Positions 1 to 45,489 of a stretch of DNA of 45,489 nucleotides are shown here, piece by piece. The notes beneath the pieces are model-generated. The model was not told the origin of the DNA, searched no databases, and was given only the letters and a program-made list of their open reading frames with translations. The position numbers were made by a program, and so were the translations under genes. The stretch lies in the IMG/VR virus record IMGVR_UViG_3300010361_000006; one strand, written 5' to 3'. Origin of the DNA: a virus. Within the stretch, counting starts at the first letter, position 1; every line of letters begins with the position of its first letter.

Positions 1-123
1 ATGGTCAAATCTTGAATCAGATCTGACTTCCGATAGAGCCTTCGGATAGAGCGATCTTTGAATCAATCAGATGTATCTCCAGACCCGAGATAGACCCTTC
101 TATCCGACACCTCCAGTGGCATC
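1..123. repeat. Direct terminal repeat, left copy (identical to 45367-45489)
   Basis: Base-by-base comparison shows nt 1-123 (atggtcaaatcttgaatcag...ctccagtggcatc) are identical to the last 123 nt of the window. Identity stops right at the boundaries: tccatc precedes 45367 and gttctag follows 123. Confidence 0.95.
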
Positions 124-276
124 GTTCTAGCATCTGATCAGACCCTCCGGATAGGACGATCTGATGCTCCCATCAGGTCAAACTGACTAAATGCGCGACG
201 CAGGCGCGCGCGATTATTACCATGCCATATTCACTGATGCAAGCAAAGAATTAGTAGTCACGACCTAAAATCTTAG

Positions 277-304
277 TTGCATCGGTCAGCGGTGAGCGTA
301 TAAT
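277..304 (+). promoter_or_regulatory. sigma70-type promoter candidate (TTGCAT-16 nt-TATAAT) for gene 404-916
   Basis: TTGCAT at 277-282, a 16-nt spacer, and a perfect TATAAT at 299-304. It lies in a non-coding stretch about 100 nt upstream of the ATG at 404. Confidence 0.6.
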
Positions 305-403
305 TCTATTTGTGGGCAGCAGGGTGCTGCTCCACACTGGGGTGAACCCTCTTAGGGTGAACCCGTACTCGTATCTTAACTATCGTATTGGGGTAATAAA
401 ATC

Positions 404-916
404 ATGGCAATTGGCGCATATCTCATCGCTGGCAACGTCTCCCGTGAAATCCAAATCCACACCTACACGTGGCAAATCAAGAAGGGTAATCTGCCGCAGA
501 CGCAGGCGACCATCAACGGCACGCCTAAGCAACTCATCAAGCGCACCAAGGGTCGCGGTCAAGGTACCGACATGGAGTTCTGCGCCTACTTCAGCGTGGC
601 GGATCGCGTAGTGGACGGGAAGCCGGAGTACACCAACTACTTCTTCTGGACCACCGATCTGTTCAAGGATGGGCTGCTCCCGGCGGATGCGCAGATCTTC
701 ACCGGCGACTACAAGGAGGTCCAGGTGCGGGAGGAAAAGCGCAAGGCGGAGGAGGCTGCGGCTGCGGAGGCTGCCGCTGCGGAGGCTGCGGCTGCGGAGG
801 CTGCCGCCAAGGCGGCTGAGGCGGGAAGCGCGTGGCAACCCACGGACGTTCAAGGCCCTCCCGCTCCCGTCAAGGCCAAGCGACGTGCTCCGCGCGCCAA
901 GAAGGTCGCAGCGTAA
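404..916 (+). CDS. Hypothetical protein with (AAAAE)n helical linker and basic C-terminal tail; stand-alone transcription unit
   Basis: 170-aa ORF starting at ATG 404, bracketed by promoter 277-304 and terminator 928-953. C-terminus reads KAEEAAAAEAAAAEAAAAEAAAKAAEA followed by KAKRRAPRAKKVAA. No family recognised by eye. Confidence 0.7.
   Translation: MAIGAYLIAGNVSREIQIHTYTWQIKKGNLPQTQATINGTPKQLIKRTKGRGQGTDMEFCAYFSVADRVVDGKPEYTNYFFWTTDLFKDGLLPADAQIFTGDYKEVQVREEKRKAEEAAAAEAAAAEAAAAEAAAKAAEAGSAWQPTDVQGPPAPVKAKRRAPRAKKVAA
746..823 (+). repeat. 15-bp tandem repeat (gcggaggctgcSgct) encoding the Ala/Glu linker of ORF 404-916
   Basis: gcg gag gct gcN gct is repeated about 4-5 times in frame within 746-823. 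Confidence 0.8.
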
Positions 917-927
917 GCTTACTTCAA

Positions 928-953
928 GACCCCGCTCCGGCGGGGTTTTTCTT
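928..953 (+). terminator. Rho-independent terminator after ORF 404-916
   Basis: Stem ccccgc (930-935) pairs with gcgggg (940-945) around loop tccg, followed by tttttctt, 12 nt after the stop codon. Confidence 0.8.
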
Positions 954-960
954 CGTCCTG

Positions 961-1149
961 GATCTTCCACCTCTCCATTCTCTCTGATCTCTACATCATT
1001 TGATCAGATGATGATCATAGGACGATCTATGGTCGGCATCACATAGATCGGTTATTGGATCAGATTGATAGATTGATCTATGAACTAGATTGATAGATCG
1101 TTCTGACGATCTCAGATCTCTGAGAGTCAGAGCGAGAGAGATCTCTCTC
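961..1149. repeat. GATC-dense iteron/palindrome array in a convergent intergenic region
   Basis: I counted 12 GATC sites between 961 and 1143. The 12-bp direct repeat agattgatagat occurs at 1062-1073 and 1087-1098. The ATAGATC motif occurs four times: 1043-1049 and 1093-1099 on +, 1024-1030 and 1075-1081 on -. A perfect 16-bp palindrome gagagagatctctctc lies at 1134-1149. TGATCAG/TGATCAT hexamers lie at 1001-1018. Confidence 0.85.
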
Positions 1150-1254
1150 ATAAAGCATTCTATCGGCGGGGCGGGTCATCAAATCGGTCAGGGATCGGTC
1201 ACTTTCTCAGCTACCCAACCCCTAATCAACTTGACACCCATGAAAATAGAACAA

Positions 1255-1899
1255 TTAGTCGTCCTTAAAAGCGATTAATATAGTCGCCCTCCCATGAGGT
1301 TGAAGTCCAGCTTCTACTCTGGCTTTGTTTTTCCTTTCAAAATGTCCATCCGCCCTTTTCTTCTTCTCAATGCTCACCACCTTCACATCCCTAATCAACG
1401 TCCCATCCTCCCTGTAGACTCGTTGCCTCTTTGCAAGCATTTGTTCCTGGACTAATTTACGAGCTCTAGCAATATCCTTTCGCCGATATTCCGGAGCAAG
1501 ATCTTCATTACGTTGTTTAAGAAATTGTTCCCTACACCCTATCAGCTCCCCCATCTGGTCGTATTTCGGCTCCCACGTCAGTTTCCGTTTCCATCTTTCT
1601 ATCTGGTGTGGGTATTTATCACCATCCGGGGGCGGATTCTTTCTAAGCCATTCCTTCACAAACGCCACGCGCTTTGGGAGCGTGGGGAAGTGATTTTTGC
1701 CCAATATGAAATTGCATTCTAAACAAGCAGATATCAGCAGGAGTAACACATCCGTCAAGTCATTCTTCCTAGCCCAGCTCAACGGTGGAACGTGGTCCTG
1801 GCAACTGTTCTGCTCCCCACAGTAGAAGCAGGTATGATAATCCAGTCCGGTGGGAATGAGATATTGAAAGTGTAAATCCAAGTTATCGTATACGCTCAT
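1255..1899 (-). CDS. HNH endonuclease (putative homing/packaging-associated)
   Basis: 214-aa ORF. Motif CFYCGE..SCQDHVPP...SACLECNFILGK matches the HNH pattern CxxC...H...CxxCN. Lys/Arg-rich C-terminus. AT-richer than neighbouring genes. Confidence 0.7.
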   Translation of the reverse strand: MSVYDNLDLHFQYLIPTGLDYHTCFYCGEQNSCQDHVPPLSWARKNDLTDVLLLLISACLECNFILGKNHFPTLPKRVAFVKEWLRKNPPPDGDKYPHQIERWKRKLTWEPKYDQMGELIGCREQFLKQRNEDLAPEYRRKDIARARKLVQEQMLAKRQRVYREDGTLIRDVKVVSIEKKKRADGHFERKNKARVEAGLQPHGRATILIAFKDD

Positions 1900-1945
1900 G
1901 TCATCTCCATATTAGAATGGCCCCACCATGGGGCCATTGTGTGTA

Positions 1946-2242
1946 TCAGTCCAACCTTGCAACTTCAAAGCTGCAATCTGGCTCCATCACGCACACCCAG
2001 TCGTACTCGTAAAACCATATCACCTCATCGCGCAAGCGAGCCATGGCCAAGGGTTTCATCACAGGATCCCCAGGAAACTTCAGCCATCCGCTTACTGGGT
2101 CGCATTCAAAGCCATCCAGCGGCTGCCATCCACCCACATACCTTTCCCCAATCTGCGCCCGTGCCGGGCGCTCATCCTCATCCGTTACGAACTCTGGTAA
2201 GTACCCTAAATCCACCCCCAGTCCAGTCATCCATAGCAACAT
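1946..2242 (-). CDS. Hypothetical protein
   Basis: 98-aa ORF co-oriented with neighbouring genes. Overlapping + strand ORFs are Pro/Ser-rich shadow frames. Confidence 0.55.
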   Translation of the reverse strand: MLLWMTGLGVDLGYLPEFVTDEDERPARAQIGERYVGGWQPLDGFECDPVSGWLKFPGDPVMKPLAMARLRDEVIWFYEYDWVCVMEPDCSFEVARLD

Positions 2243-2321
2243 GTCAGTCTCCCCCTAGTATTGTTCAACAAAGCCGAAGCACCATGCCTCAACCAGTGTC
2301 CAGTCGTCCTTGGGACGACAC

Positions 2322-2612
2322 CTACGCACTGCATCTGCCTTCTTCTCCCCGCTCGCACACTTCGTCATTCTGGCACCCGTGCCCGGATGCTCCCACGTCA
2401 CAAACCACAGTGGAACTAAATTCATAATAGTGCTCCTTCGCCTGTTCGGCGGTAAAATTCGTCACATCTATCGCCGTCCCCACGTAACGGATGGTTTCTA
2501 GCTTGAACAGTCCATCGTTGGCCATCGCGTACTCCAGCATCTGCTTATATTCCGCCTGTGTGATGCTATAGACGCTACCGGCCACGACGATGAGTCTTCT
2601 TCTTCCCCACAC
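2322..2612 (-). CDS. Hypothetical protein
   Basis: 96-aa ORF with a GTG start at 2612, preceded by gggaggg 4 nt upstream (Shine-Dalgarno). Confidence 0.5.
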   Translation of the reverse strand: MWGRRRLIVVAGSVYSITQAEYKQMLEYAMANDGLFKLETIRYVGTAIDVTNFTAEQAKEHYYEFSSTVVCDVGASGHGCQNDEVCERGEEGRCSA

Positions 2613-2712
2613 GTTTCCCTCCCGTCAGGATATCCCAGACTGCTACGAGGGCCATGGCTAAGACCCAACCAAAGACTATACTACCCGCACTCAGCGTAAT
2701 CCAGTCTAGCAT
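2575..2712 (-). CDS. Small single-pass membrane protein candidate (45 aa)
   Basis: Hand translation from ATG 2712 gives MLDWITLSAGSIVFGWVLAMALVAVWDILTGGKRVGKKKTHRRGR*. This is one hydrophobic helix plus a basic tail, preceded by gaggggtgggg. It fills a gap that would otherwise be 144 nt. It is below the ORF-track size cut-off. Confidence 0.35.
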   Translation of the reverse strand: MLDWITLSAGSIVFGWVLAMALVAVWDILTGGKRVGKKKTHRRGR

Positions 2713-2756
2713 GGCCCCACCCCTCAGTTTTAGGTTAAGTCTTACCTACTACTGCG

Positions 2757-3023
2757 TCATGTCAGTTGCCCCATCCGCTTGTTATAGAGTCCTGCCTCCA
2801 CCATGTAGCAGGGGAAGTACGACTCCGCCAGTGCATACACCCACCCATCTGGCACGTCCCAAATCACTTTTCCATCCAGCCAGAAGGCGGCGGTCACCCA
2901 CCGTACCGTCCCATCCCCCGCATGGGCCATAATTAAACAGTTGCCCAACATCTCGTCTGGTATCTCATCGTCATACCAGTCCGGGTTGAACTGATCATCC
3001 TCATCTAGACGGACTCCCATCAT
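2757..3023 (-). CDS. Hypothetical acidic protein
   Basis: 88-aa ORF with a 4-nt overlap with the upstream ORF 3020-3322. Confidence 0.55.
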   Translation of the reverse strand: MMGVRLDEDDQFNPDWYDDEIPDEMLGNCLIMAHAGDGTVRWVTAAFWLDGKVIWDVPDGWVYALAESYFPCYMVEAGLYNKRMGQLT

Positions 3024-3322
3024 AGCTCCTTAGGCGTATACCGGTGCCACTCCGTCAAGCGACAGAGGTACACCGGTGCGAATTTGATTGGACGAACAAC
3101 GTTTTCAATCTTGTTGTCGCCCACGTAGATCATCAAACGGCCCAAGGTGCCCAGTGGGATGCGATTACTCACCCAGAAGGCATGCAGCGTCTGTAGGATC
3201 GCTGCGTCCTTGTGCAGAATGATGATACATGGCCTCATCTCGGGATGTTGGTATTCTGTACCGTAGTACGCCAGCCTTGCATCCCCATTCAGGCTGTATC
3301 CACTCACATTCGGTAGATCCAT
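3020..3322 (-). CDS. Hypothetical protein
   Basis: 100-aa ORF, the first gene of the leftward block. It diverges from the terminase operon. Confidence 0.55.
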   Translation of the reverse strand: MDLPNVSGYSLNGDARLAYYGTEYQHPEMRPCIIILHKDAAILQTLHAFWVSNRIPLGTLGRLMIYVGDNKIENVVRPIKFAPVYLCRLTEWHRYTPKEL

Positions 3323-3407
3323 TGGTACTCCTTACGAGATCGCTGATCCAGCACCATGCTGTACAGCACCTAACATTGTACCTATACTTAGGTTCAGGAG
3401 GCTCACC

Positions 3408-3791
3408 ATGCAATCCCATCCTACCATTCTTCCCTCCCCAGATGACACGGATAGCCAGTTGATGCCTGCGACACGGGATGAGCTGACCAAGTCTCTGGAA
3501 TATGCGCAGCGGCATAAGTCGCTTCCTCAGTTTCTTCGCGCGCGCGATGCTAGGCAGGCATTCAAGCAAGCGTTTGAGCTCATCGGTGGCGTCCCCCGGC
3601 TGGCCCTGTGGGCGGATCAAAACCCTGGCCAGTTCTACAACCTCTATGCGCGCTTCCTCAGCGATCCACAAGGGCGCAGTGATCCACCGCCCATCCAGCT
3701 GAACCTCTCATGGATGAAGGGTCGAGACCTGACCGGGACCGCGGTCGCTGTTTATCAGCCGGGTGAAGACGATGGAACCCCAGCTCCTTAA
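3408..3791 (+). CDS. Small terminase subunit candidate
   Basis: 127-aa ORF with AGGAGG 6 nt upstream of ATG 3408. It lies immediately upstream of and overlapping the large terminase gene. The assignment rests on position only. Confidence 0.5.
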   Translation: MQSHPTILPSPDDTDSQLMPATRDELTKSLEYAQRHKSLPQFLRARDARQAFKQAFELIGGVPRLALWADQNPGQFYNLYARFLSDPQGRSDPPPIQLNLSWMKGRDLTGTAVAVYQPGEDDGTPAP

Positions 3792-5094
3792 TTACGTCCC
3801 GCGTGGGTACTTCGTTTCTATGCATCAGCGGCAGCATCGGTGGGCGTGCGTGGTGGCCCATCGCCGCTCCGGTAAGACGTTCGCGCTGATTAACGACTTG
3901 ATTCTGGCGGCGTTGGAGTGTGTGCTGCCCCATCCACGGCTCGTCTTTGCCGCGCCCACCTATGCTCAGGCTCAGCGGATCGCATGGGACTACCTGAAGC
4001 GGCAGTCCGTTCCATTCCAGGAGAAGCGTCCAAATGAAACGGATCTATCAGTTCAGCTTCTGGGGGATCGCAGGATTTATCTTATTGGTATGGATAATCC
4101 TGACTCAATTCGTGGGCTGTATCTGGACGGGGCCGTACTCGACGAATTCGCATTTGCTAGACCGTCAGCTTGGTCTCAAATCATCCGTCCAGCGCTCTCC
4201 GACAGACGAGGATGGGCCGTCCTGTCCAGCACCCCTAATGGACAGAACCATTTCTATGACGTGTACAACTACGCTGTCGCCTCTCCCGCTTGGGCCACCT
4301 ACTTCCTACGGTACTCAGACACCCTCATCATCCCGCCCGACGAAATAGAATCGTTGCGGTCTAGCATGTCGGAAGAGGAATTTGAGCAGGAATATAATTG
4401 CAGTTTCACCGCTTCCATCATTGGATCAATCTATGGACGACTCATATCTGACCTTGAGTCGCGGGGACAGCTTGTCGACGCTCATTACGACTCTAGCAAG
4501 CCAGTTCAAATTGCGTTTGACTTGGGTTACGCCGACGCCACTGCGCTTTGGACTTTCCAACCGGCCATGGATGGCGTGGCCGTTTTGCAATATCACGAGA
4601 ACACGCGACAGCCAGTCGATTATTACATTGGATATCTTCGCTCCCAGTCTTTCACAATCAGTGATATCTGGCTCCCGCACGACGCCAAAGCGCATACGAT
4701 GGTTACTGGACGATCCATTCTTGATCAGTTCTTACAGGCATTCCCAGGACGGGTGCATATTGCTCCCAGACTCTCAGTTGCCGATGGAATTGCAGCGGTG
4801 CGGCAGCTACTCCCATCCTGTCATTTCACCTCCGCCTGTGCAGAGGGAATACGTAATCTGCGGCAGTATCAGTATCGGTATGACGAAGTCAAGCAATGCT
4901 TCAGCCAAGAGCCACTTCACGATTGGGCATCCAACGGAGCAGATGCTTTCCGCACGCTCGGAGTGGTTACTAGACCCGCACATTTGCTGCCCAAGGATGA
5001 TGTGGTAGAGGAAAAGAAGCCAGAGGAGAATGTGCTATGCCTACACAATCTATGGCAGGAATACGACAACCTACGCAAGACACGGAGGATATGA
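3763..5094 (+). CDS. terL: Terminase large subunit
   Basis: Walker A-like VVAHRRSGKTF and Walker B-like LYLDGAVLDEFAF. C-terminal nuclease-type motifs IAFDLGYADATA and WLPHDA. The start could be GTG 3763 or ATG 3772. Confidence 0.9.
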   Translation: MKTMEPQLLNYVPRGYFVSMHQRQHRWACVVAHRRSGKTFALINDLILAALECVLPHPRLVFAAPTYAQAQRIAWDYLKRQSVPFQEKRPNETDLSVQLLGDRRIYLIGMDNPDSIRGLYLDGAVLDEFAFARPSAWSQIIRPALSDRRGWAVLSSTPNGQNHFYDVYNYAVASPAWATYFLRYSDTLIIPPDEIESLRSSMSEEEFEQEYNCSFTASIIGSIYGRLISDLESRGQLVDAHYDSSKPVQIAFDLGYADATALWTFQPAMDGVAVLQYHENTRQPVDYYIGYLRSQSFTISDIWLPHDAKAHTMVTGRSILDQFLQAFPGRVHIAPRLSVADGIAAVRQLLPSCHFTSACAEGIRNLRQYQYRYDEVKQCFSQEPLHDWASNGADAFRTLGVVTRPAHLLPKDDVVEEKKPEENVLCLHNLWQEYDNLRKTRRI

Positions 5095-5279
5095 TGCCTT
5101 CAAAGAGTCCCGCCCAAGCTCGCCTGATGGCTGGCGTAGCGAATAACCCCAAATTCGCCAAGCAAGTCGGTATTCCTCAGTCGGTAGGGAAGGAGTTCAA
5201 TGACGCAGATATGAGGAAGAAGCAAGGACAGCTGGCAACCGCGTTGCGCGGTAAGAATCAACAAGGAGGGCAACTCTAA
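5091..5279 (+). CDS. Small conserved phage protein (DUF3008-like)
   Basis: ATG 5091/5094 overlaps the terL stop (ATGA) and has GGAGG just upstream. MMPSKSPAQARLMAGVANNPKFAKQVGIPQSVGKEF resembles the KS.aQ.r.M motif of DUF3008. The ORF-track start at 5037 would overlap terL by 58 nt. Confidence 0.5.
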   Translation: MMPSKSPAQARLMAGVANNPKFAKQVGIPQSVGKEFNDADMRKKQGQLATALRGKNQQGGQL

Positions 5280-7714
5280 TGCAGTACCTGGATTCCAGTC
5301 CGGCCAAGGTATCTAGTCCCTCCGCCTATCCGGATACGCCCGAAGGTAATCAACGTCGCTGGTGCGCTGAGATTGAGGCTTCGGTGAAGGAACTGCGTGA
5401 ATGGCATACGCAGGGGGACAAGGTCGTGCGTCGCTACGAAGATCGTCGCGATGCTGTGGACGCGGTGGATAGGAAGTATAATCTCTTCCCCACCAACGTC
5501 CTGATCATGGAATCCGCCCTCTATGAAAAGGCACCGACTCCAGAAGTTCGGCGAAAGTTTGATGATCCTAATGATGATGTGGGTCGTGTCGCTGCGTCGC
5601 TGGTGGAACGGGCGATAACGCAGGATTTGGATGAGCCGAGTACGAACTTCGGGCAGGTGATGAAAGCCTGCATCAAGGATTGGCTGGTTCCAGGCCTCGG
5701 CACTTGCTGGCTCCGTCTGCACGTAGAGACAACCACTCAAAACGATCCGACCCTCCAAGCAGATTACGAAGTGATCCAAGAGGAGGAGGTGGTAATTGAG
5801 CACGTCCATTGGAAGGATTTACTCTGGTCCCCGTGTCGTACTTGGGAGGAGCGGAGGTGGACTGGGCGGCGCGTCTACATGTACAAGGATCAGTGTATCA
5901 AGCGATTTGGCAAGGAGAAAGAGAAGGATATCAGCTACAAAACGCCCGCGCCCACCAATGCGGATCCCAATGAGCCTCAGCATGAGCTTTTCAAGCGAGC
6001 AGAGATTTATGAGATCTGGGACAGGGAAAAGAAGGAGGTTTGGTGGATTAACAAGGGGATGGAATACCCGTTGGACCACCGGGATGATCCTCTCAAGCTG
6101 ACAATGTTTGAACCGATGCCGAAACCGTTGTTCGCGCTGCAGACAACGAGTAATGTCGTGCCTCGGCCGGATTATGTGATGATCCAGGACCAGTATCAGG
6201 AGCTGGACATTCTTAACAATCGCATTTCCTTGCTGATTCAGGCATGTAAAGCGGTCGGCGTTTATGACAGAGCAAGCAACGGGGTGCAGCGGCTGATGAC
6301 GGAGGGCTTTGATAATGCTCTCATTCCTGTTGACAATTGGGCGATGTTTGCGGAGCGTGGTGGGCTCAAGGGAGTCATCGACTGGCTTCCTCTGGAAGTG
6401 GTCGTCACAGCCGTACAAACGCTTGTCACCGCCCGAGAGGCGATTAAGCAGCAGATTTATGAGCTCACCGGCATTGCTGACATCGTTCGTGGTGCGACTA
6501 AGGCCAGTGAAACCCTCGGTGCTCAAGAACTAAAGGCGAAATTTGCTTCTATCCGAATTCAAACGCGTCAAGAAGATGTTGCCCGCTTCGCAAGTGAGAT
6601 CTTCCGTATCAAAGCTGAGATGATGCTTAAGCATATGCAGTTTGACACCGTCCTGCAGCGATCTGGGGTCGCCTATCTCAACGAGCAGCCGCAACTCGTC
6701 CAGCAGGCGGTACAGCTCCTGCGTGATGCCAATGAATTTGAGTGGCGAATCAACATTCAGTCCGATTCGATGGCCCAGATTGACTACGAGGGTGAGAAAC
6801 AGGACAGAATGGACCTGCTCAACACCCTCGGCAGCTTCTTTACGGGCGCAGTGCCGGCGATGGAGCAGGCACCGGACCTTCTCCCCCTAGGCGCGGCCAT
6901 GATCAAGTACGTCGTGGCGAGTTTCCGTGCGGGTAAGGAGATTGAGGGTGTGCTGGACATGGTTGTGGATGGAATGGTGCAGCAATATCAGCAACAGAAG
7001 GCGAATCCGCAGCCGAAGCCGAATCCGGCCATGATGAAGGCCCAAGCGGACGTGCAAGCCACCCGGATGAAGACTCAGGCACAGGTGGAAGGCACTCGCG
7101 CTAAGACTCAGGCATCGATGGAAAAGACTCGCATGGAAATGGGCATGAAACGCCTTGAACTCGTGCATGATGCGACAATTAAGGAGAAGGAGCACCAGAT
7201 GGACATGCGAAGCCTCCAGCAAGAGCAATTGCTCAAGGCTCAGCAGCAACATTTCGATCAGGCGCAGGCTCGGGAGGCTCAACTCCACAATATGTCACTG
7301 GCGGAGCAAGGTCAGGGCCATGAGCAAGCGCTGGCTACGCAAGGGCAGGGACATGAGCAGGCACTCGCCCGTCAGGGTCAGGGCCATGAGCAGGCACTAG
7401 CGGAACAGGGGCAACGACATGAGCAAGCCTTGGCAGTCAACAGTCAGGGACACAAACAAGCGCTCGCGGAAGATCAAGCAAAAGCTGACCAGCGACTTGC
7501 CCGGCAGCAAGCGACAGCTGAGGCAGGAGGAGGAAGTCTACCAGAACTTCCTGCCGAGGGGAGCGCTACGACGGATGCGAAGCTCGACAAAATGATGGAT
7601 GCCATCACCCAGATGGCTCAGGCCATTGGTCAGCTCTCCCAAACAATGAGTGCGCCCAAGCGAGTCGTTAGAGACCACATGGGCCGCGCCGTAGGCATGG
7701 AGGTCGTTAGATAA
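5279..7714 (+). CDS. Portal protein with repeat-containing helical C-terminal extension
   Basis: 811 aa, directly after the terminase genes, with a TAATG junction. Size and position fit a podovirus portal. The last ~250 aa are Q/A/E/K-rich helical sequence including five 11-aa repeats. Confidence 0.8.
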   Translation: MQYLDSSPAKVSSPSAYPDTPEGNQRRWCAEIEASVKELREWHTQGDKVVRRYEDRRDAVDAVDRKYNLFPTNVLIMESALYEKAPTPEVRRKFDDPNDDVGRVAASLVERAITQDLDEPSTNFGQVMKACIKDWLVPGLGTCWLRLHVETTTQNDPTLQADYEVIQEEEVVIEHVHWKDLLWSPCRTWEERRWTGRRVYMYKDQCIKRFGKEKEKDISYKTPAPTNADPNEPQHELFKRAEIYEIWDREKKEVWWINKGMEYPLDHRDDPLKLTMFEPMPKPLFALQTTSNVVPRPDYVMIQDQYQELDILNNRISLLIQACKAVGVYDRASNGVQRLMTEGFDNALIPVDNWAMFAERGGLKGVIDWLPLEVVVTAVQTLVTAREAIKQQIYELTGIADIVRGATKASETLGAQELKAKFASIRIQTRQEDVARFASEIFRIKAEMMLKHMQFDTVLQRSGVAYLNEQPQLVQQAVQLLRDANEFEWRINIQSDSMAQIDYEGEKQDRMDLLNTLGSFFTGAVPAMEQAPDLLPLGAAMIKYVVASFRAGKEIEGVLDMVVDGMVQQYQQQKANPQPKPNPAMMKAQADVQATRMKTQAQVEGTRAKTQASMEKTRMEMGMKRLELVHDATIKEKEHQMDMRSLQQEQLLKAQQQHFDQAQAREAQLHNMSLAEQGQGHEQALATQGQGHEQALARQGQGHEQALAEQGQRHEQALAVNSQGHKQALAEDQAKADQRLARQQATAEAGGGSLPELPAEGSATTDAKLDKMMDAITQMAQAIGQLSQTMSAPKRVVRDHMGRAVGMEVVR
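7301..7465 (+). repeat. 33-bp tandem repeat x5 inside the portal gene (A-E-Q-G-Q-G-H-E-Q-A-L units)
   Basis: The units are gcggagcaaggtcagggccatgagcaagcgctg, gctacgcaagggcagggacatgagcaggcactc, gcccgtcagggtcagggccatgagcaggcacta, gcggaacaggggcaacgacatgagcaagccttg and gcagtcaacagtcagggacacaaacaagcgctc. Confidence 0.9.
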
Positions 7715-8100
7715 TGGCCGGATACGTCATGACTCTGCGTAATGCGCGGGCGCAGAAAATCTTGGATCAAATCGGTGCGACGGGTCAGCTTCAAATCATG
7801 GGCGGGACCCGTCCAGCTACAGGTGGCGCGGCGGCAGCGCCTCTTGGCGTACTTGCTCTCATGAATCCAGCGGGTACTCTTAGTAATGCAGTTATTACAT
7901 TTACGAAGCCGAACGATGCTCAGGCTACTGGCACCGGCACGGCGACGTGGGCAAGAGTGACCGATGGAACGAACCCTGTGACGGATCTATCCGTCAGCGA
8001 TACGAGTGGCAACGGTGAAGTCAAGCTGAATACGCTTGCGATTACGCCGGGGCTGTGGATGAGCGTGCAACAATTCTCTGTGACGGAAGGTAATCCGTGA
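7714..8100 (+). CDS. Hypothetical virion-module protein
   Basis: 128-aa ORF with a TAATG junction to the portal gene. It resembles by eye a conserved small phage protein family (..ARAQKILDQIG..L.I..GTRPA..) of unknown function. Confidence 0.6.
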   Translation: MAGYVMTLRNARAQKILDQIGATGQLQIMGGTRPATGGAAAAPLGVLALMNPAGTLSNAVITFTKPNDAQATGTGTATWARVTDGTNPVTDLSVSDTSGNGEVKLNTLAITPGLWMSVQQFSVTEGNP

Positions 8101-8684
8101 AGTCAGCTCTCTACGATCATGGCGTATACGATAATTCCCGTTATGATACGCTGGTCGCGGAGATCACTGGAAGTTGGACGAGTAACAACGATCCGTGGAG
8201 TGGGGGTATCTATGTATATGATCCGTTGTGGATCTCCTGGACAGCGGACGACGATTCCTGGGCTGGAACCGCTAGAATTTATAACGGGATCAATGCTATC
8301 TTCAATGATGGCGCTGATGCTTGGAACTGTGTTCTCGCTATACGTCCCGCTGATGTATCTTACTGGGATGACCAGCCCGATGTTTGGAAGAACACGACCT
8401 ACATTACACTCCATCCCCCGATCTACTCTGCGGGAGGGGGCTGGTGGATAAATGTCTGGGGTGATCGGTTACCGAATTGGAAGGAAAGGAGGGACAATCT
8501 TGAGAACGCGTATGCGGCGTGGCGGTACAAGGTCACGGGAGCGTGGACCTCGCAAGACTCTACATGGCGAGGTTCCATTGTCCTGGCCGACGTACAAGAA
8601 GACCGACTCCAGCAACAAATGAGGCTGATGTTCCATAAGTATGAGCCTGAGGACGAAGATGAGGATCTGCTATGGCTAATCTAA
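8097..8684 (+). CDS. Hypothetical Trp-rich repeat protein
   Basis: 195-aa ORF with a GTGA junction. Internal motif repeats GSWTSNNDPWSGGIYVY, WTADDDSWAGTARIY and GAWTSQDSTWRGSIVL. Confidence 0.6.
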   Translation: MKSALYDHGVYDNSRYDTLVAEITGSWTSNNDPWSGGIYVYDPLWISWTADDDSWAGTARIYNGINAIFNDGADAWNCVLAIRPADVSYWDDQPDVWKNTTYITLHPPIYSAGGGWWINVWGDRLPNWKERRDNLENAYAAWRYKVTGAWTSQDSTWRGSIVLADVQEDRLQQQMRLMFHKYEPEDEDEDLLWLI

Positions 8685-8953
8685 AGAAACCATGGTTTGA
8701 TAATGAGGGGAATATCATTCGTGATGGCGAAGATAGGACGATGGTGTGCGGCGATCTTCCAGACTTCGTCTCTCCCATTGATGGGACTATTGTACATGGT
8801 CGCGCTGGTCTCAGGGATCATTGCGCTCGTCACAATGTTGTTCCTACTGCGGACCTAGCGGGCCTCCCGTTCACCCCTCCGCAGCACAAGCCGGATAGCA
8901 AAGAGTTGAAGGAACGCATCAAACAAATCATGACTGCGAAAGGATATTACTGA
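8672..8953 (+). CDS. Hypothetical protein
   Basis: 93-aa ORF, tightly packed between neighbours. Confidence 0.55.
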   Translation: MANLKKPWFDNEGNIIRDGEDRTMVCGDLPDFVSPIDGTIVHGRAGLRDHCARHNVVPTADLAGLPFTPPQHKPDSKELKERIKQIMTAKGYY

Positions 8954-10080
8954 TGGGTGATACTCTCCGCGAAACCCTAGAGGCGGTTGTGGATCAAGCG
9001 GAATCCAATCCTGACCAACCGCTACAGCCAGTAGAACCGAAGTCCGATGCTCCTTCTGAGCCTACGGAGAAGGTTTCTGCTACCAGCACACCAGAGACTA
9101 GGTCTGAGTCTGTTCAAGAGCCTTCTCACGCTCCTGAGCTACCAAAGAAGGACCTACAGGCAGAGCAGCTTGCAGCGGCACAGGGAAAGAAGGCAGCGCC
9201 CCCTCCACCAGAGCAGAAAGTAGACCATGTGACTGAACGCGCGCCTACTAGTTGGACACAGGAGGCGAAGGGCGAATGGGCGAAACTTCCGCTCGGTGTG
9301 CGACAGGAAGTGTTGAAGCGGGAGAAGGAAATTACGGAGGCATTGGGCCAAAGCGCAGATGCGCGCAACCTGATGACTACGATGGACCAGATGGTCGCTC
9401 CGTACATCCCACGGATGCGTGCCAACAACGTTCATCCTCTCCAGGCGATCCGTAACCTGTTGGAAGTGGATAACCTGCTGGCGACTGCGCCACAGGCGCA
9501 ACGTGCGTCATTTCTGGCGAAGGCGATTAAAGACTATGGCATCGACATTAATGAGCTGGATTCTGCGCTCGCTGGACAGATCAAGGGTATCGCCAATCCT
9601 TCAGCTGGAATTAACGAGGCTGTACAGGCAGCAATTCAACCACTCCTACAGCCGATCCAGGATTGGCAGCGGGCGCAGGCCGCAGAGACTATCCGGACCC
9701 AGAATGAGGCGATCGCCAAAGTCCAGAAGATGGAGTTAGACCCACAATATGAGTTCTTCCAGGAAGTGAGGGATTACATGGCGGATATTGTGGAGATGCA
9801 AGCAAAACGCGGGCTTGCAATTACGCCAGAAGAAGCCTATACTCTTGCTATTCAAACACACCCGGAGATCAGCAAGATCGTTGCAGAACGCAGGGATCAG
9901 GACGCTGCGAGGACAGCCTTAACTCGCGGGACTGAAGCGGCTCAGCGGCTCCGTGGAGCTGCCGTGAGTGTCGGCTCATCAGTTCCTGTGGGAACACAGG
10001 CCCAGCCCAATGGAGCGATGAGTCTGCGGGACACGATTGAGGCTGCATTTACGGCTGTGGGAAGCGGGGGCAGAATCTAA
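8953..10080 (+). CDS. Scaffolding protein candidate
   Basis: 375 aa with an acidic, Ala/Gln/Glu-rich, predicted helical composition. It sits between the portal and the major capsid gene. Confidence 0.6.
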   Translation: MGDTLRETLEAVVDQAESNPDQPLQPVEPKSDAPSEPTEKVSATSTPETRSESVQEPSHAPELPKKDLQAEQLAAAQGKKAAPPPPEQKVDHVTERAPTSWTQEAKGEWAKLPLGVRQEVLKREKEITEALGQSADARNLMTTMDQMVAPYIPRMRANNVHPLQAIRNLLEVDNLLATAPQAQRASFLAKAIKDYGIDINELDSALAGQIKGIANPSAGINEAVQAAIQPLLQPIQDWQRAQAAETIRTQNEAIAKVQKMELDPQYEFFQEVRDYMADIVEMQAKRGLAITPEEAYTLAIQTHPEISKIVAERRDQDAARTALTRGTEAAQRLRGAAVSVGSSVPVGTQAQPNGAMSLRDTIEAAFTAVGSGGRI

Positions 10081-10183
10081 GGATCCACTGACCGCTTTCG
10101 TCAACTTCGCTGGCCGACGCTAGTCACGGGGCGAGGATGGCTAAGAAGGGGAGTTATATTCTTATCTATCCTCGGAGCCCATC

Positions 10184-11167
10184 ATGGCATTCCCGAATGC
10201 AGCGGTAAGTGACATTATCGCTACCACTATCCAGTCGCGGACTGGAACCATTGCAGACAACGTTACGAAGAACAACGCCCTGCTGACGCGCGTGCAGCAG
10301 CGTGGGAATATCAAGACGTTCTCCGGCGGTAACGTCATCTTGCAAGAGCTCAGCTTCCAAGAGAACGCGAATGCTTCCTGGTACAGCGGCTATGAAACGC
10401 TGCCGGTATCGGCGCAAGACGTGATCAGCGCAGCACAGTATGACATCAAGCAGGCCGCGTGCCCGATCACTATCTCCGGTCTGGAGCAACTCCAGAACGC
10501 AGGCAAAGAGCAGATCATTGACCTGATGGAGTCGCGCATCAACGTCGGTGAATCCACCATGAGCAATCTCGTCGCCGCTGGCGTATACAGCGATGGGACG
10601 GGCTATGGCGGCAAGCAGATTACTGGCCTGAAGTCACAGGTTGTCAAGGCACCGGCCACGGGCGTCGTAGGCGGGATTGATCGTGCTACATGGGTGTTCT
10701 GGCGCAACCAGACATTCAACGCAACGACCGATGGCGGCGCGGTGGCGGACAAGACTAACATCCAGGGTTATATGAATCAGCTCTGGTCGAAACTGGTCCG
10801 TGGGCAAGATCGTTGCGACCTGATCTTGACCGACAACGCCTACTGGAACATCTACATGCAGTCGCTGCAAGCCATTCAGCGCTTCACGACGACTGACGAT
10901 GCGAAACTGGGCTTTGTGTCCATCAAGTTCATGGATGCGGACGTGGTGCTGGATGGTGGCATTGGCGGCTTTATGCCGACCAAGACGATGTACTTCCTGA
11001 ACACGAAGTATATCTTCTTCCGCCCACACAGCGCACGCAACTTCGTCCCGCTCGCGCCGAACAAGCGGTATTCCGTCAACCAAGATGCTGAGGTGCAGAT
11101 CCTGGCATGGGCAGGCAACATGACCATGTCCGGCGGTCAGTTCCAAGGGATCCTCGTGGATAGTTAA
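10184..11167 (+). CDS. Major capsid protein (HK97-fold type)
   Basis: 327 aa after the scaffold gene. The N-terminus ..IIATTIQSRTGTIADNVTKNNALL..L..GGNVI and overall composition resemble podovirus major capsid proteins. This is the only ~35-kDa ORF in the head module. Confidence 0.8.
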   Translation: MAFPNAAVSDIIATTIQSRTGTIADNVTKNNALLTRVQQRGNIKTFSGGNVILQELSFQENANASWYSGYETLPVSAQDVISAAQYDIKQAACPITISGLEQLQNAGKEQIIDLMESRINVGESTMSNLVAAGVYSDGTGYGGKQITGLKSQVVKAPATGVVGGIDRATWVFWRNQTFNATTDGGAVADKTNIQGYMNQLWSKLVRGQDRCDLILTDNAYWNIYMQSLQAIQRFTTTDDAKLGFVSIKFMDADVVLDGGIGGFMPTKTMYFLNTKYIFFRPHSARNFVPLAPNKRYSVNQDAEVQILAWAGNMTMSGGQFQGILVDS

Positions 11168-11169
11168 TC

Positions 11170-11781
11170 ATGGCAAACAGCGCTGGAGTATCTGGCCCGT
11201 TCAATCCTGCTATCGGACTCGGTGGCAGTCTAGGCCCGCTGGTGATCGGCGTATCTCCAGCGAATCTGCCTGCGGCTATTGCCGGACCGCCCGCGTGGGG
11301 TCAAGCCGCGTTGGGTGAGTTCATTGGCGTCCAGTCCGCCAATACGGTGGAGTACAGCGACAATCCTCCGTCGGTGGACTTTGACTCTACATTCATCGTG
11401 GATGTGGTGAATAACTCTGCGGCTAAGGCTCAGTTCAGCTACCAGAACACGCAGACTTATTTCTATCACTTCGCAGCGGCGGCAGGCAGTAACGCGGCTC
11501 TAGTGGCGATGCCTGCACCGACTGCTGGTCCCGCTGGAACGCCGCAAACTTTAAATGCGACTGTGACTGATGCGAGTAGTGCATTGGTCGTAGGTGCAAC
11601 GGTCAACTTTACGATTGAAGGTGGCTCTGCGACTGGCAAGTCTCTGTCCGCTCCGTCTGCGGTGACTAATGCGTCCGGTGTTGCGTCTGTCACTGTGAAT
11701 GCGACCGGCCCGGGAACGGCGGATGTCCATGCGTCTTGTGGAGCTGCTACCCCGGCGGATACCACAGCAACCTTCCAATAG
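11170..11781 (+). CDS. Ig-like (Big_1-type) domain protein, capsid decoration candidate
   Basis: The C-terminal half, PQTLNATVTDASSALVVGATVNFTIEGGSATGKSLSAPSAVTNASGVASVTVNATGPGTADVHASCG, matches the bacterial Ig-like/invasin repeat pattern. It lies directly after the capsid gene. Confidence 0.65.
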   Translation: MANSAGVSGPFNPAIGLGGSLGPLVIGVSPANLPAAIAGPPAWGQAALGEFIGVQSANTVEYSDNPPSVDFDSTFIVDVVNNSAAKAQFSYQNTQTYFYHFAAAAGSNAALVAMPAPTAGPAGTPQTLNATVTDASSALVVGATVNFTIEGGSATGKSLSAPSAVTNASGVASVTVNATGPGTADVHASCGAATPADTTATFQ

Positions 11782-11789
11782 GAGTAATC

Positions 11790-12020
11790 ATGCAGCCTCT
11801 ACAAAACTCGATGGCGGGTGGACTAAATAGCAACCTCGGCAATCAGGGCAAGGAAAAGGAGGCCCCTCTGGGGGAGCAATTTCCCGATCCCGCTACTCAT
11901 GACGATGATCCTAGGTGGGGAACGAAGGATTCAACAAAGACAGGCGGAGCTCCTCCGCCTACAGATCCTCAACCGAATCCTGCCAAGTCCGCCCACGCCG
12001 CAAAAGGACATTCGCTATGA
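11790..12020 (+). CDS. Hypothetical Gly/Pro-rich small protein
   Basis: ATG 11790 is preceded by ggag. 76 aa. The stop overlaps the next start (ATGA). Confidence 0.45.
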   Translation: MQPLQNSMAGGLNSNLGNQGKEKEAPLGEQFPDPATHDDDPRWGTKDSTKTGGAPPPTDPQPNPAKSAHAAKGHSL

Positions 12021-12601
12021 GTGATGTGATGGTGTATGACGACCAGAATATGAACGAGGCTAACGTATGGGCAGCGGATAGCCGCCTATGGGTCCAGTTC
12101 TATTCTCGTGCCGTCCAGAACAAGTTCAAGTCAGATGAGTCTGGCCGTCCCATCTTCGATGAAATTCCATTCGTCAAGATTATCGTTCCTGGCGATAAGA
12201 ACCTCATCGTAGATACTCCAGCTATGGAGGAGCACAAGCATCGCTTCCCGAAGCAATGGGAACGGTACAAGAATGGGCAGAAGCAGTCGCTTGATGGAAC
12301 GCCGCTGGAAGCTGTCACTTGGCTTACTGTCGGTCAGGTCGCTGAATTCAAGGCACTTAATATCTGCACGGTTGAGCAATTGGCGGATGTTCCCGATCAG
12401 CTTGCTCAGCGCTTCATGGGCTGCTTCGAACTCAGGCGTAAGGCGCAGGCGTTCCTTGAAGCGGCGAAAGGTGAAGCGGCAACGTCTAAGCTCGCGGCTG
12501 AGCTGGATAAGCGGGATAAGGAGATTGAGGCTCTTAAAGCACAGATGGCGGAGCTCATTAAAGTCACTGGTCAGAAACAGGCGGCTAAGACAGCGGCATA
12601 G
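12017..12601 (+). CDS. Conserved phage virion-module protein, unknown function
   Basis: ATG 12017 lies in an ATGA overlap. 194 aa: MSDVMVYDD...GRPIFDEIPFVKIIVPGDKN..RFPKQWERYKNG...TVEQLADVPD, with a C-terminal coiled coil. I recognise this pattern from other podovirus head modules but cannot name the family. Confidence 0.6.
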   Translation: MSDVMVYDDQNMNEANVWAADSRLWVQFYSRAVQNKFKSDESGRPIFDEIPFVKIIVPGDKNLIVDTPAMEEHKHRFPKQWERYKNGQKQSLDGTPLEAVTWLTVGQVAEFKALNICTVEQLADVPDQLAQRFMGCFELRRKAQAFLEAAKGEAATSKLAAELDKRDKEIEALKAQMAELIKVTGQKQAAKTAA

Positions 12602-12603
12602 TC

Positions 12604-13365
12604 ATGGCTAACATAGACATCAGTTCTGCGTTGTTCGTCGTGAAGCAGGCCCAAGCGGAGTTGGGTCTGCCTCAGGCCGTCAGTCTGTTCAGTAGTCCGA
12701 CGGTGTTAGATGCGCAGTTTCTGGCGTTGTTGAATTCAGCTGGAGCAGAGCTACGGGAGTACTTCCCGTGGGAAAAGCTTACTAACGAGTGGATCCTCAC
12801 TACTCAGCAGAGTGTGGGGAGCTACCCGCTACCGGCGGATTTTGGGTACTTTGTTGATCAGTCCCAATGGGACCGGAGTAACCATTGGCCGCTACTGGGT
12901 CCCAAAAGTTCCCAGGAGTGGCAGTGGATCAAGGGGGGACTGATCAGCCAAGGACCTCGTCTCCGCTATCGTATTATGGGCGGGCAGTTTCAACTCTGGC
13001 CCGTCCCGGGCGATCCTAGCACGGGCACATATGTCCCGTGGACGCTGGCGATGGAGTATGTGTCCAACCAGTGGGTTCAGCAGTCTGCCGGTCCACCTCC
13101 CGTGAATGCGAACTTCATCACGGCAGACACGGATGTAATCCTGCTTCCCATCTGGTGTTGCATTAAGTTCTTGAAGCTCAAGTTTTGGGAAACGAAGGGG
13201 TTTGATACCACGGCATTCAGGGATGATTTCCTGAATGTGTTCACGTCCCGGACTGGGAAGGACATGGGTGCACCTACGCTTACCATGTCGCCCCGGCCCG
13301 CTTCCATCTACATCGGCCCGAATAACATCCCTGATGGTTCGTGGCCGGTTGGCTCAACGATATGA
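12604..13365 (+). CDS. Head-to-tail adaptor (tail tubular A-like) candidate
   Basis: 253 aa. Its position after the capsid genes and before a large tail ORF matches T7-like order. No motif was recognised. Confidence 0.4.
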   Translation: MANIDISSALFVVKQAQAELGLPQAVSLFSSPTVLDAQFLALLNSAGAELREYFPWEKLTNEWILTTQQSVGSYPLPADFGYFVDQSQWDRSNHWPLLGPKSSQEWQWIKGGLISQGPRLRYRIMGGQFQLWPVPGDPSTGTYVPWTLAMEYVSNQWVQQSAGPPPVNANFITADTDVILLPIWCCIKFLKLKFWETKGFDTTAFRDDFLNVFTSRTGKDMGAPTLTMSPRPASIYIGPNNIPDGSWPVGSTI

Positions 13366-15005
13366 GATTTGGAGATTCTGCTCTTGCGAATCCTTTGGGC
13401 GGGAATACACTCGGTGGTGTTAAAAACTTCGTCCAGAAGGTTGAAAACTCTACTACGCTGGCCGCTCCGGTCGGTGGGATTAATGCGCGCGATAGCATCG
13501 CCAACATGGATCCTACTGACGCTATCAAGCTAGAAAACTTCTTTCCTTACACGCTCGGCTGTCAGGTTCGTCAAGGCTACATGGTTCACACCTATGGCCT
13601 TCCCGGGCGAGTGGAGACGGTAGCCACCCATCTAACGGATCTTAACACAGAGTATCTACTCGCCTTCAGCAATGGAGGGTTGTATAACGTCACGGGTGGC
13701 GGCGCGGCTCCAGCCCCGCTACTGACTGGACTGACGAATAACCGTTGGCAATGGGTCAGCTTCGCCACGGCAGGCGGCGTCTTCTGGGTTGGTGTCAATG
13801 GGCAGGATAATCCCATTATCATTGATCACAATATGACCATCTCCCGTCTGGTGGCGGGCAATGGTACGGATCCATGGACCATTTCTGGGGCTGATCCTAA
13901 GACATTCACCAGCGTCTGTATCCACCAGATGCGGCTCTGGTTCGTAGCGTCCAACTCATCGGTAGGCTATTATCTGCCTCCGTCATCGCTCTATGGAGTC
14001 CTCAAGACCTACCCTTTTGGCTCATTGTTCAGAAAGGGTGGATGGCTTGTCTCACAAGCGAGCTGGACAGTAGACGCTGGTGACGGCCCGGATGACAGAT
14101 TGGTCACCATGTCCTCCGCTGGTGAGATCGTGGTGTACGCGGGCACCGATCCCTCCACGACAACGACATGGGGGCTATGCGGAGTGTTCTTCCTTGGGCG
14201 TCCCGTCGGTGTTCGGTGCATGGCGAAGTATGGCGGGGATATCGCTATCCTCTGCGATCAGGGGCTGGCGTCCCTCAATGCCATTCTCACCAGTACGACT
14301 GTCAATACGCGTACGAGCTTCTTCAGTGATAAGATTATGAATCTTATCCAGAGCGAGATACAGAACTGGGGTCCTCAGTTTGGCTGGCAACCGCTCGTGT
14401 ATCCTCAGCAGAACATGCTGATTTTGAACGTTCCAGATTCTAATTACCAGAACGGTCTCCAGCTTGTGATGAATACGATTACGAGCGCATGGACGACTTT
14501 TGCGGGCATGAATGCGCTGTGCTGGACGAACTATGGAGCTCAAATCTTTTATGGCACGGCTGATGGCCATGTGTATCAAGGACTCACAGGATTTCTGGAT
14601 GGATTTGACACATATCATTCTGTTGTTGGGACTGACATCAACGCCGTTGCAATAACCTCATTCAGCTATTTCCAGACTCCTGGTCAAAACAAAGACTTCA
14701 CCATGGTCCGGCCGACCTTGGTCGGCGTCAACAAGCCATCTGTCGCTCTCCAGGCGAACATGGCGTTTATCACCACTGATCCTCCAGATTGTCCCGTTGC
14801 TTCTACAGTCGGCTTTCCGACATGGGACGGAGCGAACTGGGACGTTACGGCATGGACGGGTAATAATCGCACATTCAACGATTGGTTTGGCGTCGGTGGG
14901 ATTGCCTATGCAGCGGCGCTGGCAATGCGCGTGAAGGCGAAGGATCAGGTCGCGTGGGCCAGTACAGACTGGGTCTTCCAGATCCAGAAGGGGACGGTGA
15001 TATGA
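13362..15005 (+). CDS. Tail nozzle/tubular B-like structural protein candidate
   Basis: ATG 13362 lies in an ATGA overlap; the ORF track gives GTG 13341. About 547 aa, Gly/Thr/Trp-rich with beta-type composition. The assignment rests on position only. Confidence 0.45.
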   Translation: MRFGDSALANPLGGNTLGGVKNFVQKVENSTTLAAPVGGINARDSIANMDPTDAIKLENFFPYTLGCQVRQGYMVHTYGLPGRVETVATHLTDLNTEYLLAFSNGGLYNVTGGGAAPAPLLTGLTNNRWQWVSFATAGGVFWVGVNGQDNPIIIDHNMTISRLVAGNGTDPWTISGADPKTFTSVCIHQMRLWFVASNSSVGYYLPPSSLYGVLKTYPFGSLFRKGGWLVSQASWTVDAGDGPDDRLVTMSSAGEIVVYAGTDPSTTTTWGLCGVFFLGRPVGVRCMAKYGGDIAILCDQGLASLNAILTSTTVNTRTSFFSDKIMNLIQSEIQNWGPQFGWQPLVYPQQNMLILNVPDSNYQNGLQLVMNTITSAWTTFAGMNALCWTNYGAQIFYGTADGHVYQGLTGFLDGFDTYHSVVGTDINAVAITSFSYFQTPGQNKDFTMVRPTLVGVNKPSVALQANMAFITTDPPDCPVASTVGFPTWDGANWDVTAWTGNNRTFNDWFGVGGIAYAAALAMRVKAKDQVAWASTDWVFQIQKGTVI

Positions 15006-15439
15006 TTGAGTTCGGCATGTCACACGATCTCGGGGAGATTATTGCGCGGGCAATATGGATTCCCTATGATCAAACCCACGACAATTGCCTAGGAGTCTTT
15101 AAGAACGGACGCCCGCAGGGTGGCATTGTATTTAACAACTACAATTATACAAACATTGATGTCCACTGGGGATCTGTGGAGGCGAAGGGGCATTGGCTCA
15201 CTCAGCGGGTGCTGTGGGCGATCGCAGACTACTGCTTCAATCAATTGGGTGTTCAGCGGATCACCGCATATGAGAAGAGCTGTGACACTCAACTGATTGC
15301 ACTAGTGGAGAAGATTGGATTCAAACTGGAAGCGACGCAGTTTGGTTATTATCCTGACGGTGACAGGCTCTGCTATGTGATGCGCAAGGATACCTGCCCG
15401 TGGCTCCGATACGGTGAGAGATATGGGCGGCGGGCCTAG
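15002..15439 (+). CDS. GNAT family N-acetyltransferase (RimJ/RimL-like)
   Basis: ATG 15002 lies in an ATGA overlap. 145 aa. AKGHWLTQRVLWAIADYCFNQLGVQRITAYEKSCDTQLIALVEKIGFKLEA matches the Acetyltransf_3 core (..yaF..lgl.Ri.a.v...N..S..l.eKlGF..EG). Confidence 0.75.
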   Translation: MIEFGMSHDLGEIIARAIWIPYDQTHDNCLGVFKNGRPQGGIVFNNYNYTNIDVHWGSVEAKGHWLTQRVLWAIADYCFNQLGVQRITAYEKSCDTQLIALVEKIGFKLEATQFGYYPDGDRLCYVMRKDTCPWLRYGERYGRRA

Positions 15440-16322
15440 TGCTCCTTCAGTACCCGACTATACACAGACTGCGACTCAACAGGCCAATCTGCAGAATCAG
15501 ATGATTCAGCAGCAGACGGCTGCGAATCGTCCTAACCAGATTAATCCGATGGGCTCCCAGACGTGGAGCCAGGATCCTACCACGGGTCAGTGGACGCAAT
15601 CTACGCAGTTCAGTCCTCAGACTCAAGGACTCTGGGATACCTACACAGGAAACATCGGTCAGCAAGGGAAGATGGCGACCGGCTTCCTCGGTGGTATCCA
15701 GGGAGCGAATCAGCAGTATGGCGGTACTGGGACACAGGGAGATATACTCAACCAAGCGCGCAATCTAGACCCAACGTCGGTCCAGAATGCGTACATGGCG
15801 CGGATGCAGCCTCAGCTTACTCAGCAGACGAATTCGTTGATGGCGGGGCTGGCGGCTCAAGGGATGACTCCTGGGAGTGACGCTTATAACCAAGCGGTGA
15901 TGTTGAACAATCAGAAGTTGAACGATGCGCAGAGCTCCGCTATCCTCAACTCCGGTACATGGGCGAATCAGCAGCAGCAGAACTTGAATGCACAGTTCCA
16001 GATGGCGGACGCCCTCCGTCAACAGCCGCTGTCTAACTACCAGAACTTGATGGCAGGGACGCAGGTCAATCAGCCTCAGTTCGGCAGCTTCACCAATGCA
16101 GCAGTGGGTCAAGCCCCAAACCTCACGGGCGCGGCTCAACAGACGTACCAAGATCAGCTTGCGAATTACAACGCAGCACAGGCCTCCGACACTGGCATTG
16201 GCTCAATGCTCGGCACTGTCGTGGGAGGCGTCGGCGGGTTCATGCTCGGTGGACCTATGGGAGCCATGGCCGGTAGTCAACTAGGCGGCGCGGCAGGCGG
16301 CGCGGCCGGGAAGCTATTCTGA
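15423..16322 (+). CDS. Internal virion/ejection protein candidate (Q/N-rich, Gly-zipper C-terminus)
   Basis: ATG 15423 follows ggtgagag. About 299 aa and very Q/N/T-rich. The C-terminus GSMLGTVVGGVGGFMLGGPMGAMAGSQLGGAAGGAAGKLF is a glycine-zipper membrane-type segment. Confidence 0.55.
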   Translation: MGGGPSAPSVPDYTQTATQQANLQNQMIQQQTAANRPNQINPMGSQTWSQDPTTGQWTQSTQFSPQTQGLWDTYTGNIGQQGKMATGFLGGIQGANQQYGGTGTQGDILNQARNLDPTSVQNAYMARMQPQLTQQTNSLMAGLAAQGMTPGSDAYNQAVMLNNQKLNDAQSSAILNSGTWANQQQQNLNAQFQMADALRQQPLSNYQNLMAGTQVNQPQFGSFTNAAVGQAPNLTGAAQQTYQDQLANYNAAQASDTGIGSMLGTVVGGVGGFMLGGPMGAMAGSQLGGAAGGAAGKLF

Positions 16323-16672
16323 TGATTACGAACCAAGGGGTAGGTCTCTATCCCATGCAGACGTATGGTAACGTCAATCCTCCCGGTGCAATGGCTCTGG
16401 CGCAAGCGCTTCGTAGTGGAAGCAGCAACAACGAGAATACAAGCCTCGCTGGTCAGCTGAGTGCGAAGGATATGGGCACGGCTATCGGCACGATTGGGAA
16501 TATGTGGCAGAATAGTCAGCCTGCGACGGATACCACGGCGCTGATGGGTCTGGGAGCGAATGGATCAATTAACGGAGCTAATAACTTCGGTAACTTCTAT
16601 ACGCCGTCCTCACCGTCCATGTTCACCATGCCGGGCGCAACCGCTGGTCCGTCCCCATTCACGATGACCTAG
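16322..16672 (+). CDS. Hypothetical virion-module protein
   Basis: 116-aa ORF with a TGATG junction. Confidence 0.55.
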   Translation: MITNQGVGLYPMQTYGNVNPPGAMALAQALRSGSSNNENTSLAGQLSAKDMGTAIGTIGNMWQNSQPATDTTALMGLGANGSINGANNFGNFYTPSSPSMFTMPGATAGPSPFTMT

Positions 16673-16678
16673 GAGGAA

Positions 16679-16930
16679 ATGATGGACGAAAAACAGATTT
16701 TGAATAGCATCCAAAGGCTGAACGGTAGTAACCCCCCGATTACGGAACAGGCTAAGAGAGTCACGAATCTCGAAGCCCGCATGCACGCAGCCGAAGAGCG
16801 TATCAGGCAACTGGAGCAGCACATCCATGACCTAGGAGACTATCATGCCTGGAAGTTGGGGGGACATCGTCAACGGATTCACTGGGAATACGGACGCTCT
16901 TCAGCCTCCGCCGCAGCAGGATCCCAATGA
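16679..16930 (+). CDS. Small coiled-coil protein
   Basis: AGGAGG lies 4-7 nt before ATG 16679/16682. 83 aa. The last 86 nt overlap the next gene out of frame. Confidence 0.5.
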   Translation: MMDEKQILNSIQRLNGSNPPITEQAKRVTNLEARMHAAEERIRQLEQHIHDLGDYHAWKLGGHRQRIHWEYGRSSASAAAGSQ

Positions 16931-18701
16931 TTTCATCGCGCAGCAGCAACAGCTCGCGCGGACTCAGGCTGCGGCCCAATACTTACGTGGAGGGGTGAAC
17001 GCTTATAGCGGCCCGGGTCAGCAGGGGTATATGGTCAGCGGCCACTACATCCCCAACTATGTCGGGATGGGCCAGCAAGCGGTATCTGGTCTACTCACTC
17101 CAGCCGTCCAGCAGCAGGAGATGGGTCAGCAGATGGGATTGGAGCGGGCCAAATTGAGCGCGGCGCAACAGGCTATCCAACAGGCTCCTCAGCGTTATGC
17201 ACCGACACAGGTGGATGATCAAGGGAATCCCATCCCAGCGTCACAGCAACAATCATTCCCTGAGTATAAGCAGGCCATGGGTCAGTATGCTGCTCAGCTC
17301 TTGGCTAACCCCATGACTCGTGATATGGGGATGAATCTGGCGAACTCCATCAGCAGTGGAGCTCTGGATCAGCAAGAGCTGGCACGGCAGGACAAGCTTA
17401 CGATGGCGAAGCAGGCGCTGGAGAGCAAGCAACTGCTCATGGCGATGGCTACGCAAGGTAAGATCGATGTCGCAAATATTGGCCTCCAAGGGAAGCAATA
17501 TGCGGCAGATTTGGGTGCTGTCCAAAAACTGGTTTCGTCTGGAATGATGGATCCAACGAAAAGATCGCAAGCTGAGAATGCGCTGGCAGCGGAGACGACG
17601 CGTGAGGCGAAGCCTTACGGTACGCAGATAGATGAGGCAACGGAGCTGCACAGCTTGATTGACGATGCAACCAAGAATGGTCTTAACCCAGCTAATTCTA
17701 ATCTGATTATTGACCGCTTCCAGCGCATGGCTAACCCCGGTGCATCTGTCAAGGAGAGCCAATATCACCGGATCCAAACCTTAATGCCGGGGGTTGATGC
17801 GTTAATGTTGAAGGTGCAAGGGGTAGTGAACGGTACGGTACAGATGACACCGGAGTTGGCGCAACAACTGGGCAAGGCAGCAGACGTCTTCACTCAGGAT
17901 GCCAAGCAGAATCTATATACCATCACCACGAATAAGGCGAAGCAGGCACAAGAAAACTTCATGGATCCTACCCATGTGGTGGCGAATGAGAACTGGCGTG
18001 ATCCTGGCCAGAAAGATTCTTATGTTGCTAAGGATCCTACGCAGCTCCTTCAAGAGCGGCTTGGTGCGCTGAAAGGCTACATGGGAGGTGGAGGTGGACA
18101 GACTAGCTCTACTGGCACGGCTACACCGGGCGTTCCTGCACCGACTACAGACCATGGAGCATCCACCGTTGTTCCTGGTGGATCACCCATGCCGACATCT
18201 TTTAAGGATGAAGCTTGGGATGACGCTGAAAAGAAGGTCGCTCCGCAATCAGCGGATATGCTTCAGGCGATAAGGTTGAGGGGTGAGAAGAGCAATAGCG
18301 ATCAGGTCAGCTCCGCTGGCGCACGCACGCCTTACCAGATCACACCTGAGAATCGTGCCAACATCATGAAGCAGGATGGGTACGATCCATGGGCCAGTCC
18401 GGAAAATGCGGTGCGGGCAGCGGATCGTATCTGGAAGGAAAGTCTTGCACGCGCGGGCGGAGATAAGGCGAAGGCGCTGGACCTTTACAGCGGAGGAGCT
18501 ACTGGTTACGCTACACGTGTCCTTGGACAGACGGCGAAGGCACAGGCAGAGGTGGCAAGTAAGACCTCGCCGGTCACGTCTCAGCCTGCGGCTACCGCTA
18601 CGGCTGCTCCCTCTACGCAGGTCGCGACCAATACTCCGCCTGCTCAAAGCACTGCACCTATGTCGTGGGCGGATTATAAGAAGAGCAAGGGGATTCAATA
18701 A
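16845..18701 (+). CDS. Internal virion protein with C-terminal lytic transglycosylase (SLT-like) domain
   Basis: 618 aa. RLRGEKSNSDQVSSAGARTPYQITPENR...ALDLYSGG resembles the SLT motifs (E-S, AGA.G..Q..P.T, Y..G). The Q/A-rich N-terminal region is typical of ejection proteins. Confidence 0.7.
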   Translation: MPGSWGDIVNGFTGNTDALQPPPQQDPNDFIAQQQQLARTQAAAQYLRGGVNAYSGPGQQGYMVSGHYIPNYVGMGQQAVSGLLTPAVQQQEMGQQMGLERAKLSAAQQAIQQAPQRYAPTQVDDQGNPIPASQQQSFPEYKQAMGQYAAQLLANPMTRDMGMNLANSISSGALDQQELARQDKLTMAKQALESKQLLMAMATQGKIDVANIGLQGKQYAADLGAVQKLVSSGMMDPTKRSQAENALAAETTREAKPYGTQIDEATELHSLIDDATKNGLNPANSNLIIDRFQRMANPGASVKESQYHRIQTLMPGVDALMLKVQGVVNGTVQMTPELAQQLGKAADVFTQDAKQNLYTITTNKAKQAQENFMDPTHVVANENWRDPGQKDSYVAKDPTQLLQERLGALKGYMGGGGGQTSSTGTATPGVPAPTTDHGASTVVPGGSPMPTSFKDEAWDDAEKKVAPQSADMLQAIRLRGEKSNSDQVSSAGARTPYQITPENRANIMKQDGYDPWASPENAVRAADRIWKESLARAGGDKAKALDLYSGGATGYATRVLGQTAKAQAEVASKTSPVTSQPAATATAAPSTQVATNTPPAQSTAPMSWADYKKSKGIQ

Positions 18702-20515
18702 TGCCTAATATCTCCATGCCGGATGGGACTCAGGTAGCCTTCCCTGATAATCCCACGCAGGACGACATCGATACGATGAACAAGATGAGCAACCACATGA
18801 CGTGGTTGCAGCAGCAACGACAAGAGGACCAAAGAGTACTCAAGGCACTCCCAACTGCCACAGGCTTTCAGAAGTTTGCAACGCAAGGATCTCTAGGAGT
18901 GGAGAAGGCATGGGAGGGATTGAAGCAAGTCCTCCCTCAGAGTGTATCCAATACCTTGGGTCTACAGGTTCGCAGTCCTGAGGAGATGAAGGAAAAGGAA
19001 GCTTATTGGAATCAAGCGGCGCAGATGGGTGGTGGAGGCAAGTGGACTCAAGGCGCGGGTCAGGCTCTGCCCGGGATGGCGACGATGGCTATCCCTGGAC
19101 TAGGGGAAGCGGGCCTTGCCACACAAATAGGTGCAGGAGCCCTTACAGGAGGGTTGCAAGGCTACACACAGCCTGTCACTGGCCCCGGCCAACGTACCAC
19201 CAATACCATTGTCGGAACCGGTCTAGGAGCCGCAGGAGGGGCCTTGCCGGGTGTCATAAAACAAGGGGCGAATTTACTTAACCCTACGCGCTATGCGGGC
19301 CAAGCAGGTGCAGATGCGATTAGCAAGGCTGGAGGTGATGTTAATGCTGTCGTTCAGCAACTCCGGAATACGCCTGCACAGACTTTCACAGGGACTGCGC
19401 CTACGGCAGCGGCGGCAACTCAAGATGCTGGACTGGCAGCAGCGGAGGCTGCGAGTAGAGCTAACCCCAAGGTGGGTCCAGGGTGGAACGCAGCAGACAC
19501 GACTGCCAACAACGCTCGTCTCAACGCGTTCAACCAAGCGGTGGGTGATCCTGTCGCAGCCCGCGCGGCAGCAGTGACGGCGCGTAACAATGCTACCACA
19601 GCCATCCGTAATCAAGCGCTGACTGAGATTGATAACCAGTCCGCCAACATGGCTCGGGGCTTGGGCAAGGACGTCCAAGCTCAGATGAAGGGGATACAAG
19701 CACAACCGGGGAATAGGGAAGGTCAGCAGATTCTAGATGATATCAACGCAACCTTACAAAAAGGTAACGTAAAGGCAGCGGACGTGGCCCGCATGCGCGA
19801 CTCTCTCGGTAATGCCACACAGGCAGATCCGGCAATCGCTCAGGCCAAGGACGCTATTGATAGCGTGTTGTCTGCTCGCTCCAATGTGTCCGGTCAGGGT
19901 AAGCTCTGGGATAACTACCTAGACATTCACCAACAAATGAGCAAGCCGGTGAATGAAGCGGATGCCTTGATTAAGATTAAGAGTACGTTCGTTGATCCAC
20001 ATACCGGCATGACTGTTGGGAATCAAGTCACACCAGATATCAGCGCGGGCAAGCTGGCGGATGCGTTGCGCGTCCACAATGCTCCTGATGTCTATGGTAA
20101 TCAACCGCTCAGTCAGAACACCTACCGCAGTCTGTCGGACATCGTGGATGAGGCGCGGCAGGCTAACATCTATCAGGGCAAAGCACCGATCAATCCTGCT
20201 GCCTCCAACGCGACTGCTGATATAGCGAAGCAGGCAGCTCCAGCAATCGTAGGTGGAACGCTAGGAACTATTGCAGGCGGAGGTCCGCTTGGAGGAGTGA
20301 TTGGTGCCGGTCTAGGTTATGGAGCACAGGTAGCAGGGAAGGCGATTAAAGGAGCTCAGGCGAGTGCTCTGGCTAATGCGCTGCGCAATCCGCAAACGCT
20401 TGCGGACGCGATAGAGCTGAGTCAGAAATTCCCCACTGGTACGCTAGGTCGCGCGTCAATTGACGCTTTGAGATCCGGTGCAATAACAGGAGCTGGCAAT
20501 GCCACGCGACGCTAA
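18701..20515 (+). CDS. Internal virion/ejection protein candidate
   Basis: 604 aa with a TAATG junction. Ala/Gly/Gln-rich, with Gly-rich hydrophobic segments (GGTLGTIAGGGPLGGVIGAGLGYG). It sits between the SLT protein and the tail fibres. Confidence 0.55.
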   Translation: MPNISMPDGTQVAFPDNPTQDDIDTMNKMSNHMTWLQQQRQEDQRVLKALPTATGFQKFATQGSLGVEKAWEGLKQVLPQSVSNTLGLQVRSPEEMKEKEAYWNQAAQMGGGGKWTQGAGQALPGMATMAIPGLGEAGLATQIGAGALTGGLQGYTQPVTGPGQRTTNTIVGTGLGAAGGALPGVIKQGANLLNPTRYAGQAGADAISKAGGDVNAVVQQLRNTPAQTFTGTAPTAAAATQDAGLAAAEAASRANPKVGPGWNAADTTANNARLNAFNQAVGDPVAARAAAVTARNNATTAIRNQALTEIDNQSANMARGLGKDVQAQMKGIQAQPGNREGQQILDDINATLQKGNVKAADVARMRDSLGNATQADPAIAQAKDAIDSVLSARSNVSGQGKLWDNYLDIHQQMSKPVNEADALIKIKSTFVDPHTGMTVGNQVTPDISAGKLADALRVHNAPDVYGNQPLSQNTYRSLSDIVDEARQANIYQGKAPINPAASNATADIAKQAAPAIVGGTLGTIAGGGPLGGVIGAGLGYGAQVAGKAIKGAQASALANALRNPQTLADAIELSQKFPTGTLGRASIDALRSGAITGAGNATRR

Positions 20516-21431
20516 TGGAAACTATACGCTACCGGCAGGCAATCCGGTCGTCACCCAGACGCTGATCACAAGCAACTGGGCGAACACGACGCTGCAGGAC
20601 GTGGCGAGCGCTCTGACGGACAGCCTATCCAAGACGATTGGAGGGACCGTATCTGGTCCGATCAACTTCACCGGTAATGTCACTCCAGGCTATGTGAAGA
20701 AGGCCGGAGATACGATGACTGGTGCGTTGAGCGTACCGGCTACCATCACCATCACTCCCTCCGGCAACTACGCAGACTTGGTCTTTGGATCTAGCAATGT
20801 CGCGGTGCTGGCGCGCAATGTCGCTACTAACGTATTCTACTTCTCCAACGCGGGCAATACTCTCGCCGTTTGGAATTGTGATAACGCAGGGAATGTGAGT
20901 CAAGCGGGAGGCGTGAACTGTGGTGGATCCGTAGTGGCGGCAGGCGCGAGCTTTTCTGCTCAGGTCATAATGCAGAACCAAGTACAGACTGAATGGCTGT
21001 ACAACAACGGTAATGCCATCATCAGCTTCCGTGGAGACACGGGCATGGTCGGTGGTGGCTTTATCAACAGTGCTCAGAACAACTGGCTTCTCACCATCAA
21101 GGATAGCGGCGCTGTCGCTTGTCCAATGGGTAGCTTCACGGCGGGTGGTAATGTCTACGCGAATGGTGGGAGCGCCTACCTGCAGACCAATGGGGACATT
21201 GGTGGCTCTGTGTGGAATGGTGGTACACTGTCCGCATGGCTTGGTCAGAACGTGACGAATAAACATACCCAGATTCACTATGGATCTACAGGTACGGCGG
21301 AGTTTGGCGCGGTGGCCGGTAACGTAGCCCAGACGGTGGACGTAGGGGACCCATGGGTGATGACAGGTCTACGGACTGTGGCGAGTGCGGGCTGGATCTA
21401 CGTTAGAGGTAGTTGGCTCGCTACACCTTGA
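20499..21431 (+). CDS. Tail fibre protein 1
   Basis: The N-terminus MPRDANGNYTLPAGNPVVTQTLITSNWANTTLQDVASALTDSLS is the common phage tail-fibre anchor motif. The remainder is Gly/Asn/Ser/Thr-rich. Confidence 0.8.
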   Translation: MPRDANGNYTLPAGNPVVTQTLITSNWANTTLQDVASALTDSLSKTIGGTVSGPINFTGNVTPGYVKKAGDTMTGALSVPATITITPSGNYADLVFGSSNVAVLARNVATNVFYFSNAGNTLAVWNCDNAGNVSQAGGVNCGGSVVAAGASFSAQVIMQNQVQTEWLYNNGNAIISFRGDTGMVGGGFINSAQNNWLLTIKDSGAVACPMGSFTAGGNVYANGGSAYLQTNGDIGGSVWNGGTLSAWLGQNVTNKHTQIHYGSTGTAEFGAVAGNVAQTVDVGDPWVMTGLRTVASAGWIYVRGSWLATP

Positions 21432-21439
21432 GGTGAATA

Positions 21440-21841
21440 ATGGATTTTCTTACTGGCCCGTTCAACCATGACATGATGATTCTTGTCATGCTGGACCTTT
21501 ACCCCGAGCTCCGTCCGGGCGTGGACTATCAAGTGGCACAGCAAGAAGGAGGACCTCCCTTCTTCGCTCAGTGGAAGTCAGGGATGAAGCCGCCTAATGC
21601 GGATCTACTGTTCAGCGAGTTCAAGAAGGACGAGCACAAGTATCGTGACCGATATATTCGTATGTACCGGGGGGCTTGTCTCGCCAGCAGTGATGCACGC
21701 GTCCCCGGAGACGTACCAGAGGATAGTCCGTACCGTGCCAAGATGGAGGAGTGGAAGACTTATCGTCAGGCGCTGAGAGACGTCACGGCCCAGGACGGCT
21801 ATCCCTTCACCCTCCAATGGCCGACCATGCCGGTAGACTAA
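21440..21841 (+). CDS. Tail fibre assembly chaperone-like protein
   Basis: 133 aa between the two fibre genes. The C-terminus EWKTYRQALRDVTAQDGYPFTLQWPTMP matches the W..YRq.LRDi...gfP..v.WP..P signature of fibre-assembly/XkdW-like chaperones. Confidence 0.55.
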   Translation: MDFLTGPFNHDMMILVMLDLYPELRPGVDYQVAQQEGGPPFFAQWKSGMKPPNADLLFSEFKKDEHKYRDRYIRMYRGACLASSDARVPGDVPEDSPYRAKMEEWKTYRQALRDVTAQDGYPFTLQWPTMPVD

Positions 21842-21842
21842 G

Positions 21843-23222
21843 ATGCCGCGCGCTGCCAACGGTAACTACACTCTCCCCAATGCAGCCGTCAATCCCGGCG
21901 ACCTGATCACGTCGGCGTATATCAACGGTACGTTCAATGATCTTGCTGCGAACCTGTCAGCGTATTCAGGCAACCTCAACTTCAGTACGCTAGGCTGTCG
22001 TATCACTGGAGACATGAGCAACGCGACGCATAATAATCGCTTGCTCTTTCAAACGAGTACACTGAACAATCCCACGGTGGCAGGGGTCATTCCTAATGGG
22101 ACAGGGAATGCAGCGGGGTTGAATCTGTACGCCGCGCAGGATCCTATGAATTCGCAATATGTCCAGTTCCGTATGGATTCCAGTACTGGACTGGCTACGA
22201 TGTCTACGGGAGTGAATGGTTCTGGAGGCGCGCAACCATCTATTGCTCTGCAGACTAATGGCCTCCAGCGTTACCTCATTGATTCCGCTGGCAACCATAC
22301 TATATCCGGTACGACCTCGTGGGCGTGTAACACTCCAGCTGCTTACTTCAAAGGTGCGAATGGGGTATTGCTGGACGCTGGAGCTGGAACTTCTTATCCA
22401 TCCATCTACTGGTCCAATAATGGCAACGCGTGGTGGGCATTCTCAGTTGATTCTAACCATGTATTCTATCTTGGCAAGTATAATGGCTCTGGGACATGGA
22501 TAGCTAATTCCATCACGATTGCCCAGAGCAATGCCATTACCCTCAACGCGACGTCCTCTGCTGCCATTACGTTGAGTTGCAACAATACCCAGATTGCAAC
22601 GTCAAGCAATCTGTGTCCACTGTTCCTGAATGCGAATGGCTACGTGCCTCACTTCCGCTCCAACGCGTCCAATACATCGTTTGAGTGGGTGAACGGTGCG
22701 AATACTGCGGTGTGCATGCAGTTGAGTGAATTGGGAAGCTTGTACATCGGTCTTAATCAGAACATGAATAAGATCAATGTACAGAACTTCGGGCCGAACT
22801 ATGGCGTGGGCATTTTGTTCAAGCCGCTGGTGGATAGTGGGACATCACTGTACTTCCTCAACGTGGCGGGTAGCGCCATTGGTTCCATCACTCATTCTGC
22901 CACCACTACGGCGTTCAATACCTCGTCTGACTATCGCCTGAAGGAAAACGTCAAGGAGCTTACGGGATACAGGGAACGTATCATGGCCTACCGTCCAGTA
23001 GAGTTTGACTGGAAGTCCACGGGGGAACGGGGTCAAGGTTTTGTGGCCCATGACCTCCAAGCTGTGAACGCACTCGCTGTGACGGGAGTGAAGGATGAGC
23101 TAGACGATGAAGGAGCGGTTAAACCCCAAGGGGTGGACCACTCTAAGCTCATACCGGATCTGGTCGCTATGGTACAAGACTTGCAGCGCCAGATAAAAGC
23201 GCTCAAGGCCCGTAGACCCTGA
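21843..23222 (+). CDS. Tail fibre protein 2 with C-terminal peptidase S74 intramolecular chaperone domain
   Basis: The N-terminus MPRAANGNYTLPNAAVNPGDLITSAYINGTFNDLAANLS is paralogous to that of fibre 1. The C-terminus SSDYRLKENVKEL..YRPVEFDWK..GFVAHDLQAV..VDHSKLIPDLVAMVQDLQRQIKALK matches the S74 auto-cleaving chaperone. Confidence 0.85.
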   Translation: MPRAANGNYTLPNAAVNPGDLITSAYINGTFNDLAANLSAYSGNLNFSTLGCRITGDMSNATHNNRLLFQTSTLNNPTVAGVIPNGTGNAAGLNLYAAQDPMNSQYVQFRMDSSTGLATMSTGVNGSGGAQPSIALQTNGLQRYLIDSAGNHTISGTTSWACNTPAAYFKGANGVLLDAGAGTSYPSIYWSNNGNAWWAFSVDSNHVFYLGKYNGSGTWIANSITIAQSNAITLNATSSAAITLSCNNTQIATSSNLCPLFLNANGYVPHFRSNASNTSFEWVNGANTAVCMQLSELGSLYIGLNQNMNKINVQNFGPNYGVGILFKPLVDSGTSLYFLNVAGSAIGSITHSATTTAFNTSSDYRLKENVKELTGYRERIMAYRPVEFDWKSTGERGQGFVAHDLQAVNALAVTGVKDELDDEGAVKPQGVDHSKLIPDLVAMVQDLQRQIKALKARRP

Positions 23223-23249
23223 GCGCGTGTTTTGAAAGAAATTCCCCTA

Positions 23250-23273
23250 GCTTGTGGGCATTGGCCCACAAGC
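23250..23273. terminator. Bidirectional terminator-like hairpin between convergent operons
   Basis: 10-bp stem gcttgtgggc (23250-23259) pairs with gcccacaagc (23264-23273) around loop attg. It lies between the stop at 23222 (+) and the stop at 23284 (-). The flanking U-tracts are weak. Confidence 0.6.
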
Positions 23274-23283
23274 GCTCCTCACA

Positions 23284-23838
23284 TTACGCCTTGGGTCCTG
23301 CGACAGGAGCCTCAGGCAAGGTGTTATCCGGGCGTGCGCCCACATCCACCTTCACATACTTCCAGCCCGCATAGGGCAGGTACGCCAGAATCCAGACGCC
23401 ACCAGACTTCGGGTATGCGATCGGGTGACTAGGCGACAGCGGCGGATAGATGGGCAGCATGACGCTCGGCAGGGTATTGTCCACATACGGCGGCAGCGTG
23501 TTATCTACCTCACCGCCACCTCCGCCCGGCAGCGTATTATCCACTCCCGGGGGAAGACTATTATCCGGCCGCACCGGCAGATAGATGGGCAGCTCCACCT
23601 GTCCCGGAGGACGAACGGTGGGCGGGTTAGGCCATACGCTCGGGGGAGGAGTGATAGGTCCACCGCCGACGACCGGAGGCCAGATACCTACCGGCGGCTG
23701 CGGCGCTGGCACGCCATATCCAGGGTCCACCGGCGGACGTACACCATAGCCCGGATCCACCGGAGCTTCTACACCATAGCCCGGATCCACCGGACGATTG
23801 GACTGATCTACAGGAGTGATGACAGCAAGAAAGCTCAT
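23284..23838 (-). CDS. Proline-rich repeat protein (PVDPGYGV x3, DNTLP x5), unknown function
   Basis: 184-aa ORF, the last gene of the leftward operon. Repeats are PVDPGYGVEA/PVDPGYGVRP/PVDPGYGVPA, encoded by 30-bp repeats, plus RPDNSLP, VDNTLP (x3) and RPDNTLP. The + strand ORF 23254-24090 is an Arg-rich shadow frame. Confidence 0.65.
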   Translation of the reverse strand: MSFLAVITPVDQSNRPVDPGYGVEAPVDPGYGVRPPVDPGYGVPAPQPPVGIWPPVVGGGPITPPPSVWPNPPTVRPPGQVELPIYLPVRPDNSLPPGVDNTLPGGGGGEVDNTLPPYVDNTLPSVMLPIYPPLSPSHPIAYPKSGGVWILAYLPYAGWKYVKVDVGARPDNTLPEAPVAGPKA

Positions 23839-23847
23839 TTCAATCTC

Positions 23848-24558
23848 CTAAGGTTTGAGGCGTTGCAGCATATGGAAGGGCTCCGTGTTCATCTCCTTCA
23901 CGGCTGCGAAAAACATCATTCTACTCGGCTCCATCCACGCCTCTGCAATGACGTAACCGAGGTATGCGAGGCGGTCGTTGTAGGCACGCAGGTAGTCAAC
24001 CTCGTCCTTCACTTCACGCCCCAACTCTTTAACATAGTGACTGCGATGCAACCAGATCTTACTTGCTGCACTATCCGTCATCCATACTAGTGGGACGCGT
24101 TGCTTGGCGGCACGCGCCCAGAACTCCATTATATACGGGTTTTTGATAGTGCCAAGCATCTGGTCATACATAATTACATCATAGACACCGAGTGCGGAAT
24201 CCAGCAGACGCGTATAGCTGTCCTCCACTAGCTCCACATTCCCATACCCATGCTCCCGCAGGTACTTCACCAGCTCAGGATCTCGCTCCCACATCATATG
24301 ACTCTTGTTGCCACATGCCTTGTCTATCACCTGAGCCATCATCCCTACGCCCGCAAACGGATGGAGGATACGCTCATAGCTCGGGCAGATATATTTGGTG
24401 AAGTGGGTCATAGCGAGGATCTGTTCATTCATCATCCTCGTGTCTTCTTGCAGCATAATCTGGCACCCACCGTCAGTCATCTCTTCCTTCCCTCCCATGG
24501 ACAGGCCAATGGGGATGTGAACGGTGATGCCATTGCGGGTCACTTGGACGTGGTGCAT
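23848..24558 (-). CDS. Class I SAM-dependent methyltransferase-like protein
   Basis: 236 aa. ILHPFAGVGMMAQVI resembles motif I (vLDpFaGsG). The acidic MMWERDPE resembles the motif II position. VYDVIMYD resembles a motif IV-like strand. No DPPY/NPPY motif is present. Confidence 0.5.
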   Translation of the reverse strand: MHHVQVTRNGITVHIPIGLSMGGKEEMTDGGCQIMLQEDTRMMNEQILAMTHFTKYICPSYERILHPFAGVGMMAQVIDKACGNKSHMMWERDPELVKYLREHGYGNVELVEDSYTRLLDSALGVYDVIMYDQMLGTIKNPYIMEFWARAAKQRVPLVWMTDSAASKIWLHRSHYVKELGREVKDEVDYLRAYNDRLAYLGYVIAEAWMEPSRMMFFAAVKEMNTEPFHMLQRLKP

Positions 24559-24812
24559 TCTTCTTCCTTGATATATTTACTGACCATGAGGTCGTAGAAG
24601 TCACCATCCTTCTTTTCCAGCTCCTCTATATACTTGTCCAGAAAGTGGCGGGCCTTGTACAAATCCTTCAGTCCGTCCTTCTTCTTCCACCGTCCCACAT
24701 ATCTTGTGATCATGGCTTGAAAGTAGTCCAGGTCATTTGCGATTACATAGTCCCAGTGCTGGATGGGGGAACGGTAATGCGTCCCCCCAACCTGCGTATC
24801 GTTTGCTCCCAT
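24540..24812 (-). CDS. DUF3310 (SaV-like) family protein
   Basis: 90 aa. VGGTHY..IQHWDYV...RYVGRWKKKDGLKDLYKARHFLDKYI matches the DUF3310 signature, a family often next to phage nucleotide-metabolism genes. Confidence 0.7.
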   Translation of the reverse strand: MGANDTQVGGTHYRSPIQHWDYVIANDLDYFQAMITRYVGRWKKKDGLKDLYKARHFLDKYIEELEKKDGDFYDLMVSKYIKEEECTTSK

Positions 24813-24850
24813 AGCGAGTCTCCGTAGAAGTACACGCTACGCGATACTAT

Positions 24851-25330
24851 TTACATGTACTTTCCTACGGAGTCTGCTATTACTTCCAGCCGCTTCTGTA
24901 CTTCACCATCAAAGCTGGATACGATAGGGCTATTCATCAGTTCCGCCATGCGCTTCAATCCGTTGAGCCACACGGGCTGGATGATGACATTGCCCATACT
25001 AAACTCAGCTTGACAGAAGGCATTGAGCTCAGTGATGTCTAACCAATCTAACATCCACCGGTCCTCTGGGGAGAGCATGTCTTCCACAACATTATGCTGT
25101 GCCAAAAATGTGTCACTTGCAGCATCTAAACCATCACGGAGAATAGGTGATCCCCACTTGGCCGGAGCGGGTACATCACCCGTCCACTGCTCCGCCCAGT
25201 CGTGCATTAGCACGGCGCGCACCAGCGTATGAGTAGGGTTTTGAACGCTATAGAGCAGCGCCAGCATGTTCGCGACATGCTCTCCTACCGTTTGTTGCTG
25301 GTGCGTGCGGACGGTGTGAAAACGCCTCAC
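24851..25330 (-). CDS. HD-domain phosphohydrolase (YfbR-like 5-prime deoxynucleotidase type)
   Basis: RRFHTVRTHQQQTVGEHVANMLALL...VLMHDWAEQWTGDVPAPAK contains the H...HD...D motifs of the HD superfamily. The start is uncertain. The ORF extends to ATG 25567 but would then overlap the upstream gene by 209 nt. The first in-frame start after that gene ends is GTG 25330. Confidence 0.7.
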   Translation of the reverse strand: MRRFHTVRTHQQQTVGEHVANMLALLYSVQNPTHTLVRAVLMHDWAEQWTGDVPAPAKWGSPILRDGLDAASDTFLAQHNVVEDMLSPEDRWMLDWLDITELNAFCQAEFSMGNVIIQPVWLNGLKRMAELMNSPIVSSFDGEVQKRLEVIADSVGKYM

Positions 25331-25358
25331 GGCGTTTCCATTTAGTCCAATGCGGAAG

Positions 25359-26354
25359 TCATCGAGCAGCAGGGGAACTTCCTCTTCGCTTGAGCCAAGA
25401 CCAGATGGCGAGGCTCCAGTCTTTAGCTCGCAGTCGCGTGATTTCTTCCCCGGCCCGTGCGTATTCCCCTGTCGCGACGCAGTCCCAGACACGACGGATG
25501 GGAATGGCCACACTCTGCCAGAATGGGTCTTTGAGGTCATGCCACTCTCCTTCAACAAAACGTTCACAGTCTAACATCCACCTCCCCACGGCACCACTAT
25601 TCACCATTGGAAAGGTAAGGATACCATTCGCCTCATACGGATCCAGCGGGTTCAGCCTATTGTCATACATGCCTGCTAGGCTGAATCCATCTACGTACAT
25701 GTGATAGTCATTGCTGAACTGATACATCCTGCCCTGATACACACCCACGGCATGCGCGATAAACTCATGGAGCATGCTCATGTGGACCGCGTTAGCGCCC
25801 AAGGCTCCCCAGATGAAGTCATTGCTCCTAGCCGTCACAGTCATGTCTAGGCAGTTGTCCCTCATAGAAAAGTAGATTTGGGTGTTGCACGGCACATCCT
25901 TCCCATCATAGTTTGTTAGACTGTCCCAGTTGGGACTGTACATCGTCATCACAGCACGGCGACTGTTACGGTACTTCTTAAAGTGCTCAACAATATCCGC
26001 AATCTGGTCAAAGCCAAAGCTATGAATCCATCGCCGGCCATATGCGCCGTGTAGACTCTCCCCGTCGTCACTGTACTTGCTTATTCCGTCATTGAACTGC
26101 TTCAGGAATGTGACGTCATTATGGCCCGCCATCATCCACAGACCTTCCATGAAGTGGAAGAATGGATTGGCGTCTCGATAGTAATTGAACAGCACACGCT
26201 CATTCGGCTTTTCATAGGTCGCACAGACCGGAGTAGGGCAGCGTAACACCTTCCCATTCCGGCTGGATTCTACACGGATGGTAGAATGATAGAAGTACTG
26301 AACCACTTGTGCATAGATGTGGTTCACGTTGCGACCTGAGATGTTTAATATCAT
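25359..26354 (-). CDS. Thymidylate synthase (ThyA) family enzyme, probable deoxypyrimidylate (dUMP) hydroxymethylase
   Basis: 331 aa. ThyA motifs present: FHFMEGLWMMAGHND, YGRRW, NSRRAVMTMYSP, catalytic Cys in VPCNTQIYF, ARSNDFIWGALGAN and SNDYHMYVD. The hydroxymethylase role is inferred from the neighbouring genes. Confidence 0.75.
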   Translation of the reverse strand: MILNISGRNVNHIYAQVVQYFYHSTIRVESSRNGKVLRCPTPVCATYEKPNERVLFNYYRDANPFFHFMEGLWMMAGHNDVTFLKQFNDGISKYSDDGESLHGAYGRRWIHSFGFDQIADIVEHFKKYRNSRRAVMTMYSPNWDSLTNYDGKDVPCNTQIYFSMRDNCLDMTVTARSNDFIWGALGANAVHMSMLHEFIAHAVGVYQGRMYQFSNDYHMYVDGFSLAGMYDNRLNPLDPYEANGILTFPMVNSGAVGRWMLDCERFVEGEWHDLKDPFWQSVAIPIRRVWDCVATGEYARAGEEITRLRAKDWSLAIWSWLKRRGSSPAAR

Positions 26355-27211
26355 GTTCTTTCCTCATGTGGAACATACATTTGCTTGGGCGCGGTGCCCT
26401 CATTGAACTTCACCCTACACCACTTGTCAAACTCACAGAGACAATTCTGCACGTCCTGCGCGTGGAGCTGCATCGCTGGTATCTGTGTCATCAACTCGTC
26501 CATCTCTGCCCGGAACTGTGCCACGCTAATCTGCTTTTCTATGGGCCTATTATGGAGCCGGTTCAGCCCACGGACTGATCCTGGCCCCGGCGCACACCAT
26601 GTCCACCAGTCGTCCGCTCCACGGAGCGCCACCGTATACTTCATATCTGCTATGATCTGGCCCGCCAGGAACGTGCTGATGCCCTTAGCTTGCGTAAGCA
26701 CCTCCTCCGCCTCAGCCAGCCGGCTGCACTGGCACAACTCTTCTTTATAGGTCCAGACCCGTCCCACGAGTAGGATGGTGAAGTTGATCTTGGACATCCC
26801 CTTACTCTCAGTGCCGGTGACCATGTAAGCACTGGTAAATGTCTTCTTCCCGGTAAGTTGACGTGCTTGAACTGTTCGGCGCACGTAATCTGCAACAGCA
26901 GCATCCCAACGTTCAACATACCCGATCTCGGCAAGCGTTTGAGGCCAGTTAATGATACGCGCCAACGTGACGTTGAGCCATAGGTAAGGATCCCCATCAT
27001 GGGGGTCACGGATATTTTCCTTAATCCATCTTGTGACCGTATCGTCCTCACGGTGAACGTTACAGAAGCGATATGTCTGTAGGATTTTATCTTCCGTCCA
27101 TGGTGGGGGCAGATGTTCAATATCCTTTGCGATGTGTATGCGGTGTCTCTCCAGTATCCAATACTTGAACGCATCCAACATCTCCTTGTTTAACCCATTA
27201 CTTTGGAGCAT
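26351..27211 (-). CDS. aGPT-Pplase family (alpha-glutamyl/putrescinyl-thymine pyrophosphorylase-like) DNA base hypermodification protein
   Basis: ATG 27211 is preceded by ggaggaaaaata. 286 aa. HLPPPWTEDKILQTYRFCNVHREDDTVTRWIKENI matches my recollection of the conserved N-terminal signature of this family (PPWT.D.IL..YRFcNV.RE.DrvT.W). This needs HMM confirmation. Confidence 0.6.
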   Translation of the reverse strand: MLQSNGLNKEMLDAFKYWILERHRIHIAKDIEHLPPPWTEDKILQTYRFCNVHREDDTVTRWIKENIRDPHDGDPYLWLNVTLARIINWPQTLAEIGYVERWDAAVADYVRRTVQARQLTGKKTFTSAYMVTGTESKGMSKINFTILLVGRVWTYKEELCQCSRLAEAEEVLTQAKGISTFLAGQIIADMKYTVALRGADDWWTWCAPGPGSVRGLNRLHNRPIEKQISVAQFRAEMDELMTQIPAMQLHAQDVQNCLCEFDKWCRVKFNEGTAPKQMYVPHEERT

Positions 27212-27512
27212 TATTTTTCCTCCAACGACGAACATATTGGTTTAATCCTTTCATGTGCATGCGTGCATGCTCTGCTAAGTTCATCTTTTCAAGATTATCA
27301 AAATCATTATTCTGTTTATTGTCATCCTTATGATGTACTAATGGATCATTGCCTTTCCAATGCTCACCTGTATTTTCCCACCAAACAAGTCTATGCTTGG
27401 TCACATAACGTGTACCAAAGACTGGATGATCTACAACTTTCACTTCAACATATCCAGATTTGGCATCGACATATTCATATCCAGCAGATACGCGCCATTT
27501 ATACTTGCCCAT
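27198..27512 (-). CDS. HNH homing endonuclease
   Basis: 104 aa. KHRLVWWENTGEHW..LVHHKDDNKQNNDFDNLEKMNLAEHARMH is an HNH_3-type motif. The gene is strikingly AT-rich: two 60-nt stretches I counted are 40% and 27% G+C, against about 50% in flanking genes. Confidence 0.85.
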   Translation of the reverse strand: MGKYKWRVSAGYEYVDAKSGYVEVKVVDHPVFGTRYVTKHRLVWWENTGEHWKGNDPLVHHKDDNKQNNDFDNLEKMNLAEHARMHMKGLNQYVRRWRKNNAPK

Positions 27513-28065
27513 ACAATGTCCTCACATCTTCGTAGGACTCCACTTTAACGGCGTTGCGGTGCAATTCATTCTGTAGTCTATCCCATAGCCGCCACATCGC
27601 GGCATCTTTGTCAATTATGTTAACGGGGTTGAGGGGACGAGTATCTCCACGGGCCAGCCTCCGCTCCTGGGTGCGACGGATACATTCCTCTATGGGCGTG
27701 GTCATGAAAGCGAATATGTGGTCGTCTCCCCACTGTTCGCTTACCTTACCCATCCGTCCATAGAAGCCGCTGGCAATCATGGATTCATAAAAGACATTAT
27801 AACCGGACGCCCCATAGTGGGCGATCAGGTTCACGCAAGTATCGCTGTCCAAAGCGTCTAGTCCCCCGCAGACTGTTGTGTATGGACCAAGGATCCATAG
27901 CGGGAACTCCCACCCCATGTCGCAGAGATATGCTTCCGGCTTGCGGCCATCACGCCTTACCTCCTTGACCTCTTTACTTTCTTCTAGGAACCTGCGAGCA
28001 ATCGTCGTCTTGCCACTGCCACAGGTGCCCATCAACTTGACTATCTTACGTTGGGGCATTACCAT
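27499..28065 (-). CDS. P-loop kinase (candidate 5-hydroxymethyl-dU DNA kinase or dNMP kinase)
   Basis: 188 aa. Walker A KLMGTCGSGKTTIARRF, with size and composition of a small nucleotide kinase. TAATG junction with the SNF2 gene. Confidence 0.6.
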   Translation of the reverse strand: MVMPQRKIVKLMGTCGSGKTTIARRFLEESKEVKEVRRDGRKPEAYLCDMGWEFPLWILGPYTTVCGGLDALDSDTCVNLIAHYGASGYNVFYESMIASGFYGRMGKVSEQWGDDHIFAFMTTPIEECIRRTQERRLARGDTRPLNPVNIIDKDAAMWRLWDRLQNELHRNAVKVESYEDVRTLYGQV

Positions 28066-29459
28066 TATAAAACTCCTTCATGTCTAAACCTACTCGTAGG
28101 AGGTTTTAGAGCGTTTTTTACATCGTCATCCGTAGCCTCCTTGGAGGCCAGCACATTCATCACTCTTTCGTCTAATGTGTCCCGAGCAATAATCCAGTGG
28201 AGGGTGACATGCTCCCCGGTGTTGCCTTGACGGTACACTCGTTTAAGGAACTGGTAGTACCACTCATAGTTCCACGTGATGCCGAACATGCAGACGTGAT
28301 GGCATGCGCACTGCAGATTAAGGCCGTGGCCCATACTAGCAGGATGGCCAATAAGATGAGGGATGATACCACGATTAAAGCTTTCATTGACGTACTCCAA
28401 TTCCTTGGTCGTAGTCAAGTTTACGGTTCGCGGAATTGTTCGCTCAATAGACTCCGCATCGAACTGAAACTCATACGCGGTGAGTAGTGGTTGGCCTTGG
28501 AGCTGCTCGACAAGATCAGCCAGTGCGCGGATCTTCTCGAAGTGAAGCGGACTGACCCGACGGTTAGCGTTGTCCCCCTCATAGTAAATGCTACCATTTG
28601 CGATTTGACGACACTTCCCTCCAACAACGGCAGCGTTTGGAGCAAAGACAGGCTCACCTCCCGCCAGAAGCGTAAAGAACTTTCGCTGCATTTCAACATA
28701 GTGACGGCGGGCAGCGGGAGGAAGGTCAACATAGATGCGATCATGTACCAGCTCCGGTAGGTCAATGAAGTCCTCTTCACTGAAGTGAATGAGTGTGTCC
28801 TTTAGCTTATCCTGTATCTCCTTTGCCGCACCGGGCATCAGCTCCAGACTATAGTTGTCAAATGGATCTTGACGGAAGTACATGGAGCGGTAGTGAGTGA
28901 TGAACTTACCCAACGCCTTCCCCATATCACAGATGTACACCTGACCAAAGAGGTCCTCATAGCCATTGGGCGCGGGCGTGCCGGTCAATATCACCCTCCG
29001 CTTGAACTGTGGGAGGAAAGGCTTCAACGCCTTGAACCGCTGCGTTTGTGTGTCCTTAAACTTCGTGGATTCATCCACAATGAGACAGTCAAATCCTTGT
29101 CCTGCCCACAGCTTCGGGTCTAAGATGATCTTTAGACTTTCTGGGTTGATCAGGTAAATCTGGTGGTTCTGCTTCAGCAGTGCAATGCGCTCCTTCGCCT
29201 CCAGCTCACACAGATTGCAGATATCAAGATGGTTGAAATCGTCCCACTTCTGGATCTCCAAAGGCCACACAAGCTTACAAACTCGTAACGGCGCGACTAC
29301 AAGTACCTTATGGATCTTGCCTGCCTTCAACAAGATATCTATAGCTGCCAGCGCAATAGATGTTTTCCCCATCCCGGGATCCAATATGATACCGGACCCA
29401 AAGTGCTCAATGACCCACTGGACGCCAACTACTTGATAGGGGTGAGGTTCCCAACGCAT
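28065..29459 (-). CDS. SNF2-family DNA helicase/translocase
   Basis: 464 aa. Motif I ILDPGMGKTSIALAAI, motif II CLIVDESTKFK, motif III VILTGTPAPNGYEDLF. C-terminal helicase lobe (..GHGLNLQ..). Confidence 0.85.
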   Translation of the reverse strand: MRWEPHPYQVVGVQWVIEHFGSGIILDPGMGKTSIALAAIDILLKAGKIHKVLVVAPLRVCKLVWPLEIQKWDDFNHLDICNLCELEAKERIALLKQNHQIYLINPESLKIILDPKLWAGQGFDCLIVDESTKFKDTQTQRFKALKPFLPQFKRRVILTGTPAPNGYEDLFGQVYICDMGKALGKFITHYRSMYFRQDPFDNYSLELMPGAAKEIQDKLKDTLIHFSEEDFIDLPELVHDRIYVDLPPAARRHYVEMQRKFFTLLAGGEPVFAPNAAVVGGKCRQIANGSIYYEGDNANRRVSPLHFEKIRALADLVEQLQGQPLLTAYEFQFDAESIERTIPRTVNLTTTKELEYVNESFNRGIIPHLIGHPASMGHGLNLQCACHHVCMFGITWNYEWYYQFLKRVYRQGNTGEHVTLHWIIARDTLDERVMNVLASKEATDDDVKNALKPPTSRFRHEGVL

Positions 29460-30217
29460 TCATATCTCCCGAGGACTGGAGCGGGTAGGAGTGATTGAAG
29501 CTCCGGCCAGCCGTCCAGCGCTTTCCTCTTATCCTCAATATCATCGCCAATCTGGTGCGTCTTTGTGATAAACGCACCCTTGATCATACATAAGACTGTT
29601 TCTGCCTCCTGCAGTGCGCAGTATCCTGCGCGATAACCCAACGGGATAGATTGTATGTGCGCAAGCACCGTCTCAAGCGCTTGTGATCGTGATAGGTCAG
29701 GGAACACATGGACAGCCGCTTCTTTCGGCTCCTTGGGTAGATACTGGCAGGCTTCATCCAGCGATAGCTCGATATCATGATCGAAAACCCTCGTCTGCAA
29801 GTCTAGTACTTTCCATATGAAATACTCCCCAAATCCACAGCCTCTAAACGGCCCCTTGGTAAAGAGATGGACTAGGCTGGTGTAGTTGCCCGCCACCATA
29901 CTCTCAAAGGCCGTGGCGGGGCTCTCTGTGGCTCCCCTAAGCCTCGCCATAGCGTTGCGGCCCTGTGCGCCCCGGTAATGCCTCCTTTCCGTCCCACGTT
30001 GGAGGTTGTCAAATTCGTACTCATACCTAGACCACGACCAGTGCTCTTCGGCAGCGCGGGCAGCGTCCCCTGCATGATAGAAGAGGAGGAAGTGGAGGCA
30101 GTATCGCTTCACCCATTCCTCTCCCTTGAGGGCGCGGGCATGGTACGCCATCTGGTACATGGGATCTAGATCGTTAGATTCAATCGTAACCGTCGCGAAT
30201 CTATGCCAGCTCTCCAC
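29429..30217 (-). CDS. Hypothetical helical protein; possible second glycosylase-fold hypermodification transferase (aGPT-Pplase clade 2/3-like)
   Basis: The ORF extends to ATG 30289, a 124-nt overlap with VRR-NUC. GTG 30217 and ATG 30160 are alternative starts. DLDPMYQMAYHARALKGEEWVKRYCLHFLLFYHAGDAARAAE and an all-helical composition. The assignment rests on context and vague resemblance only. Confidence 0.35.
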   Translation of the reverse strand: MESWHRFATVTIESNDLDPMYQMAYHARALKGEEWVKRYCLHFLLFYHAGDAARAAEEHWSWSRYEYEFDNLQRGTERRHYRGAQGRNAMARLRGATESPATAFESMVAGNYTSLVHLFTKGPFRGCGFGEYFIWKVLDLQTRVFDHDIELSLDEACQYLPKEPKEAAVHVFPDLSRSQALETVLAHIQSIPLGYRAGYCALQEAETVLCMIKGAFITKTHQIGDDIEDKRKALDGWPELQSLLPAPVLGRYECVGNLTPIK

Positions 30218-30498
30218 TCGCTCAACGCTGCTATCGCCTCCTCCGCGTTGTCCGTCCACATGGCCTTGAATCCCTGTTCCTTCAACCATTTGATCCTCCA
30301 GAATTGTAGAGTGGTGGGCTTTTCCCCGGGTCGCTTGAATTCAATGAAGAATACCTGACCGAAATAGAGGAACTCCACATCCGGCCAGCCCCGGTTACCT
30401 CTAAGGGTGAGCTTGAAGCTTTCCATCCCCCATTGAGCGTGCGCATGCTCGCGCACATTGTTTTCTGTCTTACTTTCCAAATCGGTCGCCAAGTTCAC
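30166..30498 (-). CDS. VRR-NUC domain nuclease
   Basis: 110 aa. GWPDVEFLYFGQVFFIEFKRPGEKPTTLQ carries the D..ExK PD-(D/E)XK core typical of VRR-NUC. Confidence 0.75.
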   Translation of the reverse strand: MNLATDLESKTENNVREHAHAQWGMESFKLTLRGNRGWPDVEFLYFGQVFFIEFKRPGEKPTTLQFWRIKWLKEQGFKAMWTDNAEEAIAALSEWRAGIDSRRLRLNLTI

Positions 30499-31177
30499 AT
30501 GGACCTCCCTGTGAAGCTTTGTAAGGACAAAACCGGCACGCGTTACGGCTCGGTGTCGGTAGGAATTCAGTCGCTGTCAAAATCTCATTTGCCAATTTCG
30601 TCCAAGGGGTCGCGTAGTGGTCAAACATCTCTGGCATGTAACTCATGGAGTGCCCAAGACGGCCACCCTCGTCGATGTACCACGCGGCTACATCTACTCG
30701 CTTTACGTCTTTGTATCGCTTCATTCCCATCAGGGCGTAGATTTGGAGTTGTTCTTCGTGTTCCGGGTACCTCTTTCCTGACTTAAGGTCAACAATGTTG
30801 AGGACATCACCATCCATTTTATGGAGATCGATAATAGCTTTTCCCCAAGCCAGAGACTCATCCTGGACAGGAGACCAAGAAGCGTCCATAAGCCAAATCT
30901 CTTCACTCTTCCACCCGTTGAGTCGCATTCGTTCTAGTTCCGGGCCGAGGGGAATCATCTCCTTGCAGAGCTGGACAGGATCCTCCGGCGTCTGCTTGAT
31001 ATAGTCCTCAGCGTTCTTATGGAGGCGCGTCCCGCGTTGCGCCGCTGGTCCCGGCACATGCACCTCTCCTGTTCTAGTGATGTTATCAAACATATACTCC
31101 AGAGGACAGTCCTTGTACGTGCTGATGGCCGAGTAGCTCCATCGGGTCGGCCGTGAGTTCGTGGTAGTTGCGTCCAT
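30470..31177 (-). CDS. PD-(D/E)XK exonuclease, Cas4/RecB-like with Cys4 cluster
   Basis: WSYSAISTYKDCPLEYMF, IIDLHKMDGDVLNIVDLKSGKRY, and C-terminal CRFCPYKASQGGPC. ATG 31177 is the first plausible start, and it still overlaps the polymerase gene by 92 nt. Confidence 0.8.
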   Translation of the reverse strand: MDATTTNSRPTRWSYSAISTYKDCPLEYMFDNITRTGEVHVPGPAAQRGTRLHKNAEDYIKQTPEDPVQLCKEMIPLGPELERMRLNGWKSEEIWLMDASWSPVQDESLAWGKAIIDLHKMDGDVLNIVDLKSGKRYPEHEEQLQIYALMGMKRYKDVKRVDVAAWYIDEGGRLGHSMSYMPEMFDHYATPWTKLANEILTATEFLPTPSRNACRFCPYKASQGGPCELGDRFGK

Positions 31178-32921
31178 AGCCAATATCCACCCTAAAGGGA
31201 ACATCAAACCCCGCCATGTCTTCCATGGCGGACCTGATTACCTTAGTTTCGTACAGGATACTGTCTACGGGAACGTTGAATACGTTTTCGTCATGCACCG
31301 TCATAAGAAACTCCCCCGCATGGGGGGAGTCATGGTAACGGATGAGGGATTCCTTGGTTTGGTCTGCAGCCGAACCTTGGATAAGATAGTTAACCAGCTT
31401 GTAGTTAAATGAGCACCAACGTCCGTTGATTATCTTAGAAGGCTCAACGGGTATCGTTCGCCCACCGGATGTTCGTACGTAATCCCGGGAGGACACTTCG
31501 TCGATGAATTCCCTGAGTCCGTACATGGAGTTGAAGTAGGCTTCTCGTATGGTATAGGCCGTGGCGTAATCAACGGCAAGTCCGTGGGAGAGGGATCTGG
31601 TGCCTTCTCCATAGACGAGGCCGAAACCAACTGCTTTAGTTGCTCTTCTCTCAAGCCGTAGACCGGATTCTGTAGAGACAATTCCAGCAGCCACTTGGTG
31701 GAGGTCTGCTTCTGGGTCATCAAGGTAGATCTGCTGAAGTCGTCCTTCGGCAAAGTGGGCAAGTAGTCGCATTTCTTGGGATTTGTAATCTGCCGCGACA
31801 AGTAGGCATCCATCTTCCGCGAGGATATATTGCCGCATTGGAGGCAATGGAGGATAACCTGCCGGAGGGTTTCCTTGGAGTACATCTGGGATATTTTGAA
31901 AGTTAGGATCGCTGCATGATAGCCTCCCCGTGCGTGTTCCATAGTCATCCCCACGCACGGCATTCCAACTCGGGTGAACGCGTCCATCGCGCGCAGACAG
32001 TCGAAGCCATCCCCGCATGAAAGTTCCAAGTAGAGTCTTAAGTTGTCCTCGGTAAGCGAGCAATCCAACAAGATGATCATTTTTGACTCCAATGAGAAGA
32101 TTTTCACGGGACGTAGAGAGCTTACCCGTGGGGGTGCGGGGCCATTCCTCCTCCACTCCCAGCCCTGCGGCCAGTATAGCCGCTGTCAGCTCAGGACCGC
32201 TATCCAGGTTGACACTAATACCACAATGCAGAATAGAGCGGATATCATCGTCCAGACGGATATATACGGATTCGTAATATTCTGTGTCTCTAGCAAGGCG
32301 AGCACGATCAATACGCACACCGCGACGCTCAGCGGCAGCAAGGATAGGGGAAAGTAGAAGCTCGCGCACATAGGCTGCCTCCATCCGCTGACCCAATATT
32401 TCTGGGTACAGCCTATCATACAGTTTACGAGTACGGACGACGTCGCCTATGGCGTAGCGGCCTACAAGGTCGCCTGGACACAGGCATATCTTATCGCCCC
32501 AATGCTTGCAGTTCCACGCGATCAGCTTCTGTGCCCGCAACCATTCGCCTAGGGCATCTTGCTCATCAGGAGGAATCCCAAGAATGCGTTCGCTACTAGG
32601 CTTAAGAGATACAGAATCTGCGTGGGGGTCGTGAAGGTAGATAAGGAACTGCGTATCATCAATACGATTTGGGTAATCAAAGCCAAAGTGACTAGATGCA
32701 ACGCCAATGTCAAACTTTGCGTGGTGAAACAGACCATGATCCCACACCTCCGCAAGACGGCGGCGACCATCCTCCCACGTGCTGTTATTGTTCGTGGGAT
32801 GGCCCCACGCAAGATATTCAGGAGATTTGCCCTCCTCCCATATGGCCACGCCAACGGGGGAGGGTGATAGACCGCTTCCAAACTGAATTGCCTGAGTTTC
32901 AAAATCACATGTTGTAATCAC
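31086..32921 (-). CDS. DNA polymerase I (family A) with 3-prime-5-prime exonuclease domain
   Basis: 611 aa. Exo I TCDFETQAI, motif A VAADYKSQEMRLLAHF, motif B RRATKAVGFGLVYGEG, motif C LMTVHDENVF. Confidence 0.92.
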   Translation of the reverse strand: MITTCDFETQAIQFGSGLSPSPVGVAIWEEGKSPEYLAWGHPTNNNSTWEDGRRRLAEVWDHGLFHHAKFDIGVASSHFGFDYPNRIDDTQFLIYLHDPHADSVSLKPSSERILGIPPDEQDALGEWLRAQKLIAWNCKHWGDKICLCPGDLVGRYAIGDVVRTRKLYDRLYPEILGQRMEAAYVRELLLSPILAAAERRGVRIDRARLARDTEYYESVYIRLDDDIRSILHCGISVNLDSGPELTAAILAAGLGVEEEWPRTPTGKLSTSRENLLIGVKNDHLVGLLAYRGQLKTLLGTFMRGWLRLSARDGRVHPSWNAVRGDDYGTRTGRLSCSDPNFQNIPDVLQGNPPAGYPPLPPMRQYILAEDGCLLVAADYKSQEMRLLAHFAEGRLQQIYLDDPEADLHQVAAGIVSTESGLRLERRATKAVGFGLVYGEGTRSLSHGLAVDYATAYTIREAYFNSMYGLREFIDEVSSRDYVRTSGGRTIPVEPSKIINGRWCSFNYKLVNYLIQGSAADQTKESLIRYHDSPHAGEFLMTVHDENVFNVPVDSILYETKVIRSAMEDMAGFDVPFRVDIGYGRNYHELTADPMELLGHQHVQGLSSGVYV

Positions 32922-33457
32922 TTTGAGCCTCCTTTTGCTGCAATGTTTTTTCTACGAGTCTCCCATCCTTTTAGAGTTGCTTTATGTGTACTGCCGGTTG
33001 CTTTTCTTGTTTCGGCAGATCTAGCAGCAGCTATGAGATCCATTCCACTAATTTTTCTAGATTCTGCTCCTCTTCTAATAGCATCCAACATCTTTTCTCT
33101 ATCTGTAATCCATCGTTTTCGTGAGGCTTCTCCGATTTTTCTACAGCGTTCAGGGTCTTGCAGAACTTCAAGCTTGTGGGCAGCTTCTAATGCGAGCTTG
33201 ACATTCTTAAAACACGAATGCCTTCCTTTCTGTACAGCATCATCTACATTGTCCTTCCACGTGCCTAGGAAGTGATGACTGTCTTCGATGCAAAGAGGAT
33301 TGTCACATGTGTGACATACTGCCAAGGTAGAATTATTGATAAGACCATGCCTGAGCTGATAAACTTGCCTAGATGGTCCAGCTGGATGTATTAAGCATCC
33401 GCCAATTCTTTCAGCTTCAGCTTCATACTGTTGAACGGTCTTTTTGGTGGTGTGCAT
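32918..33457 (-). CDS. HNH homing endonuclease
   Basis: 179 aa. VCHTCDNPLCIEDSHHFLGTWKDNVDDAVQKGRH is an HNH-type motif, followed by a basic helical C-terminal region. AT-richer than the adjacent polymerase gene. ATGA junction with the pol start. Confidence 0.8.
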   Translation of the reverse strand: MHTTKKTVQQYEAEAERIGGCLIHPAGPSRQVYQLRHGLINNSTLAVCHTCDNPLCIEDSHHFLGTWKDNVDDAVQKGRHSCFKNVKLALEAAHKLEVLQDPERCRKIGEASRKRWITDREKMLDAIRRGAESRKISGMDLIAAARSAETRKATGSTHKATLKGWETRRKNIAAKGGSK

Positions 33458-33511
33458 GTTCCTGTCCTCTTAGGAGAGTACGCGATACGAGGTACAGGAA
33501 CAACTGCTAGG

Positions 33512-33591
33512 CGGTCTGTGCGGGAATTGAACCCGCTACCTTCCGTGGCCTTTCAAGCTTAGGGACGCTCTACCGGTGAGCTAAACAGACC
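33512..33591 (-). tRNA. tRNA-like gene with irregular, extended anticodon arm (anticodon unresolved; GAA in the best hand fold)
   Basis: The minus strand reads GGTCTGT-TTA-GCTC-ACCGGTA-GAGC-G-...-GCGGG-TTCAATT-CCCGC-ACAGACC-G. It has a perfect 7-bp acceptor stem, a canonical D arm and a canonical T arm/T loop. One extra nt lies before the D stem. 24 nt occupy the space where a 17-nt anticodon arm is expected. Confidence 0.6.
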
Positions 33592-33635
33592 ATTGGTAAA
33601 TGGTAGGCCCCTGATGTGGGGCCTACAAGGGGAAC

Positions 33636-34013
33636 TTACTCTGTTTCTTCTCCTACTTCGCTAAACATCTCTTCAGCGAATTGGAAGGCCATCACTGCCA
33701 TCAACTGCCGGTAATCACGCGTACCAACCGGTGGAATATGATGCGAATCCGAAGCGTTAGCGTGATGCCGGACCATGGTACAGAATGTGGCTTTGAGCAA
33801 CTCGTAAAAAGGTTGCGTAATGCCATCCGTCGTTTTGGTCCCAACGCTCGCTTCAATCGTGCCTTTTCCATCCTTGTCAAAATCATTGAGATGTACGAAG
33901 ATGTAATTGTAGAGTTTATACTTCTGGATTACTTCTTGTATCTCTACGATATGCGGGGTGGGCTGATGTCCCTCCAGCCCTGGATCAGTGCGTTGCTCGG
34001 GCAATTTCGTCAT
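33636..34013 (-). CDS. Hypothetical protein
   Basis: ATG 34013 is preceded by ggagaggaac. 125 aa. The longer ORF-track version (to 34163) would overlap the upstream gene by about 180 nt. Confidence 0.5.
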   Translation of the reverse strand: MTKLPEQRTDPGLEGHQPTPHIVEIQEVIQKYKLYNYIFVHLNDFDKDGKGTIEASVGTKTTDGITQPFYELLKATFCTMVRHHANASDSHHIPPVGTRDYRQLMAVMAFQFAEEMFSEVGEETE

Positions 34014-34392
34014 GTTCCTCTCCATGTTCGTGCTCTTCCATCTCTGTTTCCATGGCCATGTGGTGCAGGGAGTGAGCTGCGCTACGGACTGCCGCAGCCA
34101 CCAACGCATAGCAATCACTCGTTCCGCCACATGGAACCTCCATCGGTAGCTGACCTTTGTCATAGGCCACCCGCAACATCCCTTCCGTGATGGAGCCGAT
34201 GACGGCGGTGAAGCGCTCCCGCACGTCTACGTTGACAAGGTCCACCGCAATAGCCATCTCTTCATCCGGGCGCTGTTCATCTTCGCGTTTGTCATAACAC
34301 CCCATCACCATTTCGATGTGCTCATGGCCATCGTACTTCTTCAAGAGGTCATGGCATTCCATCATGAACTTCTTCACTTGATCATGATTCAT
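33985..34392 (-). CDS. Hypothetical protein with His/Glu-rich C-terminus
   Basis: ATG 34392 is preceded by aagggag. 135 aa. The tail HSLHHMAMETEMEEHEHGEEHDE suggests metal binding. Confidence 0.5.
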   Translation of the reverse strand: MNHDQVKKFMMECHDLLKKYDGHEHIEMVMGCYDKREDEQRPDEEMAIAVDLVNVDVRERFTAVIGSITEGMLRVAYDKGQLPMEVPCGGTSDCYALVAAAVRSAAHSLHHMAMETEMEEHEHGEEHDEIARATH

Positions 34393-34490
34393 TACGAGAA
34401 CTCCCTTAGAACGGCCGATCCCGCCGGTGGTACTAACCCACCAGCCCACCAGCGAGAGCGGCCTGAAGAGCCGCTGAGCGGCTCCAGAGG

Positions 34491-34946
34491 TTAGGCGGTT
34501 ACAGCACGGTAGATCTTTCGGTAGTGGATAACTCCAGCGTTGAGTCGGGGTGTGCGAGCGTATACATGGCGTTCATGCACAACCAAGGTAGCCAAATCGT
34601 TTGTGCGATCCCATACCAGGAGTTCGCCATCGCGGTCCACCACGCAGTCGCGCCCACATCCATCATCGGGAGGAATGGATTGTTCATACATGTTCCTGTT
34701 AAATTTGAATATGAAAGTATCACCTATCATATAGGCGTCACAGATGAATGATTCACCGGTGTCCTGGAACTTCACGACACAACCGTTAAGGATACAAGAC
34801 ATTTTACCCAGTTCCTTTATCAGGCCCGTGCGGGCCGCGTGTTCTTTGTCAATCATACGATTAACTATCCATTGTGGCTGCAATGTCATCTCCGCCTCTT
34901 GCCTGCGGAGGATCTGGTCCTTATACAGATCCATCGCGTTTATCAT
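34491..34946 (-). CDS. Hypothetical protein
   Basis: ATG 34946 is preceded by ggag 7 nt upstream. 151 aa. Confidence 0.5.
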   Translation of the reverse strand: MINAMDLYKDQILRRQEAEMTLQPQWIVNRMIDKEHAARTGLIKELGKMSCILNGCVVKFQDTGESFICDAYMIGDTFIFKFNRNMYEQSIPPDDGCGRDCVVDRDGELLVWDRTNDLATLVVHERHVYARTPRLNAGVIHYRKIYRAVTA

Positions 34947-35280
34947 TGTGATCTCCAATAATCTTAGCCAATTCATCAAAGAAGCCATCAATGTCATTGG
35001 TGTCACCGTCTGCTTCATGCTTAATGGTGACTTCCTTGGTGATGAAACGGGCGTAGACTGTTACACCGTCGTCAAACTTCTGCATCAAGCGCGTTTCCAC
35101 CATGGGGCTGCACAGGACGCGCACCAGCCTACTGCAATCTTCTTCCTTGCCTTCGTACAAGACGATGTCCTGTCCATTGGCTCGCATCACAGCTTGGTAC
35201 TGATCATTCATTGGACGTGTGAGAAAATACAGCACACTCGTCTTACCCGTACTGATTAATAACCCCTGCATCTTCATCAT
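34921..35280 (-). CDS. Hypothetical protein
   Basis: ATG 35280/35277 is preceded by aaggaggg. About 119 aa. First gene after terminator 35365-35400. Confidence 0.5.
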   Translation of the reverse strand: MMKMQGLLISTGKTSVLYFLTRPMNDQYQAVMRANGQDIVLYEGKEEDCSRLVRVLCSPMVETRLMQKFDDGVTVYARFITKEVTIKHEADGDTNDIDGFFDELAKIIGDHNDKRDGSV

Positions 35281-35364
35281 TACCCTCCTTGAAAGCACGT
35301 TAAGGGGAGACTCTCCCAGATGGCCTCGCGCGCCACTGCCATCTACAGACGGGAGAACCTCCCC

Positions 35365-35400
35365 AAAAAGTGCCTACCCAATTATATAATCGGGTAGGCA
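35365..35400 (-). terminator. Rho-independent terminator after the GH5-like gene
   Basis: On the minus strand, tgcctaccc-gattatataatt-gggtaggca forms a 9-bp stem, followed by cttttt. It lies 19 nt after the stop at 35419. Confidence 0.8.
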
Positions 35401-35418
35401 TCTTACGCGTACAAAAGT

Positions 35419-36738
35419 TCAGGCAAGATGGTTCTTAATGAAGTCCTGGATCTTGTAGAACCTGGACTTTTTGGTGTCGCCATCGTTGTGGATGACGCCA
35501 AAGTTCATCTCGTTGCCTTCCGGCGGCGTGCCACCACCGGCTGCATCGTAGAGCTGGTAATAGCTGATGTTTTCAATCCGGTACTTCTCACGCACGTCGT
35601 AAAACTGCTGGAACTCTTCCACGATCGCGTTGCCCACAGCCTCCTCGTCGCCGTTGTATGGAGGCCAGTTGGCGCCAAACTCGTTCAGGTGAATCGGCTT
35701 GCCCCATCCGGCAATATGGGCGAGCAGATTGAATCCACCTTCGCTGTTTTCCGGGTTATCGTTGGGACCGTAGTTATTCCTGTACCAGTGCCAGCAGGTA
35801 ATGTCCCAGTCCATCTTCCTATGTCCGCTACTACCGTCAGGTTGGCGTCCGTCACGGAGCATGTCGAAGAAGGCGGTATGGAGCCATGTCCCGCCCGGGG
35901 AGGCGATTTTGATGGAGGGATCAACGCTTTTAATTCCATCAATCGTTCCGAAGAGAACCCCGCGCGCCACACAAAAGCGATGGTTGTCGTAGTGGTCATC
36001 GCGCGTCCCATTCACGCCACTGCCATTGATGGCGTAGGCATCAATTTCATTGTTGATTTCGATGTGCGGCACAATATCGCGTAGTTTCGCTACTTCCACG
36101 CCCACCGCATAGCCCACGTCATAAGCCGCTTGCTCTTCGCTTCCATTGCGCTCATAATCGCAGAGTACCACGGGATGGAGGGTGATGCCTGCTGCCGCGC
36201 CATGATTATCATGGAACGTGCGGAAGTTATCCACGTCGCTCCCGTGGATCCCTCCTTGATCGTTGTACCAGACGCTAAAACCATTGCGGTAGACGGTAGC
36301 GCCAATGTCGTTAAGATCATTACAATTGGTCTGCCACCGGTCCGGCTCATACGCTGCCGTCGATGGATTTTCCCAGTTCCATGTAATGTGCCCGTTGAGA
36401 CTATAGAATACGCCAGTGGCCGGAGGCTCAGGCTGCGGCTCAGGCGGAGTTTCCCCACGCGGGTCACTGGAGGTCTCCCACCCACCATTGCGCCACTCCC
36501 ACCAGTCATGGTTGATGTTTTCCTGGTACACCCCTTGCTCGTAGTAGAGCAAAGACAGGATGTTCATCGTAAATCCGGCGGGCGCGTCATTGCGATTAGC
36601 TTGCAGTCCATTGCTCCCGCCATCCGTCAACGTCCATAGATCGCCCACATTGGTGACGATCTGGCCGGTGGTGGAGGTGAGCGTAGTGCCGCTCGCGGAT
36701 TCATGGTCACTGCAATAGGGCTTGATCTTTGCCATCAT
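35419..36738 (-). CDS. Glycoside hydrolase, clan GH-A / GH5 (cellulase-like) with N-terminal extra domain and Pro-rich linker
   Basis: 439 aa. VPHIEINNEIDAY matches the acid/base NE motif. KPIHLNEFGAN matches the nucleophile EFG motif. Linker ETPPEPQPEPP. No signal peptide is visible. Confidence 0.7.
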   Translation of the reverse strand: MMAKIKPYCSDHESASGTTLTSTTGQIVTNVGDLWTLTDGGSNGLQANRNDAPAGFTMNILSLLYYEQGVYQENINHDWWEWRNGGWETSSDPRGETPPEPQPEPPATGVFYSLNGHITWNWENPSTAAYEPDRWQTNCNDLNDIGATVYRNGFSVWYNDQGGIHGSDVDNFRTFHDNHGAAAGITLHPVVLCDYERNGSEEQAAYDVGYAVGVEVAKLRDIVPHIEINNEIDAYAINGSGVNGTRDDHYDNHRFCVARGVLFGTIDGIKSVDPSIKIASPGGTWLHTAFFDMLRDGRQPDGSSGHRKMDWDITCWHWYRNNYGPNDNPENSEGGFNLLAHIAGWGKPIHLNEFGANWPPYNGDEEAVGNAIVEEFQQFYDVREKYRIENISYYQLYDAAGGGTPPEGNEMNFGVIHNDGDTKKSRFYKIQDFIKNHLA

Positions 36739-36744
36739 TACTCC

Positions 36745-37485
36745 TTAAGAGTACTTCGTCTGCTTCTTAGGCGTTTGCTGCTTCTGGGGTTCCTCCTTGT
36801 TCTTTGGATAAGGCACAATCATATTCTTGGCCACCATCTCCTGCTTGGCCACCAGAGTCGCAAGAATATCTTCGTTTTTGATCACCTCCGTGCCTTTGAA
36901 TAAGACCTGGAATTGCGTCTTGGGATCCGGCACCACAGAGATTTCACAGATAACAGCCAGCGGAGGGACTTTAAGAACAGTAGCACATTGATTTGCGAAT
37001 GTGCTCCAGTTTTTGACAGACGTGACGGGCAGCTTGCAGATGGCCACGGCAGCTTCCAAGATGGTCTTTTCATCTGCCAGACTGTCCTTGTGGAGGAGCG
37101 CAATCCGGCGCGTGTTCTTGCACGCCTTGCCCTTGCCACCATCTGGATCGCTCCCCCACTCGTTCCGTTCACACCCATCGCAAGTTTCATGCTGTGGATC
37201 TTCACAATCCTTGTATGGAGCCAGCTCTGCTTCCTTACGGGCGAACGCATAACAGACCGGGGATACGACCTTGGTGGGGTCGTAACGATTAGGGAAGTAC
37301 GCGTTTTCAAACATGTAATCAATTGGGACTGCTAACATCTTGTTTCCTGGCACGGGCGTATCATTAAACAGCAGCATGCCATTCTTGAACGTGAGGAAAT
37401 TCCCGGTGGGTTTTTCTGCTTCTTCCGTCTGCTTCGCTAGTTGCTGCAGACGCTCTTTCCACGGGACAAGATTGGTACTAGACAT
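36745..37485 (-). CDS. Hypothetical Zn-ribbon-containing protein (possible ssDNA-binding/replication accessory protein)
   Basis: 246 aa. CDGCERNEWGSDPDGGKGKACKNTRR is a Cys cluster. Basic C-terminal tail. Any SSB role is a positional guess only. Confidence 0.55.
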   Translation of the reverse strand: MSSTNLVPWKERLQQLAKQTEEAEKPTGNFLTFKNGMLLFNDTPVPGNKMLAVPIDYMFENAYFPNRYDPTKVVSPVCYAFARKEAELAPYKDCEDPQHETCDGCERNEWGSDPDGGKGKACKNTRRIALLHKDSLADEKTILEAAVAICKLPVTSVKNWSTFANQCATVLKVPPLAVICEISVVPDPKTQFQVLFKGTEVIKNEDILATLVAKQEMVAKNMIVPYPKNKEEPQKQQTPKKQTKYS

Positions 37486-37514
37486 GATAGGATACCTGTG
37501 TACAAGCCGAGGTT

Positions 37515-37907
37515 TTATGCCCCGCCATCGATCGGGGATTTGTTTGTCACAGAGAGTTTTTCTATTGGGTATTTGTCAATGCCGGGGATCTTCTCCCCAG
37601 CATCCCAATGTTCCCTGATTGCTGGAGCGGACAAACGTCGCTGGAGCAATTCAAACGCATTGTGTTCTTTTATATACTCGTAGATGCGCTCCCAGTTTTT
37701 AGCCGTGGGAGCCATCTCACCTTTTTTGATTTCTACGTCACAATGCGTGGCTTCAATCTTCAGGATATTCTGGTCGCGCATCCTGGTCATGAAGATTTGT
37801 TTGAGTATGAGTTCTTTTTCCTCAATAGCATCAGCCTGATGGTTAAGCTCCATCCGTTGCTGGTTAAGCTCATACCACTTATCTACTACCTCCACTATAT
37901 CGCTCAC
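37515..37907 (-). CDS. Hypothetical coiled-coil protein
   Basis: 130-aa ORF with a heptad-like N-terminal 50 aa. Confidence 0.55.
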   Translation of the reverse strand: MSDIVEVVDKWYELNQQRMELNHQADAIEEKELILKQIFMTRMRDQNILKIEATHCDVEIKKGEMAPTAKNWERIYEYIKEHNAFELLQRRLSAPAIREHWDAGEKIPGIDKYPIEKLSVTNKSPIDGGA

Positions 37908-38193
37908 GGTCTTCCTCCAAATAGAGGTAAGTGACGGCGATCATCCTAAGCTTGAGGTCCAGTGTTCGCTGGTAGCTAACCAGCTTCCGCAACGTTTTGA
38001 CGTCCCCATGCTCGAAGAGATCATCCAGTGGATGGGGACTGGATTCCATCATCATGTGATGTTCACGGTATAAGTCGCATACTTGACCAATCGCAGCTAT
38101 AAACGTCGCAAAGCGTTCACTTGGACCTACGCTCTTTAGGATCTTACGGATCGTGTCGTCACTTAATGGGTCATTAGCAGTGTTTAGTGTCAT
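37879..38193 (-). CDS. Hypothetical protein
   Basis: 104-aa ORF with a 29-nt overlap with the next gene. Confidence 0.5.
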   Translation of the reverse strand: MTLNTANDPLSDDTIRKILKSVGPSERFATFIAAIGQVCDLYREHHMMMESSPHPLDDLFEHGDVKTLRKLVSYQRTLDLKLRMIAVTYLYLEEDRERYSGGSR

Positions 38194-38217
38194 GGTACGA
38201 TATACTCGGTTAAATTA

Positions 38218-38237
38218 GAGCCCCATAGAGGGGCTCC
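38218..38237 (-). terminator. GC-rich hairpin, possible attenuator/terminator
   Basis: gagcccc (38218-38224) pairs with ggggctc (38231-38237) around a 6-nt loop. It lies 13 nt after the stop at 38250 and is followed on the minus strand by taattta. Confidence 0.4.
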
Positions 38238-38249
38238 AGGGGTGGGTGC

Positions 38250-38627
38250 CTATGCAGTAGCCTGCGCACCCTCGGACGGCTTCCTACGGGCTCTCTTGGG
38301 CTTCTCCACAGGCTCCGGAGTAGCGGCTGCCGCCTTAATTGCGGCCATTTTGGCCTTCCGTCGTTCATAGGCCTCGTTACGACTGAGAGCTTTGGACGGC
38401 TTGAAGTTTTCCGGCAGATTGAGTGTACATGGCTCATTTGTCAACTCGCCTTCAATGTAGAACTCACCGCCAGCGTAGCCAAAATACGTGAAAGACAGAC
38501 CCTTCCAGGTCGTAGTCCTTGTTTCTACCGGATAGCCATTGATGTGAGCACTGCCCGGTGTTCCCTTGATTGGGAGGGGGCAGCGGATGACTTTGTGCTC
38601 CACCGCCCCTTGCTTCAACGTGATCAT
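38250..38627 (-). CDS. Hypothetical protein with basic Ala/Lys/Arg C-terminus
   Basis: ATG 38627 is preceded by aaggag 6 nt upstream; the ORF track extends to 38669. Tail RRKAKMAAIKAAAATPEPVEKPKRARRKP. Confidence 0.5.
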   Translation of the reverse strand: MITLKQGAVEHKVIRCPLPIKGTPGSAHINGYPVETRTTTWKGLSFTYFGYAGGEFYIEGELTNEPCTLNLPENFKPSKALSRNEAYERRKAKMAAIKAAAATPEPVEKPKRARRKPSEGAQATA

Positions 38628-38687
38628 TACAAGCTCCTTTTGGAATGGTGCCAGTGAAGCATACACCATCCAAGGAGCATTGCAAGT

Positions 38688-38975
38688 CTAAGCTTGTCGC
38701 AATACCTCAATGGTTACGGCAGTCAGCGGACGATTGGGTTGACCATCCCACGGACGCACCTTCTCCACCTGACTGATAGTCCTCCATTCTTCCATCGCCG
38801 TTTCAAAGCTGAACCGCGTGGCCTTGGCAATGTTCGCAGTCGTGGTCAAATCCAGCAGTCCTGCCTTGGTGTGTGGATTCCACCGTACGACATAACGACC
38901 ATCATACGGCGTTTTAACCCGTGGGTCTGGCGATCCCACGATGCGTATGATACAATCCTTGGCGCGGCGCGTCAT
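38688..38975 (-). CDS. Hypothetical protein
   Basis: 95-aa ORF with an ATGA-type 4-nt overlap with the upstream gene. Confidence 0.5.
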   Translation of the reverse strand: MTRRAKDCIIRIVGSPDPRVKTPYDGRYVVRWNPHTKAGLLDLTTTANIAKATRFSFETAMEEWRTISQVEKVRPWDGQPNRPLTAVTIEVLRQA

Positions 38976-39265
38976 ACCACCACCTCCACAATCGTGCCGG
39001 TATTGATCAATGCGGGGCCAGTGTCAAAGTAGAACGTACGACCTTTCCACTGGAGCCAAGCAAAATGCCTATCATCTTTCCCACTGGTGCGGAGGAACAG
39101 ATAGTCCTGTCGCGCTAGGATTCCACGCACGGGCGCGTGGTGATCACCATGGGGGATGGTCTGCCATGGACGGGCAAACACGATGAAGTTACGGCTCCCG
39201 TCTCTTACGCGGAGTTGGAGTGGCGGGGACGGCTTCTTCGCTCGTTTTTGATATTGTTGGGACAT
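38972..39265 (-). CDS. Hypothetical protein
   Basis: 97-aa ORF. ATG 39265 is preceded by aggaaagag. Confidence 0.5.
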   Translation of the reverse strand: MSQQYQKRAKKPSPPLQLRVRDGSRNFIVFARPWQTIPHGDHHAPVRGILARQDYLFLRTSGKDDRHFAWLQWKGRTFYFDTGPALINTGTIVEVVV

Positions 39266-39371
39266 AGATGGTTCTCTTTCCTATGCCGTTGCAAAAACGG
39301 CATCGCCGTCGGTACTGACCGACGACACCGCGACCTTGACATGCATCACACTTGACGATTTTTACGCCCAT
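39189..39371 (-). CDS. Small DnaJ-type zinc-finger protein (CxxCxGxG x2)
   Basis: 60 aa with CDACQGRG and CRFCNGIG. The 3-prime 77 nt overlap ORF 38972-39265. Confidence 0.5.
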   Translation of the reverse strand: MGVKIVKCDACQGRGVVGQYRRRCRFCNGIGKRTIYVPTISKTSEEAVPATPTPRKRREP

Positions 39372-39655
39372 TGATCCGTACCACGGAATCGCACCCCGAT
39401 ATTGGTGATGCGGATGTTGTCCCTGTCACCGTCCAGGTAATGGTATATACCCTCTTCCCGTCCATACCACTCACCGTACTTGACCCACCACTTCCACTTG
39501 TGGAAGAGGACATACCCACTCCAGCTATTGCCGGGATACTCCAGCTGCTCACTGTGTGTGAGCATGATAAACCAGTAGCCTGCGTACTTCCGCAGCTCAC
39601 GCTTCTTACTTCCATCTGCAATAAAACGTTTTTCAGTCATGATGATTGTTGACAT
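39362..39655 (-). CDS. Hypothetical Trp/Tyr-rich protein
   Basis: 97-aa ORF whose end abuts the next start. The alternative frame 39346-39621 is Ser/Thr/Gly-rich and looks like a shadow ORF. Confidence 0.5.
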   Translation of the reverse strand: MSTIIMTEKRFIADGSKKRELRKYAGYWFIMLTHSEQLEYPGNSWSGYVLFHKWKWWVKYGEWYGREEGIYHYLDGDRDNIRITNIGVRFRGTDQWA

Positions 39656-39672
39656 TACATTTACCCTGTTGG

Positions 39673-39855
39673 TTATCTAAACAACAGCATTCCACCAATG
39701 AATGCTCCCAGCGCGCGCCCTCCATCGTCATCCAGCAAACAGTAAAAGATAGACACAATCAGCACGACTATGAACGTGATTAACGCCCACATGCGGACTG
39801 TGTCCTCCAGCGATTCACAGTGTTCTGCCAAAGTCAGGTGCTTTGGACGCTTCAC
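39673..39855 (-). CDS. Small membrane protein
   Basis: GTG 39855 is preceded by aaggagg. 60 aa with the TM segment WALITFIVVLIVSIFYCLL and a second hydrophobic C-terminus. Confidence 0.5.
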   Translation of the reverse strand: MKRPKHLTLAEHCESLEDTVRMWALITFIVVLIVSIFYCLLDDDGGRALGAFIGGMLLFR

Positions 39856-40042
39856 GACGTTCCTCCTTTAAGAGTTGCTGACCCTTGCCAGTCCCTAAGG
39901 AACCCCCCAAGCGCTTGAAGTGACGTTCGCATCCATAGGCCCAGTAGCCGTAGATGGTGCGGAAATCATAGTGCGCCTCTTCCTTGCAGAAGTCACATTT
40001 GGGCAGATACCGCACCCGTACTTGAGTCAAATCTTTATCCAT
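39815..40042 (-). CDS. Small Cys-rich (CxxC...C..H) protein
   Basis: 75 aa with CDFCKEEAHYD...GYWAYGCERH. Confidence 0.5.
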   Translation of the reverse strand: MDKDLTQVRVRYLPKCDFCKEEAHYDFRTIYGYWAYGCERHFKRLGGSLGTGKGQQLLKEERREASKAPDFGRTL

Positions 40043-40323
40043 TCTCTAAATCCTACCCACTGTTTGGTTTCATGAAGGCGAAATACAAACACATCGTCGT
40101 CCTTATGGACTGTGACATGTTCCCCGGCTGCTACACGCATGCGCAATTCGCTCACGCTCATGCCACACACCCTTATCAGGCGATCACCCCAGTAATGGTG
40201 AAATGCCCGACCCATGGATGGAAACAACAACTCGTCATCATTGTTCTTCTTTACAAAGACGGAGTGACGTACCTTTTGCAGCGTACTTCCATCTTCGTCA
40301 AACAGGTTGATGATTCGGTTCAC
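40027..40323 (-). CDS. Hypothetical protein
   Basis: 98-aa ORF, tightly packed between neighbours. Confidence 0.5.
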   Translation of the reverse strand: MNRIINLFDEDGSTLQKVRHSVFVKKNNDDELLFPSMGRAFHHYWGDRLIRVCGMSVSELRMRVAAGEHVTVHKDDDVFVFRLHETKQWVGFREWIKI

Positions 40324-40505
40324 TTGTAAATCCCATTGAAGTTGATTTGAACGAGATCCCCCGGGTTTGTGTGCTGGTGCACCAACCGTATGTTAATGCT
40401 GCGCCATGCATCTTGCAGGGACTCAGCCTCAACCCTCTGCCAGTTCGTATAATAGCAAGAGGGCTGAGCACGTTCCCTGAACAGAAACGTGAATTCAAAT
40501 ATCAC
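40320..40505 (-). CDS. Hypothetical protein
   Basis: 61 aa. GTG 40505 is preceded by aaggaggt 9 nt upstream. Confidence 0.45.
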   Translation of the reverse strand: MIFEFTFLFRERAQPSCYYTNWQRVEAESLQDAWRSINIRLVHQHTNPGDLVQINFNGIYK

Positions 40506-40666
40506 CTGTGTCTAACCTCCTTTGGCGTACGATAACAAATGGCTCCCGTCAGGGAGGTGGCTGCGATAAAGAGTAAATAGATCACCCAACGATCCGGCAC
40601 ATGACGATGAAACACTGCGCCCACGGACAGGATGAAGATGACAAGGAATAGGATACGTACCAGCAT
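40502..40666 (-). CDS. Small two-helix membrane protein (54 aa)
   Basis: Hand translation from ATG 40666 gives MLVRILFLVIFILSVGAVFHRHVPDRWVIYLLFIAATSLTGAICYRTPKEVRHR*. TAATG coupling to the upstream gene and GTGA coupling to the downstream gene. It is below the ORF-track cut-off. Confidence 0.5.
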   Translation of the reverse strand: MLVRILFLVIFILSVGAVFHRHVPDRWVIYLLFIAATSLTGAICYRTPKEVRHR

Positions 40667-40908
40667 TACCAGCTCCCAAAGCGAATCAGGCCGTCATAGT
40701 AGAGTTGCTCAATCCGCTCACGGATGGTGGCGTTGTGCGCCTTCCACACGTCCGCTGGGATGTCATTGTAGTCCCACACCCATTCACCAAAGAACATCTG
40801 CTTCGGCTTGCGGACAGGGATACCAGTGTCCTTGAGGACTCCGGGTAAGAGGTCACCGGGACGAATCCCACCCGGTGCGCAATCCAGCTCAATTGTTTGT
40901 ACGCTCAT
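40666..40908 (-). CDS. Hypothetical protein
   Basis: ATG 40908 (MSVQTIELD...). The ORF track extends to GTG 40929, which has no Shine-Dalgarno sequence. Confidence 0.5.
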   Translation of the reverse strand: MSVQTIELDCAPGGIRPGDLLPGVLKDTGIPVRKPKQMFFGEWVWDYNDIPADVWKAHNATIRERIEQLYYDGLIRFGSW

Positions 40909-41026
40909 ATTAGATACCCCACCAGCCACAGCAAGATTAGAAAGATAGCGACGCCGCGTAGACCTTCTTCAAAGAGCATCCACGTGACTACGCCAGATGC
41001 GAGACACAATGCGATAGTTGACAGAC

Positions 41027-41356
41027 TCACAACAGACCTTTAAATATGTTATCCAAATCGTCATCGCAACGTTTGATTGCTCCTGCGCGGTCTCCGTCTC
41101 GCACTTGTTTCGCAGGAAAAAACGCATCGTACTCTTTAAACTTGACATCACATGCAGTCCACGCATTGATGGCATGGCCGTGAATATGCATACAGAACTG
41201 ATTAGGAGAGGCGAACTTTTCATTTTTCAGCCGGATCCCGCCCAGTTCCACTGTGCCGATAAAGGCGATTCCACCTTTCATGGTTCTTACCTGATCCCCA
41301 GTCTTTAGGAACAAGTTTTCCCACATGATGCCATTGATGTACAGAACAGTCATCAT
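41027..41356 (-). CDS. Hypothetical protein, weak RAMA/DUF4357-like resemblance
   Basis: ATG 41356 lies in an ATGA overlap with the upstream stop. 110 aa. GTVELGGIRLKNEKFASPNQFCMHIHGHAINAWTACDV loosely fits the pattern G.v..dG.i.l.g..ysSPS.aa......NGW.fW. Confidence 0.45.
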   Translation of the reverse strand: MMTVLYINGIMWENLFLKTGDQVRTMKGGIAFIGTVELGGIRLKNEKFASPNQFCMHIHGHAINAWTACDVKFKEYDAFFPAKQVRDGDRAGAIKRCDDDLDNIFKGLL

Positions 41357-41628
41357 TCCCCCTTGCACTTGTGCTGATGCATACGGCCCAGACTCAACAC
41401 TTTGGCGCAGTGCGGACACTGAGCCATCACACGGTGCTGGTTGCGTCGTCCGCTGGTGGGAATGGGACCGCTCAACGGTTCCACCCAGACCTTGATGCCG
41501 TCCAGAACTCTAGGTCCCATCCCTTGCGTGGGCCAGTGTGCCTCCGGACGCAGCCCAAACATCACCTTGATGTGGTGTGAGTGCGCATTCCACGTGCGAT
41601 TGCGTGGATTACGTACAAAAGTATTCAT
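41353..41628 (-). CDS. Hypothetical protein with C-terminal CPHC...H.HKC motif
   Basis: 91-aa ORF, the first gene after terminator 41735-41771. Confidence 0.5.
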   Translation of the reverse strand: MNTFVRNPRNRTWNAHSHHIKVMFGLRPEAHWPTQGMGPRVLDGIKVWVEPLSGPIPTSGRRNQHRVMAQCPHCAKVLSLGRMHQHKCKGE

Positions 41629-41734
41629 GTTATTCCCCTACAATTGGTCTCCATCGCGTAGCGCCCCATGCGCTACAACTACAATGGTATAATCTTGCCA
41701 GCTGCGACACTACCAATCCTGCATCATTCCGTAT

Positions 41735-41771
41735 CCAAAAAAATACCCCAGGAGGAAGAGCCTCACTGGGG
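41735..41771 (-). terminator. Rho-independent terminator
   Basis: On the minus strand, ccccag-t-gagg-ctctt-cctc-ctgggg forms a 6+4 bp stem with one bulge, followed by tattttttt. It lies downstream of the stop at 41851. Confidence 0.7.
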
Positions 41772-41850
41772 CAAAGCCATCCCTTCGCGTGATTAAGGAT
41801 GGTGGGGTAACTGCGTTAACCTATAGTGTGCCATCTTAGCATGCATCGTG

Positions 41851-42099
41851 CTACCGCATAATAGTCTCCATCCATAACGCTCGCACTTGTCGGCACGTCG
41901 TATTTGTGTTCAATTCACGCGCCTCTTTATTGGTCGGCCTCCTCAGCTGCATGTCGGCTCCGTAGATGTTCCACTTTCCACACGCCAAACATAACATGCA
42001 GTCGCCTGGAGAGGGAAGAGCTTCTGGAGTGTGGGGACATGTTACGCTGTCTACACGATAGTCACAATTCGGGCACCGTGTTTCAGGAATTCGCTGCAT
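41851..42099 (-). CDS. Small zinc-ribbon protein (CxxC ... CxxC)
   Basis: 82 aa with CPNCDY...CMLCLACGKW. Confidence 0.5.
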   Translation of the reverse strand: MQRIPETRCPNCDYRVDSVTCPHTPEALPSPGDCMLCLACGKWNIYGADMQLRRPTNKEARELNTNTTCRQVRALWMETIMR

Positions 42100-42136
42100 G
42101 ACTAGCTCCTAAAGTGATGGTGCCGCATGGGACATG

Positions 42137-42328
42137 TCAGGATGTTGAAGGTAGCTTCTGCGGCGGAATAGACTCCGGCATGGGGATCTGCAATTCTAGC
42201 CATGTGAAGAAGTCCTTTCTGGTCTCCAGTTTCACATTGGCTCCCCGAGTCGCATACACATGACCGTCGTTTGTGAGCACATACAAGATATCATCACCGC
42301 TCGTGGCGATTTGAACGATCTTTCGCAT
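42137..42328 (-). CDS. Hypothetical early protein
   Basis: 63-aa ORF, the first gene after terminator 42495-42520. Confidence 0.45.
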   Translation of the reverse strand: MRKIVQIATSGDDILYVLTNDGHVYATRGANVKLETRKDFFTWLELQIPMPESIPPQKLPSTS

Positions 42329-42494
42329 GATCCCTCCCGTAAGGCGTTAGCACGCACTAATACTATAGCCATACAGCAAGCATCAGTTATTCATAATTAA
42401 TCACTCCTGACACGTCCCTGCGCGGCAGTTACAGTGTGCGCCCATTGCGTACAATCTAGGCTATCTGGGAGGTACTATATTTAGTCCGCGTCCG

Positions 42495-42520
42495 TAAAAA
42501 AGGCCTCCCGAAGGAGGCCT
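42495..42520 (-). terminator. Rho-independent terminator
   Basis: On the minus strand, aggcctcc-ttcg-ggaggcct forms an 8-bp stem with a tetraloop, followed by tttttac. It lies downstream of the stop at 42590. Confidence 0.85.
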
Positions 42521-42589
42521 AATGAGATGACACGTTGCCAGATTACGATATGAAGTGTAGCACACAGATCTAAGATGGCAAGTTATTTC

Positions 42590-42766
42590 CTATCGTTTAC
42601 ATTTAATGATGCTTGCAGTCGTTCCTTTTCCCGTAATTCCCATAGGTCCAGCATCTCCAAACTGTACAGACGTTTTGCCCTTCTTTAATGCTCTTTCCAT
42701 TTTCCTTTTCTTTTCGCGCTCTGTCACCACTGGACTTCTAGCTAAAAATCTACGCAGATCATCCAT
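42590..42766 (-). CDS. Small basic protein
   Basis: ATG 42766 is preceded by aaggagg 6 nt upstream. 58 aa: MDDLRRFLARSPVVTEREKKRKMERALKKGK... The ORF track extends to 42823. Confidence 0.45.
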   Translation of the reverse strand: MDDLRRFLARSPVVTEREKKRKMERALKKGKTSVQFGDAGPMGITGKGTTASIIKCKR

Positions 42767-42940
42767 TTTCGCCTCCTTTGGTTGACGGCAATGTTTACCG
42801 TAGGCGCAGATGGGGAGTGACACAAGTAAACTAGTATCCGATGGGATCGCGCCTATACTGGTATACCTGTTCCTGTACGCAACGCGTGTAAATCGTACCT
42901 AAGTCAAAGATTAACCGTTGCTGGATTACAGGAGATTCAA

Positions 42941-45055
42941 ATGTCAGACGCCACTGACGGAAGGGGATTTGCAGGTATTGTCCAACTCAGGTCACCCATC
43001 AAAAAGCATCAAGACGAGATCCACAAACGCGGATTCACGGAGGAACAAGCTAACAAGTTCACAATTCTAGCAGATTCAACAATGTTAACACGTCTGTTAG
43101 AACCAGAGCATCCCTATGTTGAAAATACTAGTGCGACACTTTACCCATTTTATCACATCAACGGCAGTCCCATGACATTTAAGAATGCCTATGGGGAACA
43201 TCAATACGCCGCCGTCCGCTTCCATCCTCCGTTTGATAAACACCACAAGTATCTAAGCCCTCGTACAGACACACGAGTCTATTACCCGCAAGTAGCTGAT
43301 TGGCGCGATCTACCAGCGGACGAAGATGTATGGTTTGTGGAAGGTGAAGTAAAAGCGCTCGTAGCGATGCTGCACGAACCTGAGGGATTACATTGGTGCG
43401 TGGGCTTCGCTGGTCACACTCGATTTGTCCCCGGTGGTAAATTCCCAAAGGATTTAGATGAACTTGACCTGTACGGCCGGAGCGTCCATATTGTCATGGA
43501 TTATGACAATAAAGAAAAGACTCTCCAGCAAGTAGAAGCAAGCATCCGCAAAGTTTGTACAGCGTTGCATATGCGTAACGCTACTCCTTATGTTGCTCGC
43601 ATCCAACGTACTGCACTCGGTGGCGTCGTAGAACTCGGCGAAAAGATGGGGCTGGATGACTATCTAGAGCATGGCGGTACATGGGCAGAACTGGAAAAGA
43701 CACTGGAATTTGTCCCTCCAGACCAGCCAGAGCTATTAAAGCTCTTAGAGCAATATGCGTTTTGTCGTAATCCATCTGGAGTAGTTGATTTAAACACTGG
43801 ATTTTGGGCCAAGAAGAATGATTGGAAGGACTATACTGCGAATAAACTGGATAAGAACGAACGCGGTAAAGAGGTTCCCGCCAATGATAATTGGCTCAAA
43901 CATCCAAGCAGACAAGAGCTGGACACATTTATCTTTCATCCTGGCTTACCACCACTCAGTATCGTGGAATGGGAGGGTAAGCTCTGCTATAACACATGGC
44001 GCGGCTTCCCAGATCTCGGGGAAATCAGGAACCCAGAGGCAGTGGAGGTATTCCAACGCTTTATGCGTAGGCGATCTCCAGAGTATGGGGAATACTTGAT
44101 GGATTGGATTGCTCACCGTCTAAAATTTCCTGGGATCCACAATAATCATGGAGTCGTACAAAAGGATGTAGGTGGCAGCGGCAAAAGTCTATTAGGTATC
44201 ATACTCACACAAATGATGGGACGCGAACATGTGTTTATTGGTTCAATGGAAGACATTAATGGAAATTATAATGACTTTCTAGAGCACAAGCTAATCGCTA
44301 TAATCGAAGAGCCAAGCACAGATCATGGCAGCAAGTGGAGTATGACTGATAAGATTAAAAAGCTCATCACTGAGCATACTATGAATGTTCACGCAAAGTA
44401 CGTTGGAATGCGTCAAGGTGTGCCCTGCTTCCAAGCTTGGATGTTCAATAGTAATCGTAGCGCTCCATTGACAATAGATTCTAAAAATCGCAAGCTGATG
44501 GTCATAGAATCGTTGGTGGATATGGAAGATGCAGAGCACATTGCAGACTGCGCATGGCTCTACCAAAAGTTCGATCCCATGAGCAGTGGATATGACCAGT
44601 CCGCCGTGGCTAGTCTGCGGGAATGGTTGATGGAAAGAACGGTGTTGGAAGAGCAGTTTAGCGGCAACGTAGAGCAAACAGATGCAGCCGATGAAATGGC
44701 TGATCTATGCATGACAGATGGCCAGCGTGCTGTGGAGGAATGGCTTGATCGGGCAGAGGGATTTGATGGCTTTGCGTTTACCGCAGATAACGTTTGGAAT
44801 GCAATAAGAGCGAGTGTGGAGATCCAACAAACCGCTGTTTTGCGTCTGGTAAAGGAGGCAGTAATGCGGCGCGGTTGGGTCATAGAAAGCCCAAGGAGGA
44901 AACATGGGGAGTGGGTGCAGCGGATCCAAAATAGTACTGGTAAGGCTGGACACTGGGTAAGCAAGCGGAAGGTGAAGTGGACGGAGGTGTCGCATAAGGA
45001 GCAAATGTTCAGGAGAGGGGAGGAAATGAGTAAGAAAACAGTGTTGATACAGTAG
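42941..45055 (+). CDS. Bifunctional DNA primase (Toprim-like) / SF3 (D5/P4-type) helicase
   Basis: 704 aa. The N-terminal part has VWFVEGEVKALVAML...VGFAGH...VHIVMDYDN, a Toprim-like E...DxD pattern. The central/C-terminal part has Walker A KDVGGSGKSLLG and Walker B LIAIIEEPS. caggag lies upstream of ATG 42941. Confidence 0.8.
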   Translation: MSDATDGRGFAGIVQLRSPIKKHQDEIHKRGFTEEQANKFTILADSTMLTRLLEPEHPYVENTSATLYPFYHINGSPMTFKNAYGEHQYAAVRFHPPFDKHHKYLSPRTDTRVYYPQVADWRDLPADEDVWFVEGEVKALVAMLHEPEGLHWCVGFAGHTRFVPGGKFPKDLDELDLYGRSVHIVMDYDNKEKTLQQVEASIRKVCTALHMRNATPYVARIQRTALGGVVELGEKMGLDDYLEHGGTWAELEKTLEFVPPDQPELLKLLEQYAFCRNPSGVVDLNTGFWAKKNDWKDYTANKLDKNERGKEVPANDNWLKHPSRQELDTFIFHPGLPPLSIVEWEGKLCYNTWRGFPDLGEIRNPEAVEVFQRFMRRRSPEYGEYLMDWIAHRLKFPGIHNNHGVVQKDVGGSGKSLLGIILTQMMGREHVFIGSMEDINGNYNDFLEHKLIAIIEEPSTDHGSKWSMTDKIKKLITEHTMNVHAKYVGMRQGVPCFQAWMFNSNRSAPLTIDSKNRKLMVIESLVDMEDAEHIADCAWLYQKFDPMSSGYDQSAVASLREWLMERTVLEEQFSGNVEQTDAADEMADLCMTDGQRAVEEWLDRAEGFDGFAFTADNVWNAIRASVEIQQTAVLRLVKEAVMRRGWVIESPRRKHGEWVQRIQNSTGKAGHWVSKRKVKWTEVSHKEQMFRRGEEMSKKTVLIQ

Positions 45056-45077
45056 TGGAGTGGGATGGTGTACAGTT

Positions 45078-45110
45078 GGCTCAGCTCCTTGGTGGGTGCG
45101 GGGCTGAGCC
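45078..45110 (+). terminator. Hairpin after primase-helicase gene (terminator-like, no U-tract)
   Basis: ggctcagc (45078-45085) pairs with gctgagcc (45103-45110) around a 17-nt loop. It starts 23 nt after the stop. Confidence 0.4.
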
Positions 45111-45366
45111 GAAGTTACAGGGTGAACAGTATTACAGTACTTCTTTTAAAATATAAGTAAAATATAGAATACTGATTAAATAGGGGTATAGAAAAAAAAA
45201 CTTTTCTCAGGTATGTACTGGTTACTGTATTGAACCATTTTGGTCCCCTCCATTTAAGGGGAAAATTGGAGATTAAAGTCCGATCTGATAATCAAAGATT
45301 GCAAAAGTCAGAAATAGCGAAAACTCATTTACGACCCAGAAATGACCCTGTCATCACTCATCCATC

Positions 45367-45489
45367 ATGGTCAAATCTTGAATCAGATCTGACTTCCGAT
45401 AGAGCCTTCGGATAGAGCGATCTTTGAATCAATCAGATGTATCTCCAGACCCGAGATAGACCCTTCTATCCGACACCTCCAGTGGCATC
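45367..45489. repeat. Direct terminal repeat, right copy (identical to 1-123)
   Basis: Identical to 1-123 over the full 123 nt by direct comparison. Confidence 0.95.

Follow-up and report, generated by a model that had tools for sequence, protein, structure and literature searches.

Here we report that the dense GATC cluster near the start of a 45,489-nt stretch of phage DNA (the window) is one of two homologous non-coding arrays of protein-binding-type motifs, which we call array B (961-1176) and array A (45279-165). The two arrays bracket a separately transcribed gene for a 170-aa protein, immediately to the right of a probable replication origin. We take them to be a conserved cis-acting protein-binding array, which is probably not the origin, and we infer from their motifs that they would be bound by one or more conserved sequence-specific proteins other than the origin-recognition domain. 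Our leading suggestion, which we put forward tentatively and on grounds other than those of a preliminary description of this DNA, is that the arrays form a recognition region for DNA packaging. The feature is of a familiar kind, iteron or operator arrays of a phage control region, and we claim no new mechanism. In a phage lineage with almost no relatives, the control region can be separated into two kinds of element: a probable origin with specificity repeats that vary from one relative to the next, and two arrays with motif cores that stay the same. This separation yields concrete candidate cis-elements, for replication as well as for packaging, in a phage from soil that has a thymidine-hypermodification pathway.

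The density of GATC claimed in the preliminary description was confirmed, with 12 sites in 183 nt (961-1143) where about one is expected, located at positions 961, 986, 1002, 1013, 1024, 1046, 1058, 1075, 1096, 1108, 1115 and 1140; a thirteenth site of the same gap lies at 1193. Across the genome GATC is neither avoided nor generally enriched (248 sites in 45,489 nt, or one per 183 nt, 0.86 times the number expected under a Markov model), and a genome-wide count showed that the cluster is not mirrored elsewhere, the second-densest window in the genome having six sites. The Poisson probability of at least 12 sites in 183 nt is ∼8e-10, or ∼2e-7 when corrected for the number of windows, and order-3 Markov simulations (n = 200) reached a maximum of eight sites per window. 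The other motifs listed in the preliminary description were also recovered, namely four ATAGATC motifs, two per strand (1043 and 1093 on the plus strand, 1024 and 1075 on the minus strand), a 12-bp direct repeat AGATTGATAGAT with copies 25 nt apart at 1062 and 1087, TGATCA[GT] motifs at 1001, 1011 and 1012, and the perfect 16-bp palindrome GAGAGAGATCTCTCTC at 1134-1149. TGATCA[GT] is scattered over the genome at 28 sites. The helical phasing of the array GATCs (best period 10.5 bp) was marginal, and we make no claim for it because the permutation P is only ∼0.06.

The cluster lies in a 338-nt gap (917-1254) between the convergent open reading frames (ORFs) 404-916 on the plus strand and 1255-1899 on the minus strand. 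Its size is indeed conspicuous: of the non-coding gaps left by the genes called within the 10 kb around it, only one, of 714 nt (45056-403), is larger. Every frame of the gap contains stops and no frame is conserved, which, together with the wealth of motifs, upholds the earlier proposal of a protein-binding-type array in non-coding DNA; a search of Rfam over 1-1500 returned nothing near any gathering score. Array B has a GC content of 41%, compared to a genome average of 52.6%, and comes about fifth to seventh when the duplex regions of the genome are ordered from the least stable upwards. A search for an inflection of GC skew had been proposed as a check, but the skew tracks gene orientation and does not single out the gap.

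The GATCs of array B are not copies of one unit and are instead spread over three motif families. The first family consists of 13-bp iterons, SATAGRNCGWTCT, placed ∼25 bp apart, some of which form 16-bp dyads of the form SATAG-N6-CTATS. When the iteron pattern SATAGAKCGWTCT was matched to the genome at up to two mismatches, 17 unique matches were found compared to ∼6 expected, 11 of them within 32-162 and 1016-1161, while perfect SATAG-N6-CTATS dyads occur only three times genome-wide (89-104, 1016-1031 and 1067-1082), in each case within an array. The four plus-strand iterons of array B start at 1016, 1042, 1067 and 1092, with ATAG cores at 1017, 1043, 1068 and 1093 (spacing 25-26 nt), and each contains a single GATC, at iteron positions 9-12, 5-8, 9-12 and 5-8 in turn. 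GATC is thus present in all four iterons of array B, in two of the four in array A and in none of the four in the relative described below. The second family comprises TCWGATCWGA palindromes at 17-26, 133-142 and 999-1008, and the third comprises GATCTC(T) motifs at 986, 1108, 1115 and 1140, the last of which is the centre of GAGAGAGATCTCTCTC.

On its left the gap is bordered by the intrinsic terminator that closes gene 404-916 (CCCCGCTCCGGCGGGG and a T-run, 926-951 on the plus strand), which was identified in a terminator scan. Beyond it, a CT-rich spacer (961-992) carries the GATCs at 961 and 986 and includes TCTCTGATCTCT, a member of the GATCTC(T) family; a direct repeat within the array links 981-992 with 1110-1121, and the k-mer GAGATC occurs five times compared to 0.12 expected. 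The spacer is followed by a 20-bp palindrome, CATCAT(T/C)TGATCAGATGATG (994-1013), which is centred on the GATC at 1002, is perfect in three of four strains, and contains TCTGATCAGA, a word also found at 133-142 and in the relative (contig L146, 3099-3108). The perfect dyad B1 (CATAGGACGATCTATG, 1016-1031; GATC at 1024) has a core, ATAGGACGAT, common to the iterons of the other contig of the relative (L145), and the iteron CATAGATCGGTTA (1042-1054, plus strand; GATC at 1046 within ATAGATC) forms with 1023-1031 an inverted repeat, CGATCTATG-N10-CATAGATCG, the stem of which appears in the DNA fold. An GATCAGAT(T) motif (1055-1066, plus strand; GATC at 1058) includes the word AGATCAGATT, which recurs in the relative at L145 13-23 and L146 3118-3128. 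Further to the right lie the perfect dyad B2 (GATAGATTGATCTATG, 1067-1082; GATC at 1075), the iteron B3 (GATAGATCGTTCT(GAC), 1092-1107, plus strand; GATC at 1096) and the dyads GACGATCTCAGATCTCTGA and CTCTGAgagTCAGAG (1105-1133; GATC at 1108 and 1115), which were recognised from the sequence and the DNA fold and at whose position L145 has a different inverted repeat, CGTCCCAC-N12-GTGGGACG. The perfect palindrome at 1134-1149 (GATC at 1140) shares GAGAGAGATCTCTC identically with L145 (1383-1396) and, together with the array A word AAAACTCATTTAC, provides the two longest exactly conserved non-coding words. Beside it, a near-dyad, CATAAAGCATTCTATC, followed by the G-rich GGCGGGGCGGG (1149-1176), aligns to AAAAGCATGCTATGGCAGGGCGGGG in L145 and is likewise conserved.

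The same three motif families are carried by array A. Its left part (45279-45366) contains TCCGATCTGA and the conserved word AAAACTCATTTAC, and its right part (1-165) contains TCAGATCTGA at 17-26, iterons at 32, 45 and 150, the perfect dyad at 89-104 and TCTGATCAGA at 133-142; the remaining stretch, 45367-45489, is a mere repeat of 1-123. The preliminary description had noted motifs shared between the GATC cluster and the start of the window, and this sharing is statistically real: the two arrays have more 7- to 10-mers in common than random pairs of genome segments (P 0.001-0.007), and a 32-nt composite unit, TCTGATCAGA-N7-SATAGGACGATCT, occurs in like orientation at 131-162 and 997-1028, 866 bp apart. 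The “terminal repeat” to which these motifs had been assigned is, on the other hand, a 123-bp exact end overlap of a circular assembly and not a physical terminus. The window, which was assembled as a circle and has identical first and last 123 nt, represents a complete phage genome of ∼45.37 kb, and four independent assemblies of this genome start at ∼13.6 kb, 41.5 kb, 3.6 kb and 45.37 kb in window coordinates. As an assembly overlap, the repeat says nothing about the physical ends; its length would suit a k-1 overlap at k = 124. The same genome is found in ENA, JGI and Logan assemblies, and within-species conservation is uninformative because these strains are 99.7-99.8% identical. Contigs from Logan (k = 31) and JGI pass through both arrays uninterrupted and break instead at a 15-nt tandem repeat within the 170-aa gene.

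Between the arrays lies a plus-strand cassette (277-916) consisting of a sigma-70-like promoter, TTGCAT-N16-TATAAT (277-304), a structured 5′ UTR of ∼100 nt and gene 404-916. This unit has its own promoter-like element and ends at the terminator at 926-951. The encoded 170-aa protein has one real homologue among 1.84 billion representative proteins and no annotated relatives. It was assigned to no Pfam family, to no PHROG above threshold and to no convincing solved structure, and no Rep, winged-helix or other DNA-binding domain was detected in Pfam, PHROGs or the PDB. Its AF2 model is of low confidence (pLDDT 52) and gave no significant Foldseek match.

The only detectable relative, at ∼40% protein identity, consists of two Logan contigs, L145 and L146, from sample SRR34099798. 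Its homologue of the 170-aa protein (P0005) is 44% identical over residues 1-101 in a 107-column BLASTP alignment. Among 5.8 billion proteins, two homologues of the primase-helicase were found, of which P0002, from the same sample, is 40% identical; a more distant primase relative (L147) was too short and too divergent to use. The order of elements in L145 is like that of the window, with an upstream array, promoter, gene, terminator hairpin, iterons, inverted repeat, GAGAGAGATCTCTC and AAAAGCATGCTATGGCAGGGCGGGG. The promoter reads TTGCAT-N16-TAAAAT with the UTR and start context as in the window, the terminator hairpin (CCCGCTCCGGCGGG and a T-run, 1226-1250) precedes the array, and four iterons, TGATAGGACGA(T/C)G, follow at 25-nt spacing. 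L145 also carries one extra small ORF after its homologue of the 170-aa gene. Non-coding 10-mers common to both phages number 23, compared to 2.8 expected, a count matched by none of 500 controls, and the shared non-coding words include AAAACTCATTTAC, GGTCTGATCAGA, GATAGGACGAT and GAGAGAGATCTCTC. The expectation that the motifs would be conserved in related phages was therefore borne out in part: the iteron core GATAGGACGA, the 25-nt spacing, TCTGATCAGA, the palindrome and the layout are all kept in this single fragmentary relative, whereas the GATC density is not, L145 having three GATCs in 1475 nt and homologous iterons that end in GATG or GACG. Motif cores and architecture are thus conserved, and the GATC excess is specific to the lineage of the window.

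The proposal that the GATC cluster is itself a replication origin is weakened by a better candidate 1.1 kb away (45048-45230), which has support from the relative. The probable origin has an AT-rich core (45141-45215) flanked by ACAGTA/TACAGTA motifs, on the plus strand to the left and on the minus strand to the right. It coincides with the least stable duplex of the genome (45128-45230), which lies ∼4.8 SD from the mean at a 60-nt window, and the AT-rich stretch (45130-45215, GC 22%) begins ∼75 nt after the stop codon of the primase-helicase gene. The three TACAGTA heptamers of the genome are all located here (45048 and 45133 on the plus strand, 45223 on the minus strand), with the hexamer ACAGTA at 45049, 45126 and 45134 on the plus strand and at 45223 on the minus strand, and a CAGTAC variant at 45217 on the minus strand. 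A like layout is found in a like place in the relative (L146) with the hexamer GTAGGT instead, in eight copies compared to 0.98 expected, plus-strand copies lying to the left of the AT-rich core and minus-strand copies to the right.

Such an origin architecture has been described for the self-loading SF3 helicases of SaPIs (PMC9371898), and 45048-45230 has the corresponding arrangement: a position 3′ of the primase-helicase ORF, an AT-rich centre and at least two opposed iterons on each side. The likeness extends to short opposed iterons just downstream of rep, whose sequence varies between relatives (PMC9371898). Unlike the SaPI helicases, the enzyme here also carries a fused DUF3854 domain, which we interpret as a primase of the Toprim type, and its C-terminal winged helix is putative. 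For the helicase domain encoded in the window (residues 410-622), a match to the structure of a phage primase-helicase was obtained. Over the last 140 residues of the protein, identity between the two phages falls to 24%, compared to 40% overall, a divergence that fits an origin-recognition domain co-varying with the hexamers; the model of this part is a helix-helix-beta-hairpin (pLDDT 63), with no significant match in Foldseek. None of the origin hexamers or heptamers occurs in the GATC array and the whole genome has no match to the DnaA box TTWTNCACA, and the array is therefore unlikely to be the origin. Given that the putative origin hexamers differ (ACAGTA compared to GTAGGT) along with the C-terminus, the conserved array motifs need a different, conserved binder.

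In cos and pac regions generally, as in lambda cosN and cosB, a symmetric conserved site stands beside an array of binding repeats and the terminase genes follow downstream. By analogy, array B, with its palindrome, its iterons and dyads, and the terS-TerL-portal genes downstream (3408-7714), resembles such a region, and cos/pac-type sites tend to stay conserved because terminases are conserved. If the arrays are a packaging recognition region, as we tentatively favour, the small terminase would bind the iterons and dyads, and cutting would occur at or near GAGAGAGATCTCTC(TC), the strictly conserved palindrome, with its likewise conserved flank. One possibility is that the two arrays are the boundaries of a terminal repeat holding the 170-aa gene; another is that they are binding clusters flanking a pac site. 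Some features argue against this interpretation. In contrast to lambda cos (cosN and the cosB R sites), array B does not abut the putative small terminase gene (3408-3791), from which it is separated by 2.2 kb and a block of minus-strand genes, and it has a partner array 0.9 kb away; we know of no classical cos or pac site with a second array across a gene. The unbroken contigs argue, as weak evidence, against cohesive ends, and have no bearing on terminal-repeat or headful packaging. The putative small terminase itself has no Pfam family and no PHROGs match above threshold.

The preliminary description had also drawn a parallel with the pac site of phage P1, at which GATC methylation gates cleavage (PMC10028697). 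The two regions are alike in having dense, GATC-containing short motifs within less than 200 bp in a recognition region that is, here, proposed to serve the terminase. P1, however, has seven TGATCA/G hexamers inside pacA, in two groups that flank the cut site, whereas only two or three of the GATCs here occur in such a context, the GATCs belong to three other motif families, and the array is intergenic, distant from the putative small terminase gene and accompanied by a second array, so the parallel in its original form is weakened. The GATC in each iteron of array B suggests that an added layer may read GATC itself, for example by methylation gating as at P1 pac, and the presence of GATC in three unrelated families and in alternating iteron registers hints at selection on GATC in this lineage. 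Should the GATCs be read as methylation sites, P1 pac would be joined by a second phage case of methylation-gated DNA processing; otherwise the array would be an ordinary, though unusually dense, protein-binding one. A bolder version, which we consider distinctly unlikely, is that the arrays are a methylation-gated switch tuned to an orphan methyltransferase of the host, and that they could also bound a terminal repeat of ∼0.9-1.1 kb with the first-expressed gene; host adenine methylation and phage thymidine modification would then meet at the same sites. We observed in passing that array B of the window is GATC-rich and that the upstream array of L145 is GANTC-clustered, all six GANTC sites of that contig lying in its first 93 nt.

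Several other explanations were weighed against packaging recognition. It is possible, if doubtful, that the arrays are an origin-adjacent control locus at which the product of the bracketed gene binds, modulating the origin or its own expression by looping or handcuffing. Arrays on both sides of a small gene are the layout of an iteron replicon such as P1 incC-repA-incA, in which related repeat arrays likewise sit beside the origin; here, however, Rep and winged-helix signatures are missing from the bracketed protein, DnaA boxes are absent from the genome and the origin seems to be of the SF3 self-loading type. Consistent with such control, array A begins ∼50 nt from the putative origin, array B is among the least stable duplex regions of the genome, and the array-gene-array cassette is kept in the relative, with the N-terminal domain of the protein 44% identical. 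GATC-bearing iterons in more than one cluster (ori2-min and ori2-inc) are also known from the RctB-bound ori2 of V. cholerae, beside its initiator gene (PMC6090056). Those 12-mers are arranged head-to-tail, 10-11 bp apart, in contrast to the ∼25 bp spacing and many dyads seen here, where in addition there is no RctB-like protein, the iterons of the relative are without GATC and the probable origin is a separate element. A control role is further weakened by a candidate binder of 170 aa with no detectable DNA-binding domain and a low-confidence structure model, by the position of array A more than 110 nt upstream of the promoter and not over it, and by the strictly conserved palindrome of array B, which array A does not have and which such control would leave unexplained; moreover, a self-loading SF3 primase-helicase origin requires no second initiator (PMC9371898). 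Operator arrays, at which a dimeric phage regulator on the 16-bp dyads would loop the DNA and so silence or time the strongly promoted 170-aa gene or block convergent read-through, seem unlikely. The half-sites of SATAG-N6-CTATS are one helical turn apart, as is typical of helix-turn-helix (HTH) dimers, and the two arrays lie 0.9 kb apart around one unit with its own promoter and terminator, much as lambda OL and OR loop around cI. Array B, however, sits between convergent genes, where there is no promoter on which a regulator could act, the ORFs scanned yielded no HTH regulator, and operators usually diverge fast between phages, whereas the motif cores here are conserved at 40% protein identity. 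More broadly, Pfam searches of twenty small and mid-size ORFs and PHROGs searches of ten mid-size ORFs revealed no HTH regulator, methyltransferase, ParB or integrase.

We regard as very unlikely the view, in part that of the preliminary description, that the array is itself the origin, or a Dam/SeqA-sequestered element like those of oriC or P1 oriR, acting through GATC hemimethylation. The GATC density exceeds that of oriC, every iteron of array B has a GATC in alternating registers, with GATC in three unrelated families overall, and GC content is below the genome average. Set against this are the better origin at 45048-45230, the complete lack of DnaA boxes, and an array that at 41% GC is not an AT-rich unwinding region, the stability minimum being at 45128-45230. 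The Dam/SeqA reading is undermined by the lineage-specific GATC density and the GATG or GACG of the relative's iterons, by the marginal phasing and by the ORFs scanned, among which no methyltransferase or SeqA-like gene was recognised; in addition, the phage probably replaces or hypermodifies thymidine, which may block Dam. Most improbable, in our judgement, is an RNA-level element in which the palindromes are 3′ UTR hairpins, RNase III sites or a bidirectional terminator zone for the convergent transcripts. The minus-strand RNA of 955-1260 does fold with z = -4.0, and a strand-specific hairpin at 1172-1239 is stronger still; this accounts for 1172-1239 only and not for the array, whose GATC-centred DNA palindromes fold equally on either strand and whose motifs also make up array A, which lies upstream of a promoter. 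The z-score of the DNA fold is only -1.1, and there is no Rfam match.

Relatives of the phage are scarce in the databases searched. No GenBank phage had a DNA match to 700-1500, and the nearest isolates share only TerL or portal proteins, at 33-40% identity. TerL relatives in IMG/VR are at most 42% identical and have no comparable GATC cluster; one of them (L002) was seen to have its own, unrelated, repeat-rich 1-kb non-coding region. The pattern GATCTATG-N9-11-ATAGATC returned chance matches in IMG/VR, and the one match from the same metagenome (L067) is apparently within coding sequence. The conserved palindrome-plus-flank pattern had zero matches in IMG/VR and in JGI metagenomes, and a metagenome scan based on the primase found nothing.

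The right-hand end of the gap is occupied by the long RNA hairpin at 1172-1239, just 3′ of the HNH-like gene (1255-1899). It is specific to the minus strand (-37.1 kcal/mol, z = -5.45, compared to z = +0.95 for the plus strand) and is probably the 3′ stem-loop of the mRNA of that gene and not part of the binding array. No relatives were found for the HNH-like protein; as its gene is one of four HNH-like genes in the genome, it is probably a homing endonuclease and not a packaging factor. A weaker hairpin is present in L145 at the matching position.

The first 123 bp of the window (1-123) are an exact duplicate of its last 123 bp (45367-45489), and in the four assemblies that contain this one genome, each sequence is circularly permuted with respect to the others. 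What the preliminary description had taken for a terminal repeat is therefore an assembly overlap. Directly after the primase-helicase gene lies an AT-rich region (45048-45230) that is the least stable stretch of the genome and carries inverted ACAGTA/TACAGTA repeats on both flanks; we consider it probably to be the replication origin. The same layout is present at positions 2756-2924 of L146, which together with L145 forms the pair of Logan contigs (sample SRR34099798) representing the sole detectable relative, but there the hexamers are GTAGGT.

The upstream array of this relative is rich in GANTC: all six GANTC sites of L145 fall inside 93 nt (L145 1-93), and four are present in the tail of L146 (2970-3132). 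Two ATGGACTGAGTCCAT-type palindromes also belong to this array. L146 additionally carries a non-coding direct repeat of ∼60 nt with ACTCATTTA(C/G), its copies 141 nt apart (3019-3080 and 3160-3219); the end of the contig falls within the second. Homologues of the primase-helicase numbered only two among 5.8 billion proteins, with 40% and 25% identity, and a search of GenBank phages returned no DNA match. The phage belongs to a lineage with almost no relatives. The source samples, where recognisable, are all apparently soil metagenomes, judging by the JGI sample name.

Across the window TCGA is strongly depleted (39 occurrences versus 97 expected under a Markov model), which may be the trace of a host restriction system; GATC, unlike TCGA, shows no depletion. 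The minus strand encodes a thymidine hypermodification gene cluster (24851-30289) comprising a YfbR-like deoxynucleotidase, a thymidylate-synthase-like enzyme, a 5-hmdU DNA kinase helical domain, a P-loop kinase and an amino acid:DNA transferase, the last a match below the cut-off (compare PMC5889632 and PMC8989533). Given this cluster, the thymines of the GATC sites may be modified.

The 170-aa gene (404-916, plus strand) has in its 5′ UTR two copies of the direct repeat GGGTGAACCC, 15 nt apart (340-364), and contains a 15-nt tandem repeat in five copies (746-820) that encodes (AAAEA)n and is the end point of independent Logan and JGI contigs. Four HNH-endonuclease-like genes were found in the window (1255-1899, 27198-27512, 32918-33457 and 39362-39655), two of them as weak matches only. 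For the one adjoining the GATC-rich array (1255-1899, minus strand), a search for relatives found none beyond its own species. Its stop codon is followed at once by a very stable, strand-specific RNA hairpin (1172-1239, minus strand; -37.1 kcal/mol, z = -5.45), whose role could be to stabilise the 3′ end or to provide an RNase III-type site.

Follow-up and report, generated by a model that had tools for sequence, protein, structure and literature searches.

Thymidine hypermodification in the phages M6, ViI and PaMx11 proceeds through the kinase 5-HMUDK, the transferase aGPT-Pplase2/ADDT and a set of tailoring enzymes (Lee et al. 2018, 2021), and a Glu/Cys pair is essential in ADDT (Lee et al. 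2021). Radical-SAM isomerases, PLP decarboxylases, flavin lyases and acetyltransferases make up the known tailoring set, and amidoligase and glutamine amidotransferase domains are likewise found alongside hypermodification clusters. Hypermodified thymidine guards the phage's DNA against nucleases, restriction enzymes among them, and the pathways yield new DNA chemistry and enzymes of use in biotechnology. The literature that we surveyed on these pathways holds no tailoring enzyme with a SAM methyltransferase (MT) fold, in line with the original prediction on this locus, which had described an MT-like protein unlike the known tailoring enzymes. Iyer et al. 2013, which reportedly gave the first description of these gene neighbourhoods, stands outside that survey, and a prior mention there is possible.

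The 45,489-nucleotide stretch of viral DNA analysed here (IMG/VR record IMGVR_UViG_3300010361_000006, hereafter the window) has a core in common with the M6, ViI and PaMx11 pathways: a ThyA-like hydroxymethylase or TET/JBP dioxygenase, a P-loop plus helical 5-hmdU DNA kinase, and an ADDT with Glu and Cys, the essential pair being retained in the window's copy. Neither the window cluster nor the compact ParB/TET modules contain any of the known tailoring enzymes, and the tailoring-enzyme position of M6/ViI/PaMx11-type clusters is occupied by the family of a 236-residue protein.

Layout of the minus-strand operon

The genes for the 236-residue protein and for a 184-residue repeat protein were recovered at exactly the coordinates originally predicted (see table). 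The ATG of the former is preceded by AAGGA and its ORF overlaps the DUF3310 stop by 19 nt, and the ATG of the latter lies 7 nt past AGGAG and 9 nt past the upstream stop. Pfam and PHROGs agree with the predicted DUF3310, HD and ThyA-like genes upstream on the same strand, and the convergent terminator expected past both genes is matched by two strong, terminator-like hairpins with an opposing plus-strand tail-fibre gene. An antisense ORF on the plus strand (23254-24090, 278 aa) was rejected as a gene, as it overlaps both conserved genes and has no support.

Table. Coordinates of genes, motifs and other features in the window
Feature	Position	Strand	Remarks
Tail-fibre gene	21843-23222	plus	converges on the hairpins
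Terminator-like hairpins	23252-23273; 23199-23226 then UUUUAU	minus	close the minus-strand operon; fold z = -4.6
184-aa ORF	23284-23838	minus	real ORF, RBS, conserved homologues
Fifth (V/P)DN(T/S)LP repeat	23314-23331	minus	residue 170
C-terminal beta-hairpin GVWILAYLPYAGWKYVKVD	23344-23400	minus	residues 147-165; conserved; sole confidently folded element
Four (V/P)DN(T/S)LP repeats	23467-23568	minus	residues 91, 99, 111, 119
Three PVDPGYGVxx repeats	23704-23793	minus	tandem, 10 aa each; residues 16, 26, 36
236-aa ORF	23848-24558	minus	real ORF, RBS, conserved homologues
Other conserved positions of the 236-aa protein	24073-24288	minus	E91 (24286-24288), D113, D132 (24163-24165), T137, D162 (24073-24075)
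Motif I, ILHPFAGVG	24343-24369	minus	residues 64-72; G70, G72 invariant in 136 family sequences
DUF3310 protein	24540-24812	minus	Pfam + PHROGs; directly upstream of the 236-aa gene
HD/YfbR-like phosphohydrolase	24851-25567	minus	Pfam + PHROGs
ThyA-like enzyme, putative dUMP hydroxymethylase	25359-26354	minus	Pfam + PHROGs
HMUDK_hel (5-hmdU DNA kinase helical-domain protein)	26351-27235	minus	Pfam + PHROGs
104-aa ORF	within 26351-28065	minus	between the HMUDK_hel and P-loop kinase genes
P-loop kinase	27499-28065	minus	Pfam + PHROGs
SNF2 helicase	28065-29459	minus	Pfam + PHROGs
ADDT/aGPT-Pplase2-like transferase	29429-30289	minus	Pfam + PHROGs; conserved E230...C234 pair

Fold and genomic neighbourhood of the 236-residue protein

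The AlphaFold (AF2) model of the 236-residue protein (pLDDT 82, pTM 0.83) runs in the order b1(63-66), aA, b2(86-91), aB, b3(108-110), aC, b4(128-133), aD, b5(157-162), aE, b6(203-209), b7(215-220), a predicted seven-stranded alpha/beta sandwich with the terminal b6-b7 hairpin that the class I SAM-MT fold requires, to which the family adds an N-terminal beta-hairpin of its own. Foldseek matched the model to 716 PDB chains at E<=1e-3, with probability 1.0 to many SAM methyltransferases; SAM-dependent methyltransferases such as DnrK, CmoA, ChlM and Trm1 account for nearly all of the best 50 of these 716, which also include spermidine synthase, a user of decarboxylated SAM. The likeness to solved methyltransferases is at the level of the fold only (TM about 0.5, 11-16% identity), and the top viral matches are two phage proteins annotated 'AdoMet_MTases' (TM 0.68 and 0.74). 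Pfam, PHROG and NCBIfam gave no significant match for the protein, nor did sequence and profile searches of the PDB. The weak sequence matches, every one below the significance threshold, are with few exceptions methyltransferases: the family's Pfam matches are RrnaAD and TRM5-TYW2, and those among PDB profiles are EEF2KMT, Mtf1, KsgA-type enzymes and a cation-dependent O-methyltransferase.

The family comprises at least 136 distinct sequences, and homologues of the window protein fall into 7 close and about 90 distant ones. Class I MTs contact the ribose of the cofactor through the acidic residue that ends strand 2 and the adenine through an Asp after strand 3. Across the 136 sequences the GxG motif never varies at either glycine (G70, G72; 100%), position 91, where strand 2 ends, always holds E or D (136/136), and position 113 after strand 3 is D in 121 (89%) and N in 10 (7%). 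Conservation is similarly high at D132 and D162 (98%), at Y175 and Y189 (99%) and at the T137 position (T or S in 99%), and the window protein deviates from the consensus at three sites, where H66 replaces E, L96 replaces C and M134 replaces P. A profile search with a broad alignment (A2) yielded 11 proteins, three of which gave key distant contexts. L092 was the sole new locus from a metagenome scan, whose other two results were contig L009 again (as L090) and a fragment of 1.7 kb (L091). Searching 50,697 phage records by tblastn gave no match for the 236-residue protein or for a distant MT (from L108), and scanning one genome per GTDB species gave no family member, within the limits of the peptide patterns used.

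No (D/N/S)PP(Y/F/W) motif was found in the 236-residue protein, which after strand 4 reads D132-Q-M-L-G-T (family consensus D-(F/L)-(P/N)-x-x-(T/S)) and carries no known methyl-transfer catalytic motif there. The PCQ and ENV motifs of C5-cytosine DNA MTases are not conserved in the family alignments, the Pfam families N6_N4_Mtase, MethyltransfD12 and DNA_methylase gave no match, and 236 residues leave no room for a target-recognition domain. A Dam/Dcm-type identity was rejected because its defining motifs are absent. The original prediction had pointed to a class I SAM-binding-like motif and, noting that DPPY/NPPY was missing, had argued against a standard N6A/N4C enzyme. Both points stand, the first on ILHPFAGVG and the AF2/Foldseek result and the second on the motif and Pfam searches, and structure prediction, which had been named as a check, gave an MT fold and not a Dam/Dcm-type enzyme. 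We conclude that the 236-residue protein confidently models as a class I SAM-dependent methyltransferase fold.

In over 60 phage contigs besides the window, a gene of this family neighbours genes for thymine hypermodification. ADDT is encoded near the MT gene in 54 of the 58 distant IMG/VR loci, the other 4 contigs ending at the MT gene, and a P-loop kinase in 50 of the 58. The MT and ADDT ORFs abut or overlap in about 50 IMG/VR loci; in the window the two genes do not adjoin and are 4.9 kb apart. Even relatives at 14-26% identity adjoin genes for ADDT (aGPT-Pplase2) and the P-loop 5-hmdU DNA kinase, and in the contigs of the close homologues the gene comes last in the same ADDT-SNF2-kinase-HMUDK_hel-ThyA operon, with DUF3310 directly upstream in 7 of 8 close-clade loci and present in distant clusters as well. 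Gene order varies among three distant assembly contigs (ADDT then MT in L093; MT then ADDT in L094; ADDT, MT, kinase in L095), the commonest module being ParB, TET/JBP dioxygenase, MT, ADDT, kinase and DUF3310, and the linkage is independent of whether 5-hmdU comes from a ThyA-like enzyme or a ParB/TET-JBP dioxygenase. Among 84 unrelated phage loci examined as a control, none contained ADDT, kinase, ThyA or HMUDK_hel. The cultured Pseudanabaena cyanophage Pam3 encodes a family member, gp39 (hhalign 98.6%), together with an aGPT-Pplase2 (gp47) and a kinase (gp49). The test set by the original prediction, whether homologues accompany aGPT-Pplase and kinase genes in other phage genomes, is answered strongly in the affirmative by the distant loci, by L093-L095 and by Pam3, against none of the 84 controls. 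No gene supplying decarboxylated SAM or carboxy-SAM was seen in the MT clusters.

The 184-residue repeat protein

The 184-residue protein is acidic (pI 4.6), and 43 of its residues are proline (23.4%), slightly below the predicted figure of about 25%, whereas the predicted counts of three PVDPGYGVxx and five (V/P)DN(T/S)LP repeats proved correct; a DNA tandem repeat with a 30-nt period (2.7 copies) spans 23714-23794. The AF2 model (pLDDT 62 overall, pTM 0.26) is confident only at the hairpin of residues 147-165. On this model the protein is probably mostly extended, with the C-terminal hairpin serving for docking or oligomerisation, and the repeats have the look of short, multivalent motifs. 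Neither a signal peptide nor a lipobox or membrane helix was found in the protein (N-terminus MSFLAVITPVDQ; maximal 19-residue hydropathy 0.71), the mature sequence contains no Cys, and G-X-Y periodicity is absent. No significant match was obtained for the 184-residue protein or for 46 repeat-family members in Pfam, PHROG, NCBIfam or the PDB, and none by tblastn for the 184-residue protein or member P0017 in the 50,697 phage records, a search in which the low-complexity filter probably masks repeat proteins. With the peptide patterns used, which limit its reach, the scan of GTDB species (one genome each) gave no member of this family either, and a full-text literature search for the DNTLP motif gave nothing relevant.

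Several identities were considered and rejected. A spanin would require a signal peptide, lipobox Cys or membrane helix and a partner i-spanin gene, and none of these is present; a collagen-like or other known phage fibre family is contradicted by the lack of G-X-Y and of any structural Pfam or PHROG match. The sequence PIYLPVRP resembles, as we take it, insect proline-rich antimicrobial peptides, but the 184-residue protein is acidic and far longer. Lambda Rz1, an o-spanin, is a small and very proline-rich lysis lipoprotein. Like Rz1-type o-spanins the 184-residue protein is small and proline-rich, and its family sometimes lies beside membrane or lipobox ORFs, but it is four times longer and is made of PVDPGYGV and DN(T/S)LP repeats.

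The repeat proteins form a separate, widespread and unannotated family of at least 52 proteins in at least 80 IMG/VR loci. Hypermodification genes were found at none of 84 loci of this family, the repeat gene was found at none of 69 other MT-fold loci, and the related 41-kb contig L009, the one long relative examined directly, has no repeat gene at the corresponding position. Because it is absent from other MT loci, never accompanies hypermodification genes and is missing in L009, the repeat gene is a passenger outside the hypermodification pathway, its adjacency in the window being positional only, and it is a horizontally mobile accessory gene. The two genes do not, therefore, close the modification operon as one unit, as had been proposed.

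The neighbours of the repeat gene are often membrane, secreted or tail proteins, and these mixed neighbourhoods are a weak sign that the protein acts at the cell envelope or the virion periphery. The original prediction had suggested, with reserve, a structural, envelope-binding or lysis-related protein. One tentative reading is that of a virion component (fibre, whisker or other tail-associated protein) attached via the C-terminal beta-hairpin. The protein is extended and repeat-rich, as this reading would expect; in one lineage its gene lies 13 nt past the tail-sheath gene, inside the tail module; at other loci it follows a beta-helix protein without a PHROG match, which by its composition we take to be a tailspike; and in the window and L008 the tail-fibre module ends right beside it. 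In the window, however, it is co-transcribed with early/middle replication and modification genes and not with a structural operon, its contexts are heterogeneous and it resembles no structural PHROG, so that we regard a place in the virion as doubtful. Action at the host envelope (lysis, superinfection exclusion or another moron function), in concert with adjacent small membrane or secreted proteins, would fit a conserved 71-aa single-helix membrane protein near the repeat gene in 20 loci (immediately downstream in 10), a signal-peptide protein with a PEP-CTERM-like tail in 23 loci, a lipobox ORF overlapping the repeat-gene stop in a few, an M15 peptidase one gene downstream in L007, and the failure to recognise a lysis cassette elsewhere among the scanned window ORFs. 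Yet such neighbours occur in only about half of the loci, none stands beside the repeat gene in the window, and the protein itself lacks a transmembrane segment, a signal peptide and a lipobox, which leaves this reading equally doubtful. Of lesser weight than the MT family, the repeat protein defines another unannotated phage family common in metagenomes.

Proposed role in hypermodification and comparison with known enzymes

Since the 236-residue protein is MT-shaped and its family recurs beside thymine-hypermodifying genes, modified phage DNA probably receives a further group from it, and its likeliest identity is that of an MT-fold tailoring enzyme that acts with SAM in thymidine hypermodification. 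That it works with the hypermodification core in this way, and that the 184-residue protein stands outside the pathway, we hold jointly to be rather probable. From the fold and the conserved cofactor site we infer that it binds SAM. From what is known of the enzyme families (Lee et al. 2018, 2021), the ThyA-like enzyme would supply 5-hmdU, the kinase would phosphorylate 5-hmdU within DNA and ADDT would swap the phosphate for an amino acid; we propose that the 236-residue enzyme would then alkylate the appended amino-acid group with SAM, most likely by N- or O-methylation, and so give a hypermodified thymidine not yet described. The invariant D132 and D162, which follow strands 4 and 5, stand at places topologically equivalent to metal ligands of the cation-dependent O-MT class; they hint that a metal may assist the reaction and that the substrate may chelate it, as a glycinate or carboxylate would.

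The same evidence was weighed against three other roles. Transfer of a non-methyl group (aminocarboxypropyl or aminopropyl) from SAM or a SAM derivative, or the making or presenting of ADDT's nucleophile, would accommodate the fold matches to spermidine synthase, an aminopropyl transferase, and to the carboxy-SAM synthase CmoA, the weak Pfam matches to TRM5-TYW2 (TYW2 being an aminocarboxypropyl transferase), the lack of a known methyl-transfer motif and the abutting or overlapping MT and ADDT ORFs; these matches are, however, no better than those to ordinary methyltransferases, which make up the majority of this fold, and the clusters contain no supply gene for decarboxylated SAM or carboxy-SAM, so we consider such chemistry unlikely. 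The tight ORF overlap with ADDT in most loci and the lack of a recognisable catalytic motif would also suit a non-catalytic ADDT partner (a scaffold, DNA-targeting subunit or regulator) that has retained an MT-like fold, but the SAM-site residues are 89-100% conserved despite 14-20% identity otherwise, and the 98-99% conservation of D132, D162, Y175 and Y189 is a pattern typical of an active site, which makes a non-catalytic role quite improbable. As for an ordinary anti-restriction DNA base MTase (N6-adenine, N4- or C5-cytosine) that is co-operonic by chance, phages commonly carry DNA MTases, the class I fold is shared, and some viral Foldseek matches are cytosine MTases, if at low TM (0.42-0.48). 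Against it stand the missing (D/N/S)PP(Y/F/W) and PCQ/ENV motifs, DNA MTase Pfam matches and target-recognition domain, and near-obligate ADDT and kinase adjacency across divergent clades and gene orders would be unexpected; we therefore judge it very improbable.

A SAM-dependent tailoring enzyme with an MT fold would add to the known toolkit of radical-SAM, PLP, flavin and acetyl-CoA enzymes. As no Pfam, PHROG or NCBIfam model covers the family, Pfam-based surveys of such clusters would leave its gene 'hypothetical'. If it is a near-obligate partner of ADDT, there is probably at least one more hypermodified thymidine to be identified chemically, four to six genes form a compact module for reconstitution, and the cultured phage Pam3 offers a direct testing ground. 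We tentatively entertain, at somewhat below even chances, the broader view that a widespread module has the family as a fourth core enzyme, next to a 5-hmU source, kinase and ADDT, and makes an undescribed natural base by metal-assisted chemistry new for DNA-modifying enzymes, with Pam3 as a cultured source. Such a base might be an amino-acid-thymine conjugate that bears an N-methyl or methyl-ester group, or an adduct with another SAM fragment.

ParB-dependent phage T-dioxygenase clusters have been described (PNAS 2026, PMC13229309), and it is in clusters of just this kind, with ParB and a P-loop kinase, that a distant clade of the MT family lies between the TET/JBP dioxygenase and ADDT genes. 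In its main text that study, which calls ADDT AADT and annotates neighbourhood genes mainly via Pfam families, does not name the MT family, for which there is no Pfam match. Among enzymes, the class I cation-dependent O-MTs (COMT/CCoAOMT, PDB 4oa5) share the Rossmann-like SAM fold, and their GxG motif, strand-2 acidic residue and strand-4 Asp align with those of the 236-residue family, although the 4oa5 profile match is not significant (E=0.11) and there is no Methyltransf_3 Pfam match; unlike these enzymes, the family lacks the DxDK and DN motifs and any conserved Asn or Lys, and has its own N-terminal beta-hairpin and the invariant Tyr175 and Tyr189. The proposed reaction has a counterpart in the tRNA wobble-uridine MTs, class I SAM-dependent enzymes that methylate an amine or carboxylate on the C5 side chain of uridine, with MnmC2/MnmM converting nm5U to mnm5U and Trm9/CmoM forming the carboxymethyl ester. 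The analogy is functional only, with no detectable sequence relationship and with DNA, not tRNA, as the substrate that the 236-residue protein would act on. For phage thymidine, PaMx11 gp46/gp47 have already been paralleled with MnmEG/MnmC1 (Lee et al. 2021).

Linkage of the 236-aa family to the ADDT/kinase core

The two genes closing the window's modification operon, encoding a 236-aa protein with a class I SAM-methyltransferase fold (MT-fold protein) and a 184-aa proline-rich repeat protein, lie at the positions and on the strand of the original prediction; the former begins ahead of the DUF3310 stop, with 19 nt shared between the two genes, and the latter starts 9 nt past the end of the former. 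Pfam and PHROGs assigned the upstream genes on this strand to DUF3310, an HD/YfbR-like phosphohydrolase, a ThyA-like enzyme, the helical domain of 5-hmdU DNA kinase (HMUDK_hel, E=2.7e-44), a P-loop kinase, an SNF2 helicase and an amino-acid:DNA transferase (ADDT, aGPT-Pplase2-like). The ADDT-like protein retains E230 and C234, a Glu/Cys pair that is invariant among 9 ADDT sequences; Lee et al. (2021) showed it to be essential in both M6 gp51 and ViI gp247. Two strong hairpins, the second with a U-run, follow the 184-aa gene at its 3' side, and converging on them is a tail-fibre gene whose product carries a Peptidase_S74 chaperone domain (Pfam).

The longest HD/YfbR-like ORF shares 209 nt with the ThyA-like gene, and its true start is probably an internal codon because the homologue in the related 41-kb contig L009 is only 212 aa long. 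Elsewhere in the window, a stretch of strongly negative GC skew (-0.30) with few convincing ORFs lies upstream of a 443-aa ORF taken to be a putative terminase. The scanned window ORFs (especially 1-5000 and 33000-42900) yielded no recognisable endolysin, holin or spanin; the related contig L001 carries a Phage_lysis (Rz-like) gene and small ORFs beyond its tail-fibre genes.

Coordinates of features in the window and in related loci
Feature	Source	Coordinates	Strand	Details
236-aa gene (MT-fold)	window	23848-24558	minus	good RBS
184-aa gene (repeat protein)	window	23284-23838	minus	good RBS
DUF3310 gene	window	24540-24812	minus	
HD/YfbR-like longest ORF	window	24851-25567	minus	GTG start, 238 aa
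ThyA-like gene	window	25359-26354	minus	
Sigma-70-like promoter match	window	24128-24155	minus	TTGGCA, 16 nt, TATAAT; 11/12 positions
Codon for position 96, MT-fold protein	window	about 24271-24273		Leu
Negative GC skew	window	2001-3000		
DUF3310 gene	L118	10452-10826		
Compact module	L108	5600-10900		
Compact module	L153	7022-8216		
gp39 and hypermodification-type genes	Pam3 (L154, ON014755.1)	30603-31229 and 33676-38532		
PEP-CTERM-like neighbour (among others)	L011	6669-7304		
PEP-CTERM-like neighbour	L037	6599-7255		
PEP-CTERM-like neighbour	L044	201-854		
PEP-CTERM-like neighbour	L066	7378-8121		
Repeat gene and 71-aa gene	L031	5962-7522		

In its close clade, the 236-aa protein always follows DUF3310 and ends the ADDT-SNF2-kinase-HMUDK_hel-ThyA operon, a common gene order that is weak evidence of linkage when taken alone because these phages are related. 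Relatives at only 14-26% identity in three assembly loci occur in differing gene orders: HMUDK_hel, HNH, ThyA, kinase, 355-aa ORF, ADDT, MT (L093); MT, ADDT, 440-aa ORF, 214-aa ORF, kinase, HMUDK_hel (L094); and ADDT, MT, kinase, ThyA (L095). Comparison of a distant-clade alignment with IMG/VR yielded 58 loci, in which iterative profile searches seeded with proteins from the window, L001 and L093-L095 detected ADDT in 54 and a P-loop kinase in 50; where ADDT is missing, in four loci, the contig terminates at the MT gene. In about 50 of the 58, the MT ORF touches or overlaps that of ADDT, with the kinase directly next in most; a DUF3310 protein frequently comes after the kinase. The gene directly upstream of MT encodes a TET/JBP dioxygenase (Pfam E=9e-23) in 47, usually with a ParB_N protein ahead of it. 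A search of 84 unrelated phage loci bearing the repeat-protein family, conducted as a control, revealed no match to ADDT, kinase, ThyA or HMUDK_hel, and 5-HMUDK occurs in about 5 per 10,000 IMG/VR contigs (Lee et al., 2021). The linkage in both ThyA- and TET/JBP-type clusters, with none in the controls, therefore ties the family to the ADDT/kinase core regardless of whether a ThyA-like enzyme supplies 5-hmU ahead of replication or a T-dioxygenase does so afterwards. We conclude that genomic association is the decisive evidence on the 236-aa protein: the predicted association of the methyltransferase-like gene with hypermodification is supported, and strengthened by linkage across different gene orders.

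The compact arrangement of ParB_N, TET/JBP dioxygenase, MT-fold protein, ADDT and P-loop kinase, often with DUF3310, recurs on at least 47 IMG/VR contigs (among L096-L153). It is a post-replicative thymidine hypermodification cassette, and the MT-fold gene is its sole unannotated member. DUF3310 proteins, whose domain PHROGs associate with nucleotide kinases, accompany ThyA-type and TET/JBP-type clusters alike.

Fold and conserved residues of the 236-aa protein

The 236-aa protein matched nothing in Pfam, PHROGs, NCBIfam or phage records, and only seven close homologues were found in a word-indexed database of 5.8 billion proteins. Because these retain the N-terminal beta-hairpin, translation probably starts from the ATG at 24558. 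The AlphaFold2 model built from their alignment is confident (pLDDT 82, pTM 0.83) and predicts the strand and helix order of class I SAM-dependent methyltransferases, terminal b6-b7 hairpin included. At E<=1e-3, Foldseek matched it to 716 PDB chains, with SAM-dependent methyltransferases making up nearly all of the top ranks (TM ~0.5); its best two hits among viral proteins come from phages and are labelled 'AdoMet_MTases' (TM 0.68 and 0.74).

Searching 1.84 billion representative proteins exhaustively with a profile returned 94 hits, most of about 200-290 aa, which together with translated IMG/VR members gave an alignment of 136 distinct sequences with a median identity of 19% to the window protein. 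Three long proteins, P0072 (4583 aa; 30 stretches around profile positions 171-209), P0078 (917 aa; 14 around 143-176) and P0123 (2121 aa), match short profile parts repeatedly and are probably repeat proteins unconnected with the family. No member turned up in GTDB genomes, scanned at one per species and within the limits of the search pattern.

Across the 136 sequences, G70 and G72 of motif I are conserved in 100%, position 91 at the end of strand 2 is E or D in 100%, and D113 after strand 3 is D in 89% and N in 7%; these are the classical SAM-contact positions of the fold. D132 (end of strand 4, 98%), T or S at position 137 (99%), D162 (end of strand 5, 98%) and Y175 and Y189 (99%) look like an active site. 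A Cys at position 96 (helix after strand 2, ERDxxC) is present in 122 of the 136 and replaced by Leu in the window protein and P0002, its closest homologue. The profile hits below significance nearly all fall on methyltransferases (RrnaAD, TRM5-TYW2, EEF2KMT, Mtf1/KsgA and cation-dependent O-methyltransferase); in the last, a non-significant match, the first metal-binding Asp aligns with D132. D162, after strand 5, presumably occupies the place of the second metal ligand, on topological grounds. These two essentially invariant Asp residues may point to metal-assisted binding of a chelating substrate.

The family has a cultured member in the cyanophage Pam3 (Pseudanabaena phage Pam3), whose gp39, annotated as hypothetical, matches it by hhalign (98.6%, E=1e-15) and by the family HMM (E=9e-22). 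Within 7 kb, Pam3 encodes an aGPT-Pplase2 (gp47), a radical-SAM protein (gp46), a PLP enzyme (gp43) and a matching P-loop protein (gp49), and it offers a cultured phage for examining the proposed role of the family. In its annotation the radical-SAM-like gp46 is a 'photolyase' and gp43 a 'threonine dehydratase', and the one Pam3 genome paper searched contains no thymidine-hypermodification or methyltransferase terms.

The proline-rich repeat protein

Proline accounts for 43 of the 184 residues of the repeat protein, and PVDPGYGV (encoded by a 30-nt tandem DNA repeat) and (V/P)DN(T/S)LP occur three and five times, as originally counted. The protein is acidic (pI 4.6), and its sequence contains no signal peptide, lipobox or membrane helix. 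Its family (130-235 aa; 52 hits in the protein database; 93 confirmed stretches in IMG/VR, with 80 loci kept) matched nothing in Pfam, PHROGs, NCBIfam or PDB. Members share a short hydrophobic N-terminal stretch, proline-rich motifs (PVDPGYG, PPPGIWPPP, PGTIWP, xDNTLP, SHPI) and a conserved C-terminal segment, FWMLxYxPxxGWKYVxVDPSL, with a ...QPK end. AlphaFold2 (46 sequences) predicted an essentially extended chain (pLDDT 62, pTM 0.26) in which a beta-hairpin at residues 147-165 is the sole confident element. Within the MT-fold gene, some 290 nt ahead of the start of the repeat protein, is a strong match to a sigma-70-like promoter, from which the repeat gene could be transcribed separately.

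The proposed pairing of this gene with the MT gene is not supported. Because its family is absent from the 69 other MT-bearing loci, hypermodification genes occur in none of its own 84 loci, and close relatives lack it (in L009 the MT gene converges directly on a tail-fibre assembly gene, and L001, L003 and L004 carry at most a small ORF in its place), the 184-aa protein is not part of the modification system. Its neighbours vary between loci: a conserved 71-aa single-helix membrane protein (20 loci), lipobox ORFs overlapping the stop of the repeat gene, a beta-helix protein or tail sheath directly upstream, an M15 peptidase one gene downstream (L007) and, in 23 viral contigs, a ~215-aa protein without PHROG match that starts with a signal peptide and ends in a PEP-CTERM-like tail (VPEPASLALLGLGVLGLAAVRRR), a sorting signal unusual among phage genes. 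In one myovirus-like lineage (L031), the repeat gene and the 71-aa gene lie between a tail-sheath gene and a 155-aa ORF taken from its position to be a putative tail tube; the two genes together look like an insertion into the tail module. With low confidence, we regard the repeat gene as a mobile accessory gene for an extended protein with multivalent motifs that would use its hairpin for docking and function at the envelope or the virion periphery, a virion and an envelope role standing on equal footing.

Candidate activity and known pathways

5-hmdU in DNA is phosphorylated by 5-HMUDK, the Cys thiolate of a clade-2 aGPT-Pplase (ADDT) leads to an exocyclic methylene that is captured by the glycine amine or the serine hydroxyl, and the appended amino acid is then reshaped by further enzymes (Lee et al., 2018, 2021). 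The MT-fold protein is the sole candidate for a tailoring role in both the window cluster and the compact ParB/TET modules. It would bind SAM and alkylate the appended group, in the simplest form by N- or O-methylation. Rival explanations are that it transfers another SAM fragment, that it makes the donor used by ADDT, or that it is a non-catalytic partner. A role as an unrelated DNA base methyltransferase is the least likely, because the protein lacks both the (D/N/S)PP(Y/F/W) and the PCQ/ENV motifs, and therefore is ruled out as a conventional enzyme of that type, and because the family is linked to the ADDT/kinase core.

No SAM methyltransferase appears among the tailoring enzymes or associated genes in the 2018 and 2021 papers of Lee et al. 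The same neighbourhoods are described in a 2026 PNAS paper on ParB-dependent T-dioxygenases (PMC13229309) and its accompanying preprint. The text annotates neighbourhood genes mainly via Pfam families, none of which the MT-fold family matches, and does not name the family; the paper's figures and supplements or Iyer et al. (2013) may hold an earlier mention. The MT-fold family is a new addition to the known thymidine-hypermodification systems and implies a hypermodified thymidine so far uncharacterised. If alkylation by the MT-fold protein took the form of carboxylate esterification, the negative charge of the appended group would be neutralised, whereas the M6, ViI and PaMx11 pathways remove it by decarboxylation or lyase cleavage (Lee et al., 2018, 2021).

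Follow-up and report, generated by a model that had tools for sequence, protein, structure and literature searches.

A predicted thymidine hypermodification cassette in an uncultivated phage genome, with a predicted transferase of an uncharacterised subgroup

Genes of the minus-strand cassette

The window, i.e. the whole stretch of 45,489 nt analysed here, is the 45-kb genome of an uncultivated phage and carries a cassette of genes on its minus strand. A preliminary description had singled out four same-strand genes as the core of a thymidine hypermodification system. All four open reading frames are present with the motifs ascribed to them, and the family matches of the cassette genes lie far beyond chance expectation. 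The same description had them interleaved with SNF2, VRR-NUC, Cas4-like and Pol A genes; this holds for the SNF2 gene, which together with an HNH gene lies inside the cassette, and not for the other three, which are located upstream.

The same arm is found in seven metagenomic relatives. Six share the gene order PolA, PDDEXK (the family to which the Cas4-like nuclease gene belongs), VRR-NUC (identified in most of them), aGPT-Pplase clade 2 transferase homologue (Pplase2), SNF2, kinase, clade 1 protein (Pplase1) and ThyA-like enzyme, usually followed by the HD and DUF3310 genes. The seventh, contig L018, ends shortly past Pplase2, with just one truncated, unscanned gene beyond it. In all relatives, PolA is located upstream of the cassette; here (31086..32921, minus strand; NCBIfam PRK05755 5.8e-66, under the equivalog cutoff) it is a family A DNA polymerase, presumed to incorporate 5-hmdUTP, and belongs to the context rather than to the pathway proper. 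In Pseudomonas phage PaMx11, gp49–gp53 show the identical order kinase, Pplase1, ThyA-like, HD and DUF3310, and gp46 and gp49 of this phage have been characterised biochemically (PMC8989533, PMC11472151). Rhodoferax phage P26218 and the Manatee Spring podovirus (L006) carry a version of the cassette without Pplase1.

The SNF2-family helicase/translocase gene (28065..29459, minus strand; PF00176 1.1e-16; phrog_62 3.9e-117) lies between Pplase2 and the kinase, a position kept in every relative with a complete stretch (L007–L009, L016, L017 and L020). The free-standing HNH endonuclease gene (27198..27512, minus strand; PF13392 HNH_3 5.4e-8), which had been noted as interrupting the set, separates the kinase gene from that of Pplase1. 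These two genes abut or overlap in L007, L008 and L020, all close relatives, with no HNH gene in between. Because the two closest relatives lack it, the HNH gene reads as a mobile insertion, a selfish intruder outside the pathway. In L008, an HNH-like open reading frame occurs at another junction.

Predicted enzymes of the nucleotide pool

The ThyA-fold protein (25359..26354, minus strand; PF00303, Thymidylat_synt, 3.6e-19; phrog_5131 1.7e-97) contains VPCNTQIYF and GALGAN, and displays the catalytic Cys156, R176-S177-x-D179, the GALGAN Asn and a C-terminal extension of ~110 aa. In an active-site alignment, a one-residue insertion before the Asn and the long C-terminal extension are common only to enzymes of hmU phages, whose DNA is made with 5-hydroxymethyl-dU (hmU). 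All NCBIfam thymidylate-synthase (TS) equivalog models score far under cutoff (e.g. 83.7 versus 174.55 and 53.7 versus 327). The closest full-length relatives are the YuA/PaMx11/Sonora enzymes (38–41% identity), followed by those of SPO1-like and ViI-like phages, and every top homologue belongs to a phage whose DNA is hmU-derived. The top PDB match is the MilA CMP hydroxymethylase (7e-17), with TS at 2.6e-9. The earlier assignment to the dUMP hydroxymethylase type, made from the catalytic Cys and the Asn, agrees with this grouping with hmU-phage enzymes and not with canonical TS; a dUMP hydroxymethylase is predicted, with the proviso that sequence cannot separate hydroxymethylase from methylase chemistry with certainty.

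The HD-domain protein (24851..25330, minus strand; phrog_6047 8e-27) is a homologue of YfbR-like 5'-deoxynucleotidases, with a weak match to PF12917 (2.4e-5, 24.6 bits versus a gathering threshold of 25.9) and 35–36% identity with PaMx11 gp52 (35%) and P26218 gp17. The start of its gene is uncertain (GTG at 25330 or farther upstream). The ThyA-like gene is followed directly by an HD gene in PaMx11, P26218, the Manatee Spring phage, L007, L008, L012, L016 and L017; in L020 one occupies the same place, as judged by position, and in L009 none was called. Its earlier inclusion in the set is borne out by this conserved module, and its predicted role, drawn from gene linkage, is to lower the pool of canonical dTMP. 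The module ends with a small DUF3310 (SaV-like) family protein (24540..24812, minus strand; phrog_5839 1.6e-21; phrog_236 6e-14; PF11753 0.0034) that has 41–52% identity with PaMx11 gp53, Sonora gp46 and P26218 gp18. The PHROG label of phrog_236, ‘nucleotide kinase’, and gene linkage make it a candidate nucleotide kinase for 5-hmdUMP.

Kinase, Pplase-type proteins and a methyltransferase-fold protein

The P-loop kinase (27499..28065, minus strand) contains a Walker A motif, GTCGSGKTT, and has 33% identity with PaMx11 gp49 (75 bits, E 2.7e-20), an experimentally proven 5-hmdU DNA kinase (5-HMUDK; PMC8989533 Table 1). Its own match to PF18748 is below the gathering threshold (0.0072, 16.3 bits versus 27), and six of nine aligned homologues match this family (best 2e-15). 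The protein also matches phrog_800 (6e-12), whose label ‘terminase small subunit’ is likewise a mislabel on PaMx11 gp49. The 5-hmdU DNA kinase proposed earlier thus groups with proven enzymes of this type, and is predicted to add phosphate to the hydroxymethyl group that 5-hmdU carries in DNA.

Pplase2 (29429..30289, minus strand), a homologue of aGPT-Pplase clade 2 and of amino acid:DNA transferases (AADT), had gone unrecognised within the range covered by the preliminary description, which gave the transferase role to the clade 1 gene. Proven transferase activity is confined to clade 2 among the aGPT-Pplase clades. The PF18724 match of Pplase2 is slightly under the gathering threshold (3e-5, 24.3 bits versus 26.2), and tblastn retrieves phiW-14 gp109 (2e-19), P26218 gp14 (5e-19) and the Pplase2 of SH-Ab 15599 (5e-17). 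A profile built from 41 members of its clade matches PDB entries 25qc (AADT, 3e-25) and 8z2m (PaMx11 glycinyltransferase, 2e-21). Cys234, the catalytic residue, is retained, as are the ligands of the metal (D42, E230 and T231). None of the 41 members deviates at the Cys, the Glu/Thr pair or the DxDP Asp, and these positions align with residues proven essential by mutagenesis in M6 gp51, ViI gp247 and the enzyme of SH-Ab 15599 (PMC8989533; PMC13458397). The gene starts with ATG at 30289, preceded by a GGAGG Shine-Dalgarno sequence, and the JGI call of 243 aa cuts off the conserved DxDP motif. Pplase2 is the predicted enzyme of group transfer, with 5-phosphomethyl-dU in DNA as its substrate. Its donor pocket consists of M235, G238, H245 and D249/D250; M235, G238, H245 and D250 are invariant in this clade and unlike the residues of diamine, glycine and serine enzymes.

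Pplase1 (26351..27235, or 27211, minus strand) contains PPPWTEDKILQTYRFCNVHREDDTVTRW and matches PF18723, formerly named aGPT-Pplase clade 1 and at present HMUDK_hel (2.7e-44, 152 bits versus a cutoff of 25), in line with the family signature already recognised in it. It has 32–36% identity with PaMx11 gp50, Sonora gp42 and SH-Ab 15599 Orf49. Its AF2 model (pLDDT 92.9) shows an all-alpha fold, distantly like helix-hairpin-helix (HhH) DNA glycosylases. The M6 homologue gp55 is dispensable in vitro (PMC8989533). Pplase1 would be a conserved accessory protein, a putative role drawn from gene linkage.

The last gene of the operon (23848..24558, minus strand) overlaps the DUF3310 gene by 19 nt. Its product has no match in Pfam, PHROG or NCBIfam, and only eight among 5.8 billion proteins, its own entry included. 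The AF2 model (pLDDT 82, pTM 0.83) resembles SAM methyltransferases and spermidine synthase in the PDB (Foldseek E about 1e-7 to 1e-6) and ‘AdoMet_MTases domain’ phage proteins in BFVD (E 1e-11, TM 0.68–0.74), which points to a clade-specific class I SAM-methyltransferase fold. The gene occupies the same position in L007 and L020; L009, L016 and L017 have a probable homologue placed between SNF2 and the kinase, which aligns colinearly over its full length (hhalign E 3.4e-4). On this modelled fold and its gene linkage, the protein is a candidate tailoring enzyme.

Proposed pathway and identity of the transferred group

The operon from 30289 down to 23848 probably encodes a complete and compact thymidine hypermodification pathway; the post-replicative type of phiW-14, ViI and M6, to which the cassette had been assigned, is upheld. 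Before replication, the ThyA-fold enzyme would turn dUMP into 5-hydroxymethyl-dUMP and the HD nucleotidase would drain dTMP; in the weakest step, the DUF3310 protein may aid phosphorylation of 5-hmdUMP, and PolA would make DNA with 5-hmdU replacing T. After replication, as homology to in vitro reconstituted enzymes suggests, the kinase would place a phosphate on the hydroxymethyl group, giving 5-phosphomethyl-dU (5-PmdU). Pplase2 would then flip out the base, attack C6 with Cys234 and expel the phosphate with a divalent metal on D42, E230 and T231, leaving an exocyclic methylene. The methylene would then take up a free nucleophile from the cell, most probably an amine, to yield an N-alpha-substituted thymine. 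The cassette has no decarboxylase, radical-SAM isomerase, FAD lyase or acetyltransferase; therefore the transferred group would stay unaltered or be changed at most by the methyltransferase-fold protein. Among the scanned open reading frames of the 45-kb genome, no further nucleotide-metabolism or tailoring domain is seen. M6, PaMx11 and 15599 have genes for dCMP deaminase or dUTPase/dTTPase, whereas none is found here, so that exclusion of dTTP may be incomplete.

That the ThyA-like protein is an ordinary TS among generic nucleotide-metabolism or repair genes, with no base modification, is highly improbable: despite the PF00303 match and the routine annotation of homologues as ‘thymidylate synthase’, the equivalog scores and the hmU-phage origin of its top homologues speak against it, and without 5-hmdU neither the 5-hmdU DNA kinase homologue nor Pplase2, whose catalytic residues are intact, would have a substrate. 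Less easily dismissed, though unlikely, is a catalytic Pplase1, either as a transferase of its own, so that two groups would be installed, or as the enzyme turning leftover 5-phosphomethyl-dU into plain thymine. SP10 makes alpha-glutamylthymine, and its sole Pplase-type domain, the C-terminal part of kinase gp186, is tabled among four phages with phiW-14 gp72 and ViI gp160, not with phiW-14 gp109 and ViI gp247 (PMC5889632); yet the SP10 kinase is active without this domain, and M6 gp55 is unnecessary for glycinyl-T (PMC8989533). Clades 1 and 2 are often paired beside the kinase (PMC8989533), as this analysis also finds in other phages, but P26218-type phages carry the cassette without clade 1, which is found far from any kinase too, e.g. 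on a 332-kb contig. The clade 1 family keeps an invariant pair, Cys267-Glu268, together with further polar residues, and hypermodifying phages turn their unmodified share of 5-hmdU into T by an unidentified enzyme (PMC8989533). Against this, profile–profile comparison (hhalign) finds no similarity between Pplase1 and Pplase2, and the likeness of the high-confidence model to OGG glycosylases (Foldseek E 0.085) and PaMx11 gp46 (E 0.15, TM 0.39) is weak and not significant.

Pplase2 remains the predicted transferase. For the group it transfers, a known diamine base, alpha-putrescinylthymine or alpha-diaminopropanylthymine made from the main polyamine of the host, is a possible outcome, albeit not the favoured one; the methyltransferase-fold gene would then be unrelated, e.g. 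an ordinary DNA methyltransferase. The closest characterised enzymes are indeed phiW-14 gp109 (93.6 bits) and the 15599 Pplase2 (86.3), with glycine enzymes at 52–67 bits and no match for ViI, but identity with the diamine enzymes is just ~27%, which would put this clade in a cluster of its own in the published similarity network (cutoff E 1e-50). D250 is kept, and with the invariant D249 makes an acidic pocket fitting a distal ammonium group; the 15599 enzyme, moreover, takes various diamines in vitro (PMC13458397). However, the pocket departs from that of 15599 at three positions out of four (M235, G238 and H245 in place of G227, H230 and D238), these three residues are invariant in homologues at 35–63% identity, and in 15599 D238E and D238Y abolish activity and G227K cuts it by ~85% (PMC13458397). 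The donor is not readable from sequence; at the positions that govern donor choice in characterised enzymes, the residues differ here. The lack of known-class tailoring enzymes is shared with phiW-14 and SH-Ab 15599. In phiW-14, gp109 on its own turns 5-PmdU into putrescinyl-T (PMC8989533), and the enzyme of 15599 performs the same reaction with diaminopropane (PMC13458397), so that a core of kinase and Pplase2 is sufficient. Absence of PLP, radical-SAM or FAD genes therefore does not in itself point to a new base, and the earlier reasoning from missing tailoring enzymes to an undescribed derivative fails on its own.

Taken by its genes, the set is of the known kind that swaps thymine in the phage's own DNA for a bulky modified base, a variant of a known system whose predicted transferase, the enzyme that decides which group is attached, belongs to an uncharacterised subgroup. 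With the distinct donor pocket and the methyltransferase-fold gene, which the preliminary description leaves out, it is possible that the final base is a new one. By analogy, its purpose would be to shield the phage DNA from host restriction enzymes.

The operon and its genomic setting

The first 123 bases of the window are identical to the last (1-123 and 45367-45489), so that it is a complete phage genome of ~45.37 kb, whose matching ends reflect either a circular assembly or a terminal repeat. Genes for the terminase, the portal and the major capsid protein are found on the plus strand, and the replication arm on the minus strand. The latter contains a compact operon of ~6.4 kb (23848-30289), in which the preliminary description had recognized four genes of a thymidine hypermodification pathway. 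These four ORFs are present on the minus strand at the coordinates given and with the motifs quoted, and each has family matches. The observation is thus confirmed; its interpretation is partly supported.

Six metagenomic relatives (L007, L008, L009, L016, L017 and L020) share the gene order PolA, PDDEXK, VRR-NUC (in most), Pplase2, SNF2, kinase, Pplase1 and ThyA-like, where Pplase1 and Pplase2 stand for members of clades 1 and 2 of the aGPT-Pplase family; genes for an HD protein and then a DUF3310 protein usually come next. The contig of a seventh relative (L018) stops shortly past Pplase2. Genes of the PLP, radical-SAM, FAD or acetyltransferase types occur in none of the seven. A megablast search of 24500-32921 against GenBank phages gave no match, so that no close cultured relative exists there, and PADLOC gave no meaningful match, so that the cassette is not a known defence component. 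NCBIfam contains no model for Pplase1, Pplase2, the HD and DUF3310 proteins or the 236-aa protein encoded at 23848-24558. Outside the cassette, the 27 further ORFs scanned, which were the larger ones and took in a minority of the tail ORFs at 11170-23222, contain no PLP, radical-SAM, FAD, acetyltransferase, ATP-grasp, dCMP deaminase or dUTPase domains.

Several other features of the genome deserve mention. In JGI sample 3300010376, a 23,170-bp contig (L019) codes for a Pplase2 100% identical to that of the window; the uncultivated phage, or a near-identical one, has been assembled from metagenomes at least twice. An ORF of 439 aa in the early/replication arm (35419-36738) has no Pfam or PHROG match and contains an ‘HLNEFG’ stretch, by eye reminiscent of clan GH-A glycoside hydrolases. 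A primase-like protein of 704 aa (42941-45055, plus strand; DUF5906/DUF3854, phrog_1156) is encoded on the strand opposite to the other replication genes, as is its counterpart in L009. Window-wide, TA dinucleotides are underrepresented (observed/expected 0.78), and CA, TC and TG are mildly enriched.

The predicted transferase and its donor pocket

The gene at 29429-30289, the last within the range covered by the preliminary description but left without identification there, encodes a homologue of aGPT-Pplase clade 2, for which the current name is amino acid:DNA transferase, and its product is the predicted transferase of the pathway. Taken singly, the protein matches Pfam PF18724 at 3e-5 (24.3 bits, just below the cutoff of 26.2). 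By tblastn it retrieves phiW-14 gp109 (2e-19), Rhodoferax phage P26218 gp14 (5e-19) and the SH-Ab 15599 enzyme (5e-17), and a profile of the 41-member clade retrieves the solved structures 25qc (amino acid:DNA transferase, 3e-25) and 8z2m (PaMx11 glycinyltransferase, 2e-21). Residues C234, E230, T231 and D42 are invariant among the 41 members; their counterparts in the 15599 enzyme are the catalytic and metal-holding C226, E222, T223 and D25. Translation from the ATG at 30289, which has a GGAGG ribosome-binding site, yields the full protein. The public JGI gene call (243 aa) begins at an internal Met at 30160 and cuts the conserved DLDP motif including the metal-site Asp42; this may explain the missing Pfam annotation of the stored protein.

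The few donors determined so far for clade 2 enzymes are glycine (M6 gp51), serine (ViI gp247), putrescine (phiW-14 gp109) and 1,3-diaminopropane (15599 enzyme) (PMC8989533, PMC13458397). In an alignment anchored on the catalytic Cys and the invariant Asp, the diamine enzymes have G227, H230, D238 and D243 (15599 numbering), and the same four positions are occupied by K, S, Y and D in glycine enzymes, by W, K, R and D in the serine enzyme of ViI, by V, Q, Y and R in the P26218 type, and by M235, G238, H245 and D250 in the window clade. Only D250 is thus shared with the diamine signature, and the equivalent Asp is common to all subgroups but the P26218 type. Lys248 and Tyr257 of the glycine subgroup (YuA numbering), which bind the glycine carboxylate, are likewise missing from the window protein: M235 pairs with the Lys of ETxLCK in an HMM alignment with 25qc and 8z2m, and H245 takes the place of the Tyr. 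The signature of the window clade is invariant in homologues of 35-63% identity and includes an additional invariant D249, giving a donor pocket composed of Thr35, Met235, Gly238, His245 and Asp249-Asp250.

In the 15599 enzyme, activity is lost with D238E or D238Y and drops by ~85% with G227K, and combining G227K with D238Y changes the donor to glycine, so that two pocket swaps suffice (PMC13458397). Because the three positions reported as donor-setting differ in the window protein, it falls into no known donor class. A cationic amine may be the donor, to judge by the acidic pair D249-D250 and the loss of the carboxylate-binding Lys.

Predicted kinase, hydroxymethylase and neighbouring proteins

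The P-loop protein encoded at 27499-28065, proposed earlier to be a 5-hmdU DNA kinase, is predicted by homology to be one. Over 150 aa it has 33% identity (75 bits) with PaMx11 gp49, whose 5-hmdU DNA kinase activity has been verified biochemically (PMC8989533 Table 1), and the two share the motifs GxxGSGK[ST]T, LGxYxxxCGGxD and TPxxxC. Its own match to PF18748 is below the gathering threshold (16.3 bits for a cutoff of 27, E 0.0072). The Pfam model matches six of nine aligned homologues (best 2.1e-15), and therefore seems to under-represent this clade.

The kinase gene is flanked by genes for an SNF2 helicase (28065-29459) and an HNH_3 endonuclease (27198-27512). The kinase and Pplase1 genes overlap directly, without the HNH gene, in L007, L008 and L020, so that the latter is an insertion in the window, in line with the view that the cassette is interrupted. 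That the kinase and Pplase1 are halves of one gene split by the HNH gene, as the SP10 gp186 fusion might suggest, was rejected, since they are separate overlapping genes in the HNH-less relatives. An HNH-like ORF is found at another junction in L008, between Pplase1 and the ThyA-like gene. Elsewhere in the window, a second HNH endonuclease gene (32918-33457; phrog_1872, 1.5e-11) lies directly upstream of PolA, and a third, small HNH-like ORF (39383-39655) is 60% identical to that of L008. Homing-type endonuclease genes appear to be mobile around the replication arm.

For the ThyA-like protein (25359-26354; PF00303 thymidylate synthase 3.6e-19, phrog_5131 1.7e-97), sequence evidence, within its limits, supports the earlier assignment as dUMP hydroxymethylase. 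The protein retains Cys156, R176-S177-x-D179 and the Asn within GALGAN; a phage enzyme annotated as dCMP hydroxymethylase has an Asp in the column of this Asn. The window protein and those of PaMx11, P26218, 15599 and the SPO1-like phage CampHawk have in common one extra residue ahead of the Asn and a ~110-aa extension at the C-terminus, both missing from a T5-like thymidylate synthase. The best homologues all come from phages with DNA derived from 5-hydroxymethyl-dU, and the best match of solved structure is a CMP hydroxymethylase. The cutoffs of all canonical NCBIfam thymidylate synthase equivalogs are missed by far, the best score being 83.7 bits versus 174.55, and the others 37-54 versus 108-427.

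The HD protein (24851-25330) is deoxynucleotidase-like in sequence, as had been suggested, with a YfbR-like Pfam match (2.4e-5), phrog_6047 (8e-27) and 35% identity to PaMx11 gp52. Its start within 25330-25567 is ambiguous. A GTG at 25330, which has a poor ribosome-binding site, would yield a protein of 159 aa; with the ATG in frame at 25540, which has a strong AAGGAG site, the coding region would begin 180 nt within the ThyA-like gene and the protein would gain an N-terminus of low complexity. The idea that the ORF lacks its first metal-binding His was discarded, since the GTG at 25330 precedes RRFH...VGEH.

The protein encoded at 26351-27235 was rightly placed in the aGPT-Pplase family: it matches PF18723 (formerly aGPT-Pplase clade 1, now HMUDK_hel) at 2.7e-44 (152.1 bits for a cutoff of 25; profile positions 2-278 of 281), in a family with >1600 matches at 1e-10. 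The transferase role given to it is not supported. Among aGPT-Pplase clades, transferase activity is demonstrated for clade 2 only (PMC8989533, PMC13458397), so the gene named as transferase in the preliminary description is not the one with known activity. The clade 1 homologue M6 gp55 is dispensable in vitro, and the SP10 kinase is active without its clade 1-type C-terminal domain (PMC8989533). Profile-profile comparison of clades 1 and 2 showed no similarity, and searching PDB sequences with a profile of clade 1 returned noise only, so that a paralogous transferase is unsupported. The AF2 model (pLDDT 92.9) has a weak, non-significant likeness to OGG glycosylases and PaMx11 gp46. On a 332-kb jumbo-phage-like JGI contig (L011), a clade 1 homologue (8001-8873) lacks any kinase, Pplase2 or ThyA-like neighbour within 8 kb, so the function of clade 1 may not depend on the hypermodification cassette. 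The protein might be a second transferase, or an activity turning leftover 5-hmdU into thymine.

Known systems, the methyltransferase-fold gene and the putative product

Among the closest known systems is the 5-acetylaminomethyl-dU pathway of PaMx11 (gp46-gp53; Mesyanzhinovviridae, the family also of M6 and YuA). The five-gene core of 5-hmdU DNA kinase, Pplase1, ThyA-like, HD and DUF3310 is in the same order, with 33-41% identity per pair between gp49-gp53 and their window counterparts, and both phages have a clade 2 transferase upstream and a PolA gene nearby. Between Pplase2 and the kinase, however, PaMx11 has an FAD lyase and an acetyltransferase, M6 has PLP and radical-SAM enzymes, and the window SNF2 only. 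The PaMx11 and YuA transferases have the glycine-binding K248/Y257 in place of M235/H245. The dCMP deaminase and ribonucleotide reductase of PaMx11 were not found in the window, which, unlike PaMx11, has the HNH insertion and a methyltransferase-fold gene.

In phiW-14 (gp37/gp109, alpha-putrescinyl-T) and SH-Ab 15599 (alpha-diaminopropanyl-T), a kinase and a clade 2 transferase follow a one-step route without tailoring enzymes, as those of the window would, and both phages likewise encode a clade 1 paralogue and a dUMP hydroxymethylase. Their transferases are the characterized ones nearest to the window protein (~27% identity), but the diamine pocket Gly/His/Asp becomes Met/Gly/His. Both are large myoviruses (of Delftia and Acinetobacter, respectively) with scattered genes, in contrast to the single tight operon of the 45-kb window phage; in 15599, a dUTPase-fold dTTPase replaces the HD protein (PMC13458397). 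The serine:DNA transferase ViI gp247 of a Salmonella phage (5-NeOmdU pathway) belongs to the same family and shares the catalytic Cys chemistry (PMC8989533); it has no BLAST similarity to the window protein, its pocket is Trp/Lys/Arg, and its pathway needs a PLP decarboxylase, absent in the window.

The small phages Rhodoferax P26218 and Manatee Spring podovirus ctfPj964 have PolA, VRR-NUC, SNF2, Pplase2, kinase, ThyA-like, HD and DUF3310 genes in one arm and, like the window, no tailoring genes. Identities to the window are 30% for Pplase2, 37-39% for ThyA-like and 36% for HD. They differ by the absence of the clade 1 and methyltransferase-fold genes, by SNF2 being upstream rather than downstream of Pplase2, and by the pocket Val/Gln/Tyr/Arg. 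Both are sequenced, and no literature report on their DNA chemistry was found.

The last gene of the operon (23848-24558), overlapping the DUF3310 gene, encodes a protein with no sequence-family match in Pfam, PHROG or NCBIfam. Among 5.8 billion proteins it matched eight, including itself and none from GenBank phages. Its model (pLDDT 82) has a class I SAM-methyltransferase fold (Foldseek PDB E ~1e-7; BFVD E 1e-11, TM 0.68-0.74). The motifs LHPFAGxG and WERD are invariant, and motif IV is non-canonical (DPTAG or DQMLG). Homologues occupy the same position in L007 and L020. In L009, L016 and L017, an ORF of 222-233 aa between SNF2 and the kinase aligns over its full length with matching motifs (hhalign E 3.4e-4, probability only 38%); tblastn of both families against GenBank phages found nothing. 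Since the gene accompanies the cassette in six genomes, its product is a candidate modifier of the appended group; an ordinary DNA methyltransferase is just as conceivable.

By analogy, the ThyA-like hydroxymethylase would produce 5-hmdUMP, the HD nucleotidase would remove dTMP and PolA would put 5-hmdU into DNA, all accessory-gene roles being presumed. The kinase would then form 5-phosphomethyl-dU and the transferase a Cys-C6 adduct, with expulsion of the phosphate and addition of a cellular amine to the exocyclic methylene; both reactions are those shown for homologues. The ORFs scanned indeed lack PLP, radical-SAM and ATP-grasp domains, whose absence the preliminary description had noted, but a new base does not follow, since phiW-14 and 15599 work the same way and missing tailoring genes are no evidence of novelty per se.

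Collectively, the system belongs to the known thymidine hypermodification family, as a variant in gene content and transferase pocket. It is tempting to propose, as a joint reading that is possible rather than probable, that a clade of ~40-45 kb phages makes an undescribed thymine derivative, by a transferase with its own pocket and with a donor that differs from glycine, serine, putrescine and 1,3-diaminopropane, and that the 23848-24558 protein alkylates the appended group; this would be, for example, N-methylation or aminopropylation. If true, such alkylation would be new among the tailoring reactions of hypermodified thymidines.

Hypermodified thymines shield phage DNA from many restriction enzymes and are of interest as natural DNA-labelling handles. 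In this context, the operon is a compact candidate from a putative transferase subfamily with a distinct and strictly conserved pocket and a methyltransferase-fold partner. Its proteins are small and synthesizable, and can be tested on 5-hmdU DNA without phage culture. The operon also bears on the function of the clade 1 ‘Pplase’ proteins.
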